Shown: positions 1-64,000 of the stretch, in pieces
Layout: the number at the start of each line of letters is the position of its first letter
Numbering within the stretch: the first letter of the stretch is position 1
From: Botryllus schlosseri
Lineage: Eukaryota
NCBI GenBank assembly: GCA_051294905.1
Contig: CM119372.1
Coordinates: 10,852,001-10,916,000 of the forward strand
Direction of reading: 5' to 3'
DNA length: 64,000 bases
Translations under genes and position numbers: made by a program
Notes under the pieces: model-generated
Databases searched by the model: none
Told to the model about the DNA's origin: nothing
What the model saw: the letters and a program-made list of their open reading frames with translations, nothing else

Positions 1-1190
1 ATTAAACAAGATGGAGGTACGGAACGGAATATATGAATCCATTACACAGCAAAATAAAAACAATTGTTCAAGAACTTCTCGCTTGTCGCAAAATTCTATT
101 TCGGCTACAGGGAATGTTCTATATTACATGTCTGTTATAAACAATCATAGAAGTCTAAATAGTGTAGGAATCAAACAATCGAACCGCAAGCCGGTCTCTC
201 TCCCTTCAAGTTAAATTTAGCCTCGGGTCGAACCAAATTAAGACAGGGCACGACCTCGAATTTATCGCGAACCACAACAACAATATAACAGCGCCCATGA
301 ATCCAACGATGTGTAATACGACTCCTGCACCCCGTTCAAATTTAAAATGACATGTAAAACGACACCGTGTTATTTTCCTATGCTGCATATATGCAGCGAC
401 TGTGAATGAACACAAAACATGATGTGTTTGAGCGACAGGCAGCAGGATCAGTCATGATCTCGACAGCAAAGTCTCTAGGGTCACCGTTGCGTGACGAAGG
501 CCTTATCTTGTGGTAGGTTGCAAATCTACTTTTGCACGGAGTATGAAGCCTCAGTAACATTAGCCGTCCGATATCGCGTGTCACGCTCGGGATATTCCGT
601 TCGCTCCAGATCAAATCCTTTGAGACCAGGGGTCGGGCGCCCGATACCATGGCATTGACGGAAAATAAACATCGCATATTACCAATAAGGTGGCATAGCA
701 GAGTTTTTCGTGAATAAAAATATTTCTACATTTGCTCACAGCCAGAAATGACCGCAGAACTCGAGAGATGATGACTGCAGACGTAGAGTTCTCGAGACAA
801 ATCTACTCAGCTTTGCAAATAGTAACCAAAATATAATGTACGAAAATACCCCGTAATCTTCGTATTTAATCTCATTAATTCGCGTTTATTGTAAGGATGT
901 ATGGCATGCTCTATTTTAAACAAGAGTTGTTGTTGTTGCTAATGCGATTTGGGTCATAAAGTTCATGACTTTTCAATTTAATAACCGAGGCACCGCGTAA
1001 ATTTTATTGATATATTCATCGACAAAAAGTATATTTCCGTCCACTTTGATTGTTTCAAAACATTTGAAATCAGTATTATTTCAAAACTGCATCTGCACGA
1101 AATATTGTGACTTCGCAAATATTCGATATCATCATATTGATCACTCTTTGTTGATCCTGCGTTGCCTGCTTCATTATATGTTACATAGAC

Positions 1191-1588
1191 GGTTCTGGTG
1201 TCCGGTCAATACCGAGCAAACCATTACCGAGAATGGACATTACCGAGAAAGGTCATTACGGAGAATGGACATCACCGAGAACGGACGCTACCGAGAATGG
1301 CCAATGCCGAGAATCTAACTTATTGGGATGGACATTGTAGATATTTTTACCTGAGAATCGACACCGAATGTGGCAACGCCGTGATGCACATACACACGAC
1401 CTGTACATATGCCTAACATCTCTGCGTTGCATTTATTGCATTCCCGGTAATGTCCATTCTCTGTGGTGTCTATTCTCGGTAATGTCCATTCTCTGTGGTG
1501 TCCATTATCGGCAATGTCCATTCTCGGTGTTGTCCATTCTCGGTAATGGCATTCTCGGTAATGGTTTTCTCGGCATTGAACGGACACC
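1191..1588. mobile_element. Foldback/MULE-like MITE with TIRs built from 16-bp tandem repeats
   Basis: Inverted arms GGTGTCCG...CGGACACC made of ACCGAGAATGGACATT-like units; 9-bp TSD TACATAGAC at 1182-1190 and 1589-1597. Confidence 0.85.
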
Positions 1589-3030
1589 TACATAGACACC
1601 ATCGGATTTTACCGTCCATTCATATCCTGACAGCCTTATAAAAATCCAATACGGTATTCAAATAAGCTTCTGGAACTGTAGGTACATAATCTCAATATCG
1701 CAACAAGCAATGTATTCCACCCGAAGCTTTTGTACTGACTCTCTCTTATTATTATATACTATTCAATTGACTCTCATCAGGAACGAAATGTCAGTAAATG
1801 CAGCTAACCAAATTTGAAACATAGGATCGCGACCTACAATAACTTAAGTTAAGACGCCGATATATTTTATCACTGTTGTGCTGTTATTCGGTTATTCTTA
1901 TAGCCGAATTTGTTTCTGTTGTATATCAGTGCGTTGTTATATATATACCGTTCACGAGTCTGCGTAGTTGTGGTTATTGCATCAAAATTATTCATATATT
2001 TCGACTTTGGTCAAGCGTGATTAAGTTTACTGACGTTCGCTCTTGATATGAGTCGGTCCAAAAGCTTCGAGTGGAACAAATTCGGCAATTTGAGCATATT
2101 TTCCCTAGGGTATTGGAATTAACATCTATCTATCAGTCTTGCGGGAAATATGCTACTATTGAGTTTCTATGTCGATCAAACTATTTCGCGCAAGGCAATT
2201 TCTCTTGCCTGCATATCGTCACTTGATGCTGTGGCCCACGCGTTCGCTCCGCATTTTTGAAAGCGAAACTGCAGAAAATTCCAGAGTAATATTGGACTAT
2301 CGCTATTTTGGACGTTGACGGATGCAGTACTGGAACCGCCGGGAAATGATTAGTTCATGAAAATATAGCCCTCTTCCGACTGGCGCGTAGATAGATAAGC
2401 GTAGATAGTTCGCGGCAAATGCCGTCATCCTTGATACATTACAAAGGATGTAAGGACGAAAGGGAGAGATAATATCGCAGAAGATTTGCCGCGAAACCAT
2501 CTAACGCGTCTAACGATGGAACAGATGTTGTTTTAAGGAAGTTCGTATACGATATTTAAAACCCGAGCTATCGACAAAGGAAAACAGTGCTTCGCCGCGA
2601 TAAAGTGCGAAGATTCGTCGTCAATACAACTGGATGACGACAATGACTCATATCTATTCTAAGATTTGATATAACAAGATACTAAGGTGAATGATTAAAT
2701 GAAATTGACGCAATTACTTGCTGTAATGCAGGTGTCCGAAACGAGACTCCGATGCGTACGAGCGAAATTTCTTGACAGAAATTGCGTTTGTTTGTATACC
2801 GGTGTGGCAAGCGGATTTACTGCATATTACAACGGATATCCGCCCTCGCAGGCAATCTTTCGCTCTATTAAGCCAGGCAACGAGATTAAGGGTTAAAAAT
2901 ATGAGACCGGAGTGGTAATGCGGAAATGCTTTTGTTTTGAAAACAGGAGAGTTCTTCTTAATAATGTCAACCTTTTCTGACAATCCTAGATTTAAGAATG
3001 CGTATTTAAAATTGCTAAAGCCCATAGCTA

Positions 3031-3771
3031 CAGTAGTTCCCTGCCTTTTTGGATGTCGGAGCCGCATTTCAAACTTTGGAGTACGTATGGAGCGGTTGGG
3101 GCCACATTAAAACACTCGAGTAGGCTACTTATAACGAAAATTTAAAGGTAGCTAGCCTATCTCTGGATCTCACCATCCAGCTATTTCAAAAGCATGCACA
3201 TTGCACATAGACTTCTATAGATTCTATATTGGTTATTTTAGCATTGATAGACGCAGACTGGCAAGTGCTATACATTGAAATAAACTGAAAATGCATATCA
3301 TTACTACAACATACTATTATGTCGTTATATGATAACCCTTCATACATTCCAGCACTTAATGCACAAGTTTGCGGGGGATTATACGCCGAGTATTATTGAA
3401 CTTATTGCAATTTATACTTGACTGTGGACCGTTATTTTGATATTAGTAAAACTGTGTAGAAATTTACTTTTCACAGAGACGATATATAAAGGTCTATGAC
3501 CAGCAGAACTCAAGATATATCATCTTCCGACTGGTATTCATCCATGCGTTTGACGCTAGTCTGCAAGAAGTCTTATTCCCGGTTTCCAGAAGCGGCCTTG
3601 GACGGCTTTAGACTTAACTAATATCCCTCATTTTATCATTCATATACAGAAATTGACTATAGCTATTCATAGAAACAAACAACAACTGTCGTCTATTATA
3701 TTTTTGTGGCATATTTAGAGGTCAATGAGAGCCGCAAGAAGGCTACCTTGGAGCCGCGGTTGGGATCACTG
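3031..3771. mobile_element. Degenerate hAT-type MITE
   Basis: CAGTAGTTCCC ... GGGATCACTG termini with GAGCCGC subterminal motifs; TSD degenerate. Confidence 0.55.
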
Positions 3772-4809
3772 CTATAGCATATGCGAATTGTCCGTACAAA
3801 ATTGCTCATTTTTGCGAGTTGAAGACATAACTCTCTATAGTTTCTACACGGTAACGTGAAGCAGGTATATTCTGTTTGTGAACACGAAAGTAGTAGTGAA
3901 ATAGTGAATAGATAGTTCCAGCATCAATATATTGAGACGCAAGGCAACGACCCATTAGCCAAAGCGGAACGAATGAGTAGGCTGCGTATAACAGGATCAA
4001 AGCATTTTTTTCGTTCAGGAGTAGGCTATATACAAGCGAACTCCCATTACGTCGAAACCCGGCACTGAACCTACCGTTGATCAAATAGCTGGGAGGAATT
4101 TCACTCACTTCACCTTATATTCTACATTAAACATAACGACAGAAAATCGAAAGTTCATTCGTTTCGTGTCCAATGGACTGCCTCAACACTAATTCCCTAG
4201 CTTTCAGTCCATATTTGAAATGTGTTCTGAGACTTTGGATAGCCACAAAACCGCGGAATAAGTGCAGAACTTGTGCGGTACACCGTATTTACGAGGCTTA
4301 AGTTTCTAAAATTGTAGATCAATGTATGTTTTTTAGCGAAATGGCAGATATTAACTTCGTATACGTTCATTTTTTGTTTGGTATCAAACAATATAATTAA
4401 TTCAACTTTAATCGGAATTCTGTTTTCGTAATAATTCTATGGGCAATAATTAATTGTAATGATTTTTATTAGAAATCGGGATCAAAGGCGGGATGCTAAA
4501 ATTCATTAAGTATGCGGGAATTTCCGTTCATCGCAGAATATATATGGTGAATAGATTTTTAGGAAATGAGAGTCGAGAAAAATTAGTCCCGGCTATGACG
4601 CAGTTTTCTTCAGGCTAATTAACTGAAATTTCGTTAGCATTCGATAACTCCATCATGGGTTCTGCAATTCAAGGAAAACAATGTTACAGCCACACATTGA
4701 AAAGTTCAAATCGAAAATCGGGGTGTATTCTATATCCTGTGTATGATCCTGCGACTGAGCCCTCGCAAAATGTACGAAACTGAACGGTGTTAACTATTCA
4801 ACGAACTGG

Positions 4810-5195
4810 TAATATTGTTCCGGGATTCCGGGGAAGATTCGATACGAGATGATTCAAAAGATCAATTCATTGGGAACTGTGCAAATCCTTCGGAAGACCT
4901 TGAATCCACCACTAATTTACACTTGGATTCCACAATCGCAGCATAACCTCTATAATTTGGATTCTACATCTTCGAACATCTCTATCTCTACCTCCATAAC
5001 CCTTGCCAATTCTCCATCTACCGCAATTCTCTAACCTAACCTCTCCATGTATTGCATAGGAATAACTATATGTGTCTCTTGAAATCTTAAAATTTTACAC
5101 AAATATGCACATTTTCTTTAGGGGGCAGGTTACTCCCGGGATTATGCGTGTATTTACCAATTTTACTGTGAATAAAGAGTATAATAATGATAATG
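4810..5195 (+). mobile_element. 3' fragment of an RLE-type (R4/Dong/NeSL-like) non-LTR retrotransposon
   Basis: Translates as IPGKIRYEMIQKINSLGTVQILRKTL, like the IQK..LGT..ILRK.L C-terminus of RLE elements; followed by AATAAA and a short TAA-type tail. Confidence 0.55.
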
Positions 5196-7539
5196 CATGG
5201 TCGTATCTGGTAGGCAAGGCTACAGTCAACGTATGAGATCGAATAGCAGTTCAGTCAATAATGGCAAGGGTCGGTGTTAATCTGCATATGGGCCTATATA
5301 GACATGAAAGATGAACGTAATATTGTTAAGGCTCATGGTATATCGGACTCATATAAAACGAAAAAGTTCGATATCTGCAACTTATGCAAACAATTCGCAA
5401 TTTCAGCGGTATAGCTGTAATAGCTGAGTATTACAAAACATACAGCACGTCGCCCATATCGGCTGGATGTTTACAAAGAACTGTTACAATGTATACAGCG
5501 CAAGTGCACCGCACAACTAGATTCATATATGAGGAATTAAATAGATTACAAGCAATCGTTATCAGTAGTCGTTCGACTCAAGAGTTCCTCACTTCAAAGA
5601 TATCGTTAGTTGACACTGCATGAGGCGTTTTTCGAGCGCTAAGCAAACAAGACTTCTCAAATAGTTTGTCAAACTTGTAGTGCTTGAACTATATCATTAT
5701 AAATACTACCGAGATTACGCTAGCATCGACGAGATTCCGATTTAATCATGACAAGGTTCTTCACACATGCACTGCGGGGTCAATTCATAACAGCTAATAG
5801 TGACATTTCATCGTCAATAATAGCGCCTGTGCGGCGCCTGGTACTTAAGTAAATATATATAACGCTGATTACTTGCTTGTCCACAGTTCCAAGTCAACAA
5901 TATCCTCTCAACCAACGATTATTAATGAAAACGACTGGAGCGATGACTATGAGAAACGTCAAGGAATTAACAGTAATATTTCGTTGGAGAAATGGACGTG
6001 CCCTACCGTCATATAGCGGGCGCATCACATAAATCATTCACGTCATAAACTTCGAAGTAATGTTCGTGTATTTCGAGCAGTTCGAACCGGTATTGACACT
6101 TATTACACTCTACGAACTCAGTGAATAACATCTGCATGCCGTGAGAGAATAGTAAGCTGTCATCAACGAATCAAGTTCATTTTGGAATTCAATTGGGAGA
6201 CGTGACATCGCTGTTGCACTTAACGTCTCTCACGAGATTGGATTCTTACGACGTTACGGTGACGAAGGATAATTTTAGCACCGTGCATTGCGGAGCCGCA
6301 ATGTAAATATATATACGTTGATCCCTTTCTTCAAATCCGACTTACATATAGATTTTCAGCTGCGTATCATATGCGACCGTGGAAATAAATTGGGAAAAAA
6401 ACGTGCTTCTTCATGGCTTTTGCCAACTGGACTTAAGACTTTGTTCCGTTGCCGCGGCAAAATTCCCGTTCCTTTCGTCGTTGGCCTGATCTGTAGTCAA
6501 ACAACATCAGATCACGTTCTTCAAACACGGACTTTCTTGGTGTTGAATAGTGCAGCATGGTTCTGTATAGGGCTGTGGAGCGTTGATCTTCGAAACATAC
6601 ATCTCAAGATTTCGCCTTGACAAAATATTGATCTTGAGACGAAACATCGCTGACTTATTTGATTCCAACAAAAGAAAACTGATAAGGTCACATTGCGAAC
6701 ATGCTCCGCTCTATCACAAGCGATGGTACTTGTATTTTTTCTTTCTTTTCACTACCGCATGTCTTGCACATGTACGAGTACTTGCAGATGGTTTTATAAA
6801 CAACTACACGGGTATACTATCCTACCTTATTAGGAGATTTCAATCTGCTGTCGCTAAGCTGAAAGCCCAACTGAACTCCATGACGACAATTGTTTGCACA
6901 GTAAGGTAAATGTCGGGTCGACGAATGACAGGTTGTGACAGGAATCGGTTTTGGTCATTTGTTCGAATTGCTAAGTGAGTCAAATTTACTCTAGTCGAAT
7001 TACACTCCCTCTTATATAAATGCTACATATAGAATTTAGGATTTACTCTTAACCACCAATCAGAGTACATAGTGATTACTATCGATTGCTACTGACTAAA
7101 ATGCTATCTTTTATTACCTTATTTTACCTTCCTGATACACGATCTTCGAAAGAGCTTTTCTCCTTGTAAATTCGTGCACAGAGGTCATCACTTTCACTGT
7201 CCAGTGTCCAGTGTCCGGTGCCCATTGTACATTGTACATTGTACAACATATTTGCCTGCACCAGTGATTCTCCGCCGTCCTTGTAACGTGTGATGTGTTT
7301 ACGAAACTAGTGAAGACACTGAGTGAGATGAAAAAATTTTTCAATCAACAATCGAAGCAACTAAAGTTGTGGCGCGGACGGCACTTTCAATGGCTAATTC
7401 GTACTAGATGTGTAATTTATGCCATATATGTCGCATCGGCGAGCTCGGATATTTGTGTATCAACCTTAACACCGTCTATGGTGATCGATGACCACAGTAA
7501 TGACGTGGAGGCTGTGCGCTGCAGCAAGGGATTTTCAAC

Positions 7540-7871
7540 CAACAAGATAGCGTAATGGTTAAGCGTCCGGCTTCTTGGTCGGTAGGTCGTGGGTTCGATC
7601 TCCGGCCGGGTCAGACCAAAGACCTGATTAGTAACACTGGTACCCATGACTTCCCTGCTTGGCGCTCACGCATTACTGGGATAGCGTGGAGAGGTGGTGC
7701 AAGACTTAGAAAGCCATACAAGGCTATATCTGCACCTTCCTTGTCCGGCGGCATATGCACATCATGAACTCATGGTACGCATATGCACAGATCGTGTGTA
7801 TGTCTATCATGAGTCGGTGTATATGCCGCAAAAAACATCAAGGACAAAAATAAACAAGTCCTTTCCTTTCC
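7540..7871 (+). mobile_element. tRNA-derived SINE with a conserved-type central domain and 3' stem-loop
   Basis: A-box TAGCGTAATGG, B-box GGTTCGATCTCC, then GACCAAAGAC...GGTACC...CCCTGCTTGGCGCTCA; no tRNA acceptor-stem closure; CCTTT repeat tail. Confidence 0.8.
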
Positions 7872-10800
7872 TAACCACGGTACAGCAAGTTCCATGCATA
7901 TCGCAATTTCAGAAGCGTCTTACTTCTGGTACGCGCAGAATGTGCTGTTGTGAGAATAATACTACTTTGTGACTCGGTTCAACTAATTTCGAGTGTCGTT
8001 TCATTCCATTTTTTGCATACAAACACAGCGAATATGTCAAGTATCGCAAATATTTACCGAAGCGTTTTCATTTTATAACAAACGAGTAGATTTCTAAACT
8101 CAGAGCACACGTACACTCCAATAAACACGATACTTGTTCTGTTGTGTACACAACCAACATAATGTATATACGGTATTGCACTTGTTGCACAGGAGATTTC
8201 CCTTCAACCAAACAATGCCGATGTCAGCATCCTGGCGCCAAATTCCGATAACCAAACCTTCAAGCAGTTTATGGGCAAGCTGAGGAAGTTCGCGTTATCT
8301 ATTTGGAGAATGACCGCCGCCTTTTGCGCTTTGCCATACTCCATTCCTATTAAAATATAAGAAGCGACTGCAAATAGTTGCATGACAGCTTATCGCGAAA
8401 CGGCGAATCCAGCAAAGCGGATTTCAGGGCGATCGGAAACAATAGTCTCGTCTGTGTGATATCACATCATCACACGTTACGCGCTGCGATACGACACAAA
8501 AGGTGCGATTGAAATGGAGTGTGACGGAGGTGAACGATTGTGCAGAATATATAACACAGCGAGCTGTCAACAAGATATTTTTACCTCGCCATCGGTCGAC
8601 CTTGTGAACCATCCAAAGTAGAGCCACGAGATTTAGCAACGACAAATCATTTGGACGAGTGATTAGTTATAAACAGGAACACCAACAGAGAAGCGAGCGC
8701 TTGCACAATAGAACGAATAAGATCTCATCTTATGGTTCCTTTGTCAAAGGTAAATCTGCAAATTGGGAGCCGCGCGGTCTGGCGCGAGAACCGTCGCGCG
8801 GCCTTTTTCTCGAATACCAGCTATATCGCAACCGGATGGTAACGAAGCGAATCCCTTTGATTACATTGCCTTTCATCACCATCCCAGATGACTTGGAGAT
8901 AGCTGGTTTCTTCTAATAGCGCTGCTGCGAAAATTTACACTTTCGGAAGTAGGCGTGTCATGAGACGTGAGTGCTTCGCTGTTCATCAACGAAATTGTTA
9001 CATATGGTTGGTATTGTTTTTCTTGATGTAATAGCCGACCAATTAGGTATCGAATGTTTGTTATGTGCCTATCCAGTGTGTCATCCTTACATTCCCGCTT
9101 CCGCGATATATGCTTGTACCGCGAAGTCGTTTGAATTACTAGAATGATCGTGATTTGGCACTCGTCTCAGGATGAATATGTTACGGTGTGGCTTAACTGC
9201 AAAGTGCGAATTCTTCATGGTCGCAAAGTCAAATCAAAATAAAATTGATTGGGTCACGTTTTGTTTTATTTTTCCTTCACTGGATTTATTCTCTGGGTTC
9301 ATTCTTTGGTACGAAAATGTTCGACGATTCGCAAGGAATATGTGTGGCCGGACAAAAGTGATTGAAAGTAGATTTTGTGAAAATGCGCGGCTTGCCGCGT
9401 GTGATTATACAATGTACTGTAAACTAGTGTATATGCACCAAGAAACCGTATTCAGATGTCTATATCGAACGCTAGAGTGTAATTAGACGAAGGCAACGCA
9501 CCTTAAAATGCCCCCAAATAAAGTCCAAACATTTGCAGCGCACACTCATAAAATTGGTGAGACATAGATACACCAAATTGGCACAGGTGAATTATCCAAT
9601 TGCGCTGTGTAACAGCGCCGCAATATGAGAGTATGGAAAGACAAAATTATAGTTAAATAAGGGAATCAGGAGTATAAAAACTCTAGTAATTTCAGCATTG
9701 TCTTGGTTTGGTTTTTATCTGAAAGGAATTTTACGACTACTACATATCATCGAAGATAATCAATTCGGCTGTCGGTCACAGAGGATCTGTATTCGTAAAA
9801 TAACAAACAAGGTTGCAGCTGAAATAAAAATTCGATTAACATCACGCAGCGGACTCTGGTAAAAAAACAAATGCCAAAAATGAATTTCCGGAATTCCGTT
9901 ATCTATAGGGTGATATATTATCGGGACATCGGCACAAATGTTCTATAGCGCATGATCACTCGATGTTCATCGTTGGAAGTGGAAAAATTATGTAGTTTTT
10001 GCATTGACGTTTGAACAGCTTCACTCCTGTTGTAGACAGATGCACGGAGTGGAAAATTAACGCAAATTATCGCGTTTATCGGGAAACCCGGAACACCACA
10101 TTGATTCTGGATGTCAAATCATGATCGTTGGCGACGATTTTGACAAATTGCACGAGACTGTCGAGATTTTCCTCGCGGAAATTGATGGTAATTTATCATG
10201 GACTCACGAATACCATTCGTCAATGTAACGACATAAGATGTGAGACGAGCGACGGTGTCTAATTCCCGGATATACTTGGAGATAGAATCGATCTTGATGA
10301 AGTAATATATGTATATCTATATTCCGTTGCAGGATATTCTATATTTAGATAATACGAAACGTGTAAAAGATGAAAATAGATCTTGTAGTCGGAAATCAGG
10401 CGAAGCAGCGATCTGACAAGCAACGTTTGACAGTTACTTAAAACTATAATGGACATCATATCAGTTCCCTGTAAATATTCCGACAAATATTCATCAAAAT
10501 GCCTTATTTCATCCTATTTGATAAATCTCTCACATAGCTCAGTTTACAACAGACAATTATTGAATGCTTGAAATACTTTCGGACGCTGCAAAGTATTAGA
10601 AAAAGAGGCAGTTTTATACCACACACATCAATCACAAACGCCTCTGCGCACGGGAACAAATAATATCCGGACTGATACGATTTCAATTCTCTGTTACATA
10701 ACTCTCGGCCATATCATGCTTATAGCACATACTGAATGCTAAAGGTGATAATGCATTTATGTAGCACTATCTTCGCTGATCACAAAGTGAAAGCAATCGA

Positions 10801-11718
10801 TGAAAAGATTCCTGTATTCTATCGATAGATGTGCAGAACTGCGAATTAGCGGCATTGATGTCGCGTTAAAATTTTCGCAATGGCGATCAAGTCAATTCAG
10901 AATACGATAATTATGGGGAATCAGATATATTGAGACGGCGTAGGTAACAATTTTCCGTCGCTTCGCGCGCAAATGATGGTCTAATGATGACTGCCACCTT
11001 CCCTAAACCATGTCTCCAATGATCCCGGGGTCATGTGAGCACAACTTGGTATAGCACCAGTTGATAATTTTCACTTGATATTGTGATAATCCAATCTTCA
11101 AGTCTGATTGAAGTCCATCACGGATATGTAAACCGTTCCGACTGCAACATCATAATTGTTTACGTCCGCTGTCACGTACCCATGTTGTTACATCGAGCGG
11201 TCAAAATTCACGTGAACTGGGTGCCCTGTGAAATATAGTGATCTTTCAGTGTTCTATTATGATATGTTATTTTAGCGTTACTGTGTCATTTCACCGCCAG
11301 GAAAGACTAATCGCATCCAAAAATATACACCATAAAGGAAATCTGACACCTTTAAATTACCCAGAAATCGGGAACATTACTTTGAGTCACTTCACAACGT
11401 CACACCATTCCGTACCGAGATTCTCGAAGATTTTGTGATACTTTGTGCAGAGATTTGTATGAGTAGGTATAGCGCCGAGTCTACGAGATATTACACTGGC
11501 TACTTTCATAACGAATCAGCTTTTGGACTGTAACTCCTGTTGCGAATTCCTGGTTCGGTTCGACTCGTACCAGTGCCCAGAAGCTCCTAGTATGTAACCC
11601 GTATACACTAAATGCTTAATTTGGGATCGCAAGGATGTGCAAAAGCCGAGATAACTATACGGAAATGTAAATGACTCCATGGGCATCGGGTGAGATATTC
11701 ATCAGTGTCATCATAAAC

Positions 11719-12299
11719 TAGGGCAAGTTTTTGCTACTTTTGCAACTTTTTTACAGCATCCGGCAGCCTCCTGAATACTCGAAAGTTATGTAGAATGCTG
11801 TTTTAAGCTGTTTGAAGGAATCTTATAGTGCAACCTTTTGCAACTTTTGTCCATTTTTTCATGTAACTTTTTGCAACCTTTTCGATTTTTCATGAAAGTT
11901 TATTCGATTTTTCATGCAACCAACTTACTGGAAATATTTGGTAGTTATTTAAATAGATCGGTCGCTGTTTTTTTTTAAAGAATTTTGGTGAAATACACGG
12001 CCAAATTCGACTGAAATACCGTAAATCGGCACTGAAGTAACGCTCGAACGGGTATTCCGGGAGCTGAGCCGGAAAGTTGACCTTTCTTTTTATTTTTTCC
12101 AGTGAGCCAATGGAGAATGTTGATGGAAAACTGTATTTCGGGAGTGGAACTGGGAATTTGAAATTTTTTTAGTCAACCGACCAAAATGTGGACTTTTAAT
12201 GCAACTTTTGTGAAAAAGTAAATGCAACTTTTTACTGCAACTTTTGTGAAAAATAAATGCAACTTTCCACGGATTTAACTGCAACAAAAACTTGCCCTA
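11719..12299. mobile_element. hAT-type MITE (TAGGGCAAGTTTTTG TIR, TGCAACTTTT repeats)
   Basis: 15-bp TIR; a second, inverted copy lies at 53959-55544. Confidence 0.85.
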
Positions 12300-13925
12300 G
12301 TCATAAGTTGAACACTTCTAAATAATCAAGCAAGCCATGTTTGGTTATCAGACCCTATAGCACATGCACAGAAACTCGGTTGGCTCCAGGAACAGAAATG
12401 ACCAATGGAGACAATAATCATATTACATCGTTTATAATACAAAGCCATACGACAATTCTATTTCGGGATCTGAACATAATAGTCCAACCTATATAACTTA
12501 TATTATAGCACAACAGAGTATTGGATACTGATCATGCTATGTTAATAGGGTATAGCCGACGAAAGTAATGAGAAATATGATTGACGAAATGCTTTTGTTT
12601 ACCAACAGCGGTAAGCACATATATATCCAGTGTTCCTGACCTTCTGGTATCAACTTTTCCCGGGGCCAAAAGCGTTCTCGCGCTTTCTTGATAGTAATAC
12701 TGTGGTAACTATAGATTTCCGTGAGCGTACGATCGCGATAGCATAACGAGCAAAGCAATTCACGCTTTCGGAACGGGGCTGGTTCCGACTCTTTGTGACA
12801 CGAAAACATTTCAGAGAAAAAACTCATTTCAGTAGGTCCAAACATTTTCGAAGATATCCTGCTTGAAATTAACACTTCCGCGCAATACATAATTATCATA
12901 TAGCAAATCTAATATTTCCAAACAACTTCCTGTCCACGTTACATAACCTTACACCACTGGTGACTCACTGGTCGTTAATTCGATATAGCGCATTATAGCA
13001 TCAAAAGATTCGCGTGAAAAGCAATGAACAAATATATAATAATCGCTGGGATTCTATACCGGATATGTCGCTATAGATATCGATGCCCACTTCTCGTCAA
13101 CACAATCACAACCGTACATAACTGCACGACCATTTCCAATTTGGTTACCACATTACGTTGTAGTCGCGCGCTAGTTTAGGTAGATTTTCTCTTTAGTCAA
13201 TGTGTACCGTGCTTCACGACGAAGGGCATGACCGTTAACGGCCTTGCCACCTGCATCGGAAGGCAACGTTACGCTGAATTACTTCAGATACCAAAACATA
13301 GTCTATGGCACGTTGTTTGGTCTAAATCACGCGCGACATGATACTACTATTTATATCTGAGTAATGCCTGCACAAATTCATTTGTTGTAACCACCTTCCG
13401 TAATAGCCGAAATTACTCGTTGATGGAATGGGAGCACTGCTTTTGCGATTTGTGCAAAGGTAATCCTAGGCATGCGATTTGAAATCGACCCGAACTTATC
13501 GGCTACAGCCTATCGCCTAAAGAGGCGTTACCCTCACGGAGCATAGACTTTCAATCAAACCACTGAACCCGTAATTCTGTGAGAAATTGTATCTAAACCC
13601 AAAAGGATATCACGGTAAAAACAAGAGTAAAACATACAACTACAATTATAGCTTCATATTGATGTATAAGTGACGAAAACAACAACTGATGTTGCAGGTA
13701 AGGAACAGGTCTTTCTTTCCATTTTCCTAATCCAATCATAATTACACTGAATTATCAAGTACGAGATCAATTAGCGGGCCACCGAACCCTTCAACCAAAT
13801 CAGGGAAATTAATTTGATTTGGACTGCAAATACATTAGTATTCACATATTCAGCTTCAGAAGAGCATCAGTTAGTGCACGTGAACGTATGCGTTCGTGAA
13901 GATGTAGATTTGTATCCTGTTAGAT

Positions 13926-15074
13926 CAGGGGTGGGCAAACTACGGCCCGCGGGCCGCATGCGGCCCGCAACACCGTTCTGTGCGGCCCGCGAGAGTCTAA
14001 AGTAACTTATTAAAAATATTGATAAATGCGTACTAAAAACCGAATTAATGCAGGGATTTGATTAAACTTTTTAGTATACTTCACCATGATAATTTTAAGG
14101 AAGTGATTCTTAAACTGGGGGTGCGCCCCCTTGAGGACGTGAAAGCATCTAGAGAGGGGCGCGAAGCTGAGATCAACTGAAAAAATTATACATTCATTTC
14201 ACGATTATTGCTCTGTATTTAGTCTGAATTTTATCTCTCAACCATACAGTCGTAGCCTTCCATGCCATTAAACTAGGCCTACCCGTTCGGTTTTCGAGCA
14301 TCCTCGTTACATTTTGTGATGTGACGATAAGGGGGACACGGAATCTTTCACCATCATAAGGGCGCGTGACTTGCAAAGTTTAAGAACCACTGTTCTAAGG
14401 TAAATGCTTCCTATTTTATTTTTTATGGTGAATATCTGGCTCGACAGCCCGATATTAAAGCCCACCCAGCAGGGCCTACTATATAGTAGGCCCTGCACCC
14501 AGTTTGAAAGGTTTCAAATAATTCGGATCACGAGTGTGATTTCAGATTCGTCACTCCAGTTTTAAATATTTCAGTGATGGGCTTATAAAAAACGATTCGC
14601 GTGGGTTTTGGGTAGATTCGTTTTCTGTATGCGTAGAATTAGGGTATTTACATTTTATCTACACACAGTAGAAGCGTGTTTGAAGCTAACATGGCTATGA
14701 TGCTGTCAGTATTGTGTCCTGGAACCAAACCGAAATTGGAATTGGAATTGGAATCTACGAACAGATCGCTGCTGACAGATTTAAATTTCAATCCTGTTCT
14801 AAGAATCGGGACCACCGACTTTCATCTCTATAGTTTTGACAAATTGGTTATTGAGGTCGACCAGCCTATGAAATCTCGCCACTGTTACTGATGCATGTAC
14901 GATATCATCAAAGCAATGCTTGGTTTGTTTTAAATAAGCACCTCCATGTCCTCACTATATAATCAAATACCAATATTGCGTTTTGGTATATAGTCCCAAT
15001 TTTATATAGTGCGGCCCGCGAATGGATTCAGATGTTGAATGCGGCCCGCGAGCTTAAAAGTTTGCCCACCCCTG
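13926..15074. mobile_element. hAT (Charlie-like) MITE
   Basis: TIR CAGGGGTGGGCAAAC; GCGGCCCGC subterminal repeats; perfect 8-bp TSD TGTTAGAT. Confidence 0.92.
14101..14392. mobile_element. About 290-bp hAT MITE nested in 13926-15074
   Basis: AAGTGATTCTTAAAC...GTTTAAGAACCACTG; TSD TTTTAAGG/TTCTAAGG; same family as 40555-40854 and 26769-26997. Confidence 0.8.
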
Positions 15075-18020
15075 TGTTAGATAGACATCATCAAATACAG
15101 CAAGCGACTTTGGTCTCTTTCAGTGATGTAATGCAATTCACACTGAAATTGGCAATACAAGTTACGTGTTTGGGATATACGGCTGCGAGTACACAAGAAT
15201 TCAATAGAATGTATGAGTCAATGAATTAAACTACCCATCTCGATTAAATCATTGGCATAGCCGAACCAACAGTCTTTATTTACTTCATTCGTTGTTCTTT
15301 GCACAGTCATAAAAGATAAATGGGATCCATATTTATATAATTGGCGCATCGTGCATGACTGTGCCATGACACTCTTCGAGGGTATGTGTCTACACATAAA
15401 TTTCCACAATCATATATCTATATTACAGTCGTATTAGGGTCTTGAGTTGTATGATTTCTACTCGGTATAGAAACGCTCTTGAAGGTAGGCAATCAAAACA
15501 AACTTGGCCCACAGCAGCTGTGAGAAAGAAAATTGAAGTCACAACAAGAAACGGCTAAACTGAGGCCGTGATTCTCCAGTATATAGGGATCGAACGAAGG
15601 AATTGATATGATTTGCAAGCGACCTATCATTCACATAAACCTACTATTAGTGCTACAATCACTATGTGTGTTGTACCCGTTGAGGTAATGCATTTGATTT
15701 ACATGCTGTCACGGTGTTATTAAAGTATCACAGTTAGCGTCGATTGGTAACTATTGTACAGCGCGAATTAAAGAATATCGTGTTGGACAGCGAATCATAG
15801 ATCTACTATAATTTGTCATTTTATTGACCGACACCTACACATTAGCGCCAACGATGCGACAAACCTATCCTTAACCTGTAGCGTGTTGAGTTGAGACATT
15901 TACTATCTTGTAAGCACAACGCGTATACCTACCCATCGTCCATATTGGGTTACATATAAGCCTGGCCAGTAATTTCCGTATATCCGAACTGGCTACTGAC
16001 AATGCCAATGATTGACGACGGTCGCACGGGAGCACTAAATTGGTCGATACTAGTCGCCGTTCTTGTGGTCAATATCGCAGAGATGAGCATGAGTATGTAT
16101 TTGAACATGATTCGGAAGAAATTGGGGATATGGGCTTGGATAGGAATGTAAATCCCGAACAGGATTACGATTACAAAATGTTAGATCCGCTCATCTCTGC
16201 AATGTAGTACCTTGATTACCAATGTCATACATACAGTCCCAAACCTATACTAGAGCTAATGTTACCAAAAGAAATGCGCTCAAATCCAGTGTCATTCGAC
16301 TACTTTACAGATTGTAAGTACGATCTTCGATTGGTATATTTTCTGTATCTTACGTCCGTAAAAGAGGGCGTCGCAAAATTAAAGTTATTCCCGTAGCTGT
16401 AATTTCCATTCGATGGCATTGTGCCAGAACGATTCTATCTACTTCACCTTGAAAGCAGGCGAAGACCATACGCGTGACCCTACGGCTTTCAATCTACACC
16501 AAACAAGCTTTTCAAAATCCCGTGACACGAGGATAGTCTATATTTAGAATAGCCGATTTGGCGCATCCGAATCGTCACAATACACCGGGCGTAGCAATGA
16601 AGTCGGGAAACGCGAGTACGAGTTCACATCTATACCAATTTGCTGTCGTATCCTCCCAGTGCCTACACTTCTTAAAGCAGTTATAGGTGAACTAATTTTG
16701 TGTTGTGACGCTCAAAAACGAGTGTGCAACACATGCACATTGCACAACGTATGGGTTTGTTGGCGACGTGTTGTCTAGTTGATAAATCGGTGGGTAGATC
16801 CAATTCTCACTAGAGCTGTCTTCCTAAATATTTTAGACGAGACAATTAGAACTAGCACAAACGTACCACCCTCTGCGTAGTTCATGTGAACAGCAGACTT
16901 CCAGCGGCGAATGGAATGCGAGTGTCTTTGATGAGTTTTTGGATGATACAATCCTCAAGACCCTGTATAGTAGCAATGATTACCCAGCGGCTCTCAAGTG
17001 CGATGTAGTTTACGATCAAACCACCCACGCTTCTCATCTTTTTAGTCTGATATCGACAACATCCGGTATTACACGCAGAAGAGTGTGACGTAACACGGAT
17101 GACACACCGCAAATATTGAATGAATTTTAATAATATTTGATATCTACTCGTCCTGGAATGTGCGGATCCCAAATTTTGCGTGTCCATGAGGCAATGTTCC
17201 AATATAATAATAACAATGATATATGCGTATGCGTATGCGTATGCGAAGACCATATATTCGTATACTCTCAAATGTTTGACGCTCAAAAATCTGTATTACC
17301 TGATTTTCGGCTTTGATGGCGTAGTCGATACAGTATTACCATATAGAGAGTGGGAGATGATATTTTGAGAAGTCTAGCGTGTTCCATAATTCAGTCCAAG
17401 TGTGAGTTTTCTGTTTCAATTAATAGCGTAGGCTATATCAGAGTACAGACAATCAGCGAGATTTAAATCGTTGCTAACATAAATTACGTTGGTCAACACA
17501 TATTTTTAGGCAGACAAAGTAAGAGTGGTTTATGGGGTTCTGACGGGCACTGCTTCCGAATACGACCTTGTTTTTGTTTCTTTCAAATTGGCACTTGGAG
17601 ATAACCCAAGGGGGCTATTTTAACTAAAATCTCCCGTTTTCGCTGCAATTGTTAGATAGAAAATCTGCTCAGTCGTACTATAAAGTTTAGAAATCAATTC
17701 TACTTATTATTTTTGCATATAGAAGACTCTTTTAAATCAAAATGCAGCAGCTGCACTATATTTAGGGGTACTAGGTTTATCATAATTATAGACTTTTACG
17801 GATATCATGTACATTTGTACATAAATAAACTTCATTCATGTATATGAGTATTTACCTAGATACTCAAACAACGCGGCAATAATTCAATCAGTTTTACGTC
17901 GACCAACTATTGTAAATTTTAAATAATCAGTTGGAATATAATATTATTCATTTATTTTAGAGCACAATTGTTTTTTGTACGATTTTCGCCTGTAAGCAAT
18001 TTAGTGTAGTTTCTCGAAAG

Positions 18021-18400
18021 GTTCCAGCAATGGTCTGCCATGATATGTTCATTGCATGACCCCTAATATCTTTCTTTTGTTGTTTCGGTGTCTTGGTGGA
18101 GCCTCTCCACTTGCTAGTCAACAAGACCATCAGGAAATATATCAAGATGACTGAAGAGGAAGTGAACTTTTATGCTCATGTTTGTTCCAAGTTTTCCATA
18201 TGCAGATACGAATTTTCGGACCACCGGTTTGTAGTTGGGTGCTTCGTGATCATCTAAAAGTTTTATTTACTACATCTCAAGATAGATTCCAAGCAGTGAA
18301 CTCCTTCCTAATATGAAATTGGAATGTTTCATCCGTACTCGAATCTGAAATCGATCAAAGATACCAGATTTAAGCTTCTCGTTTGATAGGGATACTATAG
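18021..18400 (-). pseudogene. Chapaev3 transposase C-terminal remnant
   Basis: Reads SLSNEKLKSGIFDRFQIR... and LGTNMSIKVHFLFSHLDIFPDGLVD*QVERLHQDTETTKERY*GSCNEHIMADHCW, matching the MSxKxHFLxSHLDxFP...ERFHQD...RYxG...MADYCW motif, with in-frame stops. Confidence 0.85.
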
Positions 18401-18760
18401 GTATACCCACTTTGTTGACTCGGCGTAAAATAATCTATTTACAAATCAGAAGAAATGAGACGCATATGAGTATTGTAGTTCAGCTCTTCAAGGACAAATT
18501 TTATAGCTTGATAATACTCTTTAATATTGGTAGAATGACTAATTAATACAGGAGAATATGAATTGCCGTTGTGCATAAGTACAATTTTTAGGCTTGAAAC
18601 TTCTATTTTGACAAACAAACATTTCGCACCAGGTCATGTTAATATTGATATAATGACTGAAAACGACATGAAGGTTCTTCATAGTCTGTTATCTATTTAT
18701 GCTCAGTATATAATTAGAAAAAACTACGATTTTCTTCCTATCAAGTGAAATATTCAAGGG

Positions 18761-18838
18761 TATTTATACCCCTAAAAATGCCCGAAATTACTGTATTTAT
18801 AAATACAGTAATTTCGGGCATTTTTAGGGGTATAAATA
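18761..18838. repeat. Perfect 78-bp palindrome inside the Chapaev3 element
   Basis: TATTTATACCCCTAAAAATGCCCGAAATTACTGTATTTA followed directly by its reverse complement. Confidence 0.95.
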
Positions 18839-19549
18839 TCTTCTGGACAAGAGCCAATCTGGCAAAACTAGTGTGATATTCGTAATCAGCAACCTCGACA
18901 ACCCCAAAAACGACTCTCAGGTGTTCTGCCAATTTTTTTTTCATTTTGTTGACCAGTGTTATCATTGCTGACCTGTAGATCGATATGATAAGTTATCGTA
19001 AGCTTGATCGACTCTTTCATAGATAGGCTGCGGTGGGATATTTACGATTTCAGATAGCTAAATAGGATTACTTCATTTGCCGATGTTGGATCAATAAATC
19101 TTAATGAACAAAAATATATAATGAACCCTGCGATTAAACTCAGTATGTTGCAATGATGAACTCAAACTATGACCGTGCCGAAAATATCAGGTCCCATACA
19201 AAATCTTCATATATAGGCGTAGTGTCCGATAATAGGTTTATTCTTTACTACTTGTACCAAAAGATCATAAGCATCGCCACAATAGACTATATCTATTATT
19301 AATAATCTATTAATAATAATAATCAATAAAATTTTCGCATTGTCCACACAAAGAGTGGGTTTCCTATGTAAAATGAATAACATGTAGTGGGGCTATAATA
19401 AGATTCAATATAACGAATTAGCCACGGAAATCAGTCTCAAATTATATTGCTTCTTCGATTTACAATTAATGTAAGCCGTGTCATCATTTCCAGTAGTAAT
19501 ATGTCTTCAGTATGGATATACCGATGCCAAGATGCGATGCGTTATCACT

Positions 19550-19980
19550 ATAGGGCGAATTTTTTGACATGTCAAAAAAAGTCAAAATTTTGTCAAAATT
19601 GTAGCGTTAGGTCAAAAAAGCTCACAATATCAAATTTATTTGCAACCTGCATTGCTTTGTATGTTTGCAATGTCGGTGAACTTCTCATTTGATATCATAC
19701 AGCTTGTAGCCTTCGTTATAGACGGCCCGCATTGTCTGCTCATTCTGAATCATAAACGGTTAAATGAAACAAATAGGTTCACATGGTGTTATGCTCAACG
19801 TACCACTATAGAGGATGTACATCCTACATCCTACATCCTCTATAGTACCACAATCTCCCAACTGAAGCAAGACTGCTTGGCATTGGTTCTTATATCAAGA
19901 AGCGCATGATGAAAAATTGCGATGTAGACAATATTTTCAGAATGAAGCAACACGGTGTGACATCAGCAGTGTACTCACAA
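19550..19980 (+). mobile_element. Truncated copy of the TAGGGCGA-terminated hAT-like family
   Basis: Homologous to 25579-26429 (opposite orientation) and 61752-63263; cut off at the 19981 element. Confidence 0.75.
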
Positions 19981-22865
19981 TAGGGCTGTTCAAAAAGAAT
20001 TTTTTGCGGGATTCCAGCCATTCACTCATTAAATTGTCAGGTTATCCTGAAAAACGCTGCACACTAAATTTGGTTCAATTCTAACAAGTATAAGCCTCCG
20101 CATATCCAATTAAAATTTTTAACTTATTAGGGAAAATCTAAAATAATCGAATTTTTCTGTCAACCCTACGAAATTGTTGGGTTGTCTTCAAAAACGATGT
20201 AAAGCAAATTTGACTCAATTCCAACCGGTAGAAGCGGAGTTATTTAAGTTTTTCGTTGATAAATCTCGGATTATCCTTGATTGGTGCAAAACAAATTTGA
20301 CTCGATTCCAACCAGAAGAAGCGAGGTTATTTGGGTTTTTCGTTGACGTCTCGGATTATCCTTGATTGGTGGATATTGATGGTGGTGACTATTTTGGTTA
20401 AAATCTTACGTTTTTTAGGTAAAATAAATCAGCCTTGTTATCACTTATCATTTTTCTAAACACCAAAATATAAGTGACTAATGTACGGAGTAAGAATCGG
20501 GAGGGAAATATTAGTTTGCGAACATACCTCCAATTTGTGGACGAGGTATTGTTCTGTTCGCGGTTGTTAATGATGATTTATAACCTGCGAAAGAGACGAT
20601 TGCCAACCATATAAATGCAATTTCGATATTGTTATTTTCTGCATCACGTGGTTCACCACAATAGGTGGAACGTAATAAAAAAAGCTGCTGTATTGGCGTC
20701 TATTCAAGCGTTCACGAAAAACCATTGTTCACTACTATTTCAATCCAATATTATTAATTGTTCATGATGAGCATTATTCGGGCGTGTAAGGCATGATAAT
20801 AGAAATACAATCTATTTGAATCTACTATATTATGGTAACTGCTGTAAATGTCACAGTATCATATTATATATGAGCAATTATACCAATCGAAGTCAAATGT
20901 TCGATATTCGAGCACTCGCTTCTTTCTCCAGTTCCGACGCTCAACACTGTGATTTATAAACCGCACACCTCATCACAATCATCCAAAACCATTTACTTGT
21001 ACCTATCGGTCTTATAAAAACAACTATCGTATGTTGAAAATGACCTAATGGACACAGAGTGTTGACTGTTGATACAATCCTGACGATATACAAGAATGTC
21101 CAGCTGCTCAAATGTCATACATTTTATCCTCAATTTCATTATAACCACTGACATCGCTAGCAGTCGAAACTGGTTTGTCTCTCCACCCCCCACACAAAAT
21201 AAAACTCGGCGAGCGATATAGCTCATCTCTGATTACGTGCTCATTAGGTCGAAATATATCTAACAACGTCACAACATTGTTAACAAAAATTTACCCAGTG
21301 ATTATGGGCGTGACGGAATTGCGGTTAGACCGACTGTTGAGTCAGTATTCCATATCGCATACTATGCCGCGTTCCGATATTTCGAAATAAGGTCAATATT
21401 ACATAATAACACGGTTTTGTAAGAATTAACATTCGATGTTTTTGTCAGAAGTTATTTGTAAAACATTGTTTTAAAACATATTTTAACAGGTGTGTTTTAA
21501 AACATGATTTGTTTTAGATCCGTGGTTCCCAACCTTTTTGTCTCCATTCCCCACTTCGGATTTATTCTCAGTCTTCATTCCCCATTACCCATAACTCCAA
21601 TATACCCTTTAAAAATGCCCCTCCATAACATTTGGCCAGACGTTTAGCAGGGACTTGGTATTGGAAAACCACACCAGTACGCAAGCCAATCGCCTATAAC
21701 TGCAACTAGTGTTACCACTCTAGGTTCCTGGAAAAACACAAGCTTATGTCGTGAAAAAAAACTAGATTGACGAAAAAAACACTAGATTAGTAAATTGCAG
21801 AAAAAATTGCCGTTGTCAAGTAATCATGATGACCAAGGTACAAATTCATAGATACGATACATATATATGATACATATGTATGATATATCTATACTGCATC
21901 ATTATTAAACGAATATTAATGAAACGAATTGATATACTGCATGAAATTAATGAATCGAATTCACCAGAGTAAGAAAAAATCAGATATTGTCGCTTTCGAA
22001 TTGTATGGTATCATAAAAAGTATCTTTCAATTATACCCCATCCATGAAACATAAGCATCTTTTGTCTGGCATCTTGCATACCACCGTACATCTTCAACCA
22101 AACAATGGGGAAGTGTCCATGTGCACTGTGCAGCATAGGCCTACTTCATTTCCACGTATGGAGTAGAATGTTGCGATGCCAAGAGATTCGTCATGAGCTT
22201 CCCCAGTAAAGGAAATTTTAATTCACCGAATCCATTGTGCACAGATTTCAATTTTTGCCAAAATTCTGTTGGGAGGCATTGACTGATAACCTGCTGCTCA
22301 TTTTGCGAATTTGCCAAAGCAGCCTATTCTTCTGACAAATCATGGAGTTCATCAAATAATATCACAGAGGGAAATTAGGCTGTTAACGGATTCAATGCAC
22401 ACAAGTACGAAAGCATACTGGCCCCGGCATATGAAAATCTTGCGCAAATCTGCAGAGTGAGTTAAACAAGAAACGAAAGAGCATCAGAGCGAAATCGCTC
22501 TTCATTTTTTCCGCTCATAAGTACGGATTCACAGCGCACCCTGTTACGTAATAATTGATCGATGGATAATCCGCGATTTATCAACGAAAAACTCGCATAA
22601 CTCCGCTTCTACTGGTCGGAATTGACTCAAATTTGTTTTGCAACGTCTTTGAAGACAGCTCAACAATTTCATGGGGTTGGCAGAAAAATTTGGAATTTTT
22701 TTTTTCAATTTTCAATAATAAATTAAAAATTTTAATTGGATCTGCGGAGTCCTATACTTGTTAGAATCGAACCAAATTTGGTGTGCAGCGTTTTTTAGGG
22801 TAACCTGACAATTTAATCAGTGAATGGCTGGAATCCGGGAAAAAGGTTATTTTTGAACAGCCCTA
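19981..22865. mobile_element. Non-autonomous DNA transposon with about 300-bp TIRs (superfamily uncertain)
   Basis: TAGGGCTGTTCAAAAA ... TTTTTGAACAGCCCTA; arms about 19981-20282 and 22557-22865; interior holds fragments of other MITEs (e.g. 21520). Confidence 0.85.
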
Positions 22866-25578
22866 ATGTACAGCACATGTACACTTGTACAGTGTACACA
22901 CTACACAGCCTTGAATTTTTGCTTTTAAAAGTTGGCTTGGTAATTGTTTCAGCGTGGTGGATGTTTGCTCTTGTCTAACTAGCAGCTTTCACTAGCCCTA
23001 GCCACATTGGTAAAATCTAGTGAATGTACAATATAAGTTGAAAGATCGGTACGCGACGTTAGCGAATGATGCTATTTTTGGATTTCTTTATTCGGTGTAT
23101 TGGTGTGTGTGTGATTTAAGGAATAAGTCCGGCGTCTTTGTGAATGTTCTTGCAATCGTTGTAAATCAGGATATTGCGCTCTACGAACAAAACTGTCATC
23201 TCACTATATGGCACAAACATAATAGATTGCTTTTTTGTTTCGCGAGAGTCGCGACAAAACGCGTGTTGCGCGAAGTCGGGTAATCTCAAGCGGCTGGGCA
23301 TAATATAATCACCGCGATCGCCGTAACTAGTTTATTTAATGGCGTGGCAGTATATTCGCAGGGTTTGTATCAGAATTATGGAGTTTATGCAACGAGCATA
23401 GCAGCAGTTAGAATTGTGCGAGTTTAGCGTGGATATGAGAACTTCTTGGCAGATGTCTTGTGTGACTTCCAAACTGTTTGGGATATAACACAAGTAAAGC
23501 ATTGATTCATTTGTTTTTATAATGAACGAGTCTAATTGTTTGTTACCAGGTTTATGTACGAGCAAATTGTCGGTATTGTATTAGTATTTCTGTAGTATGC
23601 TCACGATATTGGTTGCATCATAGAAAGTGTGTGCCTAACCGCTGTTTAACGATTACTGACAATATCGACCAGATGGTATGATGTGATTCGCGAGAATAAA
23701 AACACCCGAACTTTTGCGACATATGCCAATAAACCAGAAATATTACATGCACTGAACTGCACCCCAAGTTTAATAGGCGTCACCGGTAACTCAACACTAC
23801 GGACTGGACTAGTTGTTTAATATTTCTATGATACCCACTAACAGTAATGGTAGCAGACTCCTTACGGTCGATGTGGTTCATTAAGGTGAGCGTTGTTTTG
23901 AGAATTCACTCGTGAATAAGATATACTTTCTGTACACAGTACCTAGCAGTAATGAAGCATTACGGGAACATGATCTCGAACCCCAAACCCCGTTTCGATG
24001 TATATGCTAATTTGACATGTTTAAAACATAGTTATCCTATCATGAAACAAATTCAACAGATAGTTGGTATATGTATGTGCAACTAGATGGGTCTGACAAT
24101 GACGAAATATCCCATACTAGGTATACCAAAATTTATTGCCCATAAGTCCGTAGCTATGCATAACAAAGCTAATGTAGCTCCGAGCGGCATGGACTGGATT
24201 GAGTCAAAATATATCAATGTCCATGTCAATGTTGATGTCGCAGGCAAGATGGCGTTGCACTCTTTAAAATTCAAAAGCTGGAAGTTGTAGGGCGCCTTTT
24301 ATGCGACCTCTACAGGAGTTAGGTGCACGTATTTAGAATGTAATTATGCTTAATGATACTGTAACGCACTCAAAAATATCACCCAAAGAATAACGTAATT
24401 TTATTTGCGCCCAGTAGAAGTTTAGACTTTTTAGGGACATGTAACACTATGTAATCAATTTGTTTTATGCATGGGCGACTTGCAAATTGGTATTGCGCTG
24501 TAGAAGCAGCAAAGAATAAAACATAGATGAAATGAATCCCATAACACATCATCGTTTACTGTATATGCCAGAATACATACTTAAAAGAACAAGAATGGAG
24601 AGTGCGGTGTCCATAATGATATATCTAGTTGTATTCGCTGCCTCCTCATTCTCGGAAGTCAGTAAATAGAAAGCACTTACAGTGAATGCGAAAGTCAATT
24701 AAAATAGTTTTCACTACTATAGAAAATACTGTAGATGCACATGCGAGCTAATTGCTTCTCTCATGCTCCATTGAGACGCTTAATTCGGCACAAATATATA
24801 GCTGTAAGGCCGTATTTCAGTAGGTTTACTCATTTGCGCGGTTAAACACCAGCAATCAAGAAGATCATAGCGAAATTTCCTTGTTGTAAGTGCGGTTCCT
24901 GATTTGTTCAGACTATGGCATCTTATTGTAGAATTAAACAACCGAATGCTGCGTATAGAATGTAGATCTTAGATCCGATTTGCTTGAAGGAAGCATTTGC
25001 TTCATGAATCTTATAATAAGCCGACGTATCCATGTTATAAAATATCATATGCCAGGTTGAATGCATTTACCGGTATAAAAAGTATTGATCACAAATATAA
25101 TATACGCAGGGTCAAGTATCACAGATAAAGTCAGTACGGAGTTTGATTTTGGGAAACTGTAACTCATCGTAAATATGTTATGTAATTGGGAAATATTGTC
25201 TTTACTTCGTATGTACCGAGACTATATTTGCACCTTACATTCAACAGGTTGAAGCGTTCGGCAGTTCGATTAATTCAGAGCGTTTAATGAAAACTCAATC
25301 CAAATGACTACAGATCGTTCCTCAGAACAAAACATATTACTGCTGAGTAGACAATCCGTCAGTTTACCCTGGGTCTTACGTTAGATGGTCGGTGGAAGTG
25401 ATATAGATTTACGAAATTGCCTTTTAGCCTAGAAACCTGCCAATCAATTGATTCTGACTCTCCGTCGATCAGCTTATCTCGAACGCCAGAGACTTATATT
25501 CAGCATAATGCGATTTTCTAATAAAAGATGTCAGATATCAGGTTGTCACTTGATATTTATGTATAATAGTTATAAGTG

Positions 25579-26429
25579 TAGGGCGATTTTTTTTACCTAA
25601 GAAATGGAAGACTTTGACTCCTTTTGACCTTAAAAACATAATTTTGACCAAATCTTAACCTCATTTATTCCAATTAGATGTTTTCGCGCGTAATGTTAAA
25701 ATTGTACTATAGTTATCTTCATTTCTGGTTGGAACTGTCTGTCCTTACAAAGTAGTTTGACCTAAAAAAAATTTATGACTTAAATACTGACAAATTTTTA
25801 CATCAAAAAACTTTATTTGAACGAAATCTGGACCTATGAAAAATCCCAGTAAATACATCACGCATTTTGATAGAAATGATTAAAATTTGTAGTAGTACAA
25901 CAAAAGATACTTTCCTACATTATCGGGTAGAAAGTGTCTGTCCTTACCAAGTAGCTTGCCAAGAATGGAAAGAGGACGTTCAACAGCAGCAGTTGTTGGC
26001 TGGCAACACTGAAGCTGTGCGTACACTGCTGGTGACACACCGTGTTGCTTCATTCTGACAATGTTATCTATATAATCACAATTTTTCATCAAGCGCTTCT
26101 TGATAAGAACAAATGCCACGCAGTCATGATTTAGTTAGGATATTGCGGTATGTTGAGCTCAACATGTCAACATATTTGTTTCATTTGACCGTTTATGATT
26201 CACAGTGAGCAGACAATGGGCCGTCCACAACGGTGTGCCTATAAAGTAGGATACAGGCTGTAACATGTCAAATGATAAGTTCACCGACAGTGCAAACATC
26301 CATCGATACAAACGAAATGCACGTTGCAAAATATTTTGACTTTGTAAACAATTTTGACAATTTTTTTACCTAACGCTACAATTTTGACGAAATGTTGTCT
26401 TATTTTAACATGTCAAAAAAATCGCTCTA
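25579..26429 (-). mobile_element. hAT-like element with transposase C-terminal remnant
   Basis: TAGGGCGATTTTT...AAAAATCGCTCTA termini; ORF 25880-26119 CQPTTAAVERPLSILGKLLGKDRHF resembles the T...VERSFS hAT dimerisation-type motif. Confidence 0.75.
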
Positions 26430-26768
26430 TTTATAAGGCAGTTTACCGCAGATACTGAAGGACGACTGCTCAGTGCTGAGTGTTCAACAATACATGAACG
26501 AATGGAATGTCAATCATCGCTGTCGTCTATTCGAAATTTCAGCAGTCGTATGACAATCGATATCGAGTTTGGGAAGGTTTTTGTTCATTTTAGCGAGATG
26601 TATGATATGAATGATGAAGCTGAGTGTCTAATCAATACAAATAGTTATTATCGTACTAAAATCGAAAAGAGGTCGACTGCGGTACGGCACCTGTAGTAGA
26701 CCATAGGCCAACATGTTCTCATACATTACCGTATCGCTTGCTGCTCATAAACTGTGAATTCACTAGAT

Positions 26769-26997
26769 CAGTGTTTCTCAATCTTTTTTTAGACAGGCCC
26801 CCCTTTATGATAGTGAAAAATTTCGCGCCCCCCTTATCGTCATATCACAAAATCCAACCGGAATGCTGGGATTGTTTGACGGCATGGAAGGTTATGATTG
26901 TTGATTATAGAATTCAAAAATACGACATTCGGTCTCTACATAGAGAAACACGCGTGAATTGGAGGTAAATCGCGCACTGCGCGAAAAATTTTTCAGT
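26769..26997. mobile_element. Partial copy of the 290-bp hAT MITE family
   Basis: Reverse-complement match to 40620-40854. Confidence 0.75.
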
Positions 26998-28815
26998 TTG
27001 CCGCTTGATGCATGAATTCGTAATTTTTGTTTGTTAATTAAAACAAAAAGTATTACGATATTGCAAGTTTGGTCAGCCATGTATGTACGAAGTCCTGTGA
27101 GCTAAAAGTACCACGCTTATGCAGAAGTTATATATAATGCTAACTCTGAAAGCTCGCGTCGTGCAGTAATCATGTAATAACCGGTTCTACTTCAGACAAT
27201 TCATTCTAAAGTTTTGACTCAATGAGATGAGGATTATATGTTTCATATGGGGTATACTTCACAAAAGAGCAATTACATGTATATAACAATTGGAAATTGA
27301 TATAATTCCAGTTTTTAGATACACGCAAGCATATGAGCCATACAGACAATGAGCAATGAACATCTGCCATTAGGTACGTCAGCGGTCTACAGGTGACAAC
27401 ATAATTATCCGATCATGCTGTATATATTAAATTTCTAACATTAAACTTAATTTGTTCAAAAATAATAATCAAATTCCTGTAAAAGATTCATGATCAAATT
27501 TGCTTGCACATGAACTTTGATTCACTGTCTCAGGAATGTGAATCTATATATTCTTAATTTTCAGCTCGACACTCCACCAAGTACAGCTAATTTTATTGAG
27601 AATGCTGCGGAGTATCGGTACATATAGAGTTCACTATAGCACACTTTCAATCACGAGAAATTTAAACTGACATAAACTCATTCTTTCGAGGTGCGCCAGT
27701 GGAATACTGCTGGGGTATAGTTGGACATTGCCGGTTCTTAGCTCCGAGATTTAATGCTTAAGACTAAAATTAAAGAAGTGAATAATCATAGATAAATGCA
27801 GATGGATGTTGATGGATATGTTGTGTATTTACGTATGTGAAAATGGTAATTGCTATTTTTGTTAAGTAAGAGTCTTGGGAGAATGATTATCGTATTCTGA
27901 ATAACGGCGCTTTACTTGAAACATATGCTGGTGAAATAGATAGGATGAAATAGAGTGAGAGCGAGAGAGGGTAGAGATAGAGATAATATGTATTTAGATA
28001 TCAATAAGAACTGCAATCAAACTGGACATCTTCATTATTCATTGACAGCCCCGTCCGCGCCGTAAATGGCAAGTATAGAACGATATGCCGTGTAGCAGCA
28101 AATCGTACGATTTTATCGAGGCCGCCTTGGTCCCTTTGCGAAGACTTTTGTGGCATTGAAATGTATCATATCTGCGTTTAGATGGCAATATCTATTTCGC
28201 ACGTGATCGGCGTATGTCAATCAACAATTTTTGCGTTGTAACTTGCGGGACGTAAAAATTATATAACACATTCTTTCTTGCAGTTCGTTATGCAAATGCT
28301 GCGGCCATGACCTGTGACAAACGTACTATAATTTGATGCGAAATAGCAGCGGAGCATATCTCACCTGATGCCAAAGCATAGATGCTTCATAGGAAATAGG
28401 ATCATCGTAAATGTGGCGAATCATATCGCTGTTGATTTGAATCTCGCTAATGAGTTTCAAGCAGTGGCTGGCCGATGCTAAACAATAGGCTTCCACGTTA
28501 CAAAAGCGAATGTGTGGGGGCACTGTCTTTTAGAGTGATATGCTATTCAAACGATCGATTTAATAACAATGCAATTTGAAGACCACTGACATATGGCCGA
28601 TATCGACAATTTCCGTCTCCCGTTGCTTTAATTATATCTTCATCAATTTCGCAGGGTTCTGAGGATAACATCTGCTCCTTTCTTAGATGGCATGTGTCAA
28701 ATCAATTCCCATGTACTTGCCGATTCGTAAATGCTAGGCATAGTCGCCGTAATGTATCGTCGTTCTATGATTAAGAAGTGTGCAGTGCACGGTGTGCAAT
28801 GTACATCATATAAAC

Positions 28816-30398
28816 CAGTGGTTCCCAACCTTTTTCATCTCGTGCCTCCCTTGGCCGAAATTTGAGCCAAAATTCCCCCCTTTGGAGAAATCTGCCCGAT
28901 GATTAAAAAAGGTCATTTTTCCGCGCAATCACCTGTTGACCGAAGAATAAGACGGGATGTACGGAGTGTCTGTTTCTAGCAGGGCTGTAACAACAATTTG
29001 TAGACCTCCAAAAACAATGGTCTTGGTCCCAATCAAACAAATTCTGGAAGGCTTGACTCAACAGACCCCCACACTTCCATTTGTGTTTTCGGCTTATCAT
29101 GCACCAATCGTTAATATAACTGCTGTGAAAAATCAGTATGCATAAATTTGCTGGTCTCGCGATTTTTTTCTCAAGTGTGCGTATGCATTTGGCCAAAATA
29201 TTGGTATTTTCATATATAGCAGAATTGACCACACTCGAGTCGGACTCGAGTCAGCATTTTCTGATGACTCGATTTGACTCGAGTCATTTTCTCTAAATAG
29301 GGAAATGACTCGACTCGGTGGAGACAATCTGTGTATTGACTCGACTTGGAGTCATTGTACATGACTTGAACCAAGCCATATGACTAGTGACTATAAGACG
29401 GTCAAGACCGACATTTCATTGTAATTTCGAAGAACAGTAAAGTGGCCTTCCTATTGGAATTTCGTCTATTGGTCCTGGTACTTGAGAATGCGACAATAAA
29501 CTGCTCAAAGTGAGGAAAATTAGTATATTATAAATAAAAATTATTCAATATTACCAAACATAGTTATAAAAAGGGAGTTTAACAAGACTTTAACTGGAAA
29601 CTGAGCAGTCGACACAAGGAATTAGACTCATACTCGAGTCATAATACCATAACTCGGACTCGACCCTATGCTCGGTGACTTGGACCGTCGGACGTGACTC
29701 AATGGTGAATTGAAAATGACTCGACTTGACTCGAGTCAAAACTATGAAAGTGAAATTGACTTGTGACTCGGAGCCTCGGGACTTGGTTACAGCCCTGATA
29801 TATAGGCTACCCTGATATATAACATACACGTGATCAGATTTGCTGCTTGAGCTCATTGAAATTTAGGACACTCATTCCGTTTCGGCAACATTGCACCAAG
29901 TTTAACATGCATTTTTTCGATGAGTAGCTGTTCACTAAAAATAAAGCAAAGCTAGCGATCTCTTTGACTTGAATCGATGACGTTGGAATATTTTGTCACT
30001 TTATGAAAATCTTGACATTAAAATATAAGATAAATACTTTTGTTAGAGGCCTTGTTGTGATAGATTCGGCACGACATTTGCTCGCTTAGAATATATTTGA
30101 TTGGGAGGCCGTCGCTGGCCTACAAAATTGTCTTGCGAACTGCAGCACATCTGAACTAGTTCAAAAAAAAACAAGGGCGAACTTGTATGGAAGAAAGAGA
30201 TTTCAAATAGCATTTGAAGATACTTTCAGCAAAAAAAACAGCTATAAGGAGCATACGCTCTGATATAACTGGTTTCCAACATGACAGTTCGGACATGAAC
30301 ATTTTGGGAAATCCGTTACAATTCTAAAGTGGAATTCCTCCCTAAAAATTGAAAAATTCCCCCCAAGGGGGGAATTCCTCCCCGGTTGGGAACCACTG
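28816..30398. mobile_element. hAT MITE with nested insertion
   Basis: TIR CAGTGGTTCCCAACC; perfect TSD ATATAAAC. Confidence 0.92.
28980..29797. mobile_element. GACTCGAGTC-rich hAT-type MITE nested in 28816-30398
   Basis: CAGGGCTGTAAC...GTTACAGCCCTG; homologous (inverted) to 58190-59165. Confidence 0.8.
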
Positions 30399-31235
30399 AT
30401 ATAAACGAAGAGACTATTTGTGGGGCAACGCATTTGTTATTACAAAATAACGATTGCGAAGGTATTATTATGATTTCGAATTTTTAAATGTCATATAAAA
30501 TATATACTTATATACCCAAAATGCCACTCCAACCCGTTGTATCACCGGAACGGCGGGATATTTCACGTTCATTAGTCGTATAAGTAACTAGTTCGCAGAT
30601 ATTGAAAATGGTTTGGTCAATTTATTTCTTTATTCGATAATGACAAGAGAAACACATGGAAAGCGCATCATCTGGCAAAATGCATTCATTATAGTTGAAA
30701 CCTTTCTATGACAAGCATTGTAACCTGTAGAGAGGCTTGCGGCGTGATTTCCGAAAACAAATCGCAGCAAAGAGAAATTTCACTTGCAAATCTCATGCGC
30801 AGGATCCCTGGCAATGAATGACTATTTCGGTTACGCGGTGAGAGAAGCCAACGCGAACGAAGAAGTTTCGCCATGCGACGGCATTCGCACGCACAATAGT
30901 ATGTTATTATACAAGCAGTCGCTCACTCACTGTTCGAGACTCGTACTGCTAGCAGTGCTAGTGAGATGAGACAGGCTATTACGGAGACATGCCTTGGAGA
31001 TCGAGGAGATCTATGAACTTCAGTCGAGAATGAGTTGTGCGAGAAACTGTATTATAGACCTCGAGTGAAATGCGGATTTCTCATCGTAAGCCACAGATAT
31101 TGAATTTTAACATGGCATATTTCTATTTCCAGAACACATCGAAATGATATAATAGTTTTGAACAGTCAATTTTACAAGAGCACTGATCATATATATTACG
31201 ACTTGATTGCGTGACCACTTGCGGATATACTGACC

Positions 31236-32757
31236 ATGTCAACCATAGCTGTTCGCGTTGGACGTGAAATAAAGGAAATATCTGGACTTACCAAAAGTAC
31301 TACGTGTTGGGATGTTGTACTAGCACTTCTAAAAGAGAAGCAGGTGACCTCGGAGACGTCGGACAGCGCGACGCGCGCAAACGAAAACACAACAGCGGGC
31401 GACAACACGAATGCGGACTCAGGGTCAAATTCATCAAAATCAATCAAGGAAATAGCCCCTTCATATGTAATCGTGGAAAACTGGCGTGGCTGCGAAAAGC
31501 CCATACCCCCACGCACCAAGATTCTCAACGTATGGCAGGCCTGGGGTAAAGAGCAAAAGCATGTCGAGCTTTCTCTAAAAAAGAGCAAGCACATAAGGTT
31601 CCGAGATGGGAGCAATCGCCATACTCGGTCTCGGGCTGGAAATTTGAAGTCCGAAAATGCGGAGGTGGACCCGGATCATTATTCCCTTCACTGCATGTCT
31701 AGCCATCAGAAGAAAAAGCTACGTCGGAACATGAGGAGATACCAGCGCGCGTTGATGACGAAACAGAATGAGGACTGTGGCATTGAATCAGTAGACTCAG
31801 AAGTGAAAACTGAGCCAAAAAGCGAAAAACGAAACAGACCTATTCTCAGCGAGGAGAAATTCATTGACGGATTTTTGGCTGACCCAGACTGTCTTCTTAA
31901 AGGACCTGACAGAGCGCACTTGATAAGCCAAGGCACGTTCAATCGCGAATTTTGCAAGTATCGCAGACGGAACCGTCGACGTCATGGGACTTCTAACATG
32001 CGTCAGCACAGGCGGCATCAAGTGTCCCATTACCCGTATTCTTCGCAACTTGATAAACCGCGCTCTTCAAGAAGGGGAAGGAGCACAACGTCAAATAAGT
32101 GTCGCTACAGCTCGGACGATACGTCGACTACTTCGTCTGTGTCGTCGGAAGACGAAAATGCTTCTGACGCCGATGATGAGAAGTCGGTTTTAGTCGACAT
32201 TAGAGGCAACATTCCCCGCCGTAACATGGCTTTCAACGTCGGAAGCAGAGACGGGTACGGAGCGACGACCACTGCCACCGACTCAAGCACTACAACTAGC
32301 GGCGATAGTATGACAAGTTCAGTCGGTGGAAGTACAAGCAGCGAAACTTCCAGCGGTGGCGATTATTTCCTACCTGAGCTGCATCGGTTATCGTACGGAC
32401 GGGCGATAGAAAACGCAAAATCGACCAAAGCTAACGAAAACTCTTCAAATAATAAACCCAAAAAGAATAAATTTATTTTAAAACCGGCGCTCAGCTTGAT
32501 AGACTCGTTTCGTAAGCGAAAAACCGACAAGAAGTCCCCGGACAAACAACCCATTATATCCGATCCAAAACTTAAAACAGTAATTCCTAAACCACAAAAT
32601 TTATCGGAGTCGAAAATTCCCTTGCAAAGCGCAGAGTGCAAGGAACGCACACCCCGCGTGGAAAGAAATGTATCAGAGGCCAAAGAAGAGCCGAAACATG
32701 GGTCCAACAAGCAGGACTCTGATAGGACCGGGCCGGAACATAAAAGCACTGTCGAAG
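31236..32757 (+). CDS. RASSF9/10: RASSF9/10-like coding exon 1 (RA domain plus long basic/Ser-rich region)
   Basis: 513-aa ORF; donor GAAG|gtacgt (phase 1). Confidence 0.9.
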
Positions 32758-35700
32758 GTACGTATTTTACTCTATGAAGTTACTGCTGTGAAGTGGGTGG
32801 TCGTATATACCTTCCAATTGACAGCTGGTTGTAGCTAATTTTATACGTTGACGTATTCCATCTATATACTGAATATGATGGGAATGCGACGGCTAGTTGT
32901 CGTGATCTGACAAATACGACTATTCGACATTCCAGACATTTACAAAATGTTTTCGTGATTCCTTTGATTACTTACGCCATGTTTCGGTACCGATATAGAG
33001 AATCTGTTTCTTTTCGGATAACTTGTCTGCTAAAATATGCAATTTACAAAGAGTCACAGAGTATTTGGATTACAGAAAGAGTTCGTTTTGGTAGCGCGGT
33101 TATTAGTGTGAATCACGAAACGATATTCTTATTGATCCTTACCGCCCGTGAAAATTGAGGCTACACGTTGTAGTAACAGTAACAACTCTATTTGTTTTTT
33201 GCGAAAACCGTTGGAGCGTCGGATGTAATGATTTGTAATCATGTAATTTCATCCAAGTGATATCTATTTACTTTTCCCTTCTTAATTCGAAGACACGGAG
33301 TCTAGATCTTGCAATTAGCAGCATAACTGATGTGATTATCGTAATTGCACGTCGCTACGCTCCTACTTTTCCAATGTCTTAGCTCCTCTCTGTAAAATAC
33401 GGACAAAAACAACCCGACAATTACCAATTACCGATGACATGAGTGATCACTGATCACTGATCATGTTGAATATGATTATGATGATTCCGTTTTGTCGGAG
33501 TGTATGGCGGGACGTGGCACTCTATCATCCGATTGCCCAGATTTTACGCAATGAGTTACAAATTGTGCCTATCTTCGCTACTGTGACGTCTTGTCATCGA
33601 ACGTAATCCTTGTTATCAGATCTTCGTGGAAACTCAAGTCTGTTGACATCAAACAAAATTCGAACAACAGCAACAGCAAACACCTAACAATTAATCGCGC
33701 ATCTCTGTTTGAAACGAACTTGAATTTTCAAGTTCTCAACACTCACCGTTCCACACGATTACTTCACACTTGGGATCACTGGAGCGAAAACACGAGAATG
33801 CGACAAACCGCGGTTCCGCGATGCGAGAAGAAATGAGGATAATTCTTGCGCAAACATATCGTACACGTATTCGCCAAATGTCCACCCGCTCATATCGTAA
33901 TCATCCACAAAATGTAGCTTTTCGTAACCCACAGAACACTCTATGTCGAAACTAGCACGACAAATGGCAATAATTCGCTCTGTTCAAATTTCGAATGTAT
34001 TATTCAGCGTTAATAAATGTTTAGATGAAAGACTCGATTGTAAAGACGAGATATTGCAATCGGTCCAGTCGCAGGAGATAGTGCTGAGGAACCAACGGAA
34101 TAGACTGAAAGTTACCGATGACCAGATACAATCGATTGAAAGCGATATTCACAACCTTCGGACAAGAGCATTGGGAAAGAATTATGTCCAGGTACGCAGC
34201 CTATACTGCAACTCTGTTTAGGATAACAGAGGATTAATTTTCATAATTCGTTGCAGGATGCGTATTTATCTGGTTACGTTGACCCGAACTCAAACGACGC
34301 AATGACAAATCTCTTCAACGGCCCTTCCATACCCGTGACGACACCCTGGATATTGGACTGTAACGATGCGGACATGCTCGAGCGGTTCGTTCAAATGAGC
34401 GATAAGATCGTCGAAATGCAGCTCAAAATCGAAGAGTACAATAGAAAAGCGGACATGCTCATACAGGACATACAGGAAGAAGTCTGGCGGTCATCCACTT
34501 TAGGAAACAGTCAAAACCAAGGGCCGAACGCAGCTGCAAGAGCCGCCGCGCTAATGCTCGGATTAAGCGACGAGGACGTATCCGACAACGAGAACGGGCA
34601 CGAGCTTTTGTCCGTTACCAGCTGGAACGATCACTCTACACAAAATTCTGCAACTCCCGACGAAACCACAGAAGAACGACTCGCTTCTCACTCGTCAATC
34701 ATAGAAGTTGAAACCGCCCGCACAGAGCTCGAAGCAAGCTTGTATTTGAGTTTGCGATTAACGGCCGAAATCGACGAAATAGAAAGCAAGCTGGGTGCAT
34801 CAGATCATTTAATTCAGGTGAGCAACAATACATGGATACGATTAGGCATATCAGCCAATGTCATCATTCACTAGTACGCCCCCATCTAATATAAGTACAG
34901 TCAAATATTTTAGGTTTCTGGAATGTCCGTCCAGTTACGACTCCATTAACGAGGTCTACATTTATTCTTTAGAAAAAAGGAGAAAGTCTTATCGACTGCG
35001 TCAGAGATATGGCAATGTCAGAAGAAGGGGTCTCTCCAGCGGTTTGGGAAGAATATGGCGAGCTATTGACCGCATATGATATGGAACTCAGTCAGAGGCG
35101 CTTCCTAGAAGAACTGGAACACTCTGAAATAAGAATAAACGGCTCGGAAGACTCCATGGGATGGGCAGAAGAGGCAAATACTTTGTACATCGACGCAACT
35201 TCGCCCAACCCAATATCTCACTGTGGAGGCACGAATCACATGAATTTGAATGGGCCGGTTCGAGAAGCAGGTAACGCACTCGCGCCGTGGATCAGCGAAA
35301 ATTCCCAGGTCGGCTGCCGTTATAACGGACATGTGAATCACAGCCCCAAGCACACTGTTATGCAACAACACATTCCTCACTATCCGCAACACCCGCCGTT
35401 ACTCTCAAATCTACCTCTGCCAACGCCGATCAACTCCAGAACAACTGGCAACGGCGGTAACAGTCAACAGAAAGTACCATCGGCAAGATTATTGCCGATG
35501 TTGCCGATACCGGGAGAGATTATGTCACCCGGCCGCCATAACGACAGCGATTACGAAGACCTACCTGATCTAACGAGTATGAGCAAGCCGGACCCGTCCA
35601 AATCCAGCAGGCGTCTTGACTTACTAGTCGAGAATGAGATTTCCAACAATACTGACGATTCCGGAAACGCATCAGCCGGAAGCACCTCCAGCTTCGCGAG

Positions 35701-36298
35701 CAGCGACGGAAGTCGCAACAGCAGCTGCGACGGTGGAAGTCCCAGACCGATTCCGATGATAATCGAGAATCCCAGCTCCAGGCCAATATTCGGAAGAAAT
35801 TCGGGATTTAGAGGGAGCTGGAAGGAGCACTTCGTGTTCCCGAACACCTGCAAAGAGAACGGCGCCAAATTAAATCAACAGCGTTCCGTCGTCTCGTTAC
35901 CGCAAGCGATGATGAAATCGAAAGCAGGAAAACCCGAGTTGCTCCCGAAACCGGCAAGCGTCACGTTGAAGCAGGCGACGGTTGTGGACTCGAAAGAGAC
36001 CGAAATCCGGATGCAGCAGCAGAGATTGATAAGACGCAACAGCGCCGGTCGTAAAAGGAACGCTTTAGAGAACGCGAATTCCGCCCAATCCAATTCGAAA
36101 GGAGTAAAACTAAAAAACGTCTCTTCTGGATCGATTCATCCGAAAGGGAATAACTGCCAATCTTGGCAATTGAAGTTCAACGCGACCGAACAAAACCAGA
36201 GGTTCAATAACACGTACGATAACGACTCGGACACCGGTAGAAGCTCGTTGCATAGCGTCGACTCAGACCAAGTAATGTTTTCGGAAACTCTGGTTTGA
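31236..36298 (+). CDS. RASSF9/10: N-terminal Ras-association domain family protein (RASSF9/RASSF10-like), 4 coding exons: 31236-32757, 34025-34191, 34257-34817, 34973-36298; about 1191 aa
   Basis: The N-terminal RA domain (VRVGREIKEISGLTKSTTCWDVVLALL...YVIVENWRGCEKPIPPRTKILNVWQAWGKEQ) matches the RASSF9/10 pattern. A coiled coil follows, then GKNYVQ|DAYL across intron 2. The C-terminus DNDSDTGRSSLHSVDSD..ETLV resembles the RASSF10 tail. All introns are GT-AG with compatible phases (1,0,0); exon lengths sum to 3576 nt. Confidence 0.92.
34025..34191 (+). CDS. RASSF9/10: RASSF9/10-like coding exon 2 (coiled coil, ends GKNYVQ)
   Basis: Acceptor tgtttag|AT matches the phase-1 donor; donor CAG|gtacgc (phase 0). 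Confidence 0.8.
34257..34817 (+). CDS. RASSF9/10: RASSF9/10-like coding exon 3 (starts DAYL, coiled coils)
   Basis: Follows a 65-bp intron; acceptor ttgcag|GAT; donor CAG|gtgagc (phase 0). Confidence 0.88.
34973..36298 (+). CDS. RASSF9/10: RASSF9/10-like terminal coding exon (low-complexity region, DSDTG motif, ETLV end)
   Basis: Acceptor ttattctttag|AAA is in frame with the 429-aa ORF; stop TGA at 36296-36298. Confidence 0.88.
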   Translation, partial: KKGESLIDCVRDMAMSEEGVSPAVWEEYGELLTAYDMELSQRRFLEELEHSEIRINGSEDSMGWAEEANTLYIDATSPNPISHCGGTNHMNLNGPVREAGNALAPWISENSQVGCRYNGHVNHSPKHTVMQQHIPHYPQHPPLLSNLPLPTPINSRTTGNGGNSQQKVPSARLLPMLPIPGEIMSPGRHNDSDYEDLPDLTSMSKPDPSKSSRRLDLLVENEISNNTDDSGNASAGSTSSFASSDGSRNSSCDGGSPRPIPMIIENPSSRPIFGRNSGFRGSWKEHFVFPNTCKENGAKLNQQRSVVSLPQAMMKSKAGKPELLPKPASVTLKQATVVDSKETEIRMQQQRLIRRNSAGRKRNALENANSAQSNSKGVKLKNVSSGSIHPKGNNCQSWQLKFNATEQNQRFNNTYDNDSDTGRSSLHSVDSDQVMFSETLV

Positions 36299-37174
36299 AG
36301 AGTGTACAAATGGATGCAATTTTTACGAAGTAACCTCCGTCCGACGCATTTTCCTTGCCAATGATTACATTTATTTATCTTTTATATTTGTTTCGTTGTC
36401 GCATTAGCGAACTTTTCTTGTGCTTTGCGCGAGTTCCAACGTTGCTCTTTCCCTCTTTATTTCCGATATTTTACCAAGGTCTTCGCGAAGGCCACCCTTT
36501 CTTCGAGAAAATTACTATAATATTTGTATCAGAGTGTACTTCGCACTTGCTTCACTATAATTGCCAATGTTACCTTCTTTCAACATTAATAGATTGGCAG
36601 AAAATGAAAAACGTTTTGGTTGTTTCATTTACGGATCGGAAATTAGAATGCAGGTAACACTCCTAGTCCAGAGTTAACTACCGAGAATTAATCTAAAAGA
36701 AGCGTGGAGGGAACTGTAATTCACGCGGCATCTGGCTGCCGATGGTATGTTAGCATCAGATCTGCGAACCAATACTTTTCTTGGACAGGTTATCGGACCA
36801 TCAAACCCTTACATATTTTACCTGTCCGTTACTAGCCATATAAGAGAAGTCCGTACTTTTGCAAAGGTGGAGGTATTGAGACTCTAAACATATAGATAAG
36901 ACTCATAACCTGGTCTAACCTAATAATGCGACGCACGCATAGACCTAGCTACTGGCCACACAGGCCAGTGCGGTAGAACTGCTCGTGCCGCCTCGTTGCG
37001 TCTTATTCAGGCGAGTAGTGCCGGTCACCAGCACTCGGCTACTATAGAGCAGATTAAACGTGATAGGAAGCTAGTCAGTGGTGGACAGATCACGACAGCG
37101 ATATCAAGTCACCCTCAATTCGCGCATTGATCTTCAGCCCTGTGTAATGTGCAATGTAAATGGTAGGTAGGTAC

Positions 37175-37555
37175 TAGTGCGGAGCGGATCGACAAATCAT
37201 CTGGTCCGACTGCGATCCTGTTTTTCAAGTCTATGGCCCGGCTCCGGCCGCATCAGGGAAAGTACTGATCCGACTCGGCCGAAAATGAAAAACTCCGGCC
37301 GGATATCCAATCTGGATCCGGTCTATGCTCCGCCCTACACGGTACGGTGGTTTCGTGGATTTATAAATATGGCACGTTTATTTTCGCACTGGCTTGGCGG
37401 TTACTTGCGTGTGGTAGGTTGGTAGTTATTTAGTTACAAAAGTCATGCTTATCATTAAGATTCTGGCCGTATCAAGGTATTACTGATCCGGACCGGCCAA
37501 AATTGAAAAAATCCGGCCGGATATCCAATCCCGCTCCGGTCCATGCTACGCACTA
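37175..37555. mobile_element. CCGG-rich MITE with a duplicated right end
   Basis: TAGTGCGGAGC start; an approximately 90-bp right end occurs twice (about 37247-37337 and 37465-37555). Confidence 0.65.
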
Positions 37556-37775
37556 GTAGTTGTTATGTAGCGCCATCTTCTGGATGAATATATCTCGATT
37601 CGGGACTACCTGACCTTGAAAATGTTACTAGTCGGTGCTCGATCGCTGATTATGCGTATTAGACCATATGAGTCCTACAAATTCAATCATGAAGACCTAG
37701 CGATATAATAATTGGCAAATTTTATTGAAAATATACAATATTTTGGTGTAATATACATTTCAATATCGTCTAGTA

Positions 37776-38255
37776 CAGGGACGGCCAACTTCTCCGGTCG
37801 GCGGGCCGGGAATGGAAAAATGAAGTACTTGGCGGGCCAGATTACAAATCGCGTATTTATCCACCTATACAAGGAATAAATCGCATTTAATGTAAACTTT
37901 AAGTTTAAAGCATAAAGACCAAAAACAGGATTTAATGAGCTCATTAACAATAGCTGTTGAAGTCAATCAACTCTGGCTGCATGTCGTATGTAGAAATCCT
38001 TAGTAACAACTGCACGCGAACATCAGTTATATTGGAACGCAGCTTTGTCTTGTTAATGTTCATGGTCATGGTCAAAAATGTTATGTAGGCCCGAACAGAG
38101 CAAGTAGTTTCATGTCCATCTTTCTCAGGTTGGCAATCTTGGATTCATTCTGACGCATAAAATTTGTCAATACTTCGAGAATAGAATTTCACTTTCATGG
38201 TAGAAACTCTCTGCGTGCCGGATCCGGCCCGCGGGTCGTACATTGCCCGTCCTTG
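37776..38255. mobile_element. hAT MITE
   Basis: CAGGGACGG...CCGTCCTTG; perfect TSD GTCTAGTA; related copy at 43334-43827. Confidence 0.88.
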
Positions 38256-38591
38256 GTCTAGTAGTATAGTTATCATTATTTTTGGTGGCACTTTTCGCCT
38301 TCTAAGGTGATGTGTGCCACGGCATAGTTAGGCATATTTCTTCCGGATGTAAAGCAAAAGTTGCTTCGTCAACGGGTTCAAATTGAATTCATGAATCTTC
38401 CATTCTATGTTATAAAAGTCTGCATCCTCCAAATGAGTGTCGTTTTGCTTGATGGTATGCACATGGAACCCGCCCCTAAAATATACGAATAGTGAATATG
38501 TCTTATTTCAAAATAAATGGTGCAATTGCAATAACTGAGCGTTTTCGTGAGAGCAGGTTCCAATTTTATTATACTAGTGGAAAGCTTAGGT

Positions 38592-40356
38592 CAGTGGTTC
38601 CCAACCGGTGGGGAATTCAATGGTTTCTGGTGGGGAATAGACGCATTTGGTAAACATTATAAGCACCACAGTCTACATATTTACGGAGACACCTGCGCGA
38701 TTGCCGTTACCAGCAGAGGTGGTCAAAGTAGTCAAGAAGCTACTCAAGTAGAAGTAGAAGTAGTGACGGAAAAATCTACTCAAGTACGAGTAGAAGTACT
38801 TATTTCATAAGCAATCTAAAACTACTTGAAGTAGAAGTAGAATTGACTGACTTTAAATCTACTCAAGTAAGTAAGTAGTTGTGAAAACAATCGTAATTCG
38901 TTCGCATGGACTGTCAAAAGCTGCAAATTGAGCTATGAGGAAGGTGTAGAGAGCTTGATTCATATTGATGCATCCCAGGAGGTGTTAATTTTTGACAGAA
39001 TAAGCAGTCTTCCATATCATGGGATGTAAATGATAGTGTAGATATAGAATGCAATACTAATTTTTTTTTACTCAAACACCCCGTTTTAGAGAATACCATA
39101 GCAAGGCGCCCTCCCCCATATTATAAGGCCCCTAGTTAAGTCGAAGAGCAATACTGACAAGTTGCGTCGGATACGGCTGTAACATTTTGCGCGATTAGTA
39201 AACGTTAATGAAAAATATGGCAGATCGTAAAAATGCCATATAGATATAGCGTATAGCTTTATTTTCGGAAAATATAAGGCATAGGTACACTTGCTTTTAT
39301 ATTTCAACATGTATGTTTTGCATACAAAAGAACTGAAACTATGATTAGAACTCAACGTATAATACTCGTAATTAAAAAAAAAATACAAAAAAGCGAAAAG
39401 TTTATTTCATGTCTTTTGTCCAGAAAGTTTCAAAACGGTGGTCTGCTAAAACAGGTATAACGTTAAAAAAAGTGAAAGTCCACTTTTCCAGATTTGGACA
39501 CGTCATAGGCTGCTCGGTATAATAGGTTATTGCTAGATTGCGAAACGATAGTTTCAAATATTATGGGGGGCCATACTTGCTGTGATGAAATATTTGGTCT
39601 AGGTGACAATGCGGTGTGAAAGGAACCGCGCAACCCGCTATCTAAATTATATTCAGCGATACTTTCGTTAACACATATATGTGTCACACCATATCTACTG
39701 TGCGCGAAGCGCAACGAAAATTCTGGGTATTACATGACTTTTATGATAATTAAATGTTGGTACCACTTGAAAACAGCCCCAAAATTCCTTAGCCTATCTT
39801 TCCTATTGGGGGATTAAACTAATTCTACTTGACAAACTGAAAATAGCGAGAAGTAAGTAAGTAGTTCACAAAATATTACCAAGTAGAAGTAGAAGTAGCG
39901 AAAAACAGATCTACTTGAGTAAGTAGCATAAGTAGAGGAAAACTACTTGATTACTTCGAAAAAGTAGAAGTACTTCGTTACTGACCACCTCTGGTTACCA
40001 GTTAACTGCTCTGGAATGTATGTATAGAAAACTATATTGCGTGTTGTTCACAAAAACTCATTTTAACTCCGGATAACCAATGATGGCGTCACATCACAAA
40101 CGTATCCAGCACGACCGGTATGACGTGTAATAACGCTTTCGCTAAATTTTTAGGGGTACTGGCATCGTTTCACAATAAGTTTTATGTTGCAGTTATAGAC
40201 GATTGTCTTGCGTACTGCTATGATTGTGTGTCTTGTGTATACTCAAACAAGCTGCTCCGCTGCTCCGAAATGACAAAAGTTTTGGGTAGTGAGGAATGAA
40301 GACTCGGAATAAATCTTAAAAGAGGGGAATGAAAACAAAAAGGTTGAGAACCACTG
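38592..40356. mobile_element. hAT MITE with nested insertion
   Basis: CAGTGGTTCCCAACC...GGTTGAGAACCACTG; perfect TSD GCTTAGGT. Confidence 0.9.
38714..39993. mobile_element. AGTAGA-repeat-rich hAT-type element nested in 38592-40356
   Basis: TIR CAGAGGTGGTCA; perfect TSD GTTACCAG. Confidence 0.9.
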
Positions 40357-40554
40357 GCTTAGGTTTTCAGGTTACTGGTTGGACTCGTTCGAGTTTTTAC
40401 TGTCAAGTCCATGAATTAAGTGCTTCATACGACATGACATAGATAGATTGCAGTGCGTAAGTACCGAATTAGCTGTATAACCCATAAATGCAATGTTATT
40501 AGCATTTTCATCCATAAAAAATACACAATGTACATTTTACAATGCCAATGCGAC

Positions 40555-40854
40555 CAGTGGTTCTCAACCTGGAGGGCGTGAAAGCATATGAAGGGGGGCG
40601 CGAAGAAGCGGTTACCTGAAGAAATTTTTCGCGCTCTGCGCGATTTACATCCAGTTCACGCGTGTTTCTCTATATATAGACCGAATTTCATATTTTTGAA
40701 TTCTCTCATCGACAGTCATAACCTTCCATGCCATCAGACAATCAGTTGGGGTTGCTAGCATCCCGGTTGGATTTTGTGATATGACGATAAGGGAAGCGCG
40801 AAATTTTTCACTATCATAAAGGGGGGCGTGTCTAAAAAAGGTTGAGAACCAATG
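40555..40854. mobile_element. 300-bp hAT MITE
   Basis: CAGTGGTTCTCAACC TIR; perfect TSD AATGCGAC. Confidence 0.9.
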
Positions 40855-41083
40855 AATGCGACACACAAAGACACAATGTGACGGAATGAACACTGAACAG
40901 TTAGTAAGATGTTGCAACGACTATGTGCTGTCTACGAATCTAACATCCACCTTAGCCTGGTCGTTTCAATATGAATGCCACTATACTACTACTACTATGT
41001 GAGTAATTGCTTTATTTTAAGTCGTATTGTGGAAAATTCATTGTATACCTCGTTGACCTATACATGCGTATAATACTTGGACT

Positions 41084-41748
41084 GCATGGCGATGAGAGGT
41101 CGTAATATCATGCAAGCCGATACGTAAGTGAAATTTGTTATAAAATTTTCGTCATTGCTTTTGTAAGCTCATAACGTCAAAAAGGAATATACCATGCTGG
41201 TTACACCGGTTGATGCGTATGCGTATGGAATATAACTTGACATAGGCAGGCCTGTCTGATAGTGTTGCACACTGTTGCCTCATACCTCGCCCAGACATCG
41301 CTTCATTGATCATTTGCTACCATCGTTTAGGCTACTAACATTTTTAAAGCCAGACTGTATGGAGTCAAATGTACCTGTTCGATGCTGGTGTGATCACACT
41401 AGTTGACCCTCAAGGTCGTATCGGTCATTTCTATCTGATACCGAATACTATGCATGCATATTTTCTGTCCACCATCATTGTCGTCTGTTGTTATGTATTT
41501 TGGTTGGATGAAAATAAAGACTCTCTCTTTCTCTCTCTGTGTGTGTGTGTAACAAAACGACAAGGCCTGTCTGACAGGCCTGCCTATGCCAAGTTATATT
41601 CCATACGCATACCCATCAACCGGTGTAACCAGCATGGTATACGCCTTATTTGACATTATGAGCATATAAAAAATCAATGACGAAAATTGTATAATAAATT
41701 TCATTTACGTATCGGCTTGCATTATATTACGACATCTCATCGCCCTGC
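41084..41748. mobile_element. MITE with about 180-bp TIRs, containing a LINE-like 3' end with a (CT)n tail
   Basis: Arms about 41084-41262 and 41570-41748; the interior ends AATAAAGACTCTCTC, like the LINE tail at 48722-48756. Confidence 0.8.
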
Positions 41749-42000
41749 TTATAGCTCATTCATAAGGGGAAATGGATCGCGCAACAAGCGAGCCAAATGC
41801 GACCAGTTGGCGTAGGTAACAATTGTTCAACCCACGAAATTGATGATTAATTTACTTTATGGTGGTCCATGCAAACGATTCCACGTGTTCATCATAACCT
41901 TTATATTTTGGCAACACTCTACGTTTTGGGTCTATTTCTAGTAATGTACGCAACGAAACAGCACTGCGTTTGTACCTATTTGCTTCCACATAGCAAACAC

Positions 42001-42220
42001 TCACACTGTATCCTCCTGACAAAGAATCCTGTTTGCGAGACAACAAATTCCCACGAATGTGTCGGGTCCGATGGCAATGTCGGACTGTGACTCTGATGCT
42101 TTTGCCGCATTTAGACCAGTACCGAATCCCAGAAGTCCGCAAATTTTCTCCATCAGTGCAGGGGAGAGTTCGACAAATAACTTTTCCATGGCAGCACCAA
42201 CGTCTTTCAGTGACAATTGT
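42001..42220 (-). CDS. Minus-strand gene probable last coding exon (RQLSLKDVGAAMEKLF...ILCQEDTV*)
   Basis: tttgctgttacag|A completes the phase-2 codon and is in frame with ORF 42001-42216. Confidence 0.55.
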
Positions 42221-45200
42221 CTGTAACAGCAAACGGGATCGCTTCAAAGCCCGAAGAAGGCCAAAAGCTGGTACAGATACAGAATGATACAGGGTTGTAT
42301 TATGACTCCAGTCGTAATTTACCGGCGACTCGACGTGACTCTTGTCCTTTTCTTAAATTTGGAAAATAACTCTACTTGTACTAGACCAGTGCTCTTCAAC
42401 CTTTTTCGTCGTGGTACACCCTTTTAACGTTTACTCGAAACTCGTACACCCCTGACCACATAACGCACGGATTCCGTATAGTAGGCCTAATTCAGAGGTG
42501 CTCAACCTGTTTTCTATTCACCGCCGTATTGCAACATATAAATAGCATCTAACAGCCGCATTCCGGTGGAGAGTCTCATGACCCGTCTGGACGTCATATA
42601 CTCATGTTAAATTGGCTACTGGGAACTTTGCACCGTGGAGAGTCCGTGTTGGGTTCTGTGCCATCACTGATTTCTTGAGATATACCTTGCTTAAAAAAGT
42701 TTTTAATTGTAGCAGCAGATCACCCCCGCAGGCTTACTATCTATGCACGATAATCGCGAGTATAAATTCCAGTATAGCGCGAAAAGATTTCCCACCTTGA
42801 AAATTAATTTCGTCTATTGGTTGCTTCAAATATTACTGACAAATATTTATCCATTCTTAGCCCACGTGATCAGATTAACCGGTAGAGCGGATGGAGGGGA
42901 CATCTTCGACAAATTTGGGCACGAAATTAATGATGATGCATCTACCAGTTTTTATTAATCACTTTGTTGCATGATGCTGTTTTTTAACCTCCCATCCGGA
43001 TTGAAGCCATAGTCGAAATATAATCGCCCAAACGTATACCAGAATAACCTTCATTCGCGAGACGCACACGATTCCGACTTGGTATTTCTTTTACGGGATG
43101 CATCATTTTCCTTAGCGGTTCGCATTTGTACGGTGGGGCTCAGATTACACCATTATATTAAAAACGAGTCATCCAAGTCCCCCTGAATCGCGTTAAGAGT
43201 GAACAAAATCTTCAAGTTGAATTAAAACTCTCAAAGATTTTTGAGCCTATTCGTTGATTCAAATAGCATAATGACGGCGGCCAACACACGCTAATTTATT
43301 TATGTGTAGAGGGCCGCAAATTTTGGGTTACCGCAGGGGCGGGTTACTTTTCCAGTCGGCTGGCCGGATATGGAAAAATGAAGTACTTGGCGGTCCAGAT
43401 TCTTGAATCTATAAATTATACGCGCATTTATCCACCTAGAAAAGGAATAATCGTATTTAATGTAAACTTTCAGTTTGAAGCATAGAGACCAAAACAACAT
43501 TCAATGAATTTAATAACGTAATGCACTTTAATAGCTGTTCATGTCAATGAGACAGCTGTGGTCGATCAAAATTGCGCACAGGTTCTTTGAATTCTGGCTG
43601 CATTACGGACACAAAGAAAAGAAAGAACTAAAGAATAACTAACAATCACTAATATATGTGACAAAAATGAAGAAAAAAATACCCTACAGTCACTATAATG
43701 TGACGTAGTAAGCAAGTAGAGGAAAATTGCGGCAGACTCTGACCGTGGGTGATATTATCATGTTAGAATGCAAACTGTCTGCGGGCCGCTCATAATCATG
43801 TCGTGGGCCGAATGATGGCCGTCCTTGGTTTAACGGCTACATGTGGCCGTATAAGTCTAGCTAGAGGTTGGCCACCTCTGGCCTGTTGAAATAAGGATGA
43901 GCAAGGCTGTAACGAATTATAAATGCCAAATACTATAACCAGGGCTCGAGATTACCGGACCACCATTTAATGAAGTGGTTCTTAAACTCGACTCCCGCGA
44001 CCCGCTGCATGGTTATGCTATGTTATATACACTGCGCTATTTATAAGCATCTCGCAGGAAGTACCAATTCAAAATGTTTGAGCTCAACCAACAACGTTTA
44101 AACAATGAGGAGAAGCATTTGCTTATGAAATTATAAAAGGAATGTAATCTACGAGCTGCGTACAGCTGATATGAATATAGACCAGAGGTCTCAAACACGC
44201 GGCCCGTGACGTCATTTTGGAATTTCAAGTATTCAACAATATATTCAAGTGCCATATATCTTTTTTATATATAAGAGCCAATTTATTCAACTGGAAAATA
44301 GTCTTCGCGCCACGCGCGATTTTATGAGAATGGGCTTTCCGATTTTAATATAGGTACCATCATAAATTGTGTTGAAAATGGACAGGGGCTACGAGAAATT
44401 TTATTGGAAGCACAAGAAGTACGATCGCTCAAAAGGTTAAGAAGCAATGCTATTACTATGGCTCCATAATTATTATATTTCCGTTGTTATTGATATGTTC
44501 CAATAATAATCGAAGACAAAATCTAACGCCTATTTAATTTGACTTTGGCAATGAAAGAAACAATAGCCTATACTTATCACGGCTATATCAATATCAGGAT
44601 TAGGATACACCGCTCAAATGCTCTGATATCAGATCAATCTTCAGGGGATTTTAAAATATTCTACATAAAATCGTGGCTCGTCAAAGGTCCAATAGCTGCG
44701 ATATTAGATCCCTAACAGTTTTACTATTTCGTGATGCATCGTCTTGCATGATGTCTATAACTCATTATTTTAACAAATTAAGCCCGACACAAAAACAATT
44801 TTATTCAAATATTTGAAAATGTGATTTTTTTCGTGTCGAGCGTGAATAGTACAATATAGTTAATTGCATTTTCACGATGTTTGTGGGATGCCTGTCTGCA
44901 AGGTCCTGTCAAATAAGGCCTACTTGGAAATAATACATTGAATATATTATTGATGCTGCGGCCCGCGGCGTCATCAAAAACTAGGAAATTGGCCCGCGAG
45001 CACATTTGAGTTTGAGACGACCTCTGATATAGACAATGGACACTGTATGATATTGCACACCCGGTCAACATGTTCTTAAGCATGTACTTGCCAATTTTTT
45101 GTAATAGCTACAGTCATTGGTCCGTTTCGGATCTGGTACACCCCAGTACACCCCATTTGAGAGGTACACCCTGGGGTATACGATACATCCGGTTGAAGAG

Positions 45201-48200
45201 CCCTGTACTATAAGAGTCATTGCGCATGACTTGACCAAGCAATTCGACTCCGGACATTCTATGTGACTTTATTAAAATCATACACGTTCCTGTTTTGCTG
45301 TATTGCTGCTTTTTGCAATTAGTAAATTAACTGATAGAGTGGTATAGATAAGATATTAGCTCTTAATCGCATGAATTTTATCGTACGACATAATCTACAT
45401 GACATTGGGGCCTCAAATCCATGGGAAATTACCTCTTATTCATTTTATCGTAAGCTGTAAAGACGCGTTTGTAGAATGCTCTCCATGTGCTGCTTACTGA
45501 ACAATATTGAGATATATATTGCACCGGTTTTAAACCTTCCAACTTTCGTAGGTCCATCGGTATCGAAAACCGGATTTCGTATTTGCTGGTAGTATCTTTC
45601 ACACTTGCAGCCTGACAAATATATGATCTCGAGAATTATATGTCAGCTTATCTCTAAAAATGTACTGGGCAAGAACAAACTTTTGGGATTTCCTGACAGG
45701 CGAATGACGTGCAGTCTAGACTCGATAATATCCTGGTTGCAGTGTTCGGTTTGAGGGGAAACGACAACTTGCCCGTGCTGCTTGTTAATACGAAATTGTC
45801 TCCCGGTTTTAATAATTCCTCCTGAAGAAGTCGTCGTCTGGTCCAGGTGTAAAGATCCTGAAGGAAAAACAAAACAAAACATAACATAACATAACAAGTA
45901 ATTCTAGAGCTGTGTAGCATTAACCCCGTCCACTGCCATCTTACATATGGAATAACAGTGTGGGGCTGCTCTTACAAGAAGCATATCAACAAGCTCCAGG
46001 TATTACAAAACAAAGCCATTAGGATTATATCTAGTATACCTGCACGTAGCAGTATCAGTCCTGAATTTAGAAAATTGGGCATTCTCAAGGTCTCGGATTT
46101 GTATGAATTTGAAATTGTAAAAATCATGAAACAATATAATGAAAGAACATTACCTGAATATTTCGACAACTTTTTTCAATGCCCCAATTCAATTCACCAT
46201 TATAACACAAGATTCTCACAGAATCAGTCCCTAGGCCTATTTGTTAAATTGAATTCATCAAGACTGTCAAGAAATTCCCTATCTTATATAGGTGTGAAAT
46301 TTTGGAACAATGTACCAACTTTGTACCGTACTCTTCCTTATCATACATTTAAAGCTCGCTATTGCAAATTTATATTATCCAAGTACTAAGAAGAACATAT
46401 CTCATGACCACAGTGATGTTGTTTGTTGTTTTGATTCATTTAATATGCTACAATAATATTACTACTGTGTACATGGGTCAAATTGTTATTTTCTGATCAC
46501 ACCATAGTGTCCTATATGGTGTCGACACAAGCAAACTGCACGGTTCAATGAAATTGTATCACGTCACAGTTTCCATTTGGCTACAGGCAATTTGACGGTG
46601 ATTTTTGACCGACTTGCCGAGCATTAAATTTGATGAATCAGGTATCAATCGAAAGCTGACGCTGTACTGATTGCGAAAATATAAATTTTATTCCACTCAT
46701 GGCCCTGGAACCCCCACAATCGGCCACAGATTATTCATTGTCGGGTAGATTGACAATGTGACGCAACAATGCTGTCTGGCGAAACGTGAGACTAGCTCAA
46801 GAGCAAGGATGCGGCCGAGCGGTGAGAGTGGGATCAGCTGACGTCGCGGCGATAGCAATGTGCAACCGCGCCACAGACAAAAGCTGCGCTGTTGATACTT
46901 TTTCTATGCGCTTCGGCACAAGCGAGCACACACCAGCCGGGGCCTACGTAGGCCCAGCACGAGCCTTTCCTTGACTTGTAAGGGTAGAACCGGGTCCACA
47001 GAATGTATAGGGCCCTACCAATTTTCGCGTAATAGCCTTCAGCTGATAGAGATATTTCTAGTAAGAAAAATATACTTTCAAGTAATAAGATTCACTCAAG
47101 ACAGCAAATTTAGATAATGTAAATATATCATAGTGTTGAGTTTCACTCTAGTCCCCATAAGCACCACGTCGGTGACCTTGACACCAAATTCCGAGAAGGC
47201 GAAAAAGTACAAACTCTGTTGGGCCGAATGGACAATGGACATTCAGTTATTCAGATGCAACAAAAATAATGCAAATCCGTTTTACGTAAGTTACATTAGG
47301 AATACAAATACAGGCTACAGAATGAATATAATTCAAATGTCTGTAATACCACTGTATTACTTTTTACGCAAAAGGTCCCCGGCATTCAAAAAAACTGTTT
47401 GGTGATTGAAAAATGCTAAACCAAATTCCAACGTCAACGTTTATAGTGATATCAGATATATTCCAGTGAAAAACAAAGGTATGAATTTGGTGGTAACATT
47501 TTGGAATCATTTGGCAGGTATGGCCCGCAAGATTTCTAGTAACGGATTGAATCCGGACAGCGATACCAGTTTAATTCGACACTCCTGCTGTTAAACTTTA
47601 TTCAACAATCAACATTTTACCTGCTGCATTCGCGGACCAAGTCCTACCCATACGGATCAAATAAAAGCTTGTAATGTATGCTCATGCTCAATGCTCCTTG
47701 CTCACACTTAACCACAAAAGCGACTATAGAAAGTATCGACACCCGCCATCAACAGCGGGACGTGTCTCTGGAGCCCTACGCAACAAGCGGGCTAAGGCAA
47801 TCGATATCATAATAGTCTGACATAACCAATGTAGACTACTTAGACGTAGCCTACATATCTCTATCACCTGAAGGATATTTCGCGAAAATTGGTAGGGCCC
47901 TAATACATTCCGTGGACTCAGTTCTACCCTTACAAGTCAAGGAAAGGCTGGTGCGGGGCCTACGTAGGCCCCGGCAGGTGTGTGCTCGTTTGTACCGAAG
48001 CGCATAGAAAAGTATCACCAGCGCAGCGTTCTCATTGGCGCGGTTGCACTATGCACATTGCTCTTGCCGCGACGTCAGCTGATCTCACTCTCGCCGCTCG
48101 GCCGCATCCTTGCTCTTGAGCTAGTCTCACGTTTCGCCAGACAGCATTGTTGCGTCACACTGCCAATCTACTCGACAATGAATAATTTGGTGCTGATTGT

Positions 48201-51200
48201 GGGGGTTCCAGGGCCATGAGTGGAATAAAATTTATATTTTCGCAAGCAGTACAGCGTCAGCTTTCGATTGATACCCGATTCATCAAATTTGATGCTCGGC
48301 TAGTCGGTCAAAAATCACCGTCAAATTGCCTGTAGCCAAATGGAAACTGTGACGTGATACAATTTCATTGAACCGTGCGATTTGCTTGTGTCGACACCAT
48401 ATAGGACACTATGATCACACTGTTAACTATGTAACTATGGTAACCGACGGTTACTAACCGTCCTTCACTAGTGTTGCTGTCTTTTATTTACTTTTGTTTA
48501 TTTCGTTACTCTTTGCGGTGCTACTTGACTGAGAGAAGAAATTGATCCATATTATAATTAATACTGCCAATATGCTTGGGTGACTCCGGCCTAGAAGACT
48601 TCGGTCATATCGGGTCTCCCAGTCTATACCGTGTAAATTATAGTTAGGAAAATTTAAAAAATGTATACTATTGGACGTGAATGTTTGTGGACATTGCCTT
48701 TACTATATTTCATGGTTGACGAATAAAAAGAACTCTCTCTCTCTCTTTCTCTCTCTCGGATTATGGATCGATCTATAGCCAGGCATCGAATGTTTCACCG
48801 CATAGTAGCACAATCAAGTAGTGATGCAAATAGTCTTTTTGTTTTTGTACTTCTCCGTACCTATACAGCTACAGTAATTGACAACAAAAAGTAAGTAAAT
48901 TTACGCAATGGTTCATGATTGTCAATAGTAAAAAATTACATGTAGGCCAATTACACCAAGTAAATCGCTTAGACACACGAAGAGAAAATGCATGGCTTCT
49001 TTGATTAGGAAAAGTAATTTATCAGTCGTCTAGCACAGCAAGCCCTAATTATTATAATTCATAATTATTCCACTATTTTGGAATCGGGTGGCAGAAGTCA
49101 ACATTATGCACACATTATTTTAATTCGGATATATTTCTGTACCACCTCGCACTATTTGGGAGTCGAGTGGCGCAGTTGGTTACGTACTGCCGTCACGACA
49201 CCAACGGAAGTGGGTTCGAATTCCAGTTCTGGCCAACGGAGGTTTCTCTGGGTTCCTCATCGCCGATCTCGCTATTACGGTACTGCATTGAAATGCCAGG
49301 TCTGAAAGTGAGCCGCGCTACAAGCACCTGTGACCACGATTGGGGGTGCATGTTAGTGAGAGAGATTAGAGAGAGAGAGAGAGAGATTGACTGGGAGAAA
49401 AGGATGAAAGCCGTCCCCAAGATTACGAAAAAGCAAAGACACTATACAGAGGTCTCAAACACGCGGCCCGCGGGTCGCATGCGGCCCGCGAGAGCATTTT
49501 GTGCGGCCCGCGACGGGATTTTGGAATTTCAAGTAGCCTATTCGACAATACGTTCCAGTGCCACATATCATTTTTAGATATATGAACTTGAAATTTACCC
49601 TAAAACTACTTTAAAACACTCAAGTCTTTACAAACTACACTATCACATCACTTTTAAAAGCTACCATGCGGTAGAAGATCACCTATTACGTCACATTTCT
49701 AGTTCATGGCGATAAAACATGACCCGATGATGATTCGTGACTGAAATTTGTGATTTGGTTTAGTGCGATCTTTCGTAAAATTACTCGATTTCGGATTGAT
49801 TGGGTGATTAAATAAAACTGACTCGAGTTGAGTCAAGTCAGACGTTAAAATCAGAGAAGGACTTGCGACTCAGAACGGTGACTTGGCAATTTTACGGATG
49901 CAACAATCTATGAAACTGTCATGGGAAATAGTATTAGTAATATATCAAAAGGTCGTAGCTTGCGTTGCCTAGGGTATATATAGCTATCTAATCAGGCCAG
50001 TATGGCAACCATTGGCATGATGTGACCCCCGTGACGTATAGTTGGTTACATGCTAGGTGTTGTCTGGTCTCTTTATCCATGTTATTATTGGTGGTGAGTA
50101 AGGTAGTAGTACGCTCCACAGCTCTAACACCAATGAATTCATCGGCGATTGGACATTTCTATTCCAAGGGTTCTTAACCAGGGTCCGTAGACCCTTTCGG
50201 GGTACGGATCTCAACATCCTGGCGTACGAGATGCATTGTAGAGTTAGGCCTATATGCTGTGGAATACTTTCTTGACCAATTTATTCAACTGAAAAATGGT
50301 CTTGGCACTACGCGCGATTTTACGTGTATGGGCTTTCTAATTTTATTATAGGTACAATCAGAAATTGTGTTGAAAATTAACAGGGGCTACGAGAAATCTT
50401 ATTGGAAGCACGAGGGGTACGCTCGCTCAGGTTAAGAAACAATGCTATTACTATTACTCAATCATGAATATATTAAAGTTTTTATTGATATGGTCTAATA
50501 ATAATCGAAGGCAAAATCGGACGCGGCTTTAATTTGACTTTGGCAATGACATAGTAACTATAGCCTACTTTTCACGACTATCATAACCCGGATTAGGCTA
50601 CACCGCTCAAATGCTCTGATATCAGATCATTCATCAGCAGATTTTAAAATATTCTACATAAAATTGTGGCACGTCAAAGGTCCACTAGCTGCAATATTAT
50701 AACCCGACAGTTTGACGATGTCATGATCAATCTTCCCTCTAATTTTTAACGCATCTGCGGGGCGCACACTCACCAACTCATTGATCAGACCCTTGGACAA
50801 CAGTGCGTAACGACTAAAAAAAGGTCATCATTTCGGATTTTTTGTGTGCAACTTGGATTTTCTGTGAGCAGAGACCTTGTCAGCACTGTGCATTTGCGCA
50901 CGTGCGCAGCTCAGAGGGAACATGGGTCATGATGCATCCTCTCTCATGATGTCTATAACTCATTATTTGAACAAATAATGCCCGGCATAGAAACAATTTT
51001 ATTCAATTATTTGAAAATATGATTTTTTCTGTGTCAAGCGTGAATATTACAATAGTAAATTACATTTTCATGATAATTGTAGAATGCCTGTCTTCAAGTT
51101 CCCGTCAAATAAGACCTACAGCCTACTTGGAAATTCTCCGTTGAATATTGGTGGTGCGGCCCGCGGCGTGATCAAAACTAAGAAATTGGCCCGCGAGCAC

Positions 51201-54200
51201 ATTTGAGTTTGAGACCTCTGCACTATGAGCATTATCACAATTCGTGTCGTGGTAGCACATAGCTTGAAAAAAGCGATAAGCGCCACTGTGTTGTGCCAAT
51301 GGTAATAATAAACTCGTACTATGTGCAATTGAATAGTATATATGCTACATATAAACATTGTGTTTTCTCATAAATATAGGACAATGTTGTAAACCTGAAG
51401 AGATTGATGCAGTTCAAAATCGTTCGAGATAAACTGCGCTTTGAACTTAATTGATACAGTCGCCGATTTCCATTTTTTCGTCTGGAAGTTGGAACGAGTA
51501 GGTGCCTTGCTGGACATAAAACTCTGTAAAGGTAGTAAGGATACAGTTTAGAAGACTTCCGAATATTCTAGAAGTCGCGATCGATACTTGGATTTTCAGA
51601 ATCAACACGACAATTGCATTTGATTAATATCAGTGATCATCAATTCTGATCTATTTACGACGAGTTGCGCTGTTACACACATGTAAGGCTTGGCCGTCTG
51701 TGGCTCATCTGAGCCTTACCTCTCCTTTCGCCGTTTATTTACGAACAATAAATATGAAAAATTCCTTGATTTTGGGAACAAAAATGTTCAAAATCTAGTC
51801 ATTTATAAACATCGATAGAAGATACCAATAACCATTGACGGGTTCACAATTTTCTTCACTCATCCCTGACGACATATGAGGCACTGCCTCACTTGCCTCC
51901 CCTAACCACACGTCACTGACGTATCACACGGTGTGTATGTACTGCTGTAGTGACCATGTTTGGCTCCAACTACCCATGTGGGCAGAAAAATATGGCGTAC
52001 ACTACGAATCTCATATATTAGTGCTACCAATACGTCAAGGATTTTTAGCTATTTCAATCAGCCGTCTCCTTCAAAAAAAGTATAGTGGTGAGGATTGGAC
52101 CATAGAGACTGTAGGCTACAGTCTCTATATTTGGACGATAACCGAGGATGAATTAAGTTTGATATAGGGTATGATAAAGCGGGAAGTGGGCTTTTAATAG
52201 TTATCGGCGAGTGCTTGTGTGATCATTATGACGTCACATACTATACCATAGGCGAATAAATAAGATATTTGTCTTCCAGAATCTAGCATACCTCTGTTTA
52301 CGAGATCCTATAACAGAAAAGACAGGGATTTTTTAAGCTCAGTACTGAAGCAAAGATAAACGTACAGTACAAATTGGTATATATAAATGACGTCGAGATC
52401 TTACTGCGCTTTTAGTGCCAGATGATCTGAATGCGGCCCGCCTGTAATAAAGCTCACTTTTAATCAAAATGACGTTATTTTACAAGTCGATCTCATTTAC
52501 TTTCGCATTTTCTTCAAATTACCCTGGTCGCTCTCAACATCACATCCATCGGGATTGGCATTCGTTGAGGATTGCATCTGCGATCCGTCCTATGGAAAGG
52601 GAAATATAGTTTTGATAGACGTTAGACATACTACATCATGCGAGTATTGAAAAATATATGCGTATCCACATTTGACAAGTTTTCAGAACATTCATTCTCG
52701 TTAGCTATAGTTTGCTGCTTTTCCTAGCTTGCCGACTCGCGTATATAGGAATTGCCCGACGCAACTGCTTTGTAGTTCAGGAAATAGAATACTGTACAAG
52801 AGTGTCGATTGAGACAAAAAGGAAAGCACAACCTTGTTATTCGAAGCATCATCATTAGAAGTTCTTCGGGGTGTCTCCGGAATGATCTCAGTTTCCTCCC
52901 GCTCCGACGCACGCGGCATCATACGCGCTTCGCGAAGATACGCAATTTTCTTTCTTTTCTGTTTTCGTGGATTCACCTAATATCAAGAATGTTGTGGAAT
53001 GTGGGGATAAAGACGCATGATTCTAACATTAGATTATGGAAGCAGCCACCAAGCACCAAACATTGCAAATTCCCAGAATACAGAAAGACAGTGGCCTAAT
53101 ACAAGAATAAATTACGATAATTGCATAATCTCGCCACGAACCATTTCCCACGCAGCTAGAATCTCCCCTATTTCAGCACACACGGAAATAATGAACACAT
53201 AATGATTCCGTTTACATACGTACACGGTACTAAAAGTAAAGTGATTCCTGCAAACAGAATCAATACTCGAGATATCTGCTCATCAGTGCCGTTGGGTATA
53301 GCATGGCGAATGCAACATGAATATAATAGCCTATGCAAAAATCCTCTAGTAAATAGTGATTTAATAGAAAGACTTACTCATTGACACGTGCGTTTAGGGT
53401 TTATTTTCTGTTGTCTGTGAAAGTTACCTACCAATACATGCACATCTGGTCTATGGAGGCTCAGGTCGCAAGATTCCGCGCCATTCTTGTCTGGAATATC
53501 AGCCATGAGTGGATTATCAAAATTTTCAGTTGATTCCGACCGTTTCTTCATTGTTATGGCATCATTTTCTTCGGTTTTGTGAATACACTGGACTGTCGCA
53601 GTCCGACCGACCCGGGCTCTAATTTCGCGACGTTCTTCGACACGACGTTGGCAACAGAAGTGCACAACGCATCTGCCTGTTCATTGTTATCGCATAGTAG
53701 GCAATACGCTAAATAGGAGACGTGGAATATACGGCTTGGGAACGAACCTTTCAAATGTTTGTCGTGCCTTAGTACGGGTCCATTTGACGAATGTAGCAGC
53801 TCTACATAGAAACCGCTTTGTAAAGCTTCTTCCAGGTCCATATTCATAAAATGCTGATAAGTGAAAACAAGAACACGGAAAGGATTAGCATTGCCTCACT
53901 TTGAAACCCTGTCAGCTTTAGTATTAGGTTGTGTCCACCAGTACAGTGTTGTTAGTATTAGGGCAAGTTTTTGTTGCAGTTAAATCCGTGGAAACTTGCA
54001 TTCATTTTTGAAAAAAGTTGAAAAGTTGCAAAAGTTGCATTTTGACCACATTGCTAGGTTGACTGAAAATAAAAGGTCAATTTTCCGGCTCAGCTCCCGA
54101 AATACCCGTAAAAGCGTTACTTCGGTGCTGATTTACGGTGTTTCAGTCGAATTTGGCCGTGTATTTCACCAAAATCGAAAATACTTTCATGAAAAATCGA

Positions 54201-57200
54201 GAAAGTTGCAAAAAGTTGCATGAAAAAATGGACAAAAGTTGCACTATAAGATTCCTTCAAACAGCTTAAAACAGCATTCTCTAGGGTTAGTTCGGATATC
54301 GATAATTTTCACTATCTGGATAACGGATATATCCGTATATTTGGAATTTAGCTAACCGGTTAACCGGATAGTGAATCCGAAGTGAAATAATCGATTTCAC
54401 GAGGTCTGCATGAAAAATGGATCGCAAAAACATTACACAGTGTAATTGCAGTTCCCTCCTTATAAAGCACACCACATCAATAGTGGCATCCTGTAGCCGG
54501 GACAGGAGTTTTGTAACAAAGAGTCCACACGTATTAAATGCTCTTTCTGCTTCCACAAAATGGGCTGAATTATAGTAGGCTAAGCAAGGCTGAATATAGT
54601 AAGCAGCGCTTCCTTTTTGCCCATTCTTCTGTTTAGGTGTCCAGTACTGGAAGGACGAGTAGCTGATACCGGAATTGAGGCCGACATGATAGCTCGCTCT
54701 AATTCCTCCATGAGAAATTGACATGATCAGGCCCGTAGCCAGCCGAAAAATAAGGGGGGTGTTTTAAATAAAACGAGGTGGTTTCGATTTTTTTCGAATT
54801 TAGTATCAGCGGAAATCAATTACGCTTGCACGCACGAACATGTTTCCGGAATACGAACATTCGATGTCATTCAGTTTCGCAATGTCACTCATTAATCACA
54901 ATCGCTGATCATAATAATCTCAGCGGCATATTGTCTCCAAGCCACCAAGAGATAGGAGCCAACGCATGCCAGGCCCGAGACTATGGTTACGCCAGCGATG
55001 ATATCGTTCGTACCATGCCTATTGCAGATGCGATTGCGCAGGCCAGCGATAATATCGTGAGCACCAAGCCAATGCAGATGCGATTATGTAGGCCAGTGAT
55101 GGTGTATTGTCCACAGAGCCTATTGCAGATGTGATTCTGCCAGCGGAACTAAAGGCTTGTTGAAGACTCGAAAAACCAGGCCAGCAACGATAGCCGAGTT
55201 CGCGGCAATCAATGACCTAATTTGGTGATCTTCTCAGCGGGAGATTGCGTCGCGTTACACAGTGCATTGACGTATCCTGCTAATTGACGATGCGCTTCTC
55301 GCTAATTGGCCGCGCGAAACACTGATAATACGACTTATTGAAGCTTCCTAAAAGTTTAAAACACATTAACGATACTATTTTATACGGTTAACCGGCAGAT
55401 TTATATCTGGATATCGGATGATAAAAACACCTGCGGTTAACCGTTATGCGGATAATCCAACCCTACATTCTACATATCTTACGAGCATTTAGGAAGCTGC
55501 CGGAAGCTGTAAAAAAAGTTGCAAAAGTTGCAAAAAATTGTCTTTGTTATTATATTTAGCGCATCTGGTCGAATCGATGGTTAACCAGAGCCCAGGTAAA
55601 ATTTCGCGATCTTTTGGTGTGAGCCCAGACACAAAACATGATGCAAAATCTACTCTACACAATTTCCATCGAGACATATAGCGCAACTTGATTTCCACAA
55701 CATTAACTATACGTAGAGGCCATCCTCTTTTGTATTTCAAAATCAAACTTACTAAATATACATATTTCCTACCTGACATGATGCATCCTGAATAGTTTTT
55801 ACTGTTCGCAGATCGTGATGACAAAACACAAATTCCGCACGACCATGTACGCGGTAATGGCTGGTGTCTGGATATGACTGATGCGTCCGAGGCCGCATAA
55901 CGGTCTTTTTAACCATTTGTATGAGGATCCACTGAATGCAAATACTTGTAGCCTACTGTATGATTGCACAATTGTACAGTCGACTGCGCTTAATGCGGAC
56001 CAATTGGTTCCGTTCACTTCCGGCCGAATTAAGCGGAGAAATGGCTTTGTCCGCATTACCCGGAAAAATGACTGTTCGTTTCATGGGCATGAGTAAAGGT
56101 AGATAAGGCATTAAAATTGCTGTAGATCGTCTGTTTGTGGGATTAAAACGCATAGCAGCTGCGCTATACTACAGTAATTGGCACTGATCACATAAAACGC
56201 ATAGGAGTTACACATTCTGTCAGGTTAGGCGTTCGATACCAAACCATTCAACAAATATACTGTATATTACTATGTATAACACACACACATAGGGTGGAAA
56301 TAGTGCAGTACGAAGGCATGCAGCAATTGCTGAAAAGGAATTTGTTCTTGATAAAGTTATACACCGCAAAACAGTAGGACTTTTTAAAAAGCAAAAAGCT
56401 TTCAGCTGGGCTAAAAAAGTCATTTATCGTAAAGCCAGCAACAAACTGTCCAGGAAACGTTTTCGCTTTCTCTGGTAGACTTTACTGTGCCATTATGTTC
56501 TACAAGATGCATGCAAGCAATTGTACCGAGCAGGGCCGTAACTGCGGCACCCCAAACCACCAATTGGGGGGGGGGGGGTAGTGAGCTCCAAAATATTTGG
56601 AAAATAAACATAAATTATAAAGTATTTTTGATAGAATTTGGTAAAATATATGCAATTACAGACAAAATTCAGTCTTGAATTTGATAGTTTGTTCGCACTT
56701 CGCGCGATTAGACAACATATATCCAAGGTGCCGTTTCACAAGTGACGCTTTGAAGTAGCCATTAAAGGGGCTGACGAAGTGCAGTTTTTAGGTCCTGTTA
56801 CCCATTTAAAAGACACGATGCAATTGGTATGGTCTTTTTCTGTTGTTACTGCATGGTTCATCATTTTTTCGACAAAATCCTTCATAATGCAATTGAATCT
56901 TGCGTCACAACGTACGACGTAGCTTACCGATGTTTGTTTCATAGCCTAACGTTAGGAATTGCGAACCGGTCTCCAAATTAAGCGGATAATTGTCCGAATA
57001 AACAGGATTTTTCACGAGCAAGTTTTAATTTTGTTTCGTGCCTCAGCATTTTGGCCGAATAAATCGGTTGTCTGGGTTATCCGGTGTCCGAATTAAGCGG
57101 ATTCGACTGAACTTGTATAACCAGATTAACCACCCTGGAGGATAATAGAATTAGGAATAAGTTGCAATTTTTGTATAGATAATATGTAAAACTCTCACGT

Positions 57201-60200
57201 CTTTATGCCATGTTTTGGCGTGCGTCTCCTTTGTATTCGATCCAGATGACAGCAAAACTGAAACATAAAACAATATATTTCTTGACGTTGCAAGTCCGCA
57301 ATCAAGGGTAACTGCGCGCTAAATATGATCGTCTCAAATTAAAGTTGAACGCAAGGAAAATTTCTCTTAGCAGTCATTTTCCTCAGAAAGCCGAACTGCT
57401 GCTGAAACAGTTTCACTCCTGGTGCTATTTTGCAGAGATGAGCGGATTTGGACTTTCTATATCCTAAACCTATACAAATCCGAAGTTTCAAATCCTAATC
57501 AAATCCAAATCCAGAACTTTTGTATATTTCATCATCATCGTCATTGGTTTATTAGCAATTTTATCAGTTCAATACACCACAAAAAATGCGATACAATGAA
57601 AAGAAAGGAAGATGTCGAAGCGACTAGGAGTTGTCTATGGAATCGGGCACCCACCTTGGCCTAGGCGATGTTAAGAGGAGGCATGCACACTGAATGAAAG
57701 TAAAGAAGATAGTATAGAAAAAGTAGTATTCAAATCCCCGTCCAATCTTAATCCGATTCTAACTTGAAATTCAGAAAAAATGCTTATTTATGCAAGGAAG
57801 GAATTGGAAAATTTTCTTTCTCAACGAACAATTCTCTTGATTTAAGATAACTTAGCATAGGGATGAGCCTCTCGTGTTCATTGCAACCGAGTGTACCATA
57901 GTGTAGTGTACCGTAAGTACATTAATAACTAATCTTAATAAATTTTGTCGCCGTTCGCCACACGAGAGATCAATTTCCCAGAAAATCGGTAAATCCAATC
58001 CTAATCGGTTCAGAAAAAATCCCTAATCTTAATCCAATCCTAATCCGACAAAATGTCACAAATCCGTTTTTTTTCAAACTCCAATACTAATCCATGCTCA
58101 GCTCATCTCTGCTATTTTGCAATCCATCAATCTCTGTGGTATCGAAGACAAGCGTCATCGCTTCATCACACTTTGCGAAAACTGCTGGACAGGGTTGTAA
58201 CCAAGTCACAAGGCTCCGACTCACAAGTCAATCTCACTTTTATCGTTTTGACTCGAGTCAGGTCAAGTCATTTTCAATTCAGCACCGTGTCAAGTCCGGG
58301 TCCAAGTCAGCAAGCAGAGGGTCGAGTCCGAGTCATGGTATTGTGACTCGATTCCGAGTTCAAGTCATTGTGTTGACTGCCCAGTTTCCAATTAAAGTCT
58401 TGTTAAACGCACTTTTTATAACTCTGTTTGGTGATATCGAATGTTTCGCATTTATAATATAATTGAATAGTATATTCATATTGAAATGAAACCCGAATAT
58501 TTTCGTCTGACACTCGTCAGGGGAAATCGTCAGCAACCAGTAGAGAATGAGAAAGAACATTGTATATCAACAATCGTATCACAAAATATTACGTCACCAG
58601 CATGAAACTTCACGTATGTGTGCCTTGGAGTCGACTTTTATCAAAATACACCAACCGACACTCTGTCAACAGAAGGTGTTGGTGTACCACTTGGGAATAT
58701 TGCACTAAACGCTGTCGCATTCGAAGTTTCATGCTGGTGACATCATATTTTGTGATACGATTGTTGATATACAATGTTCTTTCTTATTCTCTACTAGTTG
58801 CTGACGATTACCCCTGACGAGTGTCAGCCGAAAATATTCGGGTTTCATTTCAATATGAATATACTAATCAATTGTATGCTGAAGTTTTGTACCTCCAAGA
58901 ATCTCTTCATTTATAATATACTATTTTTCGTCACTTTTAAAAGTTTCTAGTCGCATTTTCAAGTACCAGTACCAATAGACGAAATCCCAATGGTGGGGTT
59001 TCTTCGAAATTTTGGCCGTCTGAGTCTCGAGTCATACGACTTGGTTCGAGTCCAAGTCGAGTCAATACACAGATATGACTCGAGTCGAGTCGAGCCATTT
59101 CCGTATTTTGCGAATCAGAAAATCGTGACTCGAGTCGAGTCATGACTCGAGTCATTGCAACCCTGCTGCTGGATAAAATTGGCTGAACACTATCTAAAAT
59201 TCCTTCATAACTAACATCGGCTGACACCTGAAATTCGTTTTCTGCGTGACTGCTTATTCGCGCAAAGAACGTGCAACTAGGCTATCATTTAAAACAAACG
59301 GTGTTTTAAAACACTTTGTTTAAAGCATGTTTTAAAAAAGGCCTTTTTAAAAAAAATTGTGCTTTTTTTAAGTTGTAAAATTATGCCATAATTGTGTAAA
59401 TACTTTCCAAAAACATGTTGTATGAGCCTACGGACAATTAACACCCGATATAGCCGACGTATATCAATATGGGATGATTGGATCACTCAAAACAGTCGGT
59501 TCAACATTAATACTAAATGTATTTCGTCAAAGGAGCTATATTTACCCTATATTTTCAATTGTCGATGTCAATACATTATGACGTCATAATTGGAAATTCG
59601 TGACGTCATGGCTTTTAAAAAACAAACAAAACAAAAAACAATTAAAACATGTTTTAAATTAGAGCCTTGTTTAAAACATGTTTGTTTTACATTGATTTTT
59701 TTTTAAATGCAACCCTACGTGCAACAGTGGCGGGATGGTTATCAGAAGTTTCGCAAAGCGTCGAGAAGCGATGACACGTGACCTCGATACCACAGACATT
59801 GGTGAATTACAATACGACCACTCGTGAAGATATTTTAGCTGCAGTTCGAATACGGTGACTTTCTGAGGAAAATGACTGCTGACAAAATTATTTTCATACT
59901 TTCAACTTTAATCTAAGACCACATCATATTTAGTGCGCGGTGCCACTTCAGGCAGTTAGTTACATACTTGGATGTAATACCCCAGGTCTTGTGATAGTTT
60001 TTGTATATACTACAAATTTTTCAGTTTGTTTTGAGCTTAACCCGTGTCTGCTGGCCTATAAGATAAAAGATATTGAGAAATCTAATTGAAAACGAATAAC
60101 CACACGCTCCTTACTGTTGGCCACCTCTGACACCCTTGGACAACATCATTCGAGGATATCCTGTTCTTATCCGCGCCCAGATAGCAGGTTAGTCCTTCTG

Positions 60201-60659
60201 ACCAGATCTCGGGCGATAACGAAGTACGTTCTTGGAAGATGTTCCTTGAGCAATGTTTTACGGAGGCAATTGGCGGCTCGAACAGCATCTTGGTAAAAAT
60301 TAATGTTGACACATAACCGATAAAACACGATTCCTTAACCTCTATGTAGCAGCTTACCTTCCCTATTCTCTTACATACGCTTGACTCTGGTACCTTAATG
60401 TCAAAGAACACACAGCCATTATGGGGCTTCTCTGATTTTGCACTCGCTGTTTGGCCCCGCGTACTCTCCCGAACGTTCTCCAAGGCACAATCGCGCAACG
60501 ATGACACATCCCAAGTGCTACCATGAGCTTGTGCACGATTGTCACTAGGACGTAACTCAGTTTGACAAGCAGTATCCCGGGTCATTTTGTTGTAATACCC
60601 TCTGTCACATCTTCTCAGACAGGACAAGCCCTCTTCAATGCTTACATTTACACCGGTAC
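42001..60659 (-). CDS. Uncharacterised multi-exon protein (about 675 aa from ATG 60585) with putative ubiquitin-fold/UBX-like segments; exons 60659(or ATG 60585)-60115, 55931-55773, 53853-53432, 52976-52833, 52589-52501, 52441-52405, 51523-51395, 45857-45681, 45611-45433, 42220-42001
   Basis: Ten segments joined by GT-AG introns with consistent junction phases (0,0,0,0,2,0,0,0,2), including 59-bp and 69-bp introns. Transposons fall in the gaps between segments. One 1-nt frame disruption lies in exon 3. Confidence 0.7.
42290..45250. mobile_element. Multi-level nest of hAT-type MITEs filling the last intron of the minus-strand gene
   Basis: Outer GACTC-family fragment (42290, resumes 45207) contains 42387-45205 (TSD TACTAGAC/TACTATAA), which contains 42493-43880 (itself containing 43334-43827) and 44183-45026 (TSD ATATAGAC). 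Confidence 0.75.
45433..45611 (-). CDS. Minus-strand gene exon 9 (AASVKDTTSKYEIRFSIP...AYDKMNK)
   Basis: Follows a 69-bp intron; atttgtcag|GCT ... AAGAG|gtaatt; 179 nt, phase 0-2. Confidence 0.65.
45681..45857 (-). CDS. Minus-strand gene exon 8 (DLYTWTRRRLL...FACQEIPK)
   Basis: Strong acceptor ttttgtttttccttcag|GAT; donor CCAAAA|gtttgt; 177 nt, phase 0-0. Confidence 0.7.
45925..48756 (+). mobile_element. 5'-truncated CR1/L2-group LINE (ORF2 C-terminus 45928-46389 plus 3' UTR with (CT)n tail), interrupted by a P-like element
   Basis: VHCHLTYGITVWG...KLQVLQNKAIRII...LGILKVSDLY...HHYNTR...IGVKFWNNVP is the typical post-RT region of CR1/L2-type ORF2; the UTR resumes after 48420 and ends AATAAA...(CT)n. 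Confidence 0.88.
46503..48413. mobile_element. Non-autonomous P-superfamily-like element with about 550-bp TIRs
   Basis: CATAGTGTCCTATATGGTGTCGAC termini; 7-bp TSD ATCACAC; arms about 46503-47055 and 47855-48413. Confidence 0.88.
49158..49386 (+). mobile_element. tRNA-derived SINE with (AG)n tail
   Basis: A-box TGGCGCAGTTGG, B-box GGTTCGAATTCC, non-tRNA body, (GA)n tail. Confidence 0.8.
49447..51220. mobile_element. hAT (Charlie-like) element, longer copy of the 44183-45026 family, with nested MITE 50728-50925
   Basis: TIR CAGAGGTCTCAAAC; the nested insert has a perfect TSD GTCATGAT and is absent from the 44183 copy. Confidence 0.88.
51395..51523 (-). CDS. Minus-strand gene exon 7 (SFMSSK...ATVSIKFKAQFISNDFELHQSLQ)
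   Basis: ctacctttacag|AGT ... CTTCAG|gtttac; 129 nt, phase 0-0. Confidence 0.68.
52405..52441 (-). CDS. Minus-strand gene exon 6 (KRAAFRSSGTKSA)
   Basis: Follows a 59-bp intron; ttattacag|G ... GCA|gtaaga; 37 nt, phase 2-0. Confidence 0.6.
52501..52589 (-). CDS. Minus-strand gene exon 5 (DGSQMQSS...LKKMR)
   Basis: tttccctttccatag|GAC ... CGAAA|gtaaat; 89 nt, phase 0-2. Confidence 0.65.
52833..52976 (-). CDS. Minus-strand gene exon 4 (VNPRKQKRKK...DDASNNK)
   Basis: gatattag|GTG ... AACAAG|gttgtg; 144 nt, phase 0-0; basic NLS-like cluster. Confidence 0.65.
53432..53853 (-). CDS. Minus-strand gene exon 3 (HFMNMDLEEAL...RPDVHVL), contains an apparent 1-nt frameshift
   Basis: Strong acceptor ttgttttcacttatcag|CAT; donor GTATTG|gtaggt; length 422 nt, covered by two overlapping ORFs in different frames. 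Confidence 0.6.
53959..55544. mobile_element. Second copy of the 11719 MITE, split by a nested element at 54282-55465
   Basis: The host resumes at CATTCTAC (TSD; left copy CATTCT-C); the insert has TAGGGTT...AACCCTA ends and CCGGATA-type repeats. Confidence 0.85.
54990..55145. repeat. About 51-bp degenerate tandem repeat, 3 copies
   Basis: GCCAG(C/T)GAT...TGCAGATG(C/T)GATT repeated three times. Confidence 0.7.
55773..55931 (-). CDS. Minus-strand gene exon 2 (WILIQMVKK...TVKTIQDASCQ)
   Basis: gcattcag|TGG ... TGTCAG|gtagga; 159 nt, open, phase 0-0. Confidence 0.65.
55977..57109. mobile_element. Tc1/mariner (pogo/Tigger-like) MITE
   Basis: TA|CAGTCGAC.GCGCTTAAT ... ATTAAGCGGATTCGACTG termini; AATTAAGCGG subterminal repeats. 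Confidence 0.7.
57433..58111. mobile_element. AATCC-rich hAT-type MITE
   Basis: TIR CAGAGATGAGC; perfect TSD CTATTTTG. Confidence 0.9.
58190..59165. mobile_element. GACTCGAGTC-rich hAT-type MITE
   Basis: CAGGGTTG...CAACCCTG; perfect TSD CTGCTGGA. Confidence 0.9.
58462..58907. mobile_element. Asymmetric inverted-repeat element flanked by a 13-bp direct repeat
   Basis: About 155-bp inverted arms 58458-58611 and 58723-58877, a 30-bp extra tail on the right, CATTTATAATATA at 58449-58461 and 58908-58920; absent from the sister copy at 28980-29797. Confidence 0.8.
59278..59717. mobile_element. AAAACA/TGTTTT-rich hAT-type MITE
   Basis: TAGG...AACCCTA ends; perfect TSD CGTGCAAC. Confidence 0.85.
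60115..60659 (-). CDS. Minus-strand gene, first visible coding exon (ATG at 60585, or internal exon from acceptor at 60659)
   Basis: 181-aa ORF; donor CCAACA|gtaagg (phase 0); possible acceptor ttttataag|GT at 60659. Confidence 0.65.
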
Positions 60660-61751
60660 CTTATAAAACGCTAAACGTTGACTATAGCGTCAGTTGTGTC
60701 ATGATTGCGAGTAGCTATATATTTGCGAGGCAAACGAGAACTTAGCTAGCAGGCTCGATGTCGAGATACGAATGACACAACACAAGACTGAAGGAGGGCG
60801 AAGGACAAATAATTGGGAAACACATTATTGACAGCACACTTGACTTGGAGAGACACTTGATGAGTGCCTATGATATCGAAGATATGCATTTTTGTAGAAG
60901 CCACATCGCTCTACCACAGTCCGATGTCCACGGCCTTAAAATGACACGTATAGAGCTATACGGCGGACGGATATTACAAATGTAGCCTACGTAATATCAG
61001 GATTGGAAACGATCGATTTGGGTCGCAGTTTTGTTTTGATTCTAGTCGTTTGGCATATGTCGTCGGGGCAGTTTCACATAATTTGAAGTACAAATATTTT
61101 CGCTTCCAAATACTCCTTCAGTCACTTAGTAGCCTATAGCCTATACAGTGTGCTACAACCACACCAATTCCATATGTAACATTTATAATCTCATTTGTAA
61201 TGAAGCAATTGGTAACAAGCTATTGCGTTCAGACCAATCATTGTGATGGCACTTTCTATGGGAAGCCTCGCATTTCTGAACTTATTGTCTCTGAAAGGGA
61301 ACATCAGAAGTCCGCGCACTGATTTTCAATAAATATTCATTTTGTTTTAGTTTTGTGTGAAAATTATATTTTATTCTATTAACACTATTTATACACCAGT
61401 AATCTATTGTAATGTATCAACTGTGTAGTTTTATTTGTATTGTGGTAGATATTTTTGTTCTATGACACAGTATCTTGGGTTTCCGGGTAGGCTTGCAGAT
61501 TTAGCGGAGGCTAAGTGTTCCGCGGTTAGTAATTTTGGTTAAAGCGGCACTACGCTCTAAATATGATGTGGTCTCCAATCAAAGAAAAATATCGGGAAAT
61601 TTTCTTCCCCGCAGCCATTTTCTTCAGGTAGCCACTGCAATGGTACTCCAGCTAAATGATTTTTCGGAAACGCCCAGCTCCACACTAGCAGCAAAATAAA
61701 TCTATATGCTAGCTGTCGCGCCTGCGCGAAGCTCGGCCAGTATGGTGATCA

Positions 61752-63263
61752 CTGGAGCGATTTTTTTGACATGTCAAAATAGTCAAAATTTTGTTAAAAT
61801 TGTTGCGTTATGTCAAAAAATTGTTTACAAAGTCAAAATTATTTTGCATCCTGCATTTGGTTTGTATCGTAGATATTTACACGGTCGGTGAACTTACCAT
61901 TTGACATTTTTTAGCTTATAGCCTACTCTATAGGCCTACCGTTGCAGGAGGTCAATTGTGTGCTCATTGCGAATCATAAACGGTCCAATGAATCAAATAG
62001 GTTGACATGGTGTTGTACTCAACTGTACCGCACGCAATATCCTAACTAAAGCAAGACTGCGTGAACATTGGCTCTTATATCAAGAAGAACATGATGAAGA
62101 ATTGTGATGTGGACGACAACGTCAGAATGAAACAACGCGGTATGTCACCAGCAGTGTACGCACGACTTCAGTGTTGCCAGTCAACAACTGCTGCTGTCGA
62201 ACGTTCTTTCTTCATTCTTGGCAAGCTACTTAGTAAGGACAGACACTTTCTACTCAAGAATATGCCTTTCGCTGTACTACAATAAATTTTAAATATTTTC
62301 ACCATAATGCGTGATGTAGCCTAACTACTGGAATTCTTCATAGGTCCAGATTTGTAGAAATAAAAAAAAATATGTAAAAATTTGTCAGTTTTTGAGTGAA
62401 AAAAGTTTTCTCAGGCCAAACCAATTCGTAATGACAGACAGTTCCAACCAGAAATGAAGATAAGTATTAGGGGTTGTGTGAACGTGAGGTTCACGTTCAC
62501 TACATGTAGGCAGCGAAACATGCTTATTCAACCATTCACTGGAATTGATACCGTTCTCTGATTTAAAAAATCTAGCAGGTATACGGGACCAGGGTCAATA
62601 CTGACTTCATATGCGTATTGTATCATAAAAAAATCCTTGTAATTGCGGAGTTGGCTACTGCTGTGTAACTTGTTAATGGGGTAATATCGGTAGCAAGAAT
62701 AGAAACCCGTTTTACACTCTGCTCAATGTCAACGTAGAAATACTCAGACGCCGAATGCCTTGTCCGGCCTGGCCTAGACTGTTGAGGCGTAAGCTTATAT
62801 CCCCTTGCAAGTCCTCGTCGAAACTGTTGGCAAAGCGACGGAAGATATTGATTTTATGGAATTATTATATCATTTGATTGCCCCATTTGATACATTTGGC
62901 GACGTTTAAAACGTCAGCATTGTGGCATTATGTGGCCCGAGTCGTCGCTAGGCATCGTGCACATTAATATAGGCTATCACTTCATTGAAATGTAGGGTTG
63001 GAATTAGCAATATGACGTCACGTGACGTCATGAGGTTCACGTTTGCGTTCACACAGAACCTTTCAAAACGGATCGCGTTCACACGAACCTGAACCTTTCA
63101 GAGGTTCATACCATCCCTAGAAGTAGTAGACGTCAATTTTAACATTATGAGCGGAAACAGCGAATTTACATACATGAGGTCACAACTTTGTCAAAATTAA
63201 GTTTTTTAAGGTCAGAAAACGTCAAAATTTTGATTTTTAGGTCCAAATCTTCCGGCTTTTAGG
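61752..63263 (+). mobile_element. Third copy of the hAT-like family with a transposase remnant (ORF 62061-62285), split by nested element 62468-63119
   Basis: CQSTTAAVERSFFILGKLLSKDRHF; the nested insert has TAGGG...CCCTA ends and GTTCAC repeats. Confidence 0.75.
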
Positions 63264-63303
63264 TATGTGACATTGAGAGTTCGTGCTATTGTATCATGTA
63301 GAA

Positions 63304-63400
63304 CAGGGGTCACCAACCCGGTGCCCGCGGGCCCCAGGTAGCCCGCGGGGACTAGATGAGTAGCCCGCGAGCCCATTCTAAAAATAGGTGGAATAGCAGC
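63304..63400. mobile_element. Left end of a hAT (Charlie-like) element
   Basis: CAGGGGTCACCAAC followed by GCCCGCG repeats; no matching right end identified. Confidence 0.55.
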
Positions 63401-64000
63401 ATTTACCAATGTTCGTCAGATTATTACCAGTGAGCTTTTAAATATATAGATTGATTGATTCAGCTATTCTTGTTCCAAACACACTAACATGTAACTTACA
63501 TATATAAACACTTAAAAATATCTTCAATTACAATAAGTGATATATAGATGTATGTGATAGAATCACCAGAAATTCCAAGATACGGCGCATTGCCTATAAA
63601 GGCGACATGACGGAATGCCGTCCACGGTCTTCTTGAAATGGTAGGGGGTTCCGTTGCGATAGCTCGACGACCAGGACAATGCCAAAGTAGTAAACAATAT
63701 TACTATTCGGAGTCAGATAGCCGTGAAGTACTAGCAGATTTTCGATATCTGTATACCCATTACATATTGCATCTTTTGGCACAGCTTGTTTCTGTTACAC
63801 TCAACGCAGTTTGATATATCATTGATATATCATGTTTCTAACTTTCTGTAATCGTTGCTGCTGTCCGGTATAATGAAATCTTGTAATTTCTGGATGCTGA
63901 ACAGTTGGAGATTGAAATTGTAACACTACAAAATGACCCCCATCTCAGTCTGCATCAAACGTTTGGTGCATTGTTGATACGGAAAAGTACAGTGGTGTAT

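Follow-up and report, generated by a model that had tools for sequence, protein, structure and literature searches.

An uncharacterised ascidian gene in Botryllus schlosseri with a predicted internal ubiquitin-fold domain and a degenerate EF-hand loop

Background

The deubiquitinase USP32 carries N-terminal EF-hands plus ubiquitin-like (UBL) domains. Integral UBLs of other kinds are the Mpe1 UBL, the midnolin UBL, FERM F0/F1, the USP11 UBL, the plexin Ras-binding domain (RBD) and the SATB1 ULD. In UBX domains, as in the p97 cofactors FAF1, p47 and ASPL, the p97-binding signature is R...FPR, in the form given in PMC5389986. For PP1 docking, the RVxF consensus [K/R]x(0-1)[V/I]x[F/W] is given in PMC6406801.

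The gene described here is located in a 64,000 nt stretch of Botryllus schlosseri DNA (contig CM119372.1, assembly GCA_051294905.1), called the window below. Its predicted product resembles USP32 in having EF-hand and UBL types in one chain, but unlike for USP32, no catalytic domain was detected (Pfam, PDB and NCBIfam searches). Its closest relatives are the proteins of three ascidians, Styela clava LOC120342667, Ciona intestinalis LOC100185877 and Clavelina lepadiformis CAK8698103.1 / LOC143450702, which are collinear with the window copy across all conserved blocks. These orthologs are 891–1031 aa long. The window copy lacks their extended N-terminus, their FCWRH and CxxC motifs, their RVxF motif and their conserved RRxS sites. 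All three carry the database name 'uncharacterized', and the UniRef name of the Clavelina protein is 'EF-hand domain-containing protein'. Thus, the gene is already in databases but uncharacterised; with NCBI entries for three ascidians, it is not 'hidden', as the initial annotation of this DNA had called it. We found no papers with the LOC or accession numbers of the orthologs, in a search that would miss Ciona papers using KH or KY identifiers. The Ciona gene number had no match in the 11 supplementary files of PMC13225635, and no literature combining 'tunicate-specific', 'EF-hand' and 'ubiquitin' was found. The parts are of known kinds, and we could not match their combination to any named family.

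Gene structure and transcript contigs

From open frames and splice sites, transcript contigs and orthologs, a chain of 15 exons with GT-AG borders and matched phases was derived on the minus strand. It starts with the ATG at 60585, reaches its stop at 38328, has introns of 59 to 5537 nt and stays open across 725 codons (2178 nt, 725 aa). Repeats internal to the window cover 0 of the 2178 exon bases versus 5349 of the 20080 intron bases. The initial annotation had proposed ten exons for about 675 aa, ending at 42001, with transposons restricted to introns. All 11 peptides taken from it are found on the minus strand, and its GT-AG splicing with matching phases, its open frame and the intronic position of the transposons hold. 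The exon number and protein length had to be revised, and the supposed gene end is a donor at 42005, followed by a conserved last exon (38475–38328). That the chain is more than chance is borne out by the 14-exon version, which matches the Styela protein (P0005) with 33% over 658 columns (E 3e-102).

The coding part of exon 1 from the first ATG (60358–60585, aa 1–76) is poorly conserved; the contigs start at 60597 (X7) and 60567 (X6). Its frame stays open as far as an AG at 60660, which makes an exon further upstream possible; no conserved coding exon was found there in 60.5–70 kb. Then follows an in-frame intron of 69 nt (60289–60357) containing 'CYIEVKESCFIG', formerly taken as coding. The gap between the first two of the three pieces of X7 record 11 (60373–60597, 60114–60291 and 56864–57257) shows this stretch to be skipped, X6 record 6 is compatible in length, and Styela homology picks up again at the acceptor. 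Both contigs have 6 extra nt at this intron, best read as an allele. Exon 2 (60115–60288, aa 77–134) is the conserved core of the N-terminal block S1, with 36/28/24% versus the three orthologs. Exon 3 (59968–60055, 88 nt, aa 135–163) is an exact length fit to the unplaced 87 nt between the last two pieces of X7 record 11. Where exon 4 (57199–57257, 59 nt, aa 164–183) joins exon 5, its last Asp and the Trp that opens exon 5 restore a D-W pair which is invariant in the orthologs.

Exon 5 (55773–55931, aa 184–236) encodes strands 1–2 and the helix of block S2, as indicated by a Pfam match below cut-off, a structure model and a fold search. Exon 6 (53748–53853, aa 237–271) adds the remaining sheet (60/60/43% versus the orthologs). 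After a frame-shifting intron of 71 nt, exon 7 (53432–53676, aa 272–353) holds the last strand of S2 and then a disordered linker. This intron is fixed by X6 record 3 and X7 record 8, both aligning at 53430–53675. The 266 nt of X7 record 8 upstream of 53675 correspond to the predicted length of exons 5 and 6 plus one base; by length, this contig starts at the first base of exon 5. Exon 8 (52833–52976, aa 354–401) encodes basic linker and was placed by phase and by its first two bases, which match the contig ends at 53430. The linker exons 9 (52501–52589, aa 402–430; 10–24% versus the orthologs) and 10 (52405–52441, 37 nt, aa 431–443) were placed by phase and splice sites alone, and junctions 8–10 are supported by phase alone. 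Junctions 4, 5, 6, 11, 13 and 14 lie within gap-free homologous blocks.

Exon 11 (51395–51523, aa 444–486; tblastn match to Styela 603–640) and exon 12 (45681–45857, aa 487–545; 59/39/41%) encode the two halves of block S3, a possible UBX-like fold, with FPLK in the latter where FPR would be expected. Exon 13 (45433–45611, aa 546–604; 58/51/47%) provides a helical lead-in and the first half of an EF-hand loop; its intron is identical in position and phase in metagenome contig L003. The remaining EF-hand region is on exon 14 (42005–42220, aa 605–676), whose phase-2 donor at 42005 is likewise shared with L003. The terminal exon 15 (38328–38475, aa 677–725 and stop), found by tblastn at 38471–38337, is the most conserved one, with 71% identity to Styela over 45 aa.

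The contig alignment comprises 4 of the 24 listed runs over 51300–60800, the part of the gene with exons 1–11; neither X6 nor X7 is recorded as an RNA run. None of the gene's own junctions is among the 15 of 398 joints listed. Raw-read depth in exon-only bins was 0 in X11 and below 2 in X15, pointing to low expression in those runs. Both 5' contigs (X6 record 6, X7 record 11) pass the exon-4 donor and run 330–520 nt into the following intron (56676–57198). Other intron pieces occur in contigs at 51494–51755, 52651–52841 and 56067–56317. The run-on of the 5' contigs and these pieces would reflect intron retention or a short 5' isoform.

Orthologs and conservation

Of the 7 matches to exon 14 among 1.84 billion representatives, five are relatives; the SRCR-repeat protein P0002 and P0003, a repeat protein of Candida, were dropped as chance matches. 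The one full-length relative among these was the Styela protein, the C-terminal part of which led to the Ciona and Clavelina orthologs. Three near-identical metagenome contigs (L003–L005) represent one further species; in them the gene's last three exons are separated by two phase-2 introns, as here. Within their 5–9.5 kb no RASSF match was found. Over 164 aligned codons the difference at positions 1, 2 and 3 is 0.38, 0.27 and 0.62, as would be expected under selection on the protein. In this genome, 5 of 5 matches to the Ciona protein fall within this locus. By this and by its collinear full-length homology, the gene is single-copy and a member of the orthologous group Styela LOC120342667 / Ciona LOC100185877.

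All named relatives are ascidian, and in most blocks Styela is nearer than the other two; the earlier view of a lineage-restricted, uncharacterised multi-exon gene agrees with this. Word-based searches, or searches with one 72-aa exon as query, named no relatives outside tunicates. A word-index search for longer proteins related to exon 14 confirmed 0 of 49 candidates, and for the Ciona EF region 2 of 145 shorter candidates were relatives, both exon-sized pieces of the same gene family. In a first metagenome scan, 0 of 596 pattern matches were confirmed. NCBIfam and Rfam gave no match, and three profiles run against PDB sequences found nothing meaningful. In the ESM Atlas, the clusters reached with exon 14 were unnamed (0.94) or, in one case, of EF-hand type (0.92). 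The Ciona C-terminal part yielded only leads of at most 0.85, among them EF-hand clusters and hypothetical proteins of rotifers and chordates. From these weak leads, the C-terminal module may predate ascidians.

Domains and motifs of the predicted protein

In a model of the Styela ortholog, S2 (approximately aa 183–282) is a five-strand sheet gripping one helix. Thus, one internal ubiquitin-fold (beta-grasp) domain is predicted here, and the fold search agrees with the initial annotation of the FVFCHHDL...VELLHSSNGP module. There is no Pfam record of this fold for the orthologs. S2 has no sequence-level match to the integral UBLs named above and differs from them in a long hairpin insertion between strands 1 and 2, an extra short helix and other neighbouring domains. 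A single-sequence AlphaFold model of the Styela protein (pLDDT 31) was not used, and a hydrophobic-periodicity scan was discarded as it missed the positive control S2. The fold-search lists were filled by S2, so that S1, S3 and the EF region being unlisted does not mean absence.

For S1, pLDDT is below 50 and hhalign gave no signal; since S2, the positive control, is also missed by local hhalign against the ubiquitin and RA sets, negatives for S1 mean little. Of the corresponding FFDIK...CYIEV module, one half is intron. Within residues 121–220 of P0005, and in the other orthologs, FCWRH, CxxC and additional Cys/His residues are invariant; they could form a zinc site and have mostly disappeared from the window copy.

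S3 (aa 459–543) is probably a second ubiquitin-type fold without the p97 signature; in the Styela model, its helix alone is confident. A predicted complex of Styela S3 with the N domain of p97 from this genome (L047) scored 0.11 versus a mark of 0.34, without alignment, and is evidence neither way.

The part encoded by exons 13–14 is helical in both models, with low to middling confidence, and a five-strand sheet was not found. YEIRFSIP...FYKRV, previously considered a beta-grasp segment, leads into this region. Ca2+-binding EF-hand loops are taken here as acidic at positions 1, 3, 5 and 12 with Gly at 6. In Ciona, Clavelina and L003, loop 1 agrees with this rule over canonical 12 residues, as in EF-hand proteins; flanking helices are present in the Styela model. 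Unlike in EF-hand proteins, the loop is basic and devoid of acidic ligands in Styela and the window copy, the latter being acidic at positions 1 and 12 only. The C-terminus is a helical module with a first EF-hand loop that has degenerated in Styela and the window copy but is canonical in Ciona, Clavelina and the further ascidian of L003. From the alignment, a second EF hand seems to have a long variable insertion. Hence, of the up to four beta-grasp segments originally proposed, one is supported (S2), one possible (S3), one half intronic, and one is the EF-hand region.

In the linker of the three named orthologs, 34 of 189 columns are invariant, 29 of them within one stretch of 76 residues. 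It contains KK[TS]VTF, RRxSLPPPP and RRESVAISFG, the latter two of which we take to be PKA-type RRxS sites. KK[TS]VTF fits the RVxF consensus in the form given in the source cited above; by that form, there is one conserved match in 3 of 3 orthologs and none in the window protein. The invariant motif in a disordered linker is what the orthologs share with PP1-interacting proteins; unlike in these, PP1 binding is putative here and the window copy is devoid of the motif. The window protein keeps 4 of the 29 invariant columns of this stretch and 3 of 22 in the N-terminal FCWRH/CxxC block; its folded blocks keep 28/38, 25/36, 44/63 and 22/23, the last value referring to the last exon. The lost motifs were not found as an alternative exon in any minus-strand frame of 38.3–64 kb, nor the N-terminal ones upstream to 70 kb.

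Proposed function and alternative readings

With a probability of roughly 0.6, we consider this ascidian gene, present in single copy, to encode a scaffold of 725 aa without enzymatic activity. Its anatomy, folded binding domains and a disordered motif-bearing linker, is as in a scaffold. The ubiquitin-fold domains would serve as protein-binding surfaces and not be conjugated; no C-terminal Gly-Gly is found after the last UBL (terminal exon, ends of S2 and S3). In the ancestral protein, PP1 would have been recruited through the conserved KK[TS]VTF of the linker, the two conserved RRxS sites would be phosphorylated by basophilic kinases, the EF-hand would sense Ca2+, and PP1 would thereby be targeted to partners held by the folded ubiquitin-fold domains. 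The window copy would have kept the folded domains and lost RVxF, both conserved RRxS sites and the Ca2+ ligands, leaving a Ca2+-insensitive structural adaptor without PP1, kinase or Ca2+ inputs. Ancestral PP1 targeting followed by reduction in this copy is the most economical reading. Taken as a whole, from PP1 recruitment and phosphorylation to Ca2+ sensing and targeting, this mechanism is tentative, with the odds somewhat against it. Rather improbable is the widest version. In it, up to three domains (S1, S2, S3) would have ubiquitin folds of unrelated appearance and would share an ascidian-specific scaffold with a pair of EF-hands; the ancestral chain would combine Ca2+ sensing and PP1 docking with PKA sites and a non-canonical UBX-like domain able to bind p97, and its regulatory motifs would have been stripped stepwise in the lineage to this genome.

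Other readings have to be weighed against a scaffold. S2 might be a Ras-association or Ras-binding domain, in which case the protein would be an effector of small GTPases and might share its regulation with the RASSF neighbour. Exon 5 matches Pfam PI3K_rbd (E 3.1e-4), and the NORE1A RA domain (Foldseek rank 2) and the RBDs of plexins, SIN1 and ELMO are among the structural matches. However, the Pfam score of 21.4 bits is below the cut-off of 22, the match is not repeated in any of the three full-length orthologs, and the RBD rows are tied with plain UBL rows. Furthermore, Ras-binding surfaces are basic, whereas the strand-2/helix stretch of S2 is net acidic in 4 of 4 species (K/R 2–4, D/E 5–6), and Pfam RA is found at 6 places of the genome, none at this locus. 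Thus, a Ras effector is unlikely. Slightly less probable still is that the locus consists of two transcription units or decays, exons 1–4 being a separate short transcript and the full-length frame unused. X6 record 6 and X7 record 11, spliced through exons 1–4 and then unspliced, the further intron pieces and the loss of N-terminal and linker motifs would fit such a split. It is opposed by the open frame of 725 codons, the union of both parts in one protein in the orthologs with the D-W pair restored at the exon 4–5 join, the start of X7 record 8 at exon 5, and the retention of the folded blocks.

The initial annotation saw in S3 the clearest UBX-like module and considered a p97/VCP adaptor. 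Indeed, S3 aligns by hhalign with 7 UBX domains of this genome over 35 columns (strand 1, strand 2 and helix), a score reached by 3 of 277 column shuffles; four S3 rows rank 1, 2, 3 and 5 among the 14 listed with the UBX HMM (16 segments searched), and an FP dipeptide is invariant. In this weak pattern and the dipeptide S3 is like FAF1, p47 and ASPL. The alignment probability is 6%, though, 14 of 277 block shuffles score as high, and 18 comparisons were made. Pfam UBX (PF00789) is found at 9 places of the genome, none here, and 0 of 5 S3 rows match Pfam families at E ≤ 10. Unlike these cofactors, the window protein has neither a detected UBA or SEP nor R...FPR as defined in the source above: the strand-1 Arg is missing and FPLK is present in 4 of 4 species. 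The UBX-like character is therefore weak, and a true UBX domain with p97 adaptor function is as unlikely as a Ras effector. Still further from the data is a longer counterpart of ISG15 or FAT10, a tandem ubiquitin-like protein with CQ(E/R) as the mark of its four beta-grasp repeats. Chains of these two are among the tied matches to S2, but no internal repeat was found by blastp or hhalign (best probability 0.5%), the helical C-terminus has an EF-hand loop and no Gly-Gly, one module is half intron, and the three CQ(E/R) ends are not conserved in the orthologs. A four-repeat tandem modifier is thus largely refuted and most improbable.

The species contrast is a natural experiment testable in Ciona: Ca2+ loop and RVxF are canonical in Ciona and Clavelina, the loop is lost in Styela, and both are lost here. 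The result offers a first structural entry point to an ascidian gene family that is so far uncharacterised, with a ubiquitin-fold domain missed by Pfam and PDB sequence searches and joined to an EF-hand module. Its significance is modest, the parts being of known kinds, the function only inferred and no long-standing open question touched.

Neighbouring gene and other elements

On the plus strand, a convergent gene of the N-terminal RASSF type is located at 31215–36298 (Pfam RASSF8-10_RA, E 2.9e-7, above cut-off; PDB 2cs4, C12orf2, E 0.0024), its stop codon approximately 2 kb from that of the gene described here. The convergence proposed before is correct; the assignment to RASSF9/10 extends only to the RASSF7-10 type. 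Its first frame (31215–32777) encodes 520 aa up to the stop at 32777, with an insertion of approximately 40 aa inside the RA domain, and three further open, coiled-coil-like segments follow at 33928–36298. Either an internal donor joins these segments or there are two isoforms.

A 164-aa plus-strand frame (45895–46389) ends 38 nt from the exon-12 acceptor; it has no Pfam match and looks to us like the C-terminus of a LINE reverse-transcriptase protein. Intron 11 contains an element with long inverted arms (46503–48413; 362, 116 and 48 nt, 91–95% complementary) around approximately 800 nt. Two diverged copies of one short repeat element, 79–98% alike by block, are found in intron 13 (44278–45018) and intron 11 (50276–51215). 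Upstream of the window end, L006 has translated stretches at approximately 6,300–9,400 (plus strand) that presumably derive from the gag-pol of an LTR retrotransposon. This genome's p97/VCP gene (L047, G000:C15, minus strand) is one open frame of 802 aa and appears to lack introns; long single frames are also seen for several UBX, ubiquitin-like and small-GTPase genes.
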